Positions 1 to 64,000 of a stretch of 64,000 nt of DNA are shown here, in pieces; position 1 is the first letter of the stretch; each line of letters begins with the position of its first letter. The position numbers and the translations under genes were made by a program. The stretch spans positions 3,100,001 through 3,164,000 of the forward strand of contig CATNEN010000005.1 of the NCBI GenBank assembly GCA_950097015.1, in the 5' to 3' direction. This DNA comes from Macrostomum hystrix (lineage: Eukaryota > Animalia > Platyhelminthes). The notes under the pieces were generated by a model. That model was not told the origin of the DNA and made no database searches. It saw only the letters and a program-made list of their open reading frames with translations.

Positions 1-784
1 AGATTCTCATAGGAATAAGACAGAAAATTCACGGGCATGAGAATATTTATTGAGCAGCGAACAATATTATACAGTTTTGGCATTTTTTCCCAAAAATCCC
101 TTGCTTATCATTCTACAAGTCGACAGTAATGATATTCAGGTTTTAGAAGCTGTTAATAGGTTCTGAGATGGCCCAAGTTATTGCCCAAGCAATACTTAGC
201 TATATGCTGCAAATGGCACTCGAATACCTAGTAGAAGGCAAGCATTTATTGTGCTAACGAAAACACACAACCAACTGGATTCCTAGAACAAACATGTGAA
301 GCACCCGTTAACTAGCAGGCTAGATTTCTCGATTCACTCAAGCTGCGAGTATTTTTGTACAGTTTACATGCATAGATCCGAGTTTAGCGCTATAGATGCA
401 GAGAGAGAGAGAGAGAAAGCCGAGTCATGGAAAGTTGGATGCGAAATGTTCTCACGGCTCCTTAATACACAGAATGTTTAACTCCGCAGAGTGTAGACGC
501 GTATCGGGCTTCATGTTTGGTACCTTACTTCTTGATTCGAGGTTTCGTTCATATAGATTTTTTATAAAGTTAGTTTAACTAACGTTTGCGCCCATATCTA
601 TAGTTTGTTTAATAGTGTGTGCATGTGTGTTTTTATCTTAAAGAAAATAGTGATGATTGTTTGGCTAAAGTAAGACCTACCTGAGATTTTAATCTCAGCT
701 CATGTTTTTTTCAACCTGATGTAATATCTTTATTGTGATAATCTGTGTTCTTGTTTTTTTAATAGCGATTTAATATACTCTTAC

Positions 785-2030
785 AGCGGAGAGAGATTAG
801 CGGAGAGAGATTAGCGGAGAGAGATTAGCGGAGAGAGATTAGGGGAGAGATATTAGCGGAGAGATATTAGCGGAGAAAGGGATAAGTGAAGAGAGATTAG
901 CGGAGAGAGATTAGCGGAGAGAGATTAGCGGAGAGAGATTAGGGGAGAGAGATTAGCGGAGAGAGATTAGCGGAGAGAGATTAGCGGAGAGAGATTAGCG
1001 GAGAGAGATTAGCGGAGAGATATTAGCGGAGAGAGATTAGCGGAGAGAGATTAGCGGAGAGAGATTAGCGGAGAGAGATTAGCGGAGAGAGATTAGCGGA
1101 GAGAGATTAGCGGAGAGAGATTAGCGGACACAGATTAGGGGAGTGATATTAGCGGACAGAGATTAGGGGAGAGATATTAGCGGACAGAGATTAGGGGAGA
1201 GATATTAGCGGACAGAGATTAGGGGAGTGATATTAGCGGACAGAGATTAGGGGGAGTGATATTAGCGGACAGAGATTAGGGGAGTGATATTAGCGGACAG
1301 AGATTAGCGGAGAGAGATTAGCGGAGAGAGATTAGGGGAGTGATATTAGCGGACAGAGATTAGGGGAGTGATATTAGCGGACAGAGATTAGGGGAGTGAT
1401 ATTAGCGGACAGAGATTTGGGGAGTGATATTAGCGGACAGAGATTAGGGGAGTGATATTAGCGGACAGAGATTAGGGGAGAGATATTAGCGGACAGAGAT
1501 TAGGGGAGTGATATTAGCGGACAGAGATTAGGGGAGAGATATTAGCGGACAGAGATTTGGGGAGTGATATTAGCGGACAGAGATTAGGGGAGTGATATTA
1601 GCGGACAGAGATTAGGGGAGAGATATTAGCGGACAGAGATTAGGGGAGTGATATTAGCGGACAGAGATTAGGGGAGAGATATTAGCGGACAGAGATTAGG
1701 GGAGTGATATTAGCAGACAGAGATTAGGGGAGTGATATTAGCGGACAGAGATTAGGGGGAGTGATATTAGCGGACAGAGATTAGGGGAGAGATATTAGCG
1801 GACAGAGATTAGGGGAGTGATATTAGCGGACAGAGATTAGGGGAGTGATATTAGCGGACAGAGATTAGGGGGAGTGATATTAGCGGACAGAGATTAGGGG
1901 AGTGATATTAGCGGACAGAGATTAGGGGAGTGATATTAGCGGACAGAGATTAGGGGAGTGATATTAGCGGACAGAGATTAGGGGAGACAGGGTAGCGGAC
2001 AGAGATTAGGGGAGAGAGGGTAGCGGAGAG
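785..2030. repeat. Minisatellite: 14-bp unit (AGCGGAGAGAGATT) turning into a 28-bp dimer (GATTAGGGGAGTGATATTAGCGGACAGA)
   Basis: Tandem array visible directly; ends just before the mbl-like exon. Confidence 0.95.
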
Positions 2031-2086
2031 TTATGGGGGCACAGACATGTCCTAATTCCTGTATTCCCAACCAACCTTGGCTGCAG

Positions 2087-5000
2087 CCATTTGTAGGAGC
2101 TGGTCTCCAAGCCCAGACGATGGCCGCAGCTGCAGCCGCCGCAGCCGCGCAAAGCTATCCAGGATTCAGCTGCTTGCCGCAGTTATTCACCTCCACTGAC
2201 GCTGCACTTCTGGCAGCAGCTCCTCCACCACCGCCGCCACCGCCGCCGCCGCAGCCGCAGCCGCAGCCGCAGAATATTGTCAGCGGCACAATGCCAGCCA
2301 GTGGAATGTCAGTCGGTGCGATGACTAATTCTAGTAGTCGAGGGTCGAATCTCAAATTGGACACAACAGATGTGAGTGGTCTTTCATAGCCTTTCCGATA
2401 TTTGAATATTTGAGCATCTGCTTGGATTAAAATTTTAGGGTACCTGTAGCATGCAACTCGTAATTTGCTGCAAAAATATGTTTCATTGTCAACGGAGAGG
2501 ACAGTTTTGTCTGGGAGAAATTAGAACCTCAGGGGGGAGAGATAAGAATCTCAGGGGAGAGATATAAGAATCTCAGGGGAGAGAGATAAGAATCTCAAGA
2601 GAGAGAGATAAGAATCTCAAGAGAGAGAGATAAGAATCTCAAGAGAGAGAGATAAGAATCTCAGGAGAGAGAGATAAGAATCTCAGGGGAAGAGATACGA
2701 ATCGCAGGAGAGAGATAAGAATCTCAGCAGAGAGAGATAAGAATCTCAGGGGAGAGAGATAAGAATCTCAGCAGAGAGAGATAAGAATCTCAGCGGAGAG
2801 AGATAAGAATCTCAGGAGAGAGAGATAAGAATCTCAGCGGAGAGAGACAAGAATCTCAGCGGAGAGAGATAAGAATCTCAGGAGAGAGAGATAAGAATCT
2901 CAGGAGAGAGATAAGAATCACCGGGGAGAGAGATAAGAATCTCAGGGGAGAGAGATAAGAATCTCAGGGGAGAGAGATAAGAATCTCAAGGGAGAGAGAC
3001 AAGAATCTCAGGAGAGAGATAAGAATCACCGGGGAGAGAGATAAGAATCACTGGGGAGAGAGATAAGAATCTCAGGGGAGAGAGATAAGAATCTCAGGGG
3101 AGAGAGATAAGAATCTCAGGCGAGAGAGATAAGAATCACCGGGGAGAGATACGAATCTCAGGAGAGAGCCATAGGAATCTCAGGGGAGAGAATCTCAGGG
3201 AAGAGAGAAAATAAAAATCTCGAGATATTCCCGAGCCCAAAAAAAGCCTTAGTCAAACAGTCGAGGAGTAAAAGCTTTAGTCTATTTCGTTTCTAAGAAA
3301 GCGATACAGCTCTGGTACTGAATATGTTCTTCCTGCATTGTTTATTATGCATGAACAAGAGGCGAATAAAATACTGATCAGGAGTGCACCAAAAAAATGC
3401 CTAGCAAAAATTATCCCATTTTTTCGGCTCGTAATTACTAGCAGACTGCAAGTTGGGGGTGCCCGAAAGAGAGGCCAGTTTCTAGGAGGGTGGGTTGAAG
3501 AACTCCGGCAAGCAAGCAGAAATTCGAGGGTAAGAAGATTCTGAAGTCGGGCAAACAACCCCCACCTAGAGGACTGCGCGAGCCCCACCTCCCTCCTTAT
3601 AACCGTGATTAACGAGTTTTGGCAGACAAACACAAGCACACACAAGGGGATTTCACTATAGTAAAATTACTATTAGATATTTCTCTGGAAGCATTTGCCA
3701 GAAATGAAGTGGCAGGCCTTAACCTACCAGTTAGCTATAATTATAATTGCCTCTTTGTACGATATGCAAACTTCGCGCATAACTTAACAGAAGTTTTTCG
3801 ACAGGTTAAATAAGAAATAATACAAGTTTAGCGACAACATAACCCTTTCATTCCCTTTTAAGAAATCCCTTCACATTCTGGTCTTCCTACCGTACCAACA
3901 TCCCTACATCTCTACATCCCTACATCCCTATACCTTCCATTTTATCAACCCGCTTCCCTACATCTCCTTATCTCTCTCCCTGCATTCCTATACCTTCTCT
4001 TTTATCAACCCGCTTCCCTACATCTCCTTAGCTCCCTCTCTGCATCCCTATACCTTCCCTTTTATCAACCCGCTTCCCTACATCTCCTTATCTCTCTCCC
4101 TGCATCCCTATACCTTCCCTTTTACCAACCCGTTTCCCTACATCTCCTTATCTCTCTCCCTGCATCCCTATACCTTCCATTTTATCAACCCGCTTCCCTA
4201 CATCTCCTTATCTCTCTCCCTGCATCCCTATGCCTTCCCTTTTATCAACCCGCTTCCCTACATCTCCTTATCTCTCTCCCTGCATCCCTATACCTTCCCT
4301 TTTATCAACCCGCTTCCCTACATCTCCTTATCTCTCTCCCTGCATCCCTATGCCTTCCCTTTTATCAACCCGCTTCCCTACATCTCCTTATCTCTCTCCC
4401 TGCATCCCTATACCTTCCCTTTTATCAACCCGCTTCTCTACATCTCCTTATCTCTCTTCCTGCATCCCTATACCTTCCCTTTTATCAACCCGCTTCCCTA
4501 CATCTCCTTATCTCTCTCCCTGCATTCCTATACCTTCTCTTTTATCAACCCGCTTCCCTACATCTCCTTAGCTCCCTCTCTGCATCCCTATACCTTCCCT
4601 TTTATCAACCCGCTTCCCTACATCTCCTTATCTCTCTCCCTGCATCCCTATACCTTCCCTTTTATCAACCCGTTTCCCTACATCTCCTTATCTCTCTCCC
4701 TGCATCCCTATACCTTCCATTTTATCAACCCGCTTCCCTACATCTCCTTATCTCTCTCCCTGCATCCCTATGCCTTCCCTTTTATCAACCCGCTTCCCTA
4801 CATCTCCTTATCTCTCTCCCTGCATCCCTATACCTTCCCTTTTATCAACCCGCTTCTCTACATCTCCTTATCTCTCTTCCTGCATCCCTATACCTTCCCT
4901 TTTATCAACCCGCTTCCCTACATCTCCTTAGCTCCCTCTCTGCATCCCTATACCTTCCCTTTTATCAACCCGCTTCCCTACATCTCCTTATCTCTCTCCC

Positions 5001-8000
5001 TGCATCCCTATACCTTCCCTTTTACCAACCCGTTTCCCTACATCTCCTTATCTCTCTCCCTGCATCCCTATACCTTCCATTTTATCAACCCGCTTCCCTA
5101 CATCTCCTTATCTCTCTCCCTGCATCCCTATGCCTTCCATTTTATCAACCCGCTTCCCTACATCTCCTTATCTCTCTCCCTGCATCCCTATACCTTCCCT
5201 TTTATCAACCCGCTTCTCTACATCTCCTTATCTCTCTTCCTGCATCCCTATACCTTCCCTTTTATCAACCCGCTTCCCTACATCTCCTTATCTCTCTCCC
5301 TGCATCCCTATGCCTTCCCTTTTATCAACCCGCTTCCCTACATCTCCTTATCTCTCTCCCTGCATCCCTATACCTTCCCTTTTATCAACCCGCTTCTCTA
5401 CATCTCCTTATCTCTCTCCCTGCATCCCTATACCTTCCCTTTTATCAACCCGCTTCCCTACATCTCCTTATCTCTCTCCCTGCATCCCTATACCTTCCCT
5501 TTTATCAACCCGCTTCCCTTCATGTCCTTATCCCTCTCCCTGCATCCCAATACCTTCCCTTTTATCAACCCACTTCCCTACATCTCCTTATCTCTCTCCC
5601 TGCATCCCTATACCTAATTCCCCGTTATGTACCCGCATCCCTACATCTCCTCCATAAAACTCAATTCCAATCCCGCGTCATAACATCCCTTGCAATTTAT
5701 TCCCTTTATCATCCGTCCAATGGTTTCTCTGTATATGCTACTCTCACTGCAAGTCTCTAAATTGACTTCTAACTAAAATTCGCGGATCCATAGTACGGCT
5801 CGTATTTATCATTTCCCCCGTTAAAAAATCCCATTGAAAATTTCCACGAAGCGTGGTACATATTTGCAGCTGCTTTTATAAAAAATCATATCTTTTTGCT
5901 CAATCCCTCACTCCTGTGACTGCTTTTCCGCCTGAGCAGTCACAGCTGTTGGGACTTAATCAGGCGAACAGGTAGGGGGGTTGGTCGGAGAGTCAGGGCG
6001 AACGGGTATCAGCTGCTTTCGCTGTCATCAGTTCCAATTAAATTATTTTCCCGTATATTTCAGACTAGAAAAAGAACTAATAAAATTTTCAGCTTAATCA
6101 CAGTCGCTAATTATATTTTTACAAACATTACTGTTAAAGTTATGCGTCTATGACTATATATCTTTGATTGAAATCAAATGAAACCGGCTTTCGTTTTATC
6201 ACTATTAAGCTTGTACCTTTACTAATACAATTAATGTAGTGAATTGCATGCTTGTTGCCTTGGCAATTATGTTGGTACAAATAATTTTGTTCATTTAGCA
6301 GTTGAATCATCTGCAAAAAATTCGAGTAATGATTTTAATCAACATTAATATCCGCAGTAACTTTTTAAGACTAGTATAAAATCGCACCAACGTGTGGTCT
6401 GTTCTTTTAGGCCAGCACCCCACACCCACCACCTCTCGCTCAGTTCTGTTGGGCCAGCACCCCACACCCACCACCTCTCGCTCAGTTCTTTTAGGCCAGC
6501 ACCCCACACCAACCACCTCACACTCAGTTCTGTTAGGCCAGCACCCCACACCCACCACCTCTCGCTCAGTTCTTTTAGGCCAGCACCCCACACCCACCAC
6601 CTCTCGCTCAGTTCTTCTGGGCCAGCACCCCACACCAACCACCTCACACTCAGTTCTGTTGGGCCAGCACCCCACACCCACCACCTCTCGCTCAGTTCTT
6701 TTAGGCCAGCACCCCACACCAACCACCTCACACTCAGTTCTGTTAGGCCAGCACCCCACACCAACCACCTCACACTCAGTTCTGTTGGGCCAGCACCCCA
6801 CACCAACCACCTCACACTCAGTTCTGTTAGGCCAGCACCCCACACCCACCACATCTCGCTCAGTTCTTTTAGGCCAGCACCCCACACCCACCACCTCTCG
6901 CTCAGTTCTGTTAGGCCAGCACCCCACACCCACCACCTCTCGCTCAGTTCTTTTAGGCCAGCACCCCACACCCACCACCTCTCGCTCAGTTCTGTTAGGC
7001 CAGCACCCCACACCCACCACCTCTCGCTCAGTTCTGTTGGGCCAGCCAGTTTTTCGATTTTACCAAAGCCCATGATGCGCTTCACGCAACGACTTACCAA
7101 TCCATGCTCTATCTTGTCAGAATTGAATGCCTTTGACTCATTTTTAGTATGCGAGCATAGCAAATTAATTAGCACAAAGTGAGCTTTTACTTCTTGCTAA
7201 GCGTAGACTGTGAGCGCCAGAATGCCAATTCGCCAAACTTCGCATTAATCTGCGAACTGCTCAGATGTACTTTAAAAAATAGGAATTCTGTACACATTGC
7301 TTGGCTTCTTTACTCCGCTCTCCGCTTTCCTTGTCCCAATCGCCTGCGACGCGCCAAAATTAGAACTATTCCCTGATGGCGGCTGCCGCAACAAACCCCG
7401 TGCAGCACAAGCAGCAGCAGCAGACTGATGAAGGCTTTGCCGCTAAGAAGCGGAAAATTACTGAGCTTAGCGAGCAGCAGCAGCAGCAGCAGCAACAACA
7501 GTTCTTGCTTCCAATGGTATTTGTTTATTTATTTTATTACCCTCACAGTAACAATAAATAATACTTGGTAATAATATTTTAATTCCGCTTTTCCTATCTA
7601 ACAAACCATCCTCAATGCGCTGGTCGCATTGTGGACCAAAAAAATTAATTTGTAACCTTATAATCCGATCTTGAATAAGCTTTTGCACTAAAAACATACT
7701 TACTTACTGCTTTTTACGATAATCAAACATTGTAAGAAAACTGTTGTGCTAACGGTACGATATGCCACTTAGAAACTCATTAGTTTGTTATAGTTTCAGT
7801 CAGCTTATAAAAATAATTACGACTGCATGGTTATATCTACTCTCAGATTTTTCCTAACACATTTTTTCTAATTTTCTTTGCCTTTTGCAGTGGCTACTGC
7901 GTACTATAATTTGCTATCTTTTTTCTATGCACAGAGTTTAACAAAAAACTGCGCACATTATCTTGAAACAATTTTCTATCCTATAGATTCGTTTTTCCAG

Positions 8001-11000
8001 CGTATAACATTTTTGGCACCAATTTAAATAAGCAAAGTGAATTTAGGAATAGTATTTTTCATTGCCGATGTAAAAAAGCTCGCGGTACCAAAAGTTACCG
8101 AAACAAAAAACTTTTTTCATAGAAATGACATTCTAGAATTTCCGTTATTAAACAGTAACAACGGGGATATGCATTTTATTTTCATGGAAATAGCTTGTCA
8201 GGGAAGACTTAATAGCCTAGAAGAAAAGTTAACTAGCAAAAGTCCAACAATTGCCAAATTAAAATAGACGCGCAACCACTGACAGTTTGATGATGATATC
8301 CAAAAACTGTTTTATTCCAAACTGAATTAACAAACTAGAAAGATTAGATAATACTAAACTGCACAGGAAAAATAGGACAAAAATTATTAAATGCCTCCTC
8401 TATAATTCCCTTGCATCGACATTTCAAACGGAAAACTGTCTGTATAACTGTCTGTATAACTGTCTGTATAACTGTCTGTATAACTGTCTGTATAACTCAC
8501 TGTCTGTATAACTGTCTGTATAACTCACTGTCTGTATAACTGTCTGTCTGTATAACTGTCTGTATAACTGTCTGTATAACTCACTGTCTGTATAACTGTC
8601 TGTATAACTGTCTGTATAACTCACTGTCTGTATAACTGTCTGTATAACTGTCTGTATAACTGTCTGTATAACTCACTGTCTGTATAACTGTCTGTATAAC
8701 TCACTGTCTGTATAACTGTCTGTATAACTCACTGTCTGTATAACTGTCTGTATAACTCACTGTCTGTATAACTGTCTGTATAACTGTCTGTATAACTCAC
8801 TGTCTGTATAACTGTCTGTATAACTGTCTGTATAACTCACTGTCTGTATAACTGTCTGTATAACTCACTGTCTGTATAACTGTCTGTATAACTCACTGTC
8901 TGTATAACTGTCTGTATAACTGTCTGTATAACTCACTGTCTGTATAACTGTCTGTATAACTGTCTGTATAACTGACTGTCTGTATAACTGTCTGTATAAC
9001 TGTCTGTCTATTTTGAACTAGAAGTATTTTGGTGGGTCTGTCTATCTATCAGAAGTATGTCATAAATAACTATTTGCAGCCATGCAGTTTTATCAAGTAA
9101 ACAATAAACTCTCGGATGTATCGAAACTTACAGCCAACCATTGGAGAAGGATCCCAGATTCCCAAATTTAGAATTTTCTTAGAAAGAAACGCGCCAGTTG
9201 TTTTTTTCAGACCACTGTAGCAACATGTCAGGGCGCTGCATGCAATACGAGCATTAGCTTCTCAGTTACATCTAGCATAAATTCCTTAACTGGCTAATTG
9301 AGAGAGAAAACAGCTACAGTTTCATGCCCCTTTCGTGACTGCTGTGATGCCAATACTTCAGCATAACTGGCCTGAATTACTGGCCATAATCAATACTGCC
9401 ATATCAGCCACATGCTTGACCCAGTTTTAGTACCGACAGCAAAACCCACGCTATCGCGCCGTTGCTCCTAATATCATTTCTTATTTCCTCTCTTAGTCAT
9501 TATTCGAATTGATACTTAAAACGAGAAATGAAACTAACAATAAATAACTGTTAACCAACGAATCAATTGGAAAGTTTACAATTCGATCTACGATCTAGCC
9601 AAGAGGTTCGAGCATCCGACTCACGACTTAAAGGTCAGGGGTTCGATTCCTGACTACACTGGAACAATTTGTGTCCATTTGCAAGACACTAAACTCTGCA
9701 TTGCTTCAGTTCAACCCTCTGTTAAATGGGAACCAGCGTTAAGCTGGGATGATTGAGCGTGGGTGTGGCGTCTCCCCAGTCCATGGATTGCTGTCGGCTG
9801 GACATCTGGCAATCGGGGAAGGTTTCTTAGATACTTTTATAGTCCATCCTCTCATCTCTCATCATCTTAATTGCTGCCTTCAGCTGCACATGTTTCTAGA
9901 TTCTATATAGATTCTGCTTTCTGCTGTGTTTCTGCTTTTTTACTTTAACTTTTTATTTCGAATTTTGAATTCGCGTATTATAATCTGGCCCAATAAAATT
10001 TGGTTAATTTTTATCCCCTTAGTAACTATCGCATTTTTATAATTTTCTCTCTTGGCCGCATGGATCTTAGAGTCGGCCTGTCAAATAAGCCAATAAATAA
10101 TTAATCAGATTTCGATTTGACAATCATCTGAGCCATTAAAAATCGCTGTCCTAATGGGTCGCAAATAAAAAAATCCCCTTTAGAAAATGGATATAGCAAT
10201 GAAAAAGAAGGCCAGTACGAGCTATAATGGCGAAATTGTCAGCGCTTAATCTCGTGTGATGGCAACACGAGTCGTTAAAAGGATCAAGGGGGTGGGGAGA
10301 AATTCCCAAGGGGTACCAGCTATAGGGATCTAGAAACTGCTTGACCACACACGCGCAGTCGTTCCATACCCGAACCAGTGTTGCTTCTATTTTTTCAGTG
10401 TTGCATTTTCCAGCGACTAACACGGGGCGACGGAAAATTTTTATTTAAATACGATTTTTCATTCTGGCTATCTTTTATGCTTTAAAACAGTGGAGAATTA
10501 TCGGCTATGTTTTAATGGAGGATAACGTTTGGATTCTGGCTTGAATGGGATTTCGGCAGGTCTTTCACAGCAATGGAATTTAGGAAAGAGAAAAGGGTGT
10601 TCGAAATGGAATCTGGGAAAAACGGACTGAGAATGGGATCTAGAAGTTGAGAATGGGATCTAGAAGTTGAGAATGGGATCTAGAAGTTGAGAATGGGATC
10701 CAGAAGCACAGAATGGGATCTAGAAGTTGAGAATGGGATCTAGAAGTTGAGAATGGGATCTAGAAGTTGAGAATGGGATCTAGAAGTTGAGAATGGGATC
10801 TAGAAGTTGAGAATGGGATCTAGAAGTTGAGAATGGGATCTAGAAGTTGAGAATGGGATCTAGAAGCTGAGAATGGGATCTAGAAGTTGAGAATGGGATC
10901 TAGAAGTTGAGAATGGGATCTAGAAGTTGAGAATGGGATCTAGAAGTTGAGAATGGGATCTAGAAGTTGAGAATGGGATCTAGAAGTTGAGAATGGGATC

Positions 11001-14000
11001 TAGAAGTTGAGAATGGGATCTAGAAGTTGAGAATGGGATCTACAAGTTGAGAATGGGATCTAGAAGTTGAGAATGGAATCTAGAAGCTGAGAATGGGATC
11101 TAGAAGTTGAGAATGGGATCTAGAAGTTGAGAATGGGATCTAGAAGTTGAGAATGGGATCTAGAAGTTGAGAATGGGGTCTAGAAGTTGAGAATGGGATC
11201 TAGAAGTTGAGAATGGGATCTACAAGTTGAGAATGGGATCTAGAAGTTGAGAATGGGATCTAGAAGTTGAGAATGGGATCTAGAAGTTGAGAATGGGATC
11301 CAGAAGCACAGAATGGGATCTAGAAGTTGAGAATGGGATCTAGAAGTTGAGAATGGGATCTAGAAGTTGAGAATGGGATCTAGAAGTTGAGAATGGGATC
11401 TAGAAGTTGAGAATGGGATCTAGAAGTTGAGAATGGGATCTAGAAGTTGAGAATGGGATCTAGAAGTTGAGAATGGGATCTAGAAGTTGAGAATGGGATC
11501 TAGAAGCTGAGAATGGGATCTAGAAGTTGAGAATGGGATCTAGAAGTTGAGAATGGGATCTAGAAGTTGAGAATGGGATCTAGAAGTTGAGAATGGGATC
11601 TAGAAGTTGAGAATGGGATCTAGAAGTTGAGAATGGGATCTAGAAGTTGAGAATGGGATCTAGAAGTTGAGAATGGGATCTACAAGTTGAGAATGGGATC
11701 TAGAATTGCATAATCGGGAATTGGGAATTAGGAAATTTAGTGTCTTGCTCAAATTTAAAATAATTTTTGCAGTAGGGCTGCGGGTAATGGCACACCATTT
11801 GGTGACACTAGAACCGCAGCCAGCGAGGAGGCAATTTTGCTCATTTCGGACACCGTTCGCAGGTGTGTACATCTGCCCTGACTTTCTCATCGTCAGGCAG
11901 TGTACACTCTCACTGTGCCTTGGAGGTTGGCCCTCAAGGGCGTAAATTGCACGACAAGCCCCCAAGCCTTCTCTCCGCGGCTGCGCCCCAAATGAATGTG
12001 GCCTCGCCGATTAAAAATCTTAGGGAAGCTAGGGAATATTTGACTGTGAGAATGCAGAATTTTTTCTCTAATACGTATTTGGCAATTCCAATGAAATTCA
12101 ATATCATTTCCAGTGCGACCCCGAAACCGATATAAGTTAGACTGTATAAACTACCATACCGTGCTGTGCCATCAACCAACCACAGGTATAATTGCCTCGA
12201 TTTGATATCGCCAGTAGCGTTTTGAGTAGAGGGGATTGGAGAGTTGAGTTTGATCCGAATTGGAACCCTCAACAAAGCCACAAAATCAATAAAATATAGG
12301 CTAGGCTTGAATCTTAGCTTCGGAAATAAACTAACTTAATAGGCTGTGCGATTCTAGAAGCAAATTCAATCAGAACTTTATAGTTAAAAAAGTAATCCTG
12401 TAGATAGTCTTATCTCCGCAAAAAGCCACTGTAATACTTTATCCAAACTTCTGTCCTATATACTGAGCAAATGCGAAATAGCATTTGAAGCAATTACTAG
12501 TGTATATATAAATCTACACACTTATCTGACAGTCAATTGCAAGTTGCACATTGGAATCTGGAACTGGCTTTTCTCCGGTTATTATTTAATTTTCTTCTCT
12601 ACTTCGATCTATAGCCACGAGCTTGACTTCCGCATCCATGCATGAGTACTTTTAATTGGCCGATTAGGGTTGGGGTTGAAGCTATTTTTAGAAACTCTCG
12701 CAGAGAATCCCTAGAATAACACGTGACTCGATTCAGCCAATCAGAGTGACCGTAATTTCGGTTTAAAAAACGACATTCAAATTTACTTACTTTGAGTAGC
12801 ATCACTAAGAATCCTATTTTAGCTCACCCTTAATATCACGCAGTGCCTACCAGCTGGTTTCCCCGGCGGCAAGCGGGCGGCAGTAGCCGACGCAAAAAGC
12901 GGCATTCCAGTTTATCAGCCGGGAGCAGTCTCTTATCAGCAGCAGCTAGCCACCGCCTTTCAAGTGCCGCCAAGCCAGCAGAGCCACGCTAATGGCGGCG
13001 CTTTTATAACCACTTCTTGTAAGTTTTATTTGTCTGATTACTTTTTCGATACATATCGGCCGCATCAGTTTCAGTTTTTTATTACTGACAGCAAGGCAGA
13101 AAACTTTTCGAACAATAATAAATCGATATTTTTAGGGACTGGAGATCTATTTCAAGAAGCTGGTTGTCCCACTCTTACCTGGGTTTGAGCAACAGTTTTT
13201 TATTGCTGCGGCAAAATATTCGTGACTCAACTGAAGATCAACTTGAAATAAAAATAGAGTTCACTTCAAGGTAAGTTCAACCTTTACTAGTAGTGCTAAT
13301 TCAATTTCTGATTGTATTCAGTGTATAAATCTATTGACAATCGAATTGCTGTAAAACAGATTGATAATAAGTAGCTGTAACCGATTGTAACCGATTGTAA
13401 CCGATCGATAACGGATTATGACCGATCGATAATAAATTATGACCGATCGATAATGGATTATGACCGATCGATAATGGATTTTAGCCGATCGATAAGGGAT
13501 TATGACCGATCGATAATGGATTTTAGCCGATCGATTATGAGTTTTGTAGCCGATCGATTATGGATTGTAGCCGATCGATAATGGATTATACCCAACCGAT
13601 AATGGAACATAACCGATCGATAATGGATTGTAGCCGATCGATAGTGGATCATAGCCGATTGATAATGGATTATAACCTATCGATAACGGATCATAACCAA
13701 TCGCCAATGGATTATAACCAATCGATATGATCCATTTTTACAAAGAATCGATCATGGATTGTAGCCGATCGATTTTGAATTGTAGCCGATCGATTATGGA
13801 TTGTAGCCGATCGATAATCAAGCGGAGAGAAGTGCAAACTGTTCGAAAATGTCAGGCAAGCACCTTATCAATTGCCGCAAATTTTCTAAATAAAAGAAGA
13901 CTCGAACAAGGAGAAAACTGTCACATGTTCTGTCTTAAGCAGTTGCAGCATATTGAGTAGATTAGAAGATTGCTTTTATAGGACACAATCAATTCTACAG

Positions 14001-14492
14001 CAAAATAATTGTTTTATTCCATCAATATGCCATATATGTATGGTACCATATTTTAGACAGAAAGTCATGCTAAACATATTGAATTATAGATTCTAGCTGT
14101 TGTATAACATTTTTATACGGCTCTTTAAATTTACTCAAACCCTCACTACTCCAGTTGATTTGCTGATTGTAAAAGAATTTACATTTTTCTGAAAATTCCC
14201 GACCCTATATCTGCGCTGAAAAATGCCAAATGCTACCAAATAATACAGTTTTTTAAATCTATTCAACTTAAATCTACACTGCTCATTTACTGCACCAGGT
14301 TGCATTATTGATCAGATATTGTTGCAGATGAGTCGAAAAAACTGCTCAATTGTAAAAAACCCTGAACAAAGCATTGCGAAGATAATTTTTAATTTCTAAT
14401 AGCTTAATAAGAGAAATCTATCCTATCTACTTCTGCAACACACTATTATAAGTAGCATTGTAATAATATTTTCACTTCTCTCCACAGGCTAG
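2087..14492 (+). CDS. mbl: 3' part of probable muscleblind-like (MBNL) gene; candidate exons 2087(or 2097)-2371, 7364-7516, 12844-13018, 14488-14492
   Basis: Exon 12844-13018 (cag| ... |gtaagt) reads CLPAGFPGGKRAAVADAKSGIPVYQPGAVSYQQQLATAFQV, matching my recollection of the invertebrate muscleblind C-terminal KRxAxADxKSGIPVYQP..YQQ motif. Upstream Ala/Pro/Gln-rich exons have donors gtgagt (2372) and gtattt (7517), and phases join (0,0,1); the last acceptor (tccacag 14487) gives TGC TAG (..FITTSC*). CCCH zinc fingers are not seen and are presumably upstream of the window. Confidence 0.62.
2522..3220. repeat. Minisatellite, ~21-bp unit GAGAGAGATAAGAATCTCAGG
   Basis: Tandem array visible directly. 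Confidence 0.95.
3921..5620. repeat. Minisatellite, 60-bp pyrimidine-rich unit
   Basis: Successive 60-nt lines are near identical (CATCTCCTTATCTCTCTCCCTGCATCCCTATACCTTCCCTTTTATCAACCCGCTTCCCTA). Confidence 0.97.
6403..7043. repeat. Minisatellite, 39-bp unit
   Basis: 13-aa periodicity in all overlapping ORFs; unit ~GGCCAGCACCCCACACCCACCACCTCTCGCTCAGTTCTT.. Confidence 0.95.
8436..9008. repeat. Minisatellite, 12-bp unit CTGTCTGTATAA with 16-bp variants
   Basis: Tandem array visible directly. Confidence 0.95.
9590..9860 (+). mobile_element. tRNA-derived SINE with CORE-like domain
   Basis: A-box TAGCCAAGAGG 9596-9606, B-box GGTTCGATTCC 9640-9650, then GTGTCCATTTGCAAGACACTAAACTCTGCATTGCTTCAGTTCAACCCTCTGTTAAATGGG resembling the MIR/CORE consensus (GGCAAGTCACTTAACCTCT..CCTCAGTTTCCTCATCTGTAAAATGGG); second copy at ~62490-62670. 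Confidence 0.75.
10628..11704. repeat. Minisatellite, 20-bp unit GAGAATGGGATCTAGAAGTT
   Basis: Highly homogeneous tandem array. Confidence 0.97.
11765..11937 (+). repeat. Dispersed repeat; second copy inverted at ~60021-60165
   Basis: 55-bp core 11880-11934 is the exact reverse complement of 60021-60075; flanking sequence similar but diverged. Confidence 0.8.
13379..13815. repeat. Degenerate ~20-bp minisatellite (GCCGATCGATAATGGATTAT..)
   Basis: Tandem array visible directly. Confidence 0.9.
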
Positions 14493-15611
14493 AGAAAATC
14501 GACGGATGACAACAAAGCCGGGGCGTGCGATTGCACAGTTCGATGTGCAGCCAATATATAGCTGCCTCTATATATAGCTGTCCATGTTGTTGTATTTACT
14601 ATATTTTCTGCCCCAATATATTATTATTAATGTTCTTAATATTGTTTGTTACTCTACAGATGTACGCGTTATCTATTTGTGTTTTAGACGTTTCTTCTTT
14701 CGTCATTCGGTTCAGTAAAACATATTATTGTATTTTCATACTACTCCGGATAGAAATACGTATTGTACTGGTAATGAGTCACCATTTATTTGCGTACTTA
14801 ATTGAAGAATATGCTTTGTAAACTTTTGCTTGCTTTTTCAAATCGTAGGGCTTAACACACGTCTGCAAGATTTCAAAATAGGACGATTGGATTGCTTTCA
14901 TAATTGATTGTCATTTTTACAAGCAGGATTTTTGTTCGGAGCAATATCGCGGCGCATGTACTTGTTCACATAGCAATTCGCTTTCTGCATCCAGCTTTTC
15001 ATTCTTGTCATCTGTTTTGGATTTATCGATGCTCAACCAAATGGGCCTCAAAATCAACGCGTGATGTTGATTTGAATTCACGAGTAAATCTAAGAATCTA
15101 GGTTTTACCTCATGGGTGACAAAACCGATCGATAATCCAACATATTGGAAAAATTGATCAATAGTAGTAACAAGCGATCGATATTGGGTATTTTTTTAAA
15201 CTGGTTAATTACAATCGAACAATACAGGCTTACAGGCATCTACGAGAGTAGGTAGAACTATTAGCTATGAATAGTAATGCACTGAGATCATATTATCACA
15301 GCTTTGCATCAGCTTAATTGCCACAGCTAAATGAATATTCCGTTCAAGAAGTTTGTTTTGATTGCGTCCGTATAATGCAATTTTAGTCAAGAAGAAAACC
15401 GTTAGCAAGTGCGATCAAATATGCATCATTGTATGCTAAAATCATTCGATTTTTGTTCTTCTTTTCGCCTTTTTTATTAAATCCAGTTTTTTATGGTTTG
15501 TCTCTAGCTTCGAACGAAATCAATAGAAACGAGCGTTAGATCCATTTTCTGTGATCCAGCTTGGCTCTATTGTAACCAATCCTATAGTTTTTTACAAAAT
15601 GATCTCAGTGC

Positions 15612-16080
15612 GTGACAACCAACATCACTCCAAAACCAACCTAAATCGACGAAAAACAACCTTAATCCACGACAAACAACCTCCCTCCACAAACAACCTC
15701 ACGCCACGAGAACGAACCTCCCTCCACAAACAACCTCACGCCACGACAACGAACCTCACTTCACGACAAACAATTTCACTCCCCGACAAACAACCTAAAT
15801 CCACGACAAGCAACCTCACTCCACAACCAACCTCAATCCACGAAAACAAACCTCACTTCACGACAAACAACCTAAATCCACGACAAGCAACCTCACTCCA
15901 CAACCAACCTTACTCCACGACAACCAACCTCACTCCACGACAAACAACCTCACTCCACGACAAACAACCTCACTCCACGACAAACAACCTCACTCCACGA
16001 CAAACAACCTCACTTCACGACAAACAACCTCACTCCACGACAACGAACCTCACTTCACGACAACCAACCTCACTTCACCG
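15612..16080. repeat. Degenerate ~21-bp AC-rich minisatellite (CACGACAAACAACCTCACTC.)
   Basis: Tandem array visible directly. Confidence 0.88.
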
Positions 16081-16671
16081 GAACATGCAGTTCAAATTCC
16101 ACAATATCCAACTATACCACACGAAAATAATTCCTAGCAACAGTTCCCTCTGTCTAATTAAAGTTGTTACCTAGACAAAAACCACCACAAAAAACAATTG
16201 TTACAATAAAAAGCCAACTTGATTGTTGATGTTCGGTGAATATTATAAAATAGTTTTCTGCTAATTAAATTCTGCTTTTGCCTCTCCTTTGTGTGTGTAA
16301 GCTTGTGTGAGCTTAAACATGCCTAAATAATATTGTGAGATTGTTCGATTGTATTATGCTCGTAAACTATTCGACTTTCGTGCATCGGTGTTTATCAAGT
16401 GCTCTAACATTGTAACTGTTTTGACTAAAATGCCCACCACGAAATTCACTAACCACAGTACTCGTAAATGGTGTAGACACAAATTTCATTATGCCTAATT
16501 TTATTTCCAGCGGTACAAAAGTAAATACTAATGTTGTAACTATCGAAAATTTAGTGTTCTGCAAAACGAATAAAAAGTATTGCAATTGCCTTGCTCCTTT
16601 ATCTCTCTGAACTCTAATGGGCAGCTAAATCAGATAGTAAATAAGTAACTATTAAGGATTAACTTTAGTGG

Positions 16672-17022
16672 GAAGACTATTTGAGCAGTAAGCCAAATGA
16701 GCAGACTATTTGAGCAGTAAGCCAAATGAGCAGACTATTTGAGTAGTAAGCCAAATGAGCAGACTATTTGAGCAGTAAGCCAGAGCAGACTATTTGAGCA
16801 GTAAGCCAAATGAGCAGACTATTTGAGCAGTAAGCCAAATGAGCAGACTATTTGAGCAGTAAGCCAAATGAGCAGACTATTTGAGCAGTAAGCCAAATGA
16901 GCAGACTATTTGAGCAGTAAGCCAAATGAGCAGACTATTTGAGCAGTAAGCCAAATGAGCAGACTATTTGAGCAGTAAGCCAAATGAGCAGTGAGTTGAA
17001 GACAGACCATTTGAGCAGTAAC
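16672..17022. repeat. Minisatellite, 29-bp unit GAGCAGTAAGCCAAATGAGCAGACTATTT
   Basis: Tandem array visible directly. Confidence 0.93.
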
Positions 17023-17958
17023 TTGAATGAGGCAAAAGGCAATATAGGCTTTGCGAGTTGGCTAGACAATTTTTTAGGCCAGGTACTGACGTACTGTCTC
17101 AGGACCTATATTATTAGACTGTCTCAGTCCTATTACTATGTCGATCAAGGATAGTAACAGTGATGACAGTGCCAATTAACACATAAACAAGCTTTTATAC
17201 TACTGAAAAATGTAATACTTCGTTGTGTCATTACTTGCCCCTTCTCTCTGTGCTTGTTTACGCTCGCGCGCCGTCTTTATTGTACTTTCTCCTCCCTCCC
17301 TCTATCGGTTTAACTTCTTAGCTAACCTTCACTTCTCTTTCCTTTCCCTCGTCTCTGATTGGCTAGCTGCTCATCTCTCTTTCCTCACCCCTTCTTTTCA
17401 ACTCTTACCCTCTGGCCCTCCTTATCTCTTAGTTAATATATTTAATTCTCGGACTAAATGCCCAGCCTTTTTCAATTCGTTCAGATCCGTTATCACTGAC
17501 TCTTATTGTGAAGACTGAACTTACGCTCGTATTTTAGGAAGACCGAAAGGTTTCACGTAAGGTTTTGGATTAGCTTTTTTAATTCACACAGACTTTTCAT
17601 ATTCATAGAAGTCATTTCTAATCACGATCTATCTGCTTCGCCTCGGCCAAACACGCATCATCAGTCATTCTATAAGCCAAAGAAACAAATCTGGGGATGT
17701 TATATTTTACTTAATCCGCGATTTGGCCCCAGCTTTCTGTAGCCATGGATGAATAATATAACATTAACGCCCACAAAGAATGGGTATCAATTTTATTGAC
17801 ACGGCGCCTTTGACACGGTTCGGCAAATGTCCATTCGTTTGCAAAGATGGATCATATACACACTAATTGTACAATTAACTGTACCCCCAAATTTTAGACA
17901 GACGAGCAATCCCGAAGAAGCTTTCCATAGCCTCTGTCTTATTATCGAATTATTATAC

Positions 17959-18158
17959 TGTAGTCTGGCTTGTTGATGCGCGTGTACTTAGATGTGCACC
18001 CGCGGCTTGTTTGGGGTGGGGGGGTTTAGCTGCTGCAGCGTGCGTTCGCTTAGGGTGGTTGCACCCACCCCAACTTTGCCGTTAAATATATTCGCGTGAG
18101 CCAGTGAGGGCTCCTGGGCGTGATTGTTATGTTCTACAACTTAACCCACGGTCTTACA
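17959..18158 (+). repeat. 5' LTR (200 bp)
   Basis: TGTAGTCTGG...GTCTTACA; differs from the 3' LTR by 5 substitutions and 1 indel (by eye). Confidence 0.96.
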
Positions 18159-18159
18159 C

Positions 18160-18172
18160 TGGTGGCAGCGGT
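18160..18172 (+). promoter_or_regulatory. Primer binding site complementary to the tRNA-Leu 3' end
   Basis: TGGTGGCAGCGGT, 1 nt after the LTR, is the reverse complement of ACCGCTGCCACCA, the 3' end of eukaryotic tRNA-Leu(AAG/TAG) plus CCA. Confidence 0.85.
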
Positions 18173-18178
18173 CTCACT

Positions 18179-18959
18179 ATGGCCAAATCAGAGCAAGCCA
18201 GTCTATTGCCTTCAAAGTTTAGCGGCGACTCCAACGTGAGAACGTGGCTCAGCACGTTTGAGGACTTTGCCGACGACTGCGAATGGGACGACAAGAAGAA
18301 GGCAAAGAAGCTGAGACTGCTAGTGACAGGAGAAGCACAAATCTTCGTCTGGGAGCAGCCGGAAGACGTGTCAGCCAGCTATGAAAAGCTGAAGGAGAAG
18401 CTGATCGAGTGCTTCGGCAATAGTCTAAGCTGCTACAGAGCAATTGAGGACTTTGAAGAGCGTAAGCGACAGCCTAACGAGTCGCTGAGGGAGCTGGACT
18501 ACAGCCTGAAGCTTCTCCACCTTCGGGCCCGCCCGGACGACTCCGTGGCGGCTCGGGAAAAGGACGTGAAGTTTCGCCTGATGCGCCTCCTGCCATCTGC
18601 CGTGCGAGATGCGCTGTTGAAGGACCAGGACGTGGACTCGTGTTCGCTGGCCGCCATCGTCGACAGAGCTGCGCGGCTTGAGCTGGTGAGCCATGCGACT
18701 ACAGCCTCATCAGCTGCGATGTCAGTGGAAGACAGACGACTGAGCCAGCTGGAGCAGCAGATGCAGCAGCTGACAGCAAGCGTGCGAACGGGACCACCCG
18801 AGACAGGCGTCAGAAGGGACCCATTAAGTGCTTCAGCTGGGTCACATCGCTAGGCGATGCCCAAAGGCGACAGGCAGCCGCTGCAGCCGGTGCTCAGGCA
18901 AAGGTCACTCCGCCGCGGTGTGCCCGACACCAACTGGACAGCCGCAGGGAAACTTCTGA
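18179..18959 (+). pseudogene. gag: gag with two CCHC zinc knuckles, frameshifted
   Basis: ATG 18179 MAKSEQASLLPSKFSGD..WLSTFE; knuckles IKCFS/GHIARRC (damaged) and CSRCSGKGHSAAVC lie in different frames; ends QGNF-TGA 18957-18959. Confidence 0.85.
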
Positions 18960-19004
18960 GGGTCGGCAGCCTGGGGCCAGCACCGACCCGCTCAAAAGGG
19001 GCCC
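18947..19004 (+). promoter_or_regulatory. -1 programmed ribosomal frameshift signal (slippery heptamer + H-type pseudoknot)
   Basis: G GGA AAC 18947-18953 in gag frame, 6-nt spacer, stem 1 GGGTCGG(18960-66)/CCGACCC(18983-89), stem 2 GGGCC(18974-78)/GGCCC(19000-04); the -1 frame is pol. Confidence 0.85.
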
Positions 19005-20682
19005 TTAGATCAGCGCCTTCAGTCTTCGTGAAGGTGCACTTTGGCAGCGTGTCAGCGCCCGCTCTGCTCGACACCGGCGCGCAAGTTTCGTTGATGGACA
19101 AGTCACTGTTCGACAGATTGCCGTGCAAGATCGACTGCACTGACATCGGTGCGCTGCCGACTGCTGTCGTCGGATCCCGGCTGCGCTGCCTTGGCCTGTC
19201 AGCAGCGGATGTTTCGATCGGCAAGACCATCTGCGTGCGCCATCGCTTCACAGTCGTGGACGGCATCCAGCCCAGCCTGATCATCGGCATGGACTTCATC
19301 GGCAAGGTGTCGCAGGAGATGACCATCGACATAAAAGAAGGCGTCGTTAAGTTTGATAGTACAACTGTGCCTTTCAGCAGCGAGCCGGCTCGAGCAGACT
19401 GTCGCCTGGTACCGAGTGTCCTGGTGGCGCGTGTGGCGGCAACTACGGAGCTGCCCGCCCGCAGCGAGAAGCTGGTGTGGCTCAAGGTGGATTCCAGCGG
19501 CGAGCAGGGAGTCTTCGAGCCGTCTGAGGACTTCGTGAAGTCCACCGCCATCCTGCCGGCCCGCGTGCTGGCGGTCTCAGATGGCTGCCGCATCCCGGTG
19601 AAAATGTGCAACCTGGCAGAGGAGCCCGTGCTGCTGTACGCCAACAAGGCGGTCGAAGGCACGATGACAGACGAGGACAGTCGCCAGGAGGCGGCCCAGG
19701 AGACCCCCGTCGGTTGGAACATCAACGCGGAGACTGAACAGGATGCTGCGAGGCTGCGACAGCTGCTGGAGCGCAACGAGGACCTGTTTGCAAGGCACGA
19801 GTACGACTTGGGCACGACGGCGTTGCTGCAACACCAGATCGAGCTGGTGCCCGGAGCGCGGCCACACCGGCAGGTCCAGCGCAGGCTGCCACTGTCTGTG
19901 CGAAGCCAAGTGGACAAGAAGATCGGCCAGATGCTGGACAGCGGCATCATCGAGCCGTCGACATCGCCATGGGCCAGCAACCTGCTGGTAGTCCGCAAGA
20001 AAGACGGCGACATCAGACTGTGCACGGACTGGCGGCAGCTCAACGCCTGCACCGTCAGGGACGCGTTCCCGCTACCGCACCTGCAGGAGGCCATGGATGC
20101 GCTTGTCGGATGCTCCTGGTTCTCCACCATCGACTGCCGGCAGGGCTACCACCAGGTGGAGGTGGCGGAGGAGGACCGGCACAAGACGGCCTTGTATTCG
20201 ACGCGCGGCCTGATGCAATTCTGCAAGATGGGCTTCGGTATGTGCAACGCCCCGGCGACGTTCCAGCGGCTCATGGAGCTTGTGATGACTTACATCGACG
20301 ACATCATTGTCTTCAGCAGGACGTTCGACAACCACTTAGAGAGGCTGGTGGAAGTTTTCAAGCGGTTGCGAGACGCGGGACTCAAGCTGCACAAGGCCAA
20401 GAGCGCGTTCGGTCATCGCCGGGTGCTGCACCTGGGACACCTGATCAGCGAGCAGGGCATTGCACCGGATCCCGGCAAGGTCGAGGCCATTCGCAGCATG
20501 CCCAGCCCAACAACGACCGAGGAGGTGAAGCAGTTCCTCGGAATTTTGGGGTTCTACCGCCGGCTCATACCAGGCTTCAGCCAGACGGCGAGGGTCCTGC
20601 ATGACGTCAGCGTGAAATCGAGGGACTTTGAGTGGAGCAGCGACTGCGAGCGAGCGTTCCGCGAGTTGAAAGGGGAGTACGA

Positions 20683-21511
20683 GGTTTGCCAGCCGGAAGT
20701 TTGCCAGCCGAAGGTTGCCAGCCGGAAGGTTGCCAGCCAGAAGTTTGCCAGCCGAGAGGTTTGCCAACCGGAAGGTTGCCAGCCGAGAGGTTTGCCAGCC
20801 AGAAGTTTGCCAGCCGAGAGGTTTGCCAGCCAGAAGTTTGCCAGCCGAGACGTTTGCCAGCCGAGAGGTTTGACAGCCGGAAGGTTGCCAGCCGAGAGGT
20901 TTGCCAGCCAGAAGTTTGCCAGCCGAGAGGTTTGCCAGCCAGAAGTTTGCCAGCCGAGACGTTTGCCAGCCGAGAGGTTTGACAGCCGGAAGGTTGCCAG
21001 CCGAGAGGTTTGCCAGCCAGAAGTTTGCCAGCTGCTGGACAGTTTGCTATGACGTTGTCCAGGATGTCTCTCACCAGCAACAATTTGGTCTCACTACAAT
21101 CAGTGATTCAGAACGGAGGGCACAAAGCATATCTTTTAACTGCATATGGCCAGCAGCGTCTGTAACAGTAGCAGGAGCATGTTGCTATGCTAACACGTCT
21201 CAAATGTGAAGGTAAGACAGCGTAATGAGAATTTGTGTCATAGCGTTGACATTGTCGACTTGCAATGTGGCTGCACTGCAACAAAGAGAAAATAGAAAGG
21301 AGAGGAAAAGAGGAAATAGAAAGGAGAATGTTTTTCTGACTAGTCACGTCTGGCTTTTCTGATTGTCTACCTGAAAGTAATCAACACTGAAACGGTTAAA
21401 TGGAGGGGAGAGGGAGTTGAGTCAAACTCTTGAATAATGGGGAGAATGGGACAAACTGGCAAACCTCTCGGCTGGCAAACTTCTGGCTGGCAACCTTCCG
21501 GCTGGCAAACC
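20683..21511. mobile_element. Foldback/MITE-like insertion with tandemly repeated inverted arms
   Basis: Left arm ~20683-21032 is a 15-bp GGTTTGCCAGCCGAGA-type array; right arm 21457-21511 is its reverse complement; the spacer is unrelated AT-richer DNA. Confidence 0.75.
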
Positions 21512-23403
21512 CGCGCACCCTCATCGGCGACCGACCGTGAGCTGCTAGCGCTGGTCTGGAGTTTGAAGCACTTCAGGACGTACCTGCTCAGTGTCCCGAA
21601 CTTCAGAGTCTACTCGGATCACCGGCCACTGCAAGGTCTGCTGACAACGAAGGACCCCGAAGGTCGGCTGGCGCGATGGCTTTCGACGCTGCAGCAGTTT
21701 TCGTTCGAGCTGCTGTACCGACCTGGCAGGGACAACGTCGTGCCGGATGCGCTGAGCCGGGTGGCCGGCACGCGCCTGCAGCCTCGGTGGGACGACAGCA
21801 GCCTACACGAGGAGCAACGGCAAGACCCGCTGCTGAGCAAGGCGTTCCAGGCGCTGACCGAAGGGGTCGACAGCCTGTCCGATTCATGGGCGGCGCAGGT
21901 TCGCGAGCTGCTGGACGGGGCCTCGGTGAGCTCGGCGGGTGTCCTGCTGGTGGGTGGCCGGCCAGTCATTCCCGGTCACCTGCGGCCACATTTCCTGCAG
22001 CAAGCGCACTCGTGCGACCAGAGCGGACATCTCGGCGTCGACAGGACCGGAGCGAGGCTGTCTGAGCGCTGCTGGTGGCCTGGTCTGCGACGGGACGTCG
22101 AGAACTGGGTGGCCAGCTGCGCGGGCTTTTGACTTAGCGGCAGGGAGCCTCCATGACGGACGCAGCGAGGAGGCGGCAGATGCCGCCCATATCGCTAACC
22201 CCTGGCAATAGCTGCGCGGGCTGCCTGGCCGAGAAGAGTCCAACCAAGCCGCAGAAAGCGCCGCTGCAGTCGACGTGCCAGCCGACGGCTCCGTGGCAGC
22301 TGGTGCAGATCGACATCAAAGGGCCGCTTCCGCGTACGACCGATGGCAAGGCGTACATCCTGAGCATGTGCGACGCCTTCTCCAAGTGGATGGAGACGGC
22401 AGCCCTGGCGGGGATCGAAGCGGTGACGGTGGCAGATGCACTGCTCAAGTCGGTAGTTCTGCGTCACGGCGCTCCTCAGGTGCTGCACAGTGACCAGGGG
22501 CGTCAATTCGAGAGCGAGGTGTTCGGCCGGCTCTGCGAGCAGCTGGGCGTCGAGAAGACGCGCACGTCGCCGTTTCATCCGAGCGGAAACGGAATCGTCG
22601 AGCGAGGCAACCGGACGCTCGGCGACATGCTGGCGACGACGGTGGCCGAGAACCAGCAGGACTGGGACAGCAAGCTGCCGTATGTGACCTGGGCCTACAA
22701 TACCTCCGTGCACAGCACATACCAGGTCCTCCACGGCTGGCCACCGAGGCAGGCTCTCGACAGTTGGCTGATAAGCGGCGACCGGACGGCAGCCGACGTT
22801 GAACATCACGGCTTCTTGCGGCGGAGTCAGGAGAACCTGCAGAGCGCCTTCGACACGGTGCACAGCCGACTGCGAAGCGCCCAAGTCGAGCGCAACCGGC
22901 TGGCCAACCGGGACTCTCGGTTCGTGCCGTTCGAAGAGGGCCAGCTGGTGATGCTGCGCAACTATGTCATTAAGCACGGCCAGACACGGTGCCTCAGCGC
23001 CAAGTGGAAGGGGCCGTACCGAGTCCTGAGGCGCCTGGGTGAGGTCAATTACCGCATCCAGGACGAGACTGGCCGCAGGCGCCGGCTGGTGGTGCACCAC
23101 GATCGCCTCAAGTGCTTCGTGCAGCGGCGGGCGTCACTGAAGCTTCCAGCGCTGCAGACCATCGACCGCCGGCCGCCGACGCCGACAACGACGGCACCGC
23201 CGCAGAGCCGCCCGCGCAAGCGGCCGATCTTAGCGGCGACGCGGTGGCCTTCTGGCCCGAGCTGCAGGCAGACGAGGTACACGAGGAGCCGCCGGCGGCA
23301 CCGGCCGAGCTGGTCATCGTTCCGCGGCGATCGGCTAGAGAACGGCGGCCACCGGATTTGTACATGGCGGGCTTTGCTTGACTTGGGACTGTCTTTTGCT
23401 TCT

Positions 23404-23416
23404 AGGGGGAAAGTAG
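23404..23416 (+). promoter_or_regulatory. Polypurine tract
   Basis: AGGGGGAAAGTAG immediately before the 3' LTR. Confidence 0.85.
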
Positions 23417-23615
23417 TGTAGTCTGGCTTGTTGGTGCGTGTGCACTTAGATGTGCACCCGCGGCTTGTTTGGGGTGGGGGGGTTTAGCGCTGCAGCGTGC
23501 GTTCGCTTAGGGTGGTTGCACCCACCCCAACTTTGCCGTTAAATATATTCGCGTGAGCCAGTGAGGGCTCCTGGGCGTGATTGTTATGTTCTACGACTTA
23601 ACCCATGGTCTTACA
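23417..23615 (+). repeat. 3' LTR (199 bp)
   Basis: Direct repeat of 17959-18158, followed by TSD ATAC. Confidence 0.96.
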
Positions 23616-24318
23616 ATACTGATTATAGAAACTGTGGAATCAACTGATTGATGGAGATGTCGTCCAACTCATCAGCAGACACGATGCATGGAATCTTGGC
23701 AGTGTGAAGCCAACGAATAAAAACAGCGACGGCCCACTTGTTACGCTTGATGCTGTTTACAGCCTTTGTACTCTTATTAAGAGCTTTCACTGCATCAAGC
23801 GCGGTCGCGAACAGCTCTCACTTCTTGAACAGAGTACGGATCACGTAAATCTAAACCGTCAACCAGAATATCTTCTAAGTCGCGCTCGGTGTTACGATGT
23901 GGATCATAATCGTCGCAGAAATTTTCAGCAAAGTTCACTAATGGATTTATCAAGACTTGCCCTTCCATGTTTTCTCTCATTTATAAAAACAGAACATGCA
24001 TAGTTTTACCATAGACATGTCTTGACACTGGCTCCGGGATTTATCTGCATACATACCGCAAAATTAAAGTACTTTAAATACGAGCGTAAGTTATTCTATG
24101 GTTTTTCGGTCGGAATTTCACTTTCACAGATAATATAGAATCTGTGCTCGGGATAGAATCTCATACCGGCCTCAAACCCATAGAATATCTTTTACATTAT
24201 AAATGATTTAATTAATGAATGAATGAAATTACTTCACAAATAGTAAAGCCAGCTACAACCGTCATCTGCAGTCGCAGTAAAAGTACATAAATCCACAAAT
24301 ACATCCGTGAAAGCAAAT

Positions 24319-26422
24319 ATGAATCTGCTATTTAGTCGAATGGTTGATTTCGTGGCTTTCAATCTGGTCAATACTGTTGGGCTCTTCGACATGTTTTTTG
24401 TGCCAATGGTTGCCAGCAAATTTGGTTTCGCCAAATTCTTCGGAGCGTACTGGATGGTGTTGATTATCTTCGGAATTCCTGCATTTACATCCGAGTCAGC
24501 TTACCTCATGCCGGAACAGGCGGAGAATCGAAGTCCAGCTGCCAAGAAGTGGCTGTGCTGCTACCAGCTCATTGCTCTGATGCAGCTGTCACAGTCAGCC
24601 ATGAGCCAAGCTATCAACAAAGTGATCATAGCAGTCTCAAGTTATTACGTTTCATTGGCACACGATTCGAGAGCCAACAAGCTGCTGCATTTTTATTCGC
24701 CAAACTGTCGCTTGAAAGATTCAAACAGCTCTAGCAATGGCACGTCTATGACCGTCGTGCTGAAATCACACGAGACTCCCGATGAAAACGAACTGATTCT
24801 GCCTTCCTGTCTGACTCGAACCCGAAGCGAGGTAGCTTGCATCGTCCATTCGCTGTTCAGCGATCCGGAGAAAATCCTGTTCTACAGCAGCATAATGCTG
24901 GTTGTCATCATCATTTCCTACGCGCTGCTCTTTGGTCGTTCGCTATCAACCTACGGAACAATCGGTCGCCTCTACATCTCACTGATGGTTCTGTGTGCCA
25001 TCACCTTGCTGCTGCACTTCTTTGGCAGGAACAGAAAAGCATTATCTGAAACAGCTGAACAAAGAGATTTTGATGGCTTGCTGATGACCAGTGTGATCTA
25101 CTGTACTCATAGCCTCACCCTTATTAGCTTCACTACCAGTTCTATCGGTGCTTTGGCAAACACGACAATTAAAAGAAACTACATCTTAATTTCTATTGCC
25201 ATCTGTTTCATTGACACATTCATTGCCATGGCATTCACTGGACTTGACTATTTGCGTGACGCAGCAGTCCAAGGCCTCTGCAACAGAGATAACAGCGAAG
25301 TCTTTATTGATATGGAGAGCTTTATGTCAATGCCGGATGTGTCCTCTGAAATGATAAGCAATGATCAAAGTAAATTTTCTGAATATGCACTGCTAGGTTT
25401 ACTGAAGATAAGCGAGTCCGTGCTGATGTTTCACCACACAAGTGGTTCAGTCCCATGGATTGTTTTTCTACCATTCAAGGTTAGTCTATTGTGCTTACTA
25501 ATATATAATGCTCAGAATCAATGCTCATATAATCAAATAACTTTGCATTACAAACAGGCACTTCACTTGATGTTCAGCATACTGATGGCCTGCTTCGGAT
25601 TCATACTTACTGATATCCACACGAGTCGCGTGTTGCCGCGGAGCACAAGTTTTCTGATGTGTCTGATAGTTTTGAGATTTGGAGTTGTTGCAGCCAACAT
25701 TCTGCTGAGAATGATTGGCCAGCTGGACTATTTGGAATCCTACATGCTTATTAGTACACAAATTTCATTCCTGCTGGTGAAGATAACAGACTGCATTATA
25801 ATCCACAAGAATCAAGTAAGTTTTCTCATATATAGAACAAAATTTCTCATGAAAATTTCAAATCACTCGATAAAAAATACGATTCCGTGACAAGCTGCGT
25901 TCTAACAGATCAGTTTTAAAGCCAAACAACGACCCATAATCTACGCGAGTCAAACAATAATTTTTACTGCCTCCATGACTCAATAATATTGCGTGCAACT
26001 CATTGAAGACCTAATTGATCAGTAGTCATTAAAATGTCGTCTGATCATGAGGTTGTGAGGCTAAATAAATGCATATATGATTGATATATTCATTACATTG
26101 ATAATAACGATAAAATTAAGCCACCAATTAGTCAAAATCCTGACCGTCATTGGTCCATACTTCGCAGGGCTTCTCCGCGCACATCAACGAGCGACGCAGC
26201 CTCCTGTCGAAGGACAACAAGCTGCAGTTGTTTCTATACGATTGGTACATTGCACCGCTTTCGCTGGTTCTATATCACGTTGGCTATCCTATATTATTAG
26301 CGCTTCTATTGATGTTCTATGCATCTTTTGAGAACAAGATTAGCTTCAGCTTGGGTGTCTACTTCCTGTCGTTCAATCTGCTGCCAATATCTCTGATTGT
26401 TATATACGTATACTATAACTAA
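24319..26422 (+). CDS. Highly divergent SLC6/sodium:neurotransmitter symporter-like membrane protein, join(24319..25815,26168..26422), ~583 aa
   Basis: Many hydrophobic segments; N-terminus NTVGLFDMFFVP..G..F..Y..LIIFGIPAFTSE aligns with SLC6 TM1-TM2 (AVGLGNxWRFP..GGGAF.IPY..L...GIP.F.LE); donor caa|gtaagt at 25815 and acceptor cgcag| at 26167 are in phase 0; exon 2 supplies two further TM-like segments. Confidence 0.72.
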
Positions 26423-26859
26423 AGCGATAGATTTTAGAAGAGCTAATGCTTTGATTAAAAGGTTTAATTGGAGTATGACGCACCTTGGGTCTCGAGGACT
26501 GAATTATATCCCAGAAATGCGATTCCATACTAACGGCGAGAAAAAACATTGTTAAAAGTATATTTCTGATTATCTTGACTATGTAATTTTTTGTTATAGA
26601 ATGCGAATCTGAATGTGGACGTGGGTGATTGGCAGAGCGATTAAAATGTTAACTCTTGCACTAAGGTTTGTAAGGTACATTGCACTAATCTATGCTGCAG
26701 AAGGTCACCTAATGATGTTCCAGTGCCCACGGCCACACAGGCGTTCTGAAAGTATCAGACACGTTTATTTATTGCTTAAAATTTATTATGCATTAAAAGC
26801 GTGCATTAAATGAAAATTGCGTGTATTAAAAGCTGTAAGTCAATGAGCGACCCACGTGT

Positions 26860-28206
26860 CAGTGGCGGCGCAGGGGGGGCGGGGGGGGCGGGCTGCCCCC
26901 GGGTGACCACCCCTCACCACCCTCAGGGGTGACCACCCACTTAAAAAAAATTGGTACTTTACCATATTTTTTCAAAAGTGTGGTCACCCCATGGGGCATG
27001 GGGTGACCATTTTCAACGTCCTTCAAAACGCTTTTCAACGGAGAGGATTGGGTCTTGACTCAACTAAGGTTCGTGTTGTTGGGCTTGAGCGCTTTTTGAA
27101 TCAGTCACGAGAAGATGTTGTCAGTGATGCAGTCCATGAGGCAGAGTCCCTCTGTGAGAAAATGGGGGTCACGATGGAGAAACGCATGCCACGACGAAAG
27201 AGGATGCCAGGAGAGAACGCCAAGGATGCGGGCTTGACCCCAAAGGAAGAAATTCGAAGGCAATTACTATCATCCCATGACAGGTTGTGTCAGGAGCTTT
27301 CTTCCAGATTTGACGCCATCAAATCGACCTGCGATATTTTCTGCCTCATTGACGTCCTCTTCACAAAAAGAAACATTGGAGAGGAGGTGGAAAAAGTTGT
27401 AGAGACCTTCCCCAAGGATATCTCTAAAGACCTTGAGGTCGAAGTTCATCGACTCCGAAGATTGGTGCCTAGCGAGATCAATGAGAAGTCCACTGCAGAG
27501 GAAGTGCTACAATGGGCTCTCAGGATGGAGCTACAGGATGTCCTGCCTAACCTCATTGTGCTGTTGCGCCTGTTTTTGACCTCGGCTGTGTCTGTTGCAT
27601 CCTGCGAAAGAAGCTTTTCAAAGCTGAAGCTCATCAAGAGTTACCTACGGTCAACCATGTCTCAAGCTCGGCTTGATGGTCTCTCCATCCTTTCCATTGA
27701 GCAGGAAGAGGCCAAAGCTCTGGACTTCAGCAAAATCATCAATACCTTTGCCAAAAAGAAGTCCCGCCTTGGTGCACTCTAGTTCAAGTAGTATGTCGCA
27801 CTCGCAGTTGCTGAAAACTGAAATATTTCTGTCCATCAAGTCAACCTGGATCCGATCATCTGTTGGCCCAACCGTCCAAGAGATCGCCTGCACTTGTCAG
27901 GCTCAATGGGAGTGGCCATGGCCCGTGGAACCGCCTCAACTGAGGGCATGAAGATCATACGATGGAACCTGTAGGACAATCATTGGGTCATCTGAAGACT
28001 GAAGGTATTTGATTGTCTGTAAAAGTATTTTTACTATGTGCTTGAAAGTATTTACATAATTTCATTGAATTATTGAAGAGTTAAGGATCTTAGATCAACT
28101 TTATTGATAATTTTTTTTTATACATTTTTCTGGGGGTGACCACCCAGCCGGGGGGGGTGACCACCCAACCACCGCCCCCCCAGCTGGAGGTCCTGCGCCG
28201 CCACTG
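26860..28206 (+). mobile_element. Internally deleted hAT DNA transposon (1347 bp)
   Basis: 15-bp TIR CAGTGGCGGCGCAGG/CCTGCGCCGCCACTG, perfect 8-bp TSD CCACGTGT (26852-59, 28207-14), subterminal GGGTGACCACCC repeats at both ends. Confidence 0.95.
26991..27782 (+). pseudogene. C-terminal fragment of hAT transposase (dimerisation domain, ZMYM1/Charlie-like)
   Basis: LPNLIVLLRLFLTSAVSVASCERSFSKLKLIKSYLRSTMSQARLDGLSILSIE is the hAT C-terminal signature; the N-terminal catalytic portion is absent. Confidence 0.88.
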
Positions 28207-29036
28207 CCACGTGTCGTTTAATGTACGCTTTTAATGCATAGTCTAGGGTCGCGACTCCAGAATTGAATCGTTATTTCAATTTTTAGCCAGTCGAGAATAA
28301 AGTCAATCTCGTTGAGAATCCCGATTTTAGCAGTCCCTAAAATGAATTAAAATAAAATCCGACTGCTTATTTTATTGACAGTTATTGGGCTCATTCTTTG
28401 CCAGGAGCGCCTATAGTCTATTGTTTAAAGTGCTATAATTCCAGGACCATCAAATCATTTGATGGGCTCCAAATTGAAGACCATCAAATGATTTGCTGGT
28501 CCCGAAATGAAAGCAGTTTGAACCATAGACTAAACAGATCTAATAAAAAGTGTATTTAAATGCAACAAAAATAACAGGAATTATATACGGTATAACGAAG
28601 CAACAAAAAGACAATTTTCTAGCAAACTAACTATAGGCAATTGCTAGGAATATATAGGAAACATATTTAGTTTCTTTCAATAATAGGCAGTGCATTAAAC
28701 GTTTAAGAAACTCACTTAAACTGAATTTTTAGCTCGATCAATGATGATAGCCTTGACATCGTGGTCAGTAATAGACAGTATTGTCGCTTTCAAATTCTTT
28801 TTCCATCGCAGTGTGGTTTAAGTGAAAGCTACAAAAGAAAGTAATTCGGATTTCGTCTAGCTAATACTGTCTTAATTTATGGAAAATTTGTCTATGGTTC
28901 CATGTGGGGGCTTTGCCCCCACGCCCCCAGTCGGGGCTTTGCCCTGACACTCCCGATGGCTGCACCGCGTTCGGCGGGGCTCAAGAGGAAAATAAGCAAA
29001 GCAAAACAAAAATAAGCAATTCGGATTTCATATAAG

Positions 29037-29177
29037 ATCACGGTAGTTTAATGCGCATTCTATGGTAAAAAGTCCTCGGCCACACTTAATGGTCCTCGGC
29101 TCGCTTCGCTTGCCTCGTGACCATCAAATGCAGCCTCGGAATTCTAACCCTAGAATGCGCATTTAAACATCCATGAT
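29037..29177. mobile_element. Small MITE-like inverted repeat (~140 bp)
   Basis: ATCACGGTAGTTTAATGCGCATTCTA versus TAGAATGCGCATTTAAACATCCATGAT. Confidence 0.55.
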
Positions 29178-30867
29178 ATAATACTTTATCTCCACTTAAT
29201 TGACGTTTCTTGAATGCTTAATCAGGCTCTTCTTTTCCAAGGGAATTTCTTCGTCTATGGTAGTTATTTATGTTCAATCCAAAGAGTATTGAGGTCGCCT
29301 AGTAAAGAGTGCCAATAATGACGAAAATCTGAAGCCGATTTTTAGAATCCACCCACCCCCTCCGGTCACCAAGCTTTTTAGTCTATGGCACAAGTTGTGG
29401 CTAGAATGGTGTGCAAAGCCAATGCTCAAAAATACGAGTATATACATAGAAAAATACAAGTAGCTTATGTAGCTGGATGAATACCATGTATGCTTAAAAC
29501 GTCCTCAAGACTTTATTTCTGTATCTATACTGTAACCGTACGTACATTGATTGCTTTGTGTAAGGAGAAAAGAAGTTGAGCAGGATAAACAGGCAGAGTG
29601 AAGGTGCAGCAGTGTAATACTATAGCATGGTTTCCGAGGTCTTTAATGTCATGGCCGATCGGCGCGAAGCCATTTATCCGATGCCAGTGTTGTGGCGCAG
29701 GTCTTTCGCAAAGACTGATTAATAAAGCTCTGGCTCCTGCATGGGTGATTTATGTATATCGCATGTGCATCGCAATTGTTTTACAATGTTCTATTGATGC
29801 AGTTTTTTTAACTTTAACGAAAGGTCTTGGATTTTTTGCGGCAAAGGAAAAGCTTTTGCTAATTAAATTCGATTAATTAGTTAACGAAGTAGAAAATATT
29901 CTACTCTAATTAATTCTGCCCGCCGGCTACCACTATGAGTTAGCCTTACGGATACCTTAGCGGGCCGGGCTTAGCTAAGATAGTTTGGGCGGTATTAATA
30001 GGAATGCGATCCTTGTACAACCATTATTTCACGACAGCAGTAATTAGGGCCGAGAGAAAATAGAAATGAGTAGAGCATGAGTTTCAGATTTCTTAGCAGG
30101 TATTGGTAGTGGTACCGCCTTTCAAGCTTTAGTCAGATTAGGTTTTTCAAGCTTAATAAAACAGCTTTGGAATTTAGCTCTCGTCGTCGAAGCTCAATGC
30201 GTGCTTTTTTAGTTCGTGTCGTCCATGCGCAGCGCTGTCTCCCTCCCTCCGTTTGCCGGTGCTGGCCATATAGCGTAGTTTTCGATGCTTATTCTTAATT
30301 GCCCAACAAGCCTGGCACGTAAACCAGACGTGGCAAGAACTGAAAAAGAAACAAGATCAAAGCGATATTTATAAAAGATAAAAATCCGTACTTGTCCTTT
30401 CAATACACAGTGCGCCGCCGGCCGGCCTTGCTTCTCTGACTTGTTTTCCGTCCATGACCAACAACCCCCGCCTAGGGCGTGGCAAGAGTTAGTGAGTAGT
30501 GAGTGTACATTTACTGGACTGTACATTTGGTTTGAAATCTCTCTCTATTCCAAGCCAAACGGCAGGGGTTTATACAAGATGTACGGAGGGGTATAGAGAG
30601 TGGGCCAGACTGAAAATGAAGGCATGAAATCTAGCCGTGCGTCACGAGGCCCACCAACAGAGTTTAGGAGGGTCCTGACTAAAATTCCGCTTCTATTGAG
30701 TTTCGAATTTGCTGCGAGAGAAGAAAATTGCGACGCCTATTTAGCTCGAACTAGCGACTAACAAAAAATACAGAAGACTAAAATCCTTCATTTTATAGAA
30801 CATCTATGCATTGGTAAGGCTCTTTTAGCAATCATTCTAAGAAAACAAGCGAGCAGTTCAGACAAAC

Positions 30868-32074
30868 ATGCCAGTGCCACCTAGCAACAAGTCAAGCGAC
30901 CTACTTGACAATGACGAGAACAGTCTGGTGTTCAGTCTGCTGGGTCCCAAGTGCGTCACCATGGCAACCACGGTCGCCCAGATGTACTTCGCCAAGGACA
31001 ACGGCTGGCATCATAAGGGCACGGGCGTTCTGTGCTTTGTTCGGGACGCGAATCTGCGCTCATTTTTCTTGCGCTTCTACGATTTGGAGCAGAGACGAAT
31101 GTCGTTTGAGCAGGAAATCTACCGCAACATGAACTACGACAATCGATACAACTTCTTTCACCAGGTGAGTAAATGAGATTAATGAACTATTGCCACATCA
31201 CACAACACTCGAAGACAAAGTTATCCCATTCTCCACCACCCAGTTCGAGGCAGACCAATGCGTCGTCGGCTTCAATTTCGTCGACGACGACCGTGGACAA
31301 GACGAAGCGCACGAGCTAGTCCAGGTGTTGAAAGAGAAGGTGCAGAAGATGTCACCTCCGCAAGGGGGTAGACAACAGGAGCTCCAAACCGCTCCTGTAA
31401 TCATCGGCCACCATGTCAACACCGTGGGAGGCACTTTGCCATCTCCGATGTCCACTTTGACGTCGAATACAGGCAAGAAGGCCACAGGCAAGTCCGGAGG
31501 CAGAATAGACAAAGGCAAAGGCAACGCCGGTAAGGGTAAGATTCGCCGCGAGGACATCGGTATGCCGACCAACTTTCGTCACGTGCAGCACGTCGGCTAC
31601 GACAATCTTGAAGTCGACGGTGGTCAGATCCAGCGACTAGAAATCTCGGAAGATCCAGCGCTGAAGTTCCTCTTTGGTGCCATTGGTGAGGACTTTGAGA
31701 AGACCATGCAGAGCAGGAACGGCACTCGTAAGGTTGAGAAGCTGGTCACTAGGATGGGTGGCATGGATCGCATTCGGCAGATGGCCACGGAGGTGGGCTA
31801 TGCTCCGCCGCCAAGTCAGCCGCCGCAGCCGCCGCCTCCTCCGCGTGCGGCGCCGCAGCAGCCACGCGGACCGCCGCCGGCGCCACCGCCGCTGGCGACA
31901 GGTGGCAGAACTGCACCCCCGCCACCACCGCCGCCGCCGCCATCGCGGCAGGCCGGTGTTTTGCCGCAGCCGCCACAGGCGCCGCCGCCGCCACAGGCGC
32001 CGCCGCCGCCAGTTCCGCAGGCTCCGAGGCCAACATACAGCGGAGGCAGCTCCGCTCCTCCACCACCGCCACCC

Positions 32075-32106
<32 letters not shown>

Positions 32107-32464
32107 TCCGCCGCCGCCGCCGCCGCCGCCGCCGCCTCCGAGCTCTGGATCGCTGCGTCCGGCGCCAACTAGTTGTGAGTCGCCGGCTCCGACTGCCTCG
32201 CCAACCAGCGGCGGCGGCGGCGAACAGCGCAGCTTCCTGTCCGACATTCGCGCATTCAAAAAGGAGAAGCTGCGTAACGCAGCCACAGACTCCAAGCCCG
32301 AGTCGTCTGCTGTTGCGGCGGCCTCTGGCGGAGGCGCGGCAGGAGGCGGCGCGCAAGACATGCTGAGCGCGTTGAAAGCAGCCATGCGAGACATCAACAA
32401 GGGCGTACAGGGCAACGATTCCGATAGCGAAGACGATGACGACGAAGAGTGGGATGATGATTGA
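30868..32464 (+). CDS. WASL: WASP/N-WASP, join(30868..31164,31244..32464), ~505 aa
   Basis: WH1 domain (LLGPKCVTMATTVAQMY..W..GVLCFVRD..SFFLRFY..FEQEIY..FFHQFEAD), basic region, CRIB IGMPTNFRHVQHVG, polyproline, WH2 RSFLSDIRAFKKEKLR, C helix, acidic DDDEEWDDD; intron cag|gtgagt..cccag| phase 0. Confidence 0.95.
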
Positions 32465-34244
32465 GGATTTCACTGATTGGTTGATCATCAATTCATTCAA
32501 ATCTTCCTGCATGAACTGTGGCTTCAAGGCAGATAAAATGATCACTTGAACTTCTGTTGGCTGTGGTCTTACGTTAAGTCTCACCTGGATGATCCCTTTA
32601 TAATTTTATACCGAAAAATGATTTACAATGATAAACTTTTGATTGCGCTAAACTTTTTGATATGATAATAGGGTATGTTTTTAAACCAGGTTACAACTCA
32701 ATTTTAAAGCCTTTTGTTTGTGGCGGTGTATTGCAAAATATGTGAAAGTAAATACAGAGGATGGATCTATTAGTGATTATACAGAAATTGTTTATTAGTA
32801 AGGTGTGACGTTTTGCCAATAAAAGATTATGACTTACCCTTGGAAGAGTTATATTTGCCAAATCTGACATTGAATTTATGCGCTGTTCTTATTTGTTTTA
32901 AACGCTACTCTGAGTAGAAGTGCTAGTAAAAAGAACCGTAAACAACGATGTCAAACAAAAAATATCGCCAAGTCAATCGCAACTATAAATAGTCGCTCCG
33001 GAATGAAATTTGGCGGGGCGGTCCGGAGTGGCTGGGTTACCCCAATAAACAGCAACAGCAACAACAGCAGCAACAAAGCAGCAGCAGCAACAAACCCAGC
33101 CGCACTAACTTGACCGCTCTTTTGCCACGTAACAACGTATGTCGTAACATATAAAAAAGGTTATTTGCTGTGGTCACCTTTAATGATCATTTTAAATCTA
33201 CGACTACTATTTTTCTATCGGTTTATTTTTCCTGGGTGACAAAGATGCAGTAGTAGATCCTCAAATTTGTCTTAATTAATTTCGTGTTAATGCTACATGT
33301 ACAGCATTAATTTGCGAAAGCGTGTTTTGACTACAAAAAATATATATTTGCAAGAATTTGTGGATATTAGGTTCGAATCCTGACTTTGTCAACAATTTCC
33401 GAAATCGAATTTTAAGCGTCGCTCAGAATAGGGAGGCAATCTGGAGCCAGTAAGTACGTCATGAATACGCGCTGCGTGAGAATCCACGAACTGTTCCACT
33501 GGCTGTGTGAAATACTAAACATTTAGCCATTTTGTCATATGTATTTCACAACATATCGGATGCTTCTTGCTATTAGTAAAGTTCATAAAGTTCATAAAAT
33601 CTAACATTGCTGTTCTCAATAGCCTGAAGGCATGAAAACCAAGTTCAAATCTTCATGTAGGAGGTTTTATAGAATGAATTGATGATAAGATAATTAAAAA
33701 GTTTATAGTTGAAGATATAAAACTAGGATCGATGTTCCTGAAGTCTACTATGAGTAGACTAATAGTAATTAGGGAAACTATAATTATTCGAGTAAATAAT
33801 TAAGTCAGAAAATGTTAATGGCGTTCAAAAAAGTTAAACAATCCGGTACTATTCAGCTACGAGTACTTTTGATAAGAAAAGCAACGCGTTTTGTTTATTT
33901 GCATAATTTTCGTGAATTGAAATATAATCAATAGATCTGTGAGCTGAAGAGGCCTTAGTATTTAGAGATACAGAAAAATGACGCAAGGCAATATAACAAT
34001 ATACATTTTTACAGGACAAAAACTTAATGTAAAAAGGCATTAGTAGAAATATAACATAAGAGTTCTTAAAAGCCACGAAAAAAATTACTTATTAAATTTA
34101 CGATGGCCATTTTGCAACTAATAACACTGAGATTCTACAAGGCCATTTTTAATGAGGAAGGTCAGGCTTGCTTTATTTATTGAGCTTAATTTTATGGTAG
34201 TAGGCCGAAATATAGTTTTTAACGGTATATCTGACTCATTGTGT

Positions 34245-35150
34245 TCATGGGATCACGGCTGGGATTATCCAACTCATTGGGATCGTGGGATTATCCAACT
34301 CATTGGGATCGTGGGATTATCCAACTCATTGGGATCGTGGGATTATCCAACTCATTGGGATCGTGGGATTATCCAACTCATTGGGATCGTGGGATTATCC
34401 AACTCATAGGGATCGTGGGACTATCCAACTCATAGGGATCGTGGGACTATCCAACTCATAGGGATCATGGGATTATCCAACTCATAGGGATCGTGGGATT
34501 ATCCAACCCATTGGGATCGTGGGATTATCCAACTCATTGGATCGTGGGATTATCCAACCCATTGGGATCGTGGGACTATCCAACTCATTGGGATCGTGGG
34601 ATTATCCAACTCATTGGGATCGTGGGATTATCCAACTCATAGGGATCGTGGGACTATCCAACTCATAGGGATCGTGGGACTATCCAACTCATAGGGATCA
34701 TGGGATTATCCAACTCATAGGGATCGTGGGATTATCCAACCCATTGGGATCGTGGGATTATCCAACTCATTGGATCGTGGGATTATCCAACCCATTGGGA
34801 TCGTGGGACTATCCAACTCATTGGGATCGTGGGATTATCCAACTCATTGGGATCGTGGGATTATCCAACCCATTGGGATCGTGGGATTATCCAACTCATT
34901 GGATCGTGGGATTATCCAACCCATTGGGATCGTGGGACTATCCAACTCATTGGGATCGTGGGATTATCCAACTCATTGGGATCGTGGGATTATCCAACTC
35001 ATAGGGATCGTGGGACTATCCAACTCATAGGGATCGTGGGACTATCCAACCCATTGGGATCGTGGGATTATCCAACTCATTGGATCGTGGGATTATCCAA
35101 CCCATTGGATCGTGGGACTATCCAACTCATAGGGATCATGGGATTCAGTG
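34245..35150. repeat. Minisatellite, 25/26-bp unit TTGGGATCGTGGGATTATCCAACTCA
   Basis: Tandem array without unique spacers. Confidence 0.95.
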
Positions 35151-35489
35151 CTGGGATTATTGAACTGATAGGGATAATAGATTCAATGTTGATTGGGATA
35201 AATAGATCTAGTTAAGCGACAATAAAGCAGACAGGTTTTAAATTTCGCATATATTAAAGTTTTATATCAAATTTAAGCGGAGAAAACGCGATATAAAAGA
35301 ATAAAAAAAACTTAATTAAACTTCAATTGTCAATTGACTAACTATAACCTGACCTAGATATAAAAAACAATGCCTATTACTACGAATTAGTAAAGATTCG
35401 TACTTTACGAGACATAACTACGGTACATTGTGTTTGAGTTTAGCTCGTAGAAACTGGTTAGTAAAATAAGGAAATAATTTAATAGAAAG

Positions 35490-36821
35490 TCACCAGGCAG
35501 AATAAGAGAATCCGTCATTGTCGCGGAATACCAGAAAGAAGCCCAGAATGGTTAGAAACATGACCGTATTGCCAGACAGTACTAGCGCGCAGGCGCCCCA
35601 TTTGATAGCCGGATTGCCTATTGGTGTGCGAGCTAGAACAATGGGCAGGCAGTAGGCGGATACAACTAGAGCGGATGTGACAAAGATGGCAGTTTCCCAG
35701 GCAGCGCCAGATGTTGAGTTCGCATCCGAAATTCTCTTAGCTAGCAGGTAGGGCACCGGCGCCAGCAGGTAGAATATTAGCACAAACATTGGCCACCACA
35801 TGCTGCGGGCGGAGACGGTGATGGCTCAGACAGGTGAGGCACATACCGGTTGTTGATGGATCAGACAGGTGAGGCACATACCGGTTGTTGATGGATCAGA
35901 CAGGTTGGGCAGATGCCGGTTGTTGATGGATCAGACAGGTGAGGCACATACCGGTTGTTGATGGATCAGACAGGTGAGGCACATACCGGTTGTTGATGGA
36001 TCAGACAGGTGAGGCACATACCGGTTGTTGATGGATCAGACAGGTGAGGCAGATGCCGGTTGTTGATGGATCAGACAGGTTGGGCAGATGCCGGTTGTTG
36101 ATGGATCAGACAGGTGAGGCACATACCGGTTGTTGATGGATCAGACAGGTGAGGCACATACCGGTTGTTGATGGATCAGACAGGTGAGGCACATACCGGT
36201 TGTTGATGGATCAGACAGGTGAGGCACATACCGGTTGTTGATGGATCAGACAGGTGAGGCAGATGCCGGTTGTTGATGGATCAGACAGGTGAGGCACATA
36301 CCGGTTGTTGATGGATCAGACAGGTTGGGCAGATGCCGGTTGTTGATGGATCAGACAGGTGAGGCACATACCGGTTGTTGATGGATCAGACAGGTGAGGC
36401 ACATACCGGTTGTTGATGGATCAGACAGGTGAGGCACATACCGGTTGTTGATGGATCAGACAGGTGAGGCAGATGCCGGTTGTTGATGGATCAGACAGGT
36501 GAGGCACATACCGGTTGTTGATGGATCAGACAGGTGAGGCACATATCGGTTGTTGATGGATCAGACAGGGGAGGCAGATACCGGTTGTTGATTGATCAGA
36601 AAGCAGACAGAACTTACCCGTACTGTGGCAGAGCGCAGGCCAGCAGTAGGAAGGTGAGGCCGATAGAAGCAGCAAAGGAGAGAAGAATGATTCCTGTAAT
36701 TGAGAAATAAACTAATACGACTAATTAGTGGTATCAAAAAAACAAGGAGAGTCTCGCACAACAAAAATAAGCAATTCAATATTTTTATGTACTTAAACTG
36801 ACCTTTAACTCCGGCACCCAT
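35490..36821 (-). CDS. LEPROTL1: LEPROT/LEPROTL1 (Vps55/endospanin), complement(join(35490..35802,36618..36693,36803..36821)), ~135 aa
   Basis: Exons give MGAGVKG|IILLSFAASIGLTFLLLACALPQYG|MWWPMFVLIFYLLAPVPY..IKWGACALVLSGNTVMF.TILGFFLVF; canonical splice sites with matching phases. Confidence 0.93.
35825..36605. repeat. Minisatellite, 35-bp unit, filling LEPROT intron 2
   Basis: TCAGACAGGTGAGGCACATACCGGTTGTTGATGGA tandem array. Confidence 0.96.
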
Positions 36822-36952
36822 TTTGTTATCGATCGATGTCTTAAGCACTTCTTCAGCTATACTGAAATATAATATATACAGACTATTGGCATTTGCATCA
36901 TTTAATTTTTCGGGGAAAAAAAACTATTTTATAAAAGAAAAATATTAAGCAC

Positions 36953-37420
36953 TGGATTCTTCAGGTAATAGTATGCGGAACTTCAGGGAAGAGCAATAGA
37001 TTCTTCAGGGAATAGCGATAGATTCTTCAGGGAATAGCGATAGATTCTTCGGGGAATAGCAACCGCTTTTTCAGGGAATAGCAATAGATTCTTCGAGGAA
37101 TAGCAACCGCTTTTTCAGGGAATAGCAACCGCTTTTTCAGGGAATAGCAACCGCTTTTTCAGGGAATAGCAACCGCTTTTTCAGGGAATAGCGATAGATT
37201 CTTCGGGGAATAGCAACCGCTTTTTCAGGGAATAGCGATAGATTCTTCGGGGAATAGCAACCGCTTTTTCAGGGAATAGCAATCGCTTCTTCAGGAAAGA
37301 GCAATAGATTTTTCAGAGAATAGCTAGTGATTCTTCAGGGAATAGCTAGCCATTCTTCAGGGAATAGCTACTGATTATTCAGGGAATAGTGGGCGGTTCT
37401 TCGGGGAAAAGCAGGCGACT
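36953..37420. repeat. Degenerate ~22-bp minisatellite (GATTCTTCAGGGAATAGC..); related short copy at ~40520-40740
   Basis: Tandem array; marks the 3' edge of each WASP-like duplication unit. Confidence 0.88.
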
Positions 37421-38046
37421 TTAAAGGGAAGACTTAAACAAGTTCTATATTTTAGAGCTTGGAAATTCTTAGAAAGACAAGGAAAAAAATTATGATGGAT
37501 TAAAGTTGCGCTATAAGGATCTTAAGGTCGAGTGTTTTCAGCATTAGTACTGAATCAAATTTAAAAAAAAATCTTTCCAAATAGAAAAAAACACACAAAA
37601 AGGTGTATATTTTTGATAAAACCTAAATGACGATTTTAAAGACTTTTTAACAAGGTAAGTTTATGCAGCTCGTTGTTATCAGCAAGGAGCAAAAGACTCG
37701 CTGCTTTTAAAAGAAAACAGACACTGCTAGATGTTATCCGATTCAGTTGTTTCGATGGAAATGAAATTAGCAAACAAAATAAAGGAAAGAATAGTAACAA
37801 GGTAAAAATGCACGAGTCTGGAACAAAAAAACTTAAAATGCAGTAGTCAAAACTAAAAAACTTTTTAGGGACGTTCTGCGAATAAATCGAAGGAACGAAA
37901 AATGATATGAGCTATTTTGCATTTTTCGCGAAACTAAATGCTAGGAAATATTCAGGCCTCAATTTTGTTAGTACAACAAAAAATTAAAGCTAAATCTGGC
38001 CGTATCCGGTCGTCAGTTAGCAGACTCTATCATCCAAATTATCATT

Positions 38047-40353
38047 TTAACTGTCCCAGTCCTGTTCGTCCGATTCGTCTAGCTGATTTTCGATTGGCTG
38101 TTTTGATAACATCGTATTTAAAGCCGTATTCAGAGAAGTGAGCCCACTTGGCAATGGGACACTGGGACTTCGGACAGCCGGACTAGCTGAGCTAACGGGT
38201 TCATCCTGGCTTTTAGGTCGAATTCTCTCCATGCGCTGTTTCAATTCATCTTGAAAGCTTCCAGGTGAACTTTTTGAGACGCCTGGACTAGGAGATTGCG
38301 ATCTCGACCCGGGACTCCTGCCAGCTGGAAGTTTTAAACCCGCATTCGGTGGAGGCGGCGGGGGCGGAGGAGGAGGTGGTGGAGCTGGAGGAATAACACC
38401 CTTTACGATTGGAACTTTGGAAACGGATTGCAAACTTTTTGAAGGATTCACACTGGGACTTCGGCTAGACGGACTATCTTCAGCAAAGGATTCATCTGTT
38501 GACGATGGTTCATCTTCCTCACTAGAAGCGACAGCTTGACGAATTTTTTGAAGGCGTTTTCTTAAGTCGTCGTTTATTACTGGAGAACTCGGCGATACGC
38601 CACGCAAATGATTCATCCTGGGGCTTGGGCTAGCCGGACTAGCTGAACTTGTTGGCTTATTATCATCATTAGGTCGAATTCTCTCCATGCGTTGTTTCAA
38701 TTCATCTTGAAAGTTTACTGGTGCACTATTTGAGACACCTGGACTAGGAGATTGCGATCTCGACCCGGGACTCCTGCCAGCGGGAAGTTTTAAACCCGCA
38801 TTCGGTGGAGGCGGCGGCGGCGGAGGAGGAGGAGGTGGTGGAATGGCACATCTTTTCGCGGTGGCTGGACTAGAAGATTGCGATATCGACCCGGGACTTC
38901 TCCCAGCTGGAAGTTTTAGACCCGCAGTCGGCGGAGGAGGACGTGGGGGTGGAGGAGCTGGAGGAATCGCACATTTTTTCGCGGTGGCTTCGGCAGCGGA
39001 CTTCGCACTTATTGCAGAATTAATGCTGGATCTTTGGCCTGGCTGATTAGCTAAAGGAGTACTTGGTGTCGAAGTAGCCAGCGGTGGCGAAGGCAGCCCG
39101 ACTGGATGAATCGGCGACGGTGGCGCTAGGAAGCCTTCTGCGGCAGCAGTCTCGTACAACCGCTTCATGCCGCCGTAGTCATTTATGACTTTTAAAATGT
39201 TCTTAAAGCCATCTTTCGAATATAATGTCCTTTCAACATTGCAACCGTACTTCTCAAGTATGAATCTCAATGCCGGATCTTTTGCTAAGTAATCAGCGTC
39301 TATCATGACATAGACTTGCGAATATTCATTGCCCTTATCCAGGCCATAGCCTAGCTTTCCAACTAACAATCTTAGCGCTGGGTCTTTGGTTATGTCAGCT
39401 TCGTGTATTGCGCCAGATCTTCCAGGTGCTTCGCTGATGCCCATGTGCATGACGTGTCGAAAATCAGTTGGTCCGCTGATCTCTGGTCGGGCCTTTCTCT
39501 TATCTTGCTTTTCCTTTTTATCTCTCTTTTTTGTTGTTCCGGCGCCATCCGCCCCGCCATCTTTGTCATCCTTGCTGTGACTGGGCTTTTTTCGACGAAA
39601 GAATGCTCGGAATCGCTTACCGGGATGTTTATTCTTTTCTGCGTTGGCATCAACGTCTGCTCGCGTCTGCGGTCTGCTATCCGTTGAGCTGCTGCTAGCC
39701 TTATATGTTTTCGACTGCTGAAAAGAGCATTGCACAGAGTCTTGAACAGATGCTGCCGGCGCAAAATAAGATTCAGGTTCCTCTGGTCTGAGAACCAGCA
39801 GGTCAATTTTGGATTGGACAACTTCAGCGAATTCGATCGCTTCCGCGTGACCTATCTCGCTGCAAACAAAACTCAAGCCAATGATCTGTTCATCGGCTTC
39901 AAACTGGTGAAACAGCGGATCTCCTGTATCATACACCATGCCTTGGTAGATCTCTTGCTCAACAATTAGCCGACCCAAGTTAAGGTCGTAAAAGCGTAAG
40001 AAAAAAGTGCGAAAATAGGTATCGCAAATAAAACAAGCAGCGACGGGACTGCAACAGTGCTTGATCCACTTTCCATTGGCAGCGAAATACAACTCAACCA
40101 CCGTTGTGGCTAAACTGTTGCAGCCAGGCTCGAACATGTTAAATAGCACTTCATGCTCATTGTCTGTTAATAGACGACTGCGTCGATTAGTCGTGTCGGA
40201 GTCGGAGTCGGAGTCGGAGTCGGAATCTGAGTCCCGCCTCGCAATCGGCACAATGGAGTTCGACCAGAACTCTATAGGGATCTCTGACTGCTGTGGTGCC
40301 TGTGGACAATGGACAAAATAAGACTTTGAAGTTTTCTTAAACAAGCTCATCAT
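38047..40353 (-). CDS. Divergent intronless WASP-like protein 1 (768 aa)
   Basis: WH1 (SLATTVVELY..W..FFLRFYD..VEQEIY..LFHQFEAD), basic stretch, CRIB ISGPTDFRHVMHMG, polyproline blocks, C-terminal LTSLNTALNTMLSK..DESDEQDWDS. Confidence 0.9.
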   Translation of the reverse strand: MMSLFKKTSKSYFVHCPQAPQQSEIPIEFWSNSIVPIARRDSDSDSDSDSDSDTTNRRSRLLTDNEHEVLFNMFEPGCNSLATTVVELYFAANGKWIKHCCSPVAACFICDTYFRTFFLRFYDLNLGRLIVEQEIYQGMVYDTGDPLFHQFEADEQIIGLSFVCSEIGHAEAIEFAEVVQSKIDLLVLRPEEPESYFAPAASVQDSVQCSFQQSKTYKASSSSTDSRPQTRADVDANAEKNKHPGKRFRAFFRRKKPSHSKDDKDGGADGAGTTKKRDKKEKQDKRKARPEISGPTDFRHVMHMGISEAPGRSGAIHEADITKDPALRLLVGKLGYGLDKGNEYSQVYVMIDADYLAKDPALRFILEKYGCNVERTLYSKDGFKNILKVINDYGGMKRLYETAAAEGFLAPPSPIHPVGLPSPPLATSTPSTPLANQPGQRSSINSAISAKSAAEATAKKCAIPPAPPPPRPPPPTAGLKLPAGRSPGSISQSSSPATAKRCAIPPPPPPPPPPPPPNAGLKLPAGRSPGSRSQSPSPGVSNSAPVNFQDELKQRMERIRPNDDNKPTSSASPASPSPRMNHLRGVSPSSPVINDDLRKRLQKIRQAVASSEEDEPSSTDESFAEDSPSSRSPSVNPSKSLQSVSKVPIVKGVIPPAPPPPPPPPPPPPNAGLKLPAGRSPGSRSQSPSPGVSKSSPGSFQDELKQRMERIRPKSQDEPVSSASPAVRSPSVPLPSGLTSLNTALNTMLSKQPIENQLDESDEQDWDS

Positions 40354-41465
40354 TCAAAGTTCTTTCTTAATTCTAGCCTATTACAGCCAGCTATTAAGCA
40401 GTTGAGAGATGGAAGAGGCACGTAGAAAGATTAGCACACAGCAAATTAGAATAAAGAAGGCAAATAAGAAAACACAACTAGACAGCCAAAAGAAATCAAG
40501 CAAGATGGTGGGCTTGGCAGGGAATAGCAATAACTTCTGCATGGAATAGTTAGCGATATTACAGGGAAAGCGATTGATTCTTCAGGAAATAGCAAGCGAT
40601 TCTTCAGGAAAAAGCGAGTGATTCTTCAGGGAAAAGCGAGTGATTCTTTAGGGAAAAGCGAGAGATTCTTCAGGTAATGGCAATATATTATTTAGGGAAT
40701 AACAGGCGGTTTTTCAGCAAAAAGCAAGCGATTTTTAAGGGAAGAAAGGAAAGCTCCTTGTTTTGAAAACAGAACAAAACTGGTTCCGTAAGGTCGATAT
40801 TTATTAGCATTATTTCGAAATTAAAAAAACGCAAAAATCTTTTTAAAAAGAGAAAAATAAACAAACATTTGTATATTTTCAATACAACTTAAATTACGAT
40901 TATAAAGACTTTTTAACAAGGTTGGTTTATGCAGCTCGTTGTTATCAGCAAGAAGCAAAAGACTCGCTGCTTTTAAATGAAAACAGACACTGCTAGATGT
41001 TATCCGATTCAGTTGTTTCGATGGAAATGAAATTAGCAAACAAATTTTAGGAAAGAAAAGTAAAAACATAAAAATGCAAGAGTCTGAAACAAAAGCTAAA
41101 ATAAATTAGTCAAAACAAAAAGTGTAACTTTTTCATTGCTAAAGACGTTAAAAGGACAAATAAAAGAAATAAAAAAAATAAATTTTGATTTTTTTTAAAC
41201 TAAATGCTAGGAAATATTCGGGCTTCCGTTTTTTGTTAGTACAACATAAAACAAAGACGAATCTGGCCGTATCCGGTCGTCAGTTTGCAGACTCTATCAT
41301 CCAAATTATCAGTTTAACTGTCCCAGTCCTGTTCGTCCGATTCGTCTAGCTGATTTTTATTGGCTGCTTTGAAAACATCGTATTTAAGGCCGAATTCAGA
41401 GAAGTGAGCCCACTTGGCAATGGGACACTGGGACTTCGGACAGCCGGACTAGCTGAGCTAACGGG

Positions 41466-44360
41466 TTAATCCTCGTCTTTAGGTCGAAATCTCTCCATGC
41501 GTTGCTTTAATTCATCTTGAAAGTTTACTGGTGCACTTTTTGAGACGCCTGGACTAGGAGATTGCGATCTCGACCCGGGACTCCTACCAGCTGGAAGTTT
41601 TAAACCCGCATTCGGTGGAGGCGGCGGGGGCGGAGGAGGAGGTGGTGGAGCTGGAGGAATAACACCCTTTACGATTGGAACTTTGGAAAAAGATTGAGCA
41701 TTTGGCAATGGGCTCACACTGGAACTTTGGACAGTCGGACTAGCTGAGCTAACGAGTTCATCCTGACCTTTAGGTCGAATTCTCTCCATCCGTTGTTTCA
41801 ATTCATCTTGAAAGTTTACTGGTGCACTTTTTGAGACGCCTGGACTAGGAGATTGCGATCTCGACCCGGGACTCCTGCCAGCTGGAAGTTTTAAACCCGC
41901 ATTCGGTGGAGGCGGCGGGGGCGGAGGAGGAGGTGGTGGAGCTGGAGGAAAAACACCCTTTACGATTGGAACTTTGGAAAAAGATTGAGCATTTGGCAAT
42001 GGGCTCACACTGGAACTTTGGACAGTCGGACTCGCTGAGCTAACGGGTTCATCCTGGCCTTTAGGTCGAATTCTCTCCATGCGTTGTTTCAATTCATCTT
42101 GAAAGTTTACTGGTGCACTTTTAGAGACGCCTGGACTAGGAGATTGCGATCTCGACCCGGGACTCCTGCCAGCTGGAAGTTTTAAACCCGCATTCGGTGG
42201 AGGCGGCGGTGGAGGAGGAGGTGGTGGAGCTGGAGGAATAACACCCTTTACGATTGGAACTTTGGAAAAAGATTGAGCATTTGGCAATGGGCTCACACTG
42301 GAACTTTGGACAGTCGGACTCGCTGAGCTAACGGGTTCATCCTGGCCTTTAGGTCGAATTCTCTCCATGCGTTGTTTCAATTCATCTTGAAAGTTTACTG
42401 GTGCACTTTTTGAGACGCCTGGACTAGGAGATTGCGATCTCGACCCGGGACTCCTGCCAGCTGGAAGTTTTAAACCCGCATTCGGCGGAGGCGGCGGTGG
42501 AGGAGGAGGTGGTGGAGCTGGAGGAATAACACCCTTTACGATTGGAACTTTGGAAAAAGATTGAGCATTTGGCAATGGGCTCACACTGGAACTTTGGACA
42601 GTCGGACTAGCTGAGCTAACGCCTTCATCCTCGTCTTTAGGTCGAATTCTCTCCATGCGTTGTTTCAATTCATCTTGAAAGTTTACTGGTGCACTTTTTG
42701 AGACGCCTGGACTAGGAGATTGCGATCTCGACCCGGGACTCCTGCCAGCTGGAAGTTTTAAACCCGCATTCGGTGGAGGAGGAGGAGGGGGTGGAGGAGC
42801 TGGGGGAATCGCACATTTTTTCGCAGTGGCTTCGGCAGCGGACTTCGCACTTAGCGCAGAATTTATGCCGGGTCCTTGGCCTGGCGGATTAGCTAAAGGA
42901 GTACTTGGTATATACTCGACGCTAGATTCATCTTGAAAGTATTCTGCTGAATCATTCAAGCCAATTGGAGAAAAAGATTTCTCCACCGGACTCACTCTAC
43001 TCTGCTTCTGGCTGTCGACATTGATGAGCATAATAGGTGTTCTTGGTTCAGATGAATCCATAACTTTTCTCGGTGTCGAAGTAGCCAGCGGTGGCGAAGG
43101 CAGCCCGACTGGATGAATCGGCGACGGTGGCGCTAGGAAGCCTTCTGCGGCAGCAGTCTCGTACAACCGCTTCATGCCGCCGTAGGCATTTATGACTTTT
43201 GAAATGTTCTTAAAGCCATCTTTCGAATATAATGTCCTTTCAACATTGCAACCGTACTTCTCAAGTATGAATCTCAATGCCGGATCTTTTGCTAAGTAAT
43301 CAGCGTCTATCATGACATAGCCTTGCGTATATTCATTGCCCCTATCCAGGCCATAGCCTAGCTTTCCAACTAACAATCTTAGCGCTGGGTCTTTGGTTAT
43401 GTCAGCTTCGTGTATTGCGCCAGATCTTCCAGGTGCTTCGCTGATGCCCATGTGCATGACGTGTCGAAAATCAGTTGGTCCGCTGATCTCTGGTCGGGCC
43501 TTTCTCTTATCTTGCTTTTCCTTTTTATCTCTCTTTTTTGTTGTTCCGGCGCCATCCGCCCCGCCATCTTTGTCATCCTTGCTGTGACTGGGCTTTTTTC
43601 GACGAAAGAATGCTCGGAATCGCTTACCGGGATGTTTATTCTTTTCTGCGTTGGCATCAACGTCTGCTCGCGTCTGCGGTCTGCTATCCGTTGAGCTGCT
43701 GCTAGCCTTATATGTTTTCGACTGCTGAAAAGAGCATTGCACAGAGTCTTGAACAGATGCTGCCGGCGCAAAATAAGATTCAGGTTCCTCTGGTCTGAGA
43801 ACCAGCAGGTCAATTTTGGATTGGACAACTTCAGCGAATTCGATCGCTTCCGCGTGACCTATCTCGCTGCAAACAAAACTCAAGCCAATGATCTGTTCAT
43901 CGGCTTCAAACTGGTGAAACAGCGGATCTCCTGTATCATACACCATGCCTTGGTAGATCTCTTGCTCAACAATTAGCCGACCCAAGTTAAGGTCGTAAAA
44001 GCGTAAGAAAAAAGTGCGAAAATAGGTATCGCAAATAAAACAAGCAGCGACGGGACTGCAACAGTGCTTGATCCACTTTCCATTGGCAGCGAAATACAAC
44101 TCAACCACCGTTGTGGCTAAACTGTTGCAGCCAGGCTCGAACATGTTAAATAGCACTTCATGCTCATTGTCTGTTAATAGACGACTGTGTCGAATAGTCG
44201 TGTCGGAGTCGGAGTCGGAGTCGGAGTCGGAATCTGAGTCCCGCCTCGCAATCGGCACAATGGAGTTCGACCAGAACTCTATAGGGATCTCTGACTGCTG
44301 TGGTGCCTGTGGACAATGGACAAAATAAGACTTTGAAGTTTTCTTAAACAAGCTCATCAT
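41466..44360 (-). CDS. Divergent intronless WASP-like protein 2 (964 aa) with five ~96-aa repeats, truncated before the CA tail
   Basis: First ~430 aa almost identical to 38047-40353 (offset 4007 bp); five copies of the polyPro..FQDELKQRMERIRP module; GAA>TAA stop at 41466-68. Confidence 0.85.
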   Translation of the reverse strand: MMSLFKKTSKSYFVHCPQAPQQSEIPIEFWSNSIVPIARRDSDSDSDSDSDSDTTIRHSRLLTDNEHEVLFNMFEPGCNSLATTVVELYFAANGKWIKHCCSPVAACFICDTYFRTFFLRFYDLNLGRLIVEQEIYQGMVYDTGDPLFHQFEADEQIIGLSFVCSEIGHAEAIEFAEVVQSKIDLLVLRPEEPESYFAPAASVQDSVQCSFQQSKTYKASSSSTDSRPQTRADVDANAEKNKHPGKRFRAFFRRKKPSHSKDDKDGGADGAGTTKKRDKKEKQDKRKARPEISGPTDFRHVMHMGISEAPGRSGAIHEADITKDPALRLLVGKLGYGLDRGNEYTQGYVMIDADYLAKDPALRFILEKYGCNVERTLYSKDGFKNISKVINAYGGMKRLYETAAAEGFLAPPSPIHPVGLPSPPLATSTPRKVMDSSEPRTPIMLINVDSQKQSRVSPVEKSFSPIGLNDSAEYFQDESSVEYIPSTPLANPPGQGPGINSALSAKSAAEATAKKCAIPPAPPPPPPPPPNAGLKLPAGRSPGSRSQSPSPGVSKSAPVNFQDELKQRMERIRPKDEDEGVSSASPTVQSSSVSPLPNAQSFSKVPIVKGVIPPAPPPPPPPPPPPNAGLKLPAGRSPGSRSQSPSPGVSKSAPVNFQDELKQRMERIRPKGQDEPVSSASPTVQSSSVSPLPNAQSFSKVPIVKGVIPPAPPPPPPPPPPPNAGLKLPAGRSPGSRSQSPSPGVSKSAPVNFQDELKQRMERIRPKGQDEPVSSASPTVQSSSVSPLPNAQSFSKVPIVKGVFPPAPPPPPPPPPPPPNAGLKLPAGRSPGSRSQSPSPGVSKSAPVNFQDELKQRMERIRPKGQDELVSSASPTVQSSSVSPLPNAQSFSKVPIVKGVIPPAPPPPPPPPPPPPNAGLKLPAGRSPGSRSQSPSPGVSKSAPVNFQDELKQRMERFRPKDED

Positions 44361-45435
44361 TCAAAGTTCTTTCTTAATTCTAGCCTATTACAGACAGCTA
44401 TTAAGCAGTTGAGAGATGGAAGAGGCACGTAGAAAGATTAGCACACAGCAAATCAGAATCAAGTAACCAGACAGTGCTTAACAAATTGAAGCAAGTTGGG
44501 CTTAGCAGACAGAATGGGCGAGTCAGAGACAGTGAAAGAAATGCTAAAGCGGAACAATATAAAATAATAAGAGGAAACAAGACATGCTTTTTAATCATAT
44601 AAAAGATATAATAGGCTTGTATAATTTTTGTTTATCCTGAAAATTGATCATGCTTATCGCATTAAAAACTTGCTTGAGCAAAGCGCACTTCTAATAAAAG
44701 TTAATAAAAAGAAGACACTTAAGCAACGAATTGTTTTTTTTAAACGAACAACTCGAAAAAAAACTTCATTACGTAACTCCAAAACAATCCTTTAAGGTCC
44801 TAATAGACAAAGGATAATCTGTCAAGGGATAATAACAAATACTCGTATATATTGCACAATAGTTAAATTATTATGGTCAATCGTTGGGTCCAGGAATTTT
44901 TAGCTGGGCACTTAAAAGTTAAAATCTGAAACATAAAATATGGAGCCCAGCTGATTGGCAGTCAGATGTCACGGCTAATACCTCATAATGACATGCACTC
45001 ATGCTATATGGCTATAAAGGGCTATTTTAGCTCCTCAAAACCGCCATGAACTAACAGTGTAGAAAGATGCAATGATAAACCGATCGACAAGATTACGATG
45101 ACAGGGGTCAGTTGAGGGTGGACTCTGGGGTAGGAAAGTAGATGTACATTTAACCAATGTACATAGCCCTCATCCTCATCCTTATCTAGTTTCATAGGGC
45201 GCCGAACTTGACAAACCGGTGCTAGTTTAAAAAACAATTAGTCAATTTCGAATTTCAAATCAAGCCAAAACTAATAATCATCCATCCAATTACTCAATAC
45301 GGTTGATTAATTAATTTTTTTCAACACAAAACGATGACAGCGACATGGCTAATAAAGACTTTGTTGTCACTTGAATTTTAACTCGCTAACAAGTCTTGCG
45401 CAACCAAAAAAGTGTTAACTCGAATGTTGTAGCAA

Positions 45436-46407
45436 TTAAAACTTGCTGCCCATAACAGCCAGAAAGAATTTCGGCACCTTGATAAAACCCGGCACAAAAC
45501 GTGCCAGAGTAATTAAGCCAGCCTGCTCTAGAAGGTATCGCACGGAGCGCAAGCTCTGCACATGACGATCACCGGCGTCGCGCAGACCGTATTCGTCGCC
45601 AAGATCGCCAGTGAGCAGTACTCGACCAGTTTTGTCATTCAACAGACTTTTGCTAGGAGAGCTAGCCAGGGCGGCGATGGCTTTACCGGCGAATTCCACA
45701 GTTTCGCCCTGTTCAAACATTCGACGCTGCTTAGGCGGCATTCGGGCCAGATTGGTCATGATCTCTTCGGTCTGTACAGCGCCAGGCCAGACGCTGACAG
45801 CGGCAACGCCGCGCGATTTTAATTCGACAGCCATATCGCCAGCCATTCGATCTAGAGCGGCTTTGCCAACACCGTAGGGAACGTTAAATAAGTAGCGCAG
45901 ACCGCCAGGAGACGACAGGTTAACAATCAGGCCACTGCCGCGCTCGATCATCATGCGAGCAGCGTACACGGAGCAGATGTAGTGATTGCGCAAGCCAACA
46001 TTATTCACTTCGTCCCAGGCGGAGACGTCCAATTCCCAGAACTTCTTTCCCATAGATTCTGAGATTAAGCGGACAGCGGAATAGGCGTTGTTAACGAGCA
46101 CATCTAGGCGGCCATTCTGCTCTCGTTGGATCTGCTCAAATAGTCGTTTAACATCGTCGTCCTTCTTGTGATCGCACTGTACTCCGATAGCCCGACCGCC
46201 GCGTGCTTCAATCTCGGCTATGGTCTCTTTGATGCTGCCGCCGACTCCACCGCTACCCGGCGTTGGCTCCATTGTCCGACCAGTGATGTACACGGTGGCT
46301 CCGGCTTCGCCTAGCTGCAGGGCGATGCCCTTGCCGATACCGCGCGTGGCTCCGGTGACCAGGCAGATAAGGCCTGTCAGGGGAAGTTGCTTGGCAGCTA
46401 CCTTAGC
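45436..46407 (-). CDS. DHRS1: DHRS1-like short-chain dehydrogenase (paralog A); no ATG in the exon
   Basis: Open frame from the acceptor at 46407: AKVAAKQLPLTGLICLVTGATRGIGKGIALQLGEAGATVYITGR..LDVLVNNA..FNVPYGVGK..SVWPGAVQTE; start codon unresolved. Confidence 0.9.
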   Translation of the reverse strand, partial: AKVAAKQLPLTGLICLVTGATRGIGKGIALQLGEAGATVYITGRTMEPTPGSGGVGGSIKETIAEIEARGGRAIGVQCDHKKDDDVKRLFEQIQREQNGRLDVLVNNAYSAVRLISESMGKKFWELDVSAWDEVNNVGLRNHYICSVYAARMMIERGSGLIVNLSSPGGLRYLFNVPYGVGKAALDRMAGDMAVELKSRGVAAVSVWPGAVQTEEIMTNLARMPPKQRRMFEQGETVEFAGKAIAALASSPSKSLLNDKTGRVLLTGDLGDEYGLRDAGDRHVQSLRSVRYLLEQAGLITLARFVPGFIKVPKFFLAVMGSKF

Positions 46408-46494
46408 CTGGAATAGGCGATGTGTTCAATATTGTGAAGTAGGATTCTTCGGATTGCTTTGTCAGTTTCAAGGGCATTCGAATATTGGGCAACA

Positions 46495-46832
46495 ACGGGA
46501 TTAACCAGCTTCTAGGGCATTGGAATACTGGGAAACAATGGGATTAACTAGTTTACAGGGCATTGGAATATTGAGAAATAATGAGATCACCAGTTCACAG
46601 GACAGTGGCATATTGGGAAACAATGAGATCACCAGTTTACAGGACATTGGCATGTTGAGAAACAATGACATCACCAGTTTACAGGACAGTGGCATATTGG
46701 GAAATAATGAGATCACCAGTTTACAGGACATTGGCATGTTGAGAAACAATGACATCACCAGTTTACAGGACAGTGGCATATTGGGAAATAATGAGATCAC
46801 CAGTTTACAGGACAGTGGCATGTTGGGAAAAC
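46495..46832. repeat. Minisatellite, 42-bp unit
   Basis: TTGGGAAACAATGAGATCACCAGTTTACAGGACAGTGGCATA-type tandem array. Confidence 0.9.
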
Positions 46833-47220
46833 TAAGCTAACCTCAGTTTCTACGGGATCGGAATTTCGAGAAATAGTTTCAAGTCCTAATTCGATTTGGT
46901 AGACCACACTTATATAGGATTATAAAGCAGAAAGCAAAAAAGTAACAAAAACAACAAGAAACTACACTTTGACTTGTAAACAACTCGTCTTTAGTAGAAA
47001 TCAAAACAGAAATAGTTTCAGTTCTCAGCGTCAAGTTATTATGGTAGGAAAAAGGTAAATTATGTCAAATGATTAACTGCAAACAAGAACATAGGCACAC
47101 AGTTTAAAGTCAATAGAACTCAAAACAATCAGTTTATTACCGGACTATTAAATGGCAAAAATTATCATAAGATTCATCTTTATCTTCATGAAAATATGCA
47201 TTAAATAAATTCTAGTATTA

Positions 47221-48854
47221 TTAAAACTTGCTAGTAGCAGCAGCAATCACCCAGAATGGCACCCGAATGCAGGCCGGCACTAACTTAGCCAATCCACTAT
47301 AGCCGTAGAATTCCAATAGGAAGCTAGCAGATCGCATGCTAACAATGGACCGGCCGCCAACATCAGTGAAGCCGTATTCGTTGGCTAATTCCGCTGTGAG
47401 CAGGATTCGACCAGTCTTATTGGCTAGCAATTGATTGATGGGCTCTGAGGCTAGAGCCGACACAGCCTTGCCAACAAATTCGGTTGTTTCTCCGCGACGA
47501 AACATTTCTAGCATGCGACGATCGACCGGGCTGATCACCTGGCCAGAATCCGCGTCCGCGGCGGCCACCACGGCTAGAGCCTCTTCCGTCTGGACGGCGC
47601 CTGGCCAGAGACTAATAACGGCAACACCGCGCGACCTTAGCTCTACCTGTATGAGCGATCAGGGGATTGGCATGGGATTGGCAGTGTAGGATCAGGGGAT
47701 TGACATGGGATTGGCAGTGTAGGATCAGGGGATTGGCATGGGATTGGCAGTGTAGGATCAGGGGGTTGACATGGGATTAACAGTGTAGGATCAGGGGATT
47801 GGCATGGGATTGGCAGTGTAGGATCAGGGGATTGGCATGGGATTTGCAGTGTAGGATCAGGGGATTGACATGGGATTGGCAGTGTAGGATCAGGGGGTTG
47901 ACATGGGATTAACAGTGTAGGATCAGGGGATTGGCATGGGATTGGCAGTGTAGGATCAGGGATTGACATGGGATTTGCAGTGTAGGATCTGGGGATTGAC
48001 ATGAGATTTGCAGTGTAGGATCAGGGGGTTGGCAGTGAAGGATCAGAGGATTGGTTGTAGGATCAGGGGATTGGCTGTGTAGGATCAGGGGATTGACAGT
48101 GTAGGATCAGAGGATTTGGTGTAGGATCAGGGGATTGGCAGTGTAGGATCAGGGGATTAAGGTGTAGGATTAGGGGATTGGGGTGTAGGATTAGGGGATT
48201 GTCAGTTGTAGGATCAGGGGATTGTAAGTGATTAGGAATCTTGTTCATCATGTTCCAGTATTAAGTAATGCTCACCGCCATATCAGCAGCCATACGATCG
48301 AAAGCAGCTTTGCCGACGCCGTACGGCACGTTGAACAGGTAGCTGAGACCACCGCCCGAAGACACGTTGATAATAAGGCCGCTGCCACGCGGCACCATCA
48401 TGCGAGCAGCGTACACCGAGCAGATGTAGTGATTGCGCAATCCGACACTGTTCACTTCGTCCCAAACATCTGGCGACATCTCCCAGAACATTTTACCACG
48501 ATTCTCAGCAATAACCCGAGCAGCAGAGAATGCGTTGTTAACGAGCACATCTAGGCGGCCATTCTGCTCTCGTTGGATCTGCTCAAATAGTCGTTTAACA
48601 TCGTCGTCCTTCTTGTGATCGCACTGTACTCCGATAGCCCGACCGCCGCGTGCTTCAATCTCGGCTATGGTCTCTTTGATGCTGCCGCCGACTGAAATTG
48701 AGTCGCCAGACGCCGACGCACCTTTACCTGCTGGTTCAAGAGTTCTGCCGGTGATGTATACCGTTGCACCGGCTTCACCTAGTTTGATGGCGATGCCCTT
48801 GCCGATGCCACGTGTAGCTCCAGTGACTAGGCAGACTTTTCCAGATAGAGACAT
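47221..48854 (-). CDS. DHRS1: DHRS1-like short-chain dehydrogenase (paralog B), complement(join(47221..47646,48276..48854)), ~334 aa
   Basis: MSLSGKVCLVTGATRGIGKG..NNA..YGVGK..DMA|VELRSRG..LWPG; donor gcg|gtgagc, acceptor catacag|, phase 0. Confidence 0.92.
47657..48225. repeat. Minisatellite, 33-bp unit, filling the DHRS1-B intron
   Basis: CAGGGGATTGGCATGGGATTGGCAGTGTAGGAT tandem array. Confidence 0.93.
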
Positions 48855-48929
48855 TGCAGTCCAACTGATTGGCTGCAAATTAGATAAGAATTGAAGGTCA
48901 TTCAGGGGCGAGAACGATTCTCACAATGG

Positions 48930-50690
48930 CTTGAAAGGCGATTTTCCTAGGGAGTTGGAGGACGATTCTCATAGCGAGTTGGAGGACGATTCTCATAGGG
49001 AGTTGGAGGACGATTCTCATAGGGAGTTGGAGGACGATTCTCATAGGGAGTTGGGGGACGAATCTCATAAGGAGTTGGAGGACGAATCTCATAGGGAGTT
49101 GGAGGACGATTCTCATAGGGAGTTGGAGGACGATTCTCATAGCGAGTTGGAGGACGAATCTCATAGCGAGTTGGAAGACGATTCTCATAGGGAGTTGGAG
49201 GACGATTCTCATAGGGAGTTGGAGGACGAATCTCATAGGGAGTTGAAGGACGATTCTCTTAGGGAGTTGGAGGACGATTATCTTAGGGAGTTCGAGGACG
49301 AATCTCATAGGGAGTTGGAGGACGAATCTCATAGGGAGTTGGAAGACGAATCTCATAGGGAGTTGGAGGACGAATCTCATAGGGAGTTGGAGGACGATTA
49401 TCTTAGGGAGTTGAAGGACGATTCTCACAGTGGCTAGAAAGACGATTCTCTTACGGAGTTGAAGGACGATTATCATAGGGAGTTCGAGGACGAATCTCAT
49501 AGGGAGTTGGAGGACGATTCTCTTAGGGAGTTGGAGGACGATTATCTTAGGGAGTTGGAGGACGATTCTCACAGTGGCTAGAAAGACGATTCTCTTACGG
49601 AGTTGAAGGACGATTATCATAGGGAGTTCGAGGACGAATCTCATAGGGAGTTGGAGGACGAATCTCATAGGGAGCTGGAAGACGAATCTCATAGGGAGTT
49701 GGAGGACGATTCTCATAGGGAGTTGGAGGACGAATCTCATAGGGAGTTGGAGGACGAATCTCATAGGGAGTTGGAGGACGAATCTCATAGGGAGTTGGAA
49801 GACGAATCTCATAGGGAGTTGGAGGACGAATCTCATAGGGAGTTGGAGGAGGATTCTCATAGCGAGTTGGAGGACAATTCTCATAGCGAGTTGGAGGACG
49901 AATCTCATAGGGAGTTGAAGGACGATTCTCATAGCGAGTTGGAGGACGATTCTCATAGCGAGTTGGAGGACGATTCTCATAGGGAGTTGGAGGAGGATTC
50001 TCATAGCGAGTTGGAGCACAATTCTCATAGCGAGTTGGAGGACGATTCTCATAGCGAGTTGAAGGACGATTCTCATAGCGAGTTGGAGGACGATTCTCAT
50101 AGCGAGTTGGAGGACGATTCTCATAGGGAGTTAAAGGACGATTCTCATAGCGAGTTGGAGGACGATTCTCATAGCGAGTTGGAGGACGATTCTCATAGGG
50201 AGTTGAAGGACGATTCTCTTAGGGAGTTGGAGGACGATTATCTTAGGGAGTTCGAGGACGAATCTCATAGGGAGTTGGAGGACGAATCTCATAGGGAGTT
50301 GGAGGACGATTATCTTAGGGAGTTGAAGGACGATTCTCACAGTGGCTAGAAAGACGATTCTCTTACGGAGTTGAAGGACGATTATCATAGGGAGTTCGAG
50401 GACGAATCTCATAGGGAGTTGGAGGACGAATCTCATAGGGAGTTGGAGGACGATTCTCATAGGGAGTTGGAGGACGAATCTCATAGGGAGTTGGAAGACG
50501 AATCTCATAGGGAGTTGGAGGACGAATCTCATAGGGAGTTCGAGGACGAATCTCATAGGGAGTTGGAGGACGAATCTCATAGGGAGTTGGAGGACGAATC
50601 TCATAGCGAGTTGGAGGACGAATCTCATAGCGAGTTGGAGGACGAATCTCATAGGGAGTTGGAGGACGAATCTAATTGGTAGTTGGAGGA
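48930..50690. repeat. Minisatellite, 24-bp unit GATTCTCATAGGGAGTTGGAGGAC
   Basis: ~70 copies with block-wise re-duplicated variants. Confidence 0.96.
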
Positions 50691-52135
50691 CTTTGGGGAG
50701 CAAAATAAGATAACGAAAAACCACCAGACCAGTGAAGGAATAAACCGCACCAAAATCACCGACAAATCCAATATAATTTTACAAAGCGAACATGAACAAG
50801 TGAAAACAACAACAAAGAAAGCTAGAGGCATAACTAAATCTTATTGTCAACATTCTGTGTCGATCTAGCACGAGTGAGAAGTTCGCACATATTAAAACAC
50901 GGAGCCTAAACTGATTATTAACACGAAAGATAATGCTCTACTTATTCTCTACTATAAACATTCTCACAACGCTACTTGCTAGTAGCATAATCGTCGTATT
51001 TGCAAGCAATATAAGTCGTTTAGAGCAAAAAGGCAGAGAGACGTTGCATGTATTGTTAGTTCTTGTACTATGCATTTTCTAAAGATAGCATATAATAAAC
51101 AGAACTGAATATTTAGCAGGTAATCAACTTTTAGCGCGTAAATATTAAACTCTAGAATAGACATTTGATGAGGTTATCACAAAGTTTAACACTTTTAACA
51201 ACCCACTCTGATAATTTAACAGTTATTGGCACAGATTGCACAGTGCAGTATTACGTAAGTTAGTTTTAGACTTTAGGTTAAAAATATAGTGACAGTTGGT
51301 CAAGATTGTATGATTAATAATAACCCGCTAAAAATAGGGATGTTTCTTTGGGTGATTCCAGTTGGAATCTGCGGTGTTTCCAGAAAAAGAAGCAGCCGAA
51401 CGCTGGAAACATACCAATCGGATGATTCCATGCTTAAAATCTACCCAACTGGGCGTTTTCTCGGTGCTTCTTGGTGGCGAAATGGAATCACCCAAAGAAT
51501 CCTCCAGTTCGGAAGATTCCATGCTCAGAAACCGCCGAGGAATCGCCCGTAAATAATTCTCTGGTTGTCCCATGGGCCACTGGTTCGGGTGATTCTTCGG
51601 CGGTTTCCGCACAATTTACGGTTACATCGGCTGCTTCCTGGGTGGTTTCTTTAACTCTTGCGAGATAGGGGGGATTTTAGTAGATTCCACTCCTATTTTG
51701 CACTAAAAACCCGCCGAATTTTTTACAGGGAATCTCTCATTTGACGTGTCAGAGAGACATTAATTATTAAACAAAAGTTTAGATACAATCACGACTAGAG
51801 AAGGCGTAACAGATGAAGGGTATAACACTTGAAAATATATAGGCAATAATTTAAAGTGTAGTAATTAGTAACTAACAGAATAAAACTAATGATCGCTTTT
51901 GTTAAGAGACAAGAGAAGTATTAAAACTAATTCGGAACCAACTAAAACAAACTTGTAATAATAATTTAGAGAACTTTTGAAACTGTGTACAGAAACAAAA
52001 AAATTAAAACCAGAATTATAATTAAACTAGATATTTTAACGATTTCGATAAAATAAACCAGATTGTATTTTATTAACAAAAACAGGATGTTAGGATTTCA
52101 ATACAAAGCAAAATAAATTAATAGAATCTTAGAAA

Positions 52136-55100
52136 TCAATCTAGTGAGTCTTCATCTTCGGCTTTGAGTCCGTCACGCGAAGACAAATGAAGCAAACGGC
52201 GCCGACGAATTTCAGACTGATCGGGCGCCCAAGCGGCGGCGGATCCAGCCAAGTCTTTGTTCTCGTCGGCCGCAGACGTAGAAGGCTTCGCCGTTGATTG
52301 CTCAGGAGTCCAGTTCTCGGACTTTATCGTGATCGCTTCTGTGGCGACAGAGGCGGCGGCTTCTGGCTGCTGTTCCGAATTCGATGCATTAGCACCGCTA
52401 GAACTAGCAGCAGCAGCAGCGGCGTCAGCGGAGGTAGTAGGCCGAATGTCTTCAACAATGGGCGGAGCTGGGCCAAGCCTAGCCATCAGTTGTGTGTACT
52501 GGCCCATCTGCAGTACAGCCGCGTCCAATAATGCCGCAATGCGTTGCAAATGTTCAACACGACGCTCCACAGCTTCGCGATTCCAAGCCTCCATTTTGCG
52601 CAGCTCGGCGTCAGTTAGACGCTTTAAATCTTCTGGCATCATCGGCGCCAGTGGTGACGATGGCGAAGCTGCGGCAAAGTCTGACGACGGAAGATAGAAT
52701 GCGGCAACTGGCGGTGCCTGGGAAACCGGGCTAGACGAGGCTGCGTCGGCGACCGCGGCGGAGGAGGAGGAGGCGGCAGCGGCCTGGGAAGAGGACGCAG
52801 ACGAGCCGGAGGGTCCTGCGGCAGCTGCGACTGGCTGTTGTTGCTGCTGCTGCTGTTGCTGATTATCCCTAAGCACGTCCATCCTACAAGTTGGACAAGT
52901 CTGCTGTCGCTGAAACCATGATCGCAAGCAATTGGAGTGAAACATGTGACCGCAGGGAAGTTTCTTGCAGCCTGTATTAGGCAGCATTTCCTCTCGGCAG
53001 ATGATGCACACATTGTCGGCACTAGTGAGATCTTGTTCAGTGGCATCCGGATAACGCTGCTGCATGATGCGAATAGCCCGCCTAGAAAGCACCATGTCGC
53101 TAAGAGCCAGTTTAAAGCTGCGAAATGCTGTGTAGGCTGGCCGAATTGCAAACAATGGAAACGTGTGCACGCGCAGCATGATGAAGATAAACATGGCGTA
53201 CAATAATAGACTGGCAGCCGACAATACTAATTCTCCCCAAAGCATCAGGATAGCTTTGCGATCCCAAGGCTCATCGGAGCGTGAGTCGATGCTGTGCAGA
53301 ATGTACTTCTGCCAGATGCCCAACGCGAATACAAATAGTATGGCGTATTCGAAGCCGAACACAAGCTGTACACTGGCGCCCCTAGCCAGTGTGGTGTGGT
53401 AGGCGTAGCGAATAAAAGCAGCATCTAATAGGCAAAGGCAGGTTAGTACGCCAACCGCGCGCAGATGAAATAAGCGACTAATAACAGGACTGCGCTCCAT
53501 AAAATCTATTCGATCCTCTGCAAGCCAGTGAAAGCATTTGATGAATAGCAGCAGGGTAAACATTGTAAAGAATCGAAACGACAGATCGTCGCGAAAAGCT
53601 GCGAATGCCAAGCAAGTCTCTGTGATGGCATACCAGCCTCTCTCAATTAGGTGCTCCACTTCAGTTGGACGCAACTGGCCAAAGAATAGGCGAGCAATAG
53701 CTTTGCCAAGTAGGTAGATTAGAACAAAGCCTTGCAGATAGAGTACCTAAAAATGTGTAGTTAGTATAAAAGTCTAAGTAAATTTCTAATGTAAAATGTT
53801 AGAAAAACTCCCTAGAAACATATTTACCATGTTACAAGTATAAATGGACACATTAGTATTTATGTAGTAACTAGCAAGCGAGTAACTGATTATATTAATT
53901 TTGGCATATTGATAACTCGACTTTCTAGACTAATTAGAGTATAAAGTACAAAGGAAAAGCCAAGCACAATTGGTCTAGATATTCATTATATATATCATTA
54001 TATATATTATTTCATTATACATATTACATAATTTAATCTTATTGTAATCCTAGTACATTCTAAAGAAAATATTCGTCAGTAACCAATTTTAAGCATTAGT
54101 TAGTAAAAAAAAACTAAAAATAATTATTATAAATATTAAAGTCATGAATAAAAGTTTTGTTTAAAAATTAATTTAATAGCTTTTTCATGCAATTGAATCT
54201 TGGCTTGAAGGATTTTTAGCATATACTATAGTACATATAGCCTAAATTGCTACTTTATGTATATAAGCATAGCTTGGACTCCTCTTTGTTTTAAGTATTG
54301 ATCTATTGTGGTCATTTACATTCTTCAGTCTTGTTACTTCATATTATATAAAGCAGTTTCTTTAGCTTAGCTCTTATAATCCAATAAAATGGTCAATATA
54401 GCTACTTGTTAATATCATAGGGTAATGTATCATCAACCGAACAGTGTATCTTCGAAACTGAACAAGAATTTCGACTCCTTCCTTGGTCTCGTGCAAGACA
54501 GAAACAAGCTATTGTGTTTCACACAACAACTAATTTGAAAGTTGAAGAAATTATCTACAAGCTGAGGCATGATGTGCAATGAAGCATTAAGAGGAAAAAA
54601 AGATATTGATGTTTCAATATAATTTTTTATTGCAAAAGCATACTTTTTAACAACATTTTTTCAGTATGTACTTTAGACGAATATTGTATGTGGTTGCTTG
54701 CCAATTAAATGATCATAAATGTAGTTATTTATAGAGCATGAAAAATGCTTTCAAATGACATAATTCATGATAGTTCACTCCTTAAAATAAGATTAAACCA
54801 CTCACTCAAATTTTAAAACCAAACATCAAATTCTCTGTTTGGTTTGAAGATACATGAAAATCATTGTTCGGTTTTCAGATTAAAAGCTGGAATAACTTTT
54901 TTCTATTTGACAAAATAGCAAAAGCAGATACTTTTTAGAAAGATGTAACTGTTTTCTATAACTTGGCTTTTGATTTATCATCATATCTTAAATAGAAAAT
55001 CTGTAGCTTAGGTTTGAAGTTAAAAAATACACATTCTTGTTTGGTTGATGATACATTACCCTAACATTATACTAAATATACGCACTAAATGTACTGAATG

Positions 55101-57028
55101 TACAAGTATTTATATATATATATTTCCACTCTAATATTTTCTGCATCCCAGGTTTTCTAGCAAAATATAAATGCCAAGGGTAGCCAACCAGATAAAATTC
55201 TTAATTTAATAATTAAATATTGATTTACTCCATTATTATACACTTCATAAAGTATTTTTAGTATATAAATCTACAAAATATCTTGCAGAATAGACTACTA
55301 CTAGAATTTTTTCTAAAATTAAAACAAAAACCAAAATGTTCATTTGTAAAAATTCAAAAACCAAAACCAAAGTGAAAGTTTTAGAAACTAAAAAAGACAC
55401 TGTTTTTAATAGTGTTGTTATAAAGACTTGCTTCTATGATTGATGGTTCTAGTTTATATTCTTTTTGCTTTTTTTGTAACAATAATTCAAAGAAACATGC
55501 ATGCTGTTGGGTAGGGGTAGGCAAACTCCGGCCTGCGGGCCAGATGCAGCCCTTGAAGCTCCCAAATCTGGCCCATTGCCTATTCTGACACCTACAGTAT
55601 CTTGTCTTATCTTTCCCATGTCTTTTTCTCTCCCATGTCTTATCTCACCTGTGTCTCATCTCACCCATGTCTTATCTCTCCTGTGTCTCATCTATCCTGT
55701 CTCATACTTTTATGGCAGTGCTTATCCACACGGTACCATAGAAATAATTTTTGTCTTATTCCTACGGTACCATGGGAATAATTTCCTGCTTCTCCGCACG
55801 GCACACTGACAAGATAGCTGTCCTATCTTCAACATATTCTGTGGGAATAATTTCCTGCTTAAAATTAAAGTTTTCTGCTTTTTTCACAAGTAGTTACCCA
55901 ATACGGTGGCTTTTTTAAGTATATAAAACATATATTTCTATTATTTATATATTTAAAAGAAAACAACTGAAGTGTATATTTTTCTAATCTTATAGCTCAA
56001 GCCTACTAAGTCTATAATCCCACGGAATATGTTGAAGATAGGACAGCTATCTCGCCAGTGTGCCGTGCGGATAAGCAGGAAATTATTCCCACGGAATATG
56101 TTGAAGATAGGACAGCTATCTCGTCAGTGTGCCCTGCGGATAAGCAGGAAATTATTTCCACGGAATATGTTGAAGATAGGACAGCTATCTTGTCAGTGTG
56201 CCATGCGGATAAGCAGGAAATTATTCCCACGGTACCGTAGGAATAAGACAAATTATTTCTACGGTACCGTGGGGATAAGCAAGTTGCCTACTTTTATAGC
56301 CAATGTGGCCCACTGTCATCTTTTATGTTCTCTATTTGGCCCACTAGCTAATAAGCTTGCTGAACCCTGCTGTAGGGTTTTAAAAGTTCAAAATGACCAT
56401 TATTTTGGAATTACAAATTAAAAACTGAATATTTAGAAATAACACTAAAATATGCATCTGACAATATTCATTATTGCTTGTAAACCAGTTACTTTCAAAG
56501 TCTACACCAAAAAGAGTATACTGTATGCCAACAGAGACCATTGACCATTGTCACCCCACTATCCACAATACAGAGAAGAATGAATTAACAATAATTTTAT
56601 AAAACTAAAACAGAAGTCTAGACTATGACAATATTAAATAATAGCTTTGCCTTTATCAAAAGAAACACTATCCAATAGTGGCAAAGAAGGAATAGGTCTA
56701 GCCAGATCAAATTTAGGTAGGTCTTTTACAGTTAATATAATACATGCATCAATATCAATGCAGTAGTGAGCCGGCCAAGAAAGTGTTTGGCCCATGTGGA
56801 ATTAAAAAATGTATACCTAAAGATATACCTTTTAATCATTAAAAGTTTAAATGATCGCTTTAATACAAGGAAACAATAAACACACAACAAAACACTTACA
56901 GCCGTGCTAGAGTTAGACTTTGTTAAGTACACAATTGATTGGTAGAATTGTTTCTTCTGAAAGAATGCATTTCCAAAAACGATTAACGTTAGTGCAAAAC
57001 TTAACGATGATATAGCTATAGTTCGCAT
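52136..57028 (-). CDS. SYVN1: E3 ubiquitin ligase HRD1/synoviolin, complement(join(52136..53746,56900..57028)), ~579 aa
   Basis: ..QKKQFYQSIVYLTKS|VLYLQGFVL..FFGQLRPTEVEHLIERGWYAITETCLAF..RDD; RING-H2 CIICREEM..CKKLPCGHMFHSNCLRSWFQRQQTCPTC; gct|gtaagt and ttttag| phase 0. Confidence 0.95.
55512..56369. mobile_element. hAT-derived (MER58/Charlie-like) MITE in SYVN1 intron 1
   Basis: Ends TAGGGGTAGGCAAACTCCGGCCTGCGGGCC and GGCCC..AAGCTTGCTGAACCCTG; 8-bp flanks CTGTTGGG/CTGTAGGG (7/8). Confidence 0.6.
55714..56288. mobile_element. Mutator/Foldback-type non-autonomous element nested in the hAT MITE
   Basis: Long inverted arms starting GGCA, built of ~69-bp subrepeats (55714-55860 vs 56018-56288); perfect 9-bp TSD TACTTTTAT (55705-13, 56289-97). 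Confidence 0.85.
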
Positions 57029-58444
57029 TTTTCTGCTTCTATTTTATCAAAAAAGCTAGAAGAGCAGGTACTATCGGTTTAGCGTTCTTAATGTAGTAAA
57101 TAACAATTTCTTATCAGCTCGAAAGTATGACGTGGAGTACAGTTGATTTTTTATTGTGCCTTAGATTAGGTTTAAATATGCCCAAAAATATACTAATGTT
57201 TAGTTTTGTAAAATGCATATATTTCTGCGTGCTTAACTCTAAATAAGTAACATAGACTAATAAGGCATTGCAATTCTTCTGTATGCCTTGAAAAAAAAGT
57301 AGCAAAATTTGTTATTCATATAAACTCATTTAAGTTTCAAAATTAGGAACTAATGCTATTATTTCTTTGAGAGAGCTCAGAATTGTCGTCGTGATTGTAG
57401 TACACGACGCGTAATTGTCTCATTTTATCCTCAATGAGACTATGGTGTGTATCTGTTACAAAATTAGCTATTTATTGTTTTTGTTATGCTATAGTCAATT
57501 TACCTGTGCTTTTTAGAACATATTTCGTTCTGTAGCAAAACTTTTTTATTTTAGGTGCTTTTGACCACAATCAGCTGAAGTAGGCCTAACAGATATCAAA
57601 AGATTTCACTCTTTGGCAAAATTCTAGTTAGCTGTCATTATGCTGTTTTTATAGCCACTATTTATTAGACATAAGCCATTGCTAGCAATATTTTGGCCTA
57701 AATAAAGCTTTTCTAAATTTCTATGCCTGGTCTTGCTTTTCAGTAGGGGCCTACTTGCCGTCACTTCATTCAGATCCCTTGAATTCATATTTAGTTCCGT
57801 CAGTGCCTATGCCGGCAGAACTTCATTCAGTGGCACAATCCACGATGGTATTGGGGGCTGCCCAGCCATTTGCAAATCAGAAGAGTCTCGAAGTCTCTAA
57901 AATCCAAACTATAGGGCCTAGTGAGGGCTCAATAAAACTCAGCCAAATTTCTGTGCCCCAAACAACTCTACGCGGCAACTATGGGCCATAGACAACTCCC
58001 ATTCGTCATTCCGCGTCATTGGCACCATTTTAAAAGAGGAAAATAATTTCGGGAACAAAAGTAAATTTATGCCGCTTGTTTCTGTCTTGCACAAAACCAA
58101 GGATGGAGTGAAAATTCTTGTTCGGTTTTGAAAATACACTGTTCGGTTGATGATACATTACCCTATAGTTTGGTCTTTGTGAGGTCAAGACTCAAGATGG
58201 CTCTCAGCAGGGCAATAGTGGTCTTTGGGGGGATCGTTGCTCCTGCTCATTGAAAGGGGAGAAATTAAGTCCTTGGGTGGTTAACCCATTAATGGGACAA
58301 ATAATCAAATTAGCAAATAAAAACAACTACCATGTTTTTTTGCAAAGGCTTTTGTGTGTTGCTAATAGGTAATAATAAAAAGAATATGTCTGCCCTAATA
58401 GTTCTATTGGAATTATAATACTACCTTTTATGTATATGTGTAAC

Positions 58445-58861
58445 GGCTATGGTGGAGTTCCGTTCGTTATATTATTTTGCAATTCAAAATGACTGCGGAC
58501 AGGTTAAACAAGTTTTACGACCAACGCAGCAACATTTAAACAACACGAGGACACTCAGAAAAGTTCATCAGAGGTTCATTAGTTCCTTATCTGTTCATCA
58601 AGTTGGATAGGCCCTAATAGTGGGACACCCAATACATGAAGTTGCCGAATGCATTGACTGGGTATAGACTCAAATGACTCAAATAGTTGGTGAGGCAACT
58701 TGAGCAACTTGAGCCGATAAGGTCTTGACTTGAGCCAACAGTCAATTTTAGACCATAGACATACATATGCCACGTCATGCCAAATCGTCCGTTGCATTAC
58801 TGGGCTTTTGGCACCATTTTGAAATTGAAAAATAATATAACGAACGGAACTCCACCATAGC
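58445..58861. mobile_element. MITE (417 bp) with ~34-bp perfect TIRs
   Basis: GGCTATGGTGGAGTTCCGTTCGTTATATTATTTT versus its reverse complement; flanking direct repeat GTGTAAC (58438-44, 58862-68). Confidence 0.85.
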
Positions 58862-59499
58862 CGTGTAACAAATGTAACATAAAGATGGTTTCATGGATTG
58901 AAAAAATAAGACGGACACACTGCTAATAATGCATTATAATGTTTTTAATATCTTGTATGTAGTGTATTTGTGGGAACCAAAATGTATCAAAGTACCAAAA
59001 AGTATAGGCACTAAATGCCTAGCAACCTTTGTCATTTGTTATCTTTGTCATTTTGTCTGATTCTGATATATTTCTTTATCCACAAATGTCCTTAGGCAGT
59101 TGGGCCCACCTAATAATAGAAAGAATTAATATTTCCCTATGTCTTTATTGAAGTTTAATCATATTTATTTGCCCTTCTCCCACAAATAAATCACAAAAAG
59201 TAACTTTTAAAATTCCTATTTCCCTGTGTTTAACAAAGTGTAGTCATCCTGTGATAAGGAAGCCATTCTATAGAAATTGGTTATAGAAGAAAAATGGTTC
59301 TTTTTATTAACTTAGTGCCCCAAAAACATTCATAGGCACATATTTATATGCTAAGATAAAGGTTCAAGAGGTTTAATATTATTAACATATTGAAAAAAGT
59401 GCAAAATGACTTTCACCATGGCTCTGGAAGTTACAGGCACTTATGGATACAAAGCTTTTTAAACAATAGTTATAGATTTTGATATGGCTATGGGAACTT

Positions 59500-60010
59500 T
59501 TGTTTCTTATATAATAGTCAAAATTCTATATCTTGAGTGCTCATATGTAGTTTGCACTGAAGTGATAAAAAGTGATAAAAGTGATAAAATAAAAAAGCCA
59601 GACACATTAGGAGATATACAAGAAAAGTTACAAAAAATTCCAGTGGGACAATTCTATGGCCTATAGGGCTCATATAAATATCTAGGGCCTATACAAACTC
59701 AAGCTTTTAAAGAATTCAAAGCTGCATACATCTTAATGGTGTATCAGGGATTTGTGGATAGCTATGATTGGACACTGAATAGATATATTTTCTTCATTCA
59801 TTTGCAACCATATCAAAGCCCTGCAATGGCAACCTTAACTCTATGGAAATACTTCACTCTGTACAATAGTGACACAAGGAGATGCTATGGAGGTTATGAG
59901 AAGTTATAGGAGTTTTTTAGTTACTGATATAGATACAGATAGGCTTTGGATATGGATTGATGTCTCCAAAAGTGAACCCAAGTTTCTTGACTCACTAAGA
60001 ATAAATCTTA
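59500..60010 (-). mobile_element. Highly degenerate L2/CR1-type LINE remnant
   Basis: Broken minus-strand frames give SRNLGSLLE, an LRL.YC.AL.YG-like stretch and YRILTII, in the order expected of the post-RT region of L2/CR1 elements. Confidence 0.45.
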
Positions 60011-60314
60011 AAATTATTCAAGGGCCAACCTCCAAGGCACAGTGAGAGTGTACACTGCCTGACGATGAGAAAGTCTGTATTTGGTATCTGTGTGTGTGTG
60101 CTCCTCGCTGGCTGCAGGTCTAGTGACACCAAATTATGTGCCCACAGCCCTTCCGCAAATATTACTTTTATTTTTTCATTTATATATACTAAAATCTAGA
60201 AAATGCAGCTAAATAATCAAAATCATTTGCTGTAATACGTCACTTTATCAATGAGACCAGCCTCATCTGGCACTCTTGTGCCATGTTTAATAGGCCTAAA
60301 CACAGTGTTCATAA

Positions 60315-63065
<2,751 letters not shown>

Positions 63066-63214
63066 TGACGCAATAACTTGAAGTGTACGCGATAGGCGGT
63101 GCTTGAAGAAGCTAGGTTAGCTCGTCCGCATAGTCATCTGTCCTTTGGATTGGCATTAATATCAGTTGTAGTTTAGATTTAATGATTTCAGATTGAGAAT
63201 GATAAATTTATAAC

Positions 63215-64000
63215 TTCTAGGATTATTGAGATTCTAAACTTCTAGGATTGGGATCTTAACTTCTATAATTGGGATTTTAACTTCTAGGATTGGGATCCAT
63301 AGTTCTAGGATTAAGATCTTAACTTCTAGGATTAAGATTCTAACTTCTAGAATTAGGATCTTAACTTCTAGAATTGGGATCTTAACTTCTAGAATTGGGA
63401 TCTTTTAAAGTCTAGAATTGAGATCCTAACTTCTAGAATTGGAATCCATAGTTCTAGGATTGGGAGCCTAACTTCTAGATTTTGGATCTTAACTTCTATA
63501 ATTGGGATTCTAACTTCTAGGATTGGGATCTTTACTTCTAGCATTGGGATTCTAACTTTTTAGCTTTGTGATTTTAACGTTTAGGATTGGGATTCTAACT
63601 TCTAGGATTAGGATCTTAACTTCTATGATTGGGATCTTAACTTCTATGATTGGGATCTTAACTTCTTGGATTGGGATCCATAGTTCTTGGATTGGGATCT
63701 TAACTTCTAGGATTGGGATCTTAACTTTTAGCATTGGGATTTCAACTTCTAGGATTGGGATCTTAACTTTTAGCATTGGGATTTCAACTTCTAGGATTAG
63801 GATCTTAACTTCTATGATTGGGATCTTAACTTCTTGGATTGGGATCCATAGTTCTTGGATTGGGATCTTAACTTCTAGGATTGGGATCTTAACTTTTAGC
63901 ATTGGGCTTTCAACTTCTAGGATTGGGATCTTAACTTCTAGGATTGGGATCTTAACTTTTAACATTGGGATTTCAACTTCTAGGATTGGGATCTTAACTT
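63215..64000. repeat. Minisatellite, 21-bp unit TTCTAGGATTGGGATCTTAAC, runs off the window end
   Basis: Tandem array visible directly. Confidence 0.95.

Follow-up and report, generated by a model that had tools for sequence, protein, structure and literature searches.

In a WASP protein, contact with Arp2/3 is made solely by the central (C) and acidic (A) elements, and engineered N-WASP from which VCA or the C element has been removed behaves as a dominant negative. Ena/VASP proteins are laid out with an EVH1 domain, a proline-rich region, a G-actin-binding WH2-like motif, an F-actin-binding element and a tetramerisation element. Within the WASP family itself, Drosophila WHAMY is a duplicate of the wasp gene that does not activate Arp2/3 and works beside an intact WASP (PMC5095904, PMC8834112), and the proline-rich region of yeast Las17 has been suggested to work on actin independently of Arp2/3 (PMC5095904). 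Here we describe WASP-like 2, a gene of the flatworm Macrostomum hystrix that lies in a window of 64,000 nt, the whole stretch of DNA that was analysed, and compare it with these systems.

Results

WASP-like 2 is an uninterrupted, intronless reading frame of 964 codons plus a TAA stop on the minus strand (41466–44360; ORF list, Pfam WH1 and PBD matches), and its product runs from a WH1 domain through a basic region and a CRIB motif to five units of 94–97 residues in tandem. Pfam identifies the WH1 domain, a WASP/N-WASP family feature, at residues 77–182 (43815–44132; PF00568, E 2.3e-19, 69.8 bits), in agreement with the initial annotation of the head. The CRIB named there is supported in its core, ISGPTDFRHVMHMG (residues 291–307, 43440–43490), which follows a lysine/arginine-rich basic stretch and in which the motif ISxPxxFxHxxH(M)G is legible; over just the first 17 of the 59 Pfam positions, the PBD score of 19.6 bits falls a little below the 21.3 cut-off, and the canonical WASP copy scores 22.5 bits. 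A GBD segment is duplicated in the WASP-like genes. Alignment of the paralogous proteins shows that a 55-residue segment (42909–43073) is private to WASP-like 2 and missing from WASP-like 1.

The neighbouring WASP-like 1 (38047–40353, minus strand; ORF list and alignment) is likewise intronless, and encodes a protein of 768 aa, in which two FQDEL modules are accompanied by an internal remnant resembling C-A and by a live C-A tail whose last residues are DWDS. A canonical WASP/N-WASP orthologue lies 9 kb from WASP-like 2 on the plus strand (30868–32464). It has a single intron, of 78 nt, its V-C-A tail closes with EEWDDD, and its M. lignano orthologue is P0006. In M. lignano the locus syntenic with the WASP-like pair (SYVN1 – SDR – WASP-like – Vps55) holds a single gene with its C-A tail intact, compared with the tandem pair in the window, which points to an origin by WASP-family duplication and makes both the duplication and the tail loss lineage-specific. 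By this comparison the C-A tail is the ancestral state, kept by WASP-like 1 and by the M. lignano orthologue. Among 1.84 billion representatives the closest relatives are canonical N-WASPs, with no more than 43% identity. Word-index protein searches with WASP-like 1, its tail and the head found nothing closer than distant canonical N-WASPs, where they matched at all; look-ups of the exact proteins returned no record, an ESM Atlas feature search with one unit gave no usable match, and the genome-paper supplements contain no WASP/WH1 entry. Separately, an Rfam match to a nematode sRNA family hinted at a nematode origin, which was rejected because neither an SL1 model nor an SL1 pattern gave a match and because the closest homologues and the gene order are those of Macrostomum.

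Tandem Repeats Finder reports one array in WASP-like 2 (41414–42807; period 288, 4.8 copies, 96% matches, score 2502), which parses into unit 1 (residues 519–612, 42525–42806), unit 2 (613–708, 42237–42524), unit 3 (709–804, 41949–42236) and unit 4 (805–901, 41658–41948) of 94, 96, 96 and 97 residues, all on the minus strand, followed by unit 5 (902–964, 41469–41657), which the stop ends after 63 residues. Five units had been described previously as near-identical and 288–291 bp long; the number holds, but unit 1 measures 282 bp. The units open with PPA and then P9, P11, P11, P12 and P12, in order, such that the proline-rich region characteristic of WASP/N-WASP is present as five tracts of 9–12 prolines. 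As also described, every unit carries in addition the helix FQDELKQRMERIRP, with an I to F change giving FRP in the last (overall FQDELKQRMER(I/F)RP). The helices begin at residues 561, 657, 753, 850 and 947 and are thus 96 residues apart, with 82 residues between them, polyproline tract included. This spacing does not fit a Spire-type nucleator, which had been one suggestion for the protein and which we disfavour.

Across the five units the module core has accumulated five synonymous changes and one non-synonymous change (p = 0.0036), and the 14-residue helix is unchanged in six of the seven copies over both WASP-like genes, despite four silent changes. The module core is under protein-level constraint. 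The 5:1 synonymous excess and the near-invariant helix indicate that the repeats were selected and may still be, and the signal may predate the TAA.

In WASP-like 1 the FQDEL helix immediately precedes the linker-C-A segment, and so occupies the V position. The canonical SFLSDIRAFKKEKLRNA aligns with it, as does DLLSEIRKGKQLRPV of P0005, a WH2 verified by Pfam (IRPK compared with LRPV), with the spacing from helix to LKKT-type motif one residue longer than usual; an LKKT-type motif behind an amphipathic helix, positioned at V before C-A, is a feature of WH2. Neither Pfam WH2 (PF02205, up to E 10) nor a home-made profile built from 109 WH2s taken from search matches finds a match in WASP-like 2. 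The Pfam model works on P0005 (4.6e-9), and since both profiles also miss the V motif of the canonical copy they are uninformative in this lineage. Prediction of a module–actin complex gave an ipSAE of 0.40, compared with 0.01 for the best control, which is weak support: a score of 0.60 or less is wrong more often than it is right, and peptides fall outside the calibration, in which 51 of 78 solved complexes and two of 108 mismatched pairs attained the ipSAE mark. Contact agreement between runs was at least 57% and partner pLDDT at least 49. The actin used was its large exon alone (334 aa, exons not joined), and no intronless actin gene was found in the genome. The earlier assignment of the helix as a WH2 is thus borne out by its position and by the LRPV-type alignment but not by any profile, and of the two checks proposed against G-actin the fold prediction points weakly in its favour and the HMM gave no match. 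We regard the WH2 reading as plausible, if unproven.

The reading frame of WASP-like 2 ends at TAA (41466–41468), where WASP-like 1 and units 1–4 have GAA, as seen both in the alignment of the paralogue 3′ ends and in the comparison of units, confirming that a GAA>TAA change cuts off C-A. Beyond it the severed linker-C-A tail extends to the ancestral stop at 41314–41316 (tail 41314–41465), and differs from the live tail by four substitutions and one net -1 change. The initial annotation called the latter a 1-nt deletion; one base is indeed lost on balance, but the lesion, at ~41358, replaces CG with A and is a deletion plus a substitution. The same change makes an AATAAA hexamer (41356–41361, minus strand), 108 nt past the TAA and lacking in WASP-like 1. 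The 3′ ends of the two genes share 96% column identity overall, and the dead tail is ~97% identical to the live one, compared with 86% for the 3′ flank. A C-like stretch is located beyond the TAA, as is the acidic tail with its conserved tryptophan, DESDEQDWDS, which is also frameshifted. A home-made C profile picks up the tail of M. lignano (p 0.0005) and, in WASP-like 1, the internal remnant (p 0.011), and has no match in the WASP-like 2 units. Both lesions are confined to the final 5% of the gene, the 2.9-kb ORF itself carrying no lesion, with a chance of ~0.05 for the second lesion. The truncation is real in the sequence, and the proposed loss of C and A is upheld by two independent lesions. 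Disabling lesions relative to both paralogue and orthologue, a mark of young pseudogenes, are present, and the loss of the tail looks recent when set against the age of the duplication.

The assembly was made from PacBio CLR reads and polished with Arrow and Pilon (PMC10468722), and in a tandem duplicate with internal repeats polishing may introduce errors, such that the true sequence might be GAA with an in-frame tail, or the repeat number might differ. We consider this quite improbable. There are two separate lesions, neither of them a homopolymer-length error, and the TAA occurs at only one position, with no template in the neighbour or in the other units, so that mis-mapping of paralogous reads during polishing cannot explain it. 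The units each carry private variants, and the array spans only 1.4 kb. Two studies of this organism supply other runs (27–50 million letters, library type unspecified) in which copy-specific words are also found and 69–72% of the sampled 31-mers of 41250–43150 are present; only 33% of these 31-mers are common to WASP-like 1.

That splicing or recoding of the mRNA rescues the tail, with the protein keeping its acidic, tryptophan-bearing end, is very improbable. Unit 4 alone has a silent change that creates a donor-like AAG|GTCAGG at 41767; spliced to an acceptor, TTTTCAAAG, whose end is at 41367, this donor would place unit 4 in frame with ...NQLDESDEQDWDS, but the C helix would be skipped even so, and both WASP-like paralogues are otherwise intronless. 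For an intron spanning the stop, 158 GT..AG pairs keep the frame to the old stop, and none of the 158 has consensus signals. Read-through of the TAA was rejected because the frameshift follows the stop and is met before the acidic part.

The heads of WASP-like 1 and WASP-like 2 are 98% identical, and since they are nearly identical while the 3′ flank is only 86% so, they are being homogenised by gene conversion. Within the first 429 codons there are seven non-synonymous and no synonymous differences, a ratio that does not depart significantly from neutrality (p ~0.13) and that positive selection would fit too. Five of the seven changes are in the GBD region, and at the two sites that can be polarised with M. 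lignano (56 and 340) the derived state is in WASP-like 2. The head of WASP-like 2 shows no sign of purifying selection and may be drifting.

These comparisons bear on whether WASP-like 2 is a natural dominant negative or buffer, which would sequester Cdc42, WIP-type and SH3 activators, or actin monomers, with no Arp2/3 output, and so tune the activity of WASP-like 1 and canonical WASP. All of the input modules are retained and the output module is gone, and heads as similar as these should compete for the same partners. However, the changes concentrated in the GBD region would erode partner sharing, and sequestration gives no reason for multiplying and conserving the helix module; we judge it improbable.

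Discussion

We propose that WASP-like 2 is an intronless tandem duplicate of a fast-evolving, Macrostomum-lineage WASP-family gene, in which unequal crossing-over would have expanded a module of polyproline tract and WH2-derived helix to five copies at a time when the module was under protein-level constraint. The later GAA>TAA and net -1 changes removed the central and acidic-tryptophan elements. With no intron in the gene, the early stop should not set off splice-dependent mRNA decay, and we infer that a 964-residue WH1-basic-CRIB-5x(P+V) protein is probably still made. As predicted from its parts, this protein could retain WASP-like recruitment and bind profilin or SH3 partners, and it would probably bind G-actin; without C and A, it would be unable to switch on Arp2/3.

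The reading we favour, to which we give a probability of about 45%, is that WASP-like 2 is a recently disabled and redundant copy under relaxed constraint, and not a long-selected new architecture. The loss would have been tolerated because WASP-like 1 and canonical WASP are intact, and the recent truncation together with a head that lacks purifying selection makes a tolerated loss at least as likely as a selected function. Counting against this reading are the selection on the module core, which may persist, the clustering of both lesions at the 3′ end, the AATAAA that the frameshifting change creates, and a 7:0 ratio that does not differ significantly from the neutral one.

A selected function would be that of an actin assembly factor without CA, a WHAMY- or VASP-like distributive polymerase beside the Arp2/3-activating WASP-like 1, in which the head brings the protein to membranes, the proline tracts capture profilin-actin and the helix hands the monomer to barbed ends. 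Purifying selection on the module core is consistent with this, as are tracts of P9–P12, within the likely profilin-binding range (PMC5095904), the sufficiency of a surface-clustered WASP-family PRD and WH2 for Arp2/3-free polymerase activity (PMC5753033), the WHAMY precedent (PMC5095904, PMC8834112), the module–actin prediction (weakly), and an intact ORF with a new AATAAA after the stop. Set against these are the youth of the truncation, the head free of purifying selection, a module signal possibly older than the stop, a helix recognised as WH2 by none of the profiles used, and the lack of an identified F-actin-binding or oligomerisation element, and on balance we find a polymerase role somewhat unlikely.

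If WASP-like 2 is functional, it would be the second independent WASP duplicate, after Drosophila WHAMY, to have become an Arp2/3-independent actin factor, and a natural construct, CA-less and with five PRD-WH2 modules, on which the distributive-polymerase model could be tested; were it a cis-multivalent polymerase, the polymerase function of the WASP family would be naturally split from the nucleation-promoting one. If it is a recent loss, the locus is an ordinary but instructive snapshot, in which gene conversion keeps the heads near-identical and repeat expansion and truncation drive the output ends apart. In both cases, Macrostomum has a fast-evolving second WASP lineage alongside the canonical gene.

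With canonical WASP/N-WASP, WASP-like 2 shares the WH1 domain, basic region, CRIB core, proline-rich region and a helix at the V position; it differs in having no in-frame C or A and no more than 43% identity, and the WASP-like genes are also intronless, with a duplicated GBD segment and, in WASP-like 2, a fivefold P+V module. Las17 is alike in that a WASP-family proline-rich region is proposed to act on actin independently of Arp2/3, but its tracts are short (P5) and come with arginine pairs, and its WCA is kept, whereas WASP-like 2 has P9–P12 tracts, no RR pairs and has lost CA. At least three putative monomer-binding helices in tandem, with Arp2/3 not required, recall Spire, Cobl, JMY and VopL/VopF, although Spire uses short linkers that align monomers, unlike the 82 residues seen here. 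The likeness to Ena/VASP is one of layout, with an EVH1/WH1-fold head, profilin-type tracts and a putative WH2-like helix, and extends to valency, which is four per VASP tetramer and five in cis in WASP-like 2; the head, however, groups with WASP WH1 by sequence and is accompanied by a CRIB, and an F-actin-binding or coiled-coil element was not found in WASP-like 2. The architecture had not been recognised in the initial annotation, and WHAMY is a precedent for it (PMC5095904, PMC8834112). The flatworm gene is of independent origin, from an already divergent WASP-like lineage, and differs from WHAMY also in its five tandem P+V modules and in a clean, seemingly recent nonsense-plus-frameshift loss. 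Both are nonetheless lineage-specific WASP duplicates that keep regulatory and proline/WH2 parts, and WASP-like 2, like WHAMY, is predicted to have lost Arp2/3 activation.

Architecture of WASP-like 2

The tandem array at 41414-42807 (period 288, 4.8 copies, 96% matches, score 2502) falls within the uninterrupted 964-codon open reading frame of WASP-like 2 (41466-44360, minus strand). In the head of the predicted protein, a WH1 domain at residues 77-182 (Pfam, E 2.3e-19) is accompanied by a lysine/arginine-rich stretch and then the CRIB core ISGPTDFRHVMHMG; the Pfam CRIB/PBD model is matched over its first 17 positions only, at 19.6 bits (cut-off 21.3). The last 446 residues consist of four units of 94, 96, 96 and 97 residues and a fifth that is cut short. 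All five have the order PPA and 9-12 prolines, then NAGLKLPAGRSPGSRSQSPSPGVSKSAPVN, then FQDELKQRMERIRP, with an FRP variant of the FQDELKQRMERIRP ending in the last unit. Array, reading frame and unit parsing agree on the five polyproline-helix units described in the initial annotation.

Two lesions bar the C-A tail

WASP-like 1 (38047-40353, 768 aa), on the same strand 1.1 kb downstream, ends in a linker and C-A, the central helix and acidic tail engaging Arp2/3 (...DESDEQDWDS). Alignment of the two copies places TAA (41466-41468) in WASP-like 2 against GAA in WASP-like 1, confirming an earlier proposal that a GAA>TAA change cuts off C-A. A 1-nt deletion had also been reported in the dead tail; there is indeed a net -1 change at about 41358, although its exact form is CG replaced by A, and it shifts the acidic tail out of the reading frame. 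C-A is therefore barred by two independent lesions. Read-through of the TAA was considered as a rescue of the tail and rejected, as the frameshift is reached before the acidic part. The frameshifting CG>A also makes an AATAAA (41356-41361, minus strand) 108 nt past the stop, the sole canonical one within 600 nt of it; none is present within 550 nt of the WASP-like 1 stop.

The truncation could be an assembly artefact, but this is highly unlikely. The published assembly (~220 Mb, 42 contigs, inbred line SR1) was built from PacBio reads with Illumina polishing (PMC10468722), and since TAA has no template in WASP-like 1 or in the other four WASP-like 2 units, mis-mapped paralogue reads cannot be its source. 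Rescue of the tail by splicing is extremely improbable: a GGC>GGT change at 41767 (minus strand), silent and found only in unit 4, creates a donor-like AAG|GTCAGG; were this spliced to a TTTTCAAAG acceptor lying 401 nt further along (41367, minus strand), unit 4 would be fused in frame with the acidic tail DWDS, but both signals are weak and the pairing is probably a coincidence.

Origin and history of the tandem pair

When 1.84 billion representatives were searched exhaustively with HMMER, no relative exceeded 43% identity. The top two matches are M. lignano proteins, one (P0006) the orthologue of canonical WASP (30868-32464) and the other (P0007) of the WASP-like lineage. The order synoviolin, short-chain dehydrogenase (SDR), WASP-like, Vps55 is the same in the window (35490-53674, minus strand) and on M. 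lignano contig L027, where a single WASP-like gene stands in place of the tandem pair. Between its WH1 exon and its basic-CRIB exon, that gene retains an intron that both M. hystrix copies have lost. It codes for four to five polyproline repeats, and its C-A tail, with SEWDD as the last residues, is intact. This comparison indicates that C-A is ancestral and that tandem duplication, intron loss and C-A loss all occurred on the M. hystrix lineage.

Several other features were observed in the window. A satellite-like tandem repeat between Vps55 and canonical WASP (34150-35215, plus strand) has several open frames with repeated ...GSWDYPTHWDRGIIQLIGIVGLSNS... ORFs. Although this is a flatworm genome, 33014-33120 (plus strand) matches the Rfam family 'nematode sRNA ceN72-3_ceN74-2' at 48.8 bits (gathering cut-off 38); the small RNA class may be conserved more widely than the family name implies. 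A block of ~60% GC in a ~43% GC genome (~18100-23420, plus strand) encodes the aspartyl protease, reverse transcriptase and integrase of a Ty3/gypsy-like LTR retroelement. The spacer between the WASP-like copies (40557-40743) is filled by a 22/44/66-bp tandem repeat (73-76% matches).

Homology between the copies extends from about 100 nt before the ATG to several hundred nt beyond the stop. Their first 429 codons differ at only 7 sites, none synonymous, whereas the 3' flanks are only 86% identical (367/427), with indels, a pattern pointing to homogenisation of the heads by gene conversion and to a duplication much older than head similarity implies. Five of the 7 differences fall in the GBD region holding an internally duplicated post-CRIB 'KDPALR(L/F)..' segment (43200-43345, minus strand, in WASP-like 2; 39190-39340 in WASP-like 1), which is single in the M. 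lignano orthologue. The cut-off tail differs from the live WASP-like 1 tail by 4 substitutions and an indel in 152 nt (~97% identity), far below the flank divergence, and thus appears to have been free of constraint, or unconverted, only briefly.

WASP-like 1 keeps the older layout of polyproline (P) and WH2-position (V) elements: P-V, a C-A-like remnant, then P-V-C-A. The remnant (38464-38577, minus strand; LQKIRQAVASSEEDE / INDDLRKRLQKIRQAVASSEEDE...FAED) lies between its two P-V modules and is matched by a home-made C-region profile (empirical p 0.011). In the WASP-like 2 unit, within which no C-like element was found, the beginning of the post-V linker is fused to the stretch ahead of the last proline tract, a junction that unequal crossing-over would produce. 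Among units 2-4 the differences amount to 1-5 nt in 195, and the edge variant KDEDE is common to units 1 and 5.

Module constraint and probable WH2 ancestry

Over a 44-codon core, the five WASP-like 2 units show 5 synonymous versus 1 non-synonymous change (binomial p 0.0036, with a synonymous fraction of sites of 0.237), and six of the seven helix copies in the two WASP-like genes have the same 14 residues despite four silent changes. Together these argue for past protein-level selection on the module, which may predate the stop. The hinge after the helix carries 2 synonymous and 4 non-synonymous changes.

The WH2 assignment proposed earlier agrees with position and alignment. Linker and C-A follow the helix in WASP-like 1, as they follow SFLSDIRAFKKEKLRNA in canonical WASP, and the helix can be aligned to DLLSEIRKGKQLRPV, a WH2 verified by Pfam in Logan N-WASP P0005 (IRPK versus LRPV). 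WH2 profiles do not match the helix; the same profiles also miss the V of canonical WASP. WH2 ancestry is likely. Folding a 40-residue module with own-genome actin (the large exon only, 334 aa, exons not joined) gave an ipSAE of 0.40 against 0.01 for the best control, graded 'weak support' in a range (at or below 0.60) where most passes prove wrong unless binding is likely beforehand, on a calibration that excludes peptides. Across runs, contact agreement was at least 57% and partner pLDDT at least 49. Present-day actin binding is plausible.

Status of the truncated gene

We favour a tolerated recent loss of C-A, at a probability of roughly 0.45, because the truncation is young, the head changes are all non-synonymous (both polarisable ones derived in WASP-like 2), WASP-like 1 and canonical WASP are intact in the same 14 kb, and in the sequenced line, a highly inbred selfer, a redundant gene's loss-of-output allele could easily become fixed (PMC10468722). 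Several observations speak instead for a living gene: the reading frame is intact and the module core constrained, both lesions are confined to the last 5% of the gene, the AATAAA past the stop is new, and splice-dependent mRNA decay would not be expected as there is no intron. Copy-specific 31-mers are also present in same-organism data: eight runs from two studies contain 69-72% of sampled 31-mers of 41250-43150, and only 33% of sampled WASP-like 2 31-mers are common to WASP-like 1. With 27-50 million letters apiece, the eight runs appear transcriptome-sized rather than genome-sized. A living WASP-like 2 might be a selected Arp2/3-independent actin assembly factor, a real but lesser possibility, or a selected decoy, which is unlikely.

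Comparison with known systems

In WASP-family proteins, proline-rich elements and WH2s that are clustered jointly act as a distributive polymerase without Arp2/3 (PMC5753033), and this would be the favoured mechanism for the WASP-like 2 modules if the gene is functional. A Spire-like nucleator had also been suggested, but the 82-residue spacing between helices disfavours Spire-type nucleation. The architecture, initially regarded as unrecognised, has a precedent in Drosophila WHAMY, a WASP duplicate with regulatory and proline/WH2 parts that is unable to activate Arp2/3 (PMC5095904, PMC8834112); WASP-like 2 likewise appears to keep these parts and is without C-A. What is new in WASP-like 2 is an independent flatworm origin, five identical P-V modules in cis, and a clean nonsense truncation beside an intact sister gene.

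What the first reader, a model, noticed from the sequence alone, without database searches (positions are those of the whole stretch)
45436..46410. DHRS1-A has no start codon of its own; a spliced-leader AUG would complete it exactly
The reading frame opens at an acceptor (..CCTATTCCAG|GCT AAG GTA), with an in-frame TGA 21 nt upstream. The first in-frame ATG lies after the TGATRGIG Rossmann motif, so using it would destroy cofactor binding. Flatworm spliced leaders end in AUG, which is known to be able to act as initiator. SL-AUG joined here gives M-AKVAAKQLPLTG.., the normal DHRS1 length. The otherwise intact ORF argues against a pseudogene.
Basis: partly seen in the sequence, partly recalled or inferred. 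Interest (0 to 1): 0.72.

Follow-up and report, generated by a model that had tools for sequence, protein, structure and literature searches.

The report
Spliced leader supplies DHRS1 start codon

Summary

**The gene.** On the minus strand, a single intact exon (46407..45436) encodes a DHRS1-type short-chain dehydrogenase.
- The exon opens directly after the acceptor ..CCTATTCCAG|.
- An in-frame TGA lies 21 nt upstream.
- The exon has no ATG in any frame before codon 46, which lies beyond the TGATRGIG cofactor motif.

**RNA evidence.** Contigs from three public runs in two studies stop matching the genome at 46408. They continue with letters that, read on the RNA strand, are ACTGCGAAGACTCAATTTATTGCAT. 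Together with G46408 this is an exact 26-nt suffix of the published Macrostomum lignano spliced leader, which ends in ATG. The mRNA therefore reads ...UUGCAUG|GCUAAGGUA, giving M-AKVAAKQLPLTG.. and a protein of 324 aa. No contig covers the DNA upstream of the acceptor.

**Not a pseudogene.** Compared with a related species' transcript, the gene shows dN/dS of 0.06.

**What is not shown.** Translation from the leader AUG is inferred, not demonstrated.

**Novelty.** The mechanism is already known (Cheng et al. 2006). The Macrostomum genome paper also notes the leader's final ATG as a start codon. This scan had already found and confirmed the same thing for several other genes of this genome (TAF10, XPA, ARL5, TOP3A and others). 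Interest is low.

The parts
45436..46407 (-). Single coding exon of DHRS1-A: 323 sense codons (AKVAAKQLPLTG...MGSKF) plus stop TAA at 45438-45436; it has no ATG of its own before codon 46
   Evidence: Pfam adh_short 5e-36; DHRS1 homologues at 55-61% identity; human DHRS1 2qq5 at 1.5e-78; RNA contigs cover all of it
46408..46419 (-). Trans-splice acceptor CGCCTATTCCAG; AG at 46409-46408. G46408 coincides with the last G of the leader's AUG, so alignments run to 46408
   Evidence: Sequence. Contigs of X5, X6 and X1 leave the genome here and continue with spliced-leader letters (tables 7 and 8)
46426..46428 (-). In-frame TGA 21 nt upstream of the first exon base. It closes the frame in genomic DNA and lies in the outron, which is removed
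46333..46356 (-). TGATRGIG dinucleotide-binding (Rossmann) motif, residues 18-25 of the exon translation
   Evidence: regex on the translation
46270..46272 (-). First ATG inside the exon (codon 46, context ACAATGG). Starting here would give a 278-aa product without the cofactor motif
46085..46246 (-). 162-nt tract exactly identical to paralogue B (48532-48693): a recent gene-conversion tract. It is where the contigs of X5 and X6 break
45250..45435 (-). 3' UTR. It is covered by the same contigs, which run on 50-270 letters beyond 45250
   Evidence: table 8
46482..46830 (.). 42-nt x 8.3 tandem repeat in the spacer between B's stop and A's acceptor (part of the outron or intercistronic region)
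48276..48872 (-). Paralogue DHRS1-B, exon 1. Acceptor ttgcag| with AG at 48874-48873; own ATG at 48854-48852; donor GT at 48275-48274
47221..47646 (-). Paralogue DHRS1-B, exon 2, ending in stop TAA at 47223-47221. An AATAAA lies at 47138

Best explanation
DHRS1-A is a functional, expressed, intronless short-chain dehydrogenase gene whose initiator codon is not in the gene. Its pre-mRNA is SL trans-spliced at the acceptor at 46409-46408. The roughly 35-nt Macrostomum spliced leader ends in AUG and is joined directly to G46407. The mature mRNA therefore reads ...UUAUUGCAUG|GCUAAGGUA.

The leader AUG is the first AUG of the mRNA and is in frame, with no codon between it and the exon. A scanning ribosome starting there makes M-AKVAAKQLPLTGLICLVTGATRGIG..., 324 aa with a complete Rossmann motif.

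Shown: the gene structure, the leader-exon junction in RNA-derived contigs, the frame, and purifying selection. Inferred: that ribosomes actually start at the leader AUG. This rests on the scanning rule, the conserved N-terminus and published work on the flatworm leader AUG.
For: 1. **Junction in RNA.** In one search, tables 7 and 8, contigs of X5, X6 and X1 (two studies) align to 46408. They then carry 21-25 loose letters, + strand ATGCAATAAATTGAGTCTTCGCAGT. Their reverse complement plus G46408 is a 26-nt exact suffix of the published M. lignano leader CGGTCTCTTACTGCGAAGACTCAATTTATTGCATG (PMC8629364; computed).
2. **Nothing upstream.** Depth is zero at 46426-46480 in all four runs (table 2). 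This also shows that these assemblies are RNA-derived.
3. **Frame and first AUG.** The leader ATG is in frame and gives a 324-aa ORF. The next ATG in any frame is codon 46, after TGATRGIG.
4. **Conserved N-terminus.** The segment ..KQLPLTGLICLVTG resembles the ..(K)xPLAGKVxLVTG N-termini of DHRS1 homologues, and B conserves it from LVTG onward. These codons therefore appear to be translated.
5. **Selection.** dN/dS is 0.06 (dS 0.45) over 205 codons against the orthologous transcript of a related species, L001. The SDR motifs TGxxxGxG, NNA and YxxxK are intact.
6. **Literature.** All reported flatworm leaders end in AUG. In Schistosoma mansoni the leader AUG is in frame in 28% of trans-spliced mRNAs, and more than 40 cDNAs need it (Cheng et al. 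2006, as summarised in PMC9851317, and PMC12582326). The M. hystrix/M. cliftonense genome paper notes the leader's final ATG as a translation start codon (PMC10468722).
Against: - No ribosome-profiling, proteomic or N-terminal evidence was available, so the translation start is inferred.
- The evidence comes from assembled contigs, not raw reads. Contigs drop rare variants, so a minor cis-spliced or un-spliced isoform cannot be excluded, and the share of leader-carrying molecules is unknown.
- The runs are not recorded as RNA in the metadata (listed as '?' or 'RNA? a guess'). Their RNA origin is deduced from the leader junction and the lack of upstream coverage.
- The leader AUG has U at -3 (UUGCAUGG), which is a weak vertebrate-type context. 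Codon 46 has a strong one (ACAAUGG), so some leaky scanning is conceivable.
- Whether the ATG-less state holds in more distant Macrostomum species could not be tested, because L001 lacks the 5' end.
Confidence: 0.88

Rival explanations
1. The leader is added, but ribosomes skip its AUG because of the weak context and the short distance from the cap. They start at the internal AUG of codon 46 and make a 278-aa protein without the TGxxxGxG motif, either exclusively or as a sizeable second isoform through leaky scanning.
For: The leader AUG has U at -3 and lies only 32 nt from the cap. Codon 46 has the context ACAATGG.
Against: - The 45 codons before it encode the most conserved part of the family (beta1 plus TGATRGIGKGIA..GA.VYITGR). 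They are kept between A and B and across DHRS1 homologues.
- A product lacking them could not bind the cofactor.
- Use of the leader AUG as initiator is reported for flatworms (Cheng et al. 2006).
Confidence: 0.07
2. A cis-spliced upstream exon, lying further upstream in the B-A spacer or beyond, supplies the real ATG. The leader-carrying form would then be a minor or alternative transcript.
For: Contigs drop rare variants, so a minor isoform cannot be excluded. ATGs do exist in the 813-nt spacer.
Against: - In three runs from two studies, the only sequence joined at 46408 is the spliced leader.
- No contig lies on 46409-46480.
- Most ATGs in the spacer lie in a 42-nt minisatellite.
Confidence: 0.03
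3. DHRS1-A is a decaying duplicate (pseudogene) of B that lost its start codon and is merely transcribed.
For: It is a tandem duplicate, it is intronless, and it lacks a genomic ATG.
Against: - The 323-codon ORF is uninterrupted and all SDR motifs are intact.
- dN/dS is 0.06 at dS 0.45 against a related species.
- Its contig depth is higher than B's in X5 and X6 (a weak measure).
- The leader supplies an in-frame AUG.
Confidence: 0.02

Closest known systems
[quoted passage not shown]
   Same: The leader ends in AUG. It is joined in frame directly in front of an ORF that has no usable AUG of its own, so a conserved N-terminus can be made only from the leader AUG.
   Different: The species is a free-living macrostomorph and the gene is DHRS1. 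Translation was not tested here, whereas the 2006 work included translation experiments (known to me only through the summaries in PMC9851317 and PMC12582326).
Macrostomum SL trans-splicing (Ustyantsev & Berezikov 2021, PMC8629364; Wiberg et al. 2023, PMC10468722)
   Same: The 26 leader letters seen on DHRS1-A transcripts are an exact suffix of the published 35-nt M. lignano leader. The 2023 genome paper already remarks that the leader's final ATG is a likely start codon.
   Different: In the passages I read, those papers give genome-wide rates (10-30% of genes trans-spliced). They do not list genes that depend on the leader AUG, and DHRS1 is not named there.
Other leader-AUG-dependent genes reported earlier by this scan in the same genome (TAF10, XPA, ARL5, TMEM160, TOP3A, an M3A peptidase)
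   Same: The anatomy is the same (phase-0 acceptor, no own ATG, leader seen in RNA assemblies) and so is the conclusion.
   Different: Here a tandem paralogue (B) with its own ATG sits next to the ATG-less copy, giving a within-locus comparison.
Human DHRS1 (PDB 2qq5), classical SDR
   Same: E = 1.5e-78 over residues 9-271. TGxxxGxG, NNA and YxxxK motifs are present, and the overall length is similar.
   Different: The human gene has an ordinary genomic start codon (my own knowledge). The flatworm N-terminus is about 6 residues longer than the family median.

Membership tests
Leader-AUG-initiated flatworm mRNA (Cheng et al. 2006 type) | The organism's spliced leader ends in AUG | tested here: met
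   The contig tails plus G46408 read ...TTATTGCATG, an exact suffix of the published Macrostomum leader
Leader-AUG-initiated flatworm mRNA (Cheng et al. 2006 type) | The leader is joined at a 3' splice acceptor so that its AUG is in frame with the ORF, with no stop between | tested here: met
   The junction is at 46408/46407 in X5, X6 and X1. ATG|GCT AAG GTA gives a 324-aa ORF
Leader-AUG-initiated flatworm mRNA (Cheng et al. 2006 type) | No AUG in the recipient exon upstream of conserved, essential N-terminal residues | tested here: met
   The first ATG in any frame is codon 46, after TGATRGIG
Leader-AUG-initiated flatworm mRNA (Cheng et al. 2006 type) | Translation really begins at the leader AUG | not testable with these tools
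   No ribosome-profiling or proteomic data were available. This is inferred from scanning, conservation and the literature
DHRS1 / classical short-chain dehydrogenase-reductase | adh_short domain above the curated cut-off, with TGxxxGxG, NNAG-type and YxxxK motifs | tested here: met
   PF00106 at 124.5 bits against a cut-off of 26.6. TGATRGIG is at residue 18, NNA at 106 and YGVGK at 178
DHRS1 / classical short-chain dehydrogenase-reductase | Closest named relatives are DHRS1 rather than another SDR subfamily | tested here: met
   Named hits at 53-61% identity over 97-98% of the query are all DHRS1 or DHRS1-like. The best PDB chain is human DHRS1 2qq5 at 1.5e-78; the next is at 2e-35
Downstream gene of a leader-resolved operon (criterion of PMC8629364) | Same-strand upstream gene at a repeat-adjusted distance under 1 kb, with the downstream gene SL trans-spliced | tested here: met
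   B's stop at 47221 to A's acceptor at 46408 is 812 nt, of which 349 nt are tandem repeat. A is trans-spliced
Downstream gene of a leader-resolved operon (criterion of PMC8629364) | A polycistronic B-A precursor transcribed from one promoter | not tested
   The reads tool was used once, on 45250-46480 only. Contigs cannot show a precursor, and none covers 46426-46480
Pseudogene / decayed duplicate | Frame disruptions, relaxed selection or no expression | tested here: not met
   The ORF is intact, dN/dS is 0.06, and it is present in RNA-derived contigs of four runs

The most novel reading that the evidence does not exclude
The B-A pair may be a natural before-and-after example of how a gene becomes dependent on the leader AUG.

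Both paralogues have their 5' acceptor at nearly the same codon distance from the Rossmann motif: 17 codons in B and 18 in A, counted from a leader Met. Both acceptors are in frame. B still keeps an internal backup ATG 7 codons downstream, while A has CTT at the aligned position. A would then be translatable only when trans-spliced, possibly as the downstream cistron of a B-A operon. That would tie its expression wholly to leader addition.
Probability: 0.3. Interest if true: 0.3.

Novelty: new member of a known kind. Interest (0 to 1): 0.15.

Why it matters
The main value is for annotation. ATG-based gene callers will truncate DHRS1-A to a 278-aa or shorter product, or call it a pseudogene. 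Macrostomum annotation needs to allow leader-donated start codons; the genome paper kept the leader's ATG on its reads for this reason.

Biologically it adds one well-documented metabolic-enzyme example to a mechanism known since 2006. The neighbouring paralogue that retains its own ATG gives a small evolutionary comparison. It opens no new question.

Tried and rejected
1. **Leader gene or relic in the window.** I searched the last 21 nt of the leader with up to 3 mismatches and found 0 matches. The leader letters on the transcripts therefore cannot come from nearby DNA. A is also not an obvious retrocopy of a trans-spliced mRNA carrying a leader scar.
2. **Other species' DHRS1 transcripts.** I checked whether the closest full-length hits (P0010/L002, P0008/L003) take their Met from a leader. 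Both have ordinary 5' UTRs and their own ATGs. Their organisms are unknown, so this says nothing about flatworm conservation.
3. **5' end of the orthologue in a related species.** L001 (P0004, 95% aa identity) covers only the 3' two-thirds of the gene.
4. **Second word search with B's exon 1.** I considered it, to look for products beginning MPISWTAM. I dropped it because the first search returned no protein from the runs that hold this species' transcripts, so a blank would mean nothing.
5. **Paralogue B and the spacer in the reads call.** I left them out because the stretch contains long tandem repeats that the tool says it turns away, and only one call was allowed.
6. **Joined sequences.** Joined forms were built only inside local scripts, for the ATG and frame scan and for the A/B alignment.

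Full report
**What is in the sequence.** The finding lies on the minus strand.
- The exon begins after ...atcgcctattccag|, with the AG at 46409-46408 and the first exon base at 46407.
- The in-frame codons upstream are CAG TTC CTA CGC CAT ACA TGA. The TGA at 46428-46426 is therefore 21 nt before the exon, as stated.
- The exon has no ATG in any frame until codon 46 (46272-46270). That is after TGATRGIG at residues 18-25 (46356-46333).

**What the gene is.**
- The translation matches Pfam adh_short at 5e-36, 124.5 bits against a cut-off of 26.6.
- It is 53-61% identical over about 97% of its length to many proteins named DHRS1 in molluscs, echinoderms, amphioxus, fish and nematodes.
- Its best solved relative is human DHRS1, 2qq5, at E = 1.5e-78; the next chain scores 2e-35.
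- The SDR motifs TGxxxGxG, NNA and YGVGK are present.
- Earlier notes of this scan place the genome in Macrostomum, and one names M. hystrix. I did not test the species name itself. The leader sequence found below is the Macrostomum one.

**The decisive test.** I found eight public runs that hold the stretch. I laid the contigs of four of them on 45250-46480.
- In X5 and X6 (study P2) and X1 (study P1), a contig aligns up to 46408. It then carries 21, 24 and 25 loose letters respectively: + strand ATGCAATAAATTGAGTCTTCGCAGT.
- On the RNA strand this reads ACTGCGAAGACTCAATTTATTGCAT. Followed by G46408 it is an exact 26-nt suffix of the published 35-nt M. lignano spliced leader CGGTCTCTTACTGCGAAGACTCAATTTATTGCATG (PMC8629364; computed).
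- The one-base overlap arises because the last G of the leader's AUG and the G of the acceptor AG are the same letter. With a canonical AG acceptor, the junction is leader...AUG|G46407.
- X1's contig spans the whole mRNA in one piece, from the leader through 46408 to beyond 45250.
- No run has any depth on 46426-46480.

These assemblies are therefore RNA-derived. Their metadata do not say so. The only thing seen joined to the exon is the leader. The leader sequence is absent from the 64-kb window even with 3 mismatches, so it comes in trans.

**Consequence for the reading frame.** In the mature mRNA the leader ATG directly precedes GCT, in frame, and opens a 324-aa ORF. It is the first AUG of the message, and the next AUG in any frame is codon 46. 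By ordinary scanning the leader AUG is the start. It is the only way to make a protein with the cofactor-binding motif.
- With that Met, the distance to the TG motif is 18 residues. The median is 12, and the usual range 8-18, in 109 homologues of normal length. The protein is at the long end of normal.
- Its ..KQLPLTG.. resembles the ..KxPLAGK.. that precedes beta1 in many homologues.

Translation itself was not observed. This step is inferred.

**Functional gene or relic?**
- The ORF is intact.
- Against the orthologous transcript of a related species (L001, from P0004), 205 aligned codons differ by 50.5 synonymous and 12.5 non-synonymous changes. That gives dS 0.45, dN 0.027 and dN/dS 0.06.
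- X1's copy differs at four sites. Working from the positions by hand, two are synonymous and two replace an amino acid.

This is a gene under strong purifying selection.

**Surroundings.** A second DHRS1 gene (B) lies 0.8 kb upstream on the same strand.
- Exon 1 runs from an acceptor ttgcag| (AG at 48874-48873) to 48276, with its own ATG at 48854-48852.
- Its intron (48275-47647) is filled by 33- and 22-nt minisatellites.
- Exon 2 is 47646-47221.
- A and B are 71% identical in protein and mostly 50-80% identical in DNA. They nevertheless share one tract of 162 identical bases (A 46246-46085, B 48693-48532), a recent gene conversion. That tract is where the contigs of X5 and X6 break.
- A has no intron.
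- B's 5' acceptor is also in frame with its ATG, with no stop between.
- The B-A spacer is 812 nt, of which 349 nt are a 42-nt tandem repeat. This meets the repeat-adjusted under-1-kb criterion that Ustyantsev and Berezikov used to call operons in M. lignano. No precursor RNA was examined.

**Comparison with what is known.** The mechanism is established.
- All reported flatworm leaders end in AUG.
- In Schistosoma mansoni the leader AUG is in frame in 28% of trans-spliced transcripts, and more than 40 cDNAs need it for a correct start (Cheng et al. 2006, as summarised in PMC9851317, and PMC12582326).
- For Macrostomum, 10-30% of genes are trans-spliced. The M. hystrix/M. cliftonense genome paper states that the leader probably includes the final ATG as a translation start codon (PMC10468722).
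- This scan has already reported, and in several cases confirmed with RNA, the same anatomy for other genes of this genome: TAF10, XPA, ARL5, TMEM160, TOP3A, an M3A peptidase and others. I did not re-test those. They neither raise nor lower the evidence here, but they show that the case is one of many.

**Verdict.** DHRS1-A is a new, well-documented member of a known kind. The remaining uncertainty is whether ribosomes use the leader AUG exclusively. Its context (U at -3) is weaker than that of codon 46, so some leaky scanning cannot be excluded. Minor non-leader isoforms could also exist. Interest is low.

Noticed in passing
window 48852-48874 (minus strand): Paralogue DHRS1-B has a 5' acceptor (ttgcag|CCA ATC AGT TGG ACT GCA ATG) that is in frame with its own ATG, with no stop between. 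If the leader is joined there, its AUG would add M-PISWTA in front of MSLSGK. That would give almost the same N-terminal length as A (17 vs 18 residues before TGxxxGxG).
   Followed up: partly
window 46085-46246 and 48532-48693: There are 162 bases of exact identity between tandem paralogues that are otherwise 50-80% identical in DNA. This is a recent gene-conversion tract, and it splits the transcript contigs of runs X5 and X6.
   Followed up: yes
window 47647-48275: B's only intron (phase 0, between ..DMA and VEL..) consists almost entirely of 33-nt and 22-nt minisatellites, while A has no intron at all. Either A lost the intron or B gained it after duplication.
   Followed up: partly
window 46408-47220: The B-to-A spacer is 812 nt, of which 349 nt are a 42-nt x 8.3 tandem repeat (46482-46830). 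B's AATAAA is at 47138. By the published M. lignano criterion (under 1 kb after subtracting repeats, downstream gene trans-spliced), B and A would count as a two-gene operon of paralogues.
   Followed up: partly
window 48939-50200: A long 24-nt minisatellite (more than 52 copies, 90% matches) lies directly upstream of B's 5' acceptor. Together with the arrays in B's intron and in the B-A spacer, this locus is unusually rich in minisatellites.
   Followed up: no
L001:1-60: The contig of a related species' DHRS1-A transcript (Logan SRR24204641) carries a cluster of mostly C-to-T differences, creating four in-frame stops, in its first 60 bases. These lie inside the region that is the A/B conversion tract in the window. 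It is probably a contig-end artefact or a damaged or edited read.
   Followed up: no
window 44360-45435: RNA contigs of X5 and X6 run 224-270 letters beyond 45250. A's 3' UTR would then reach about 44980-45026 without a canonical AATAAA/ATTAAA in 44700-45435. The next same-strand gene (WASP-like, ATG at 44360) follows about 0.6 kb later.
   Followed up: no
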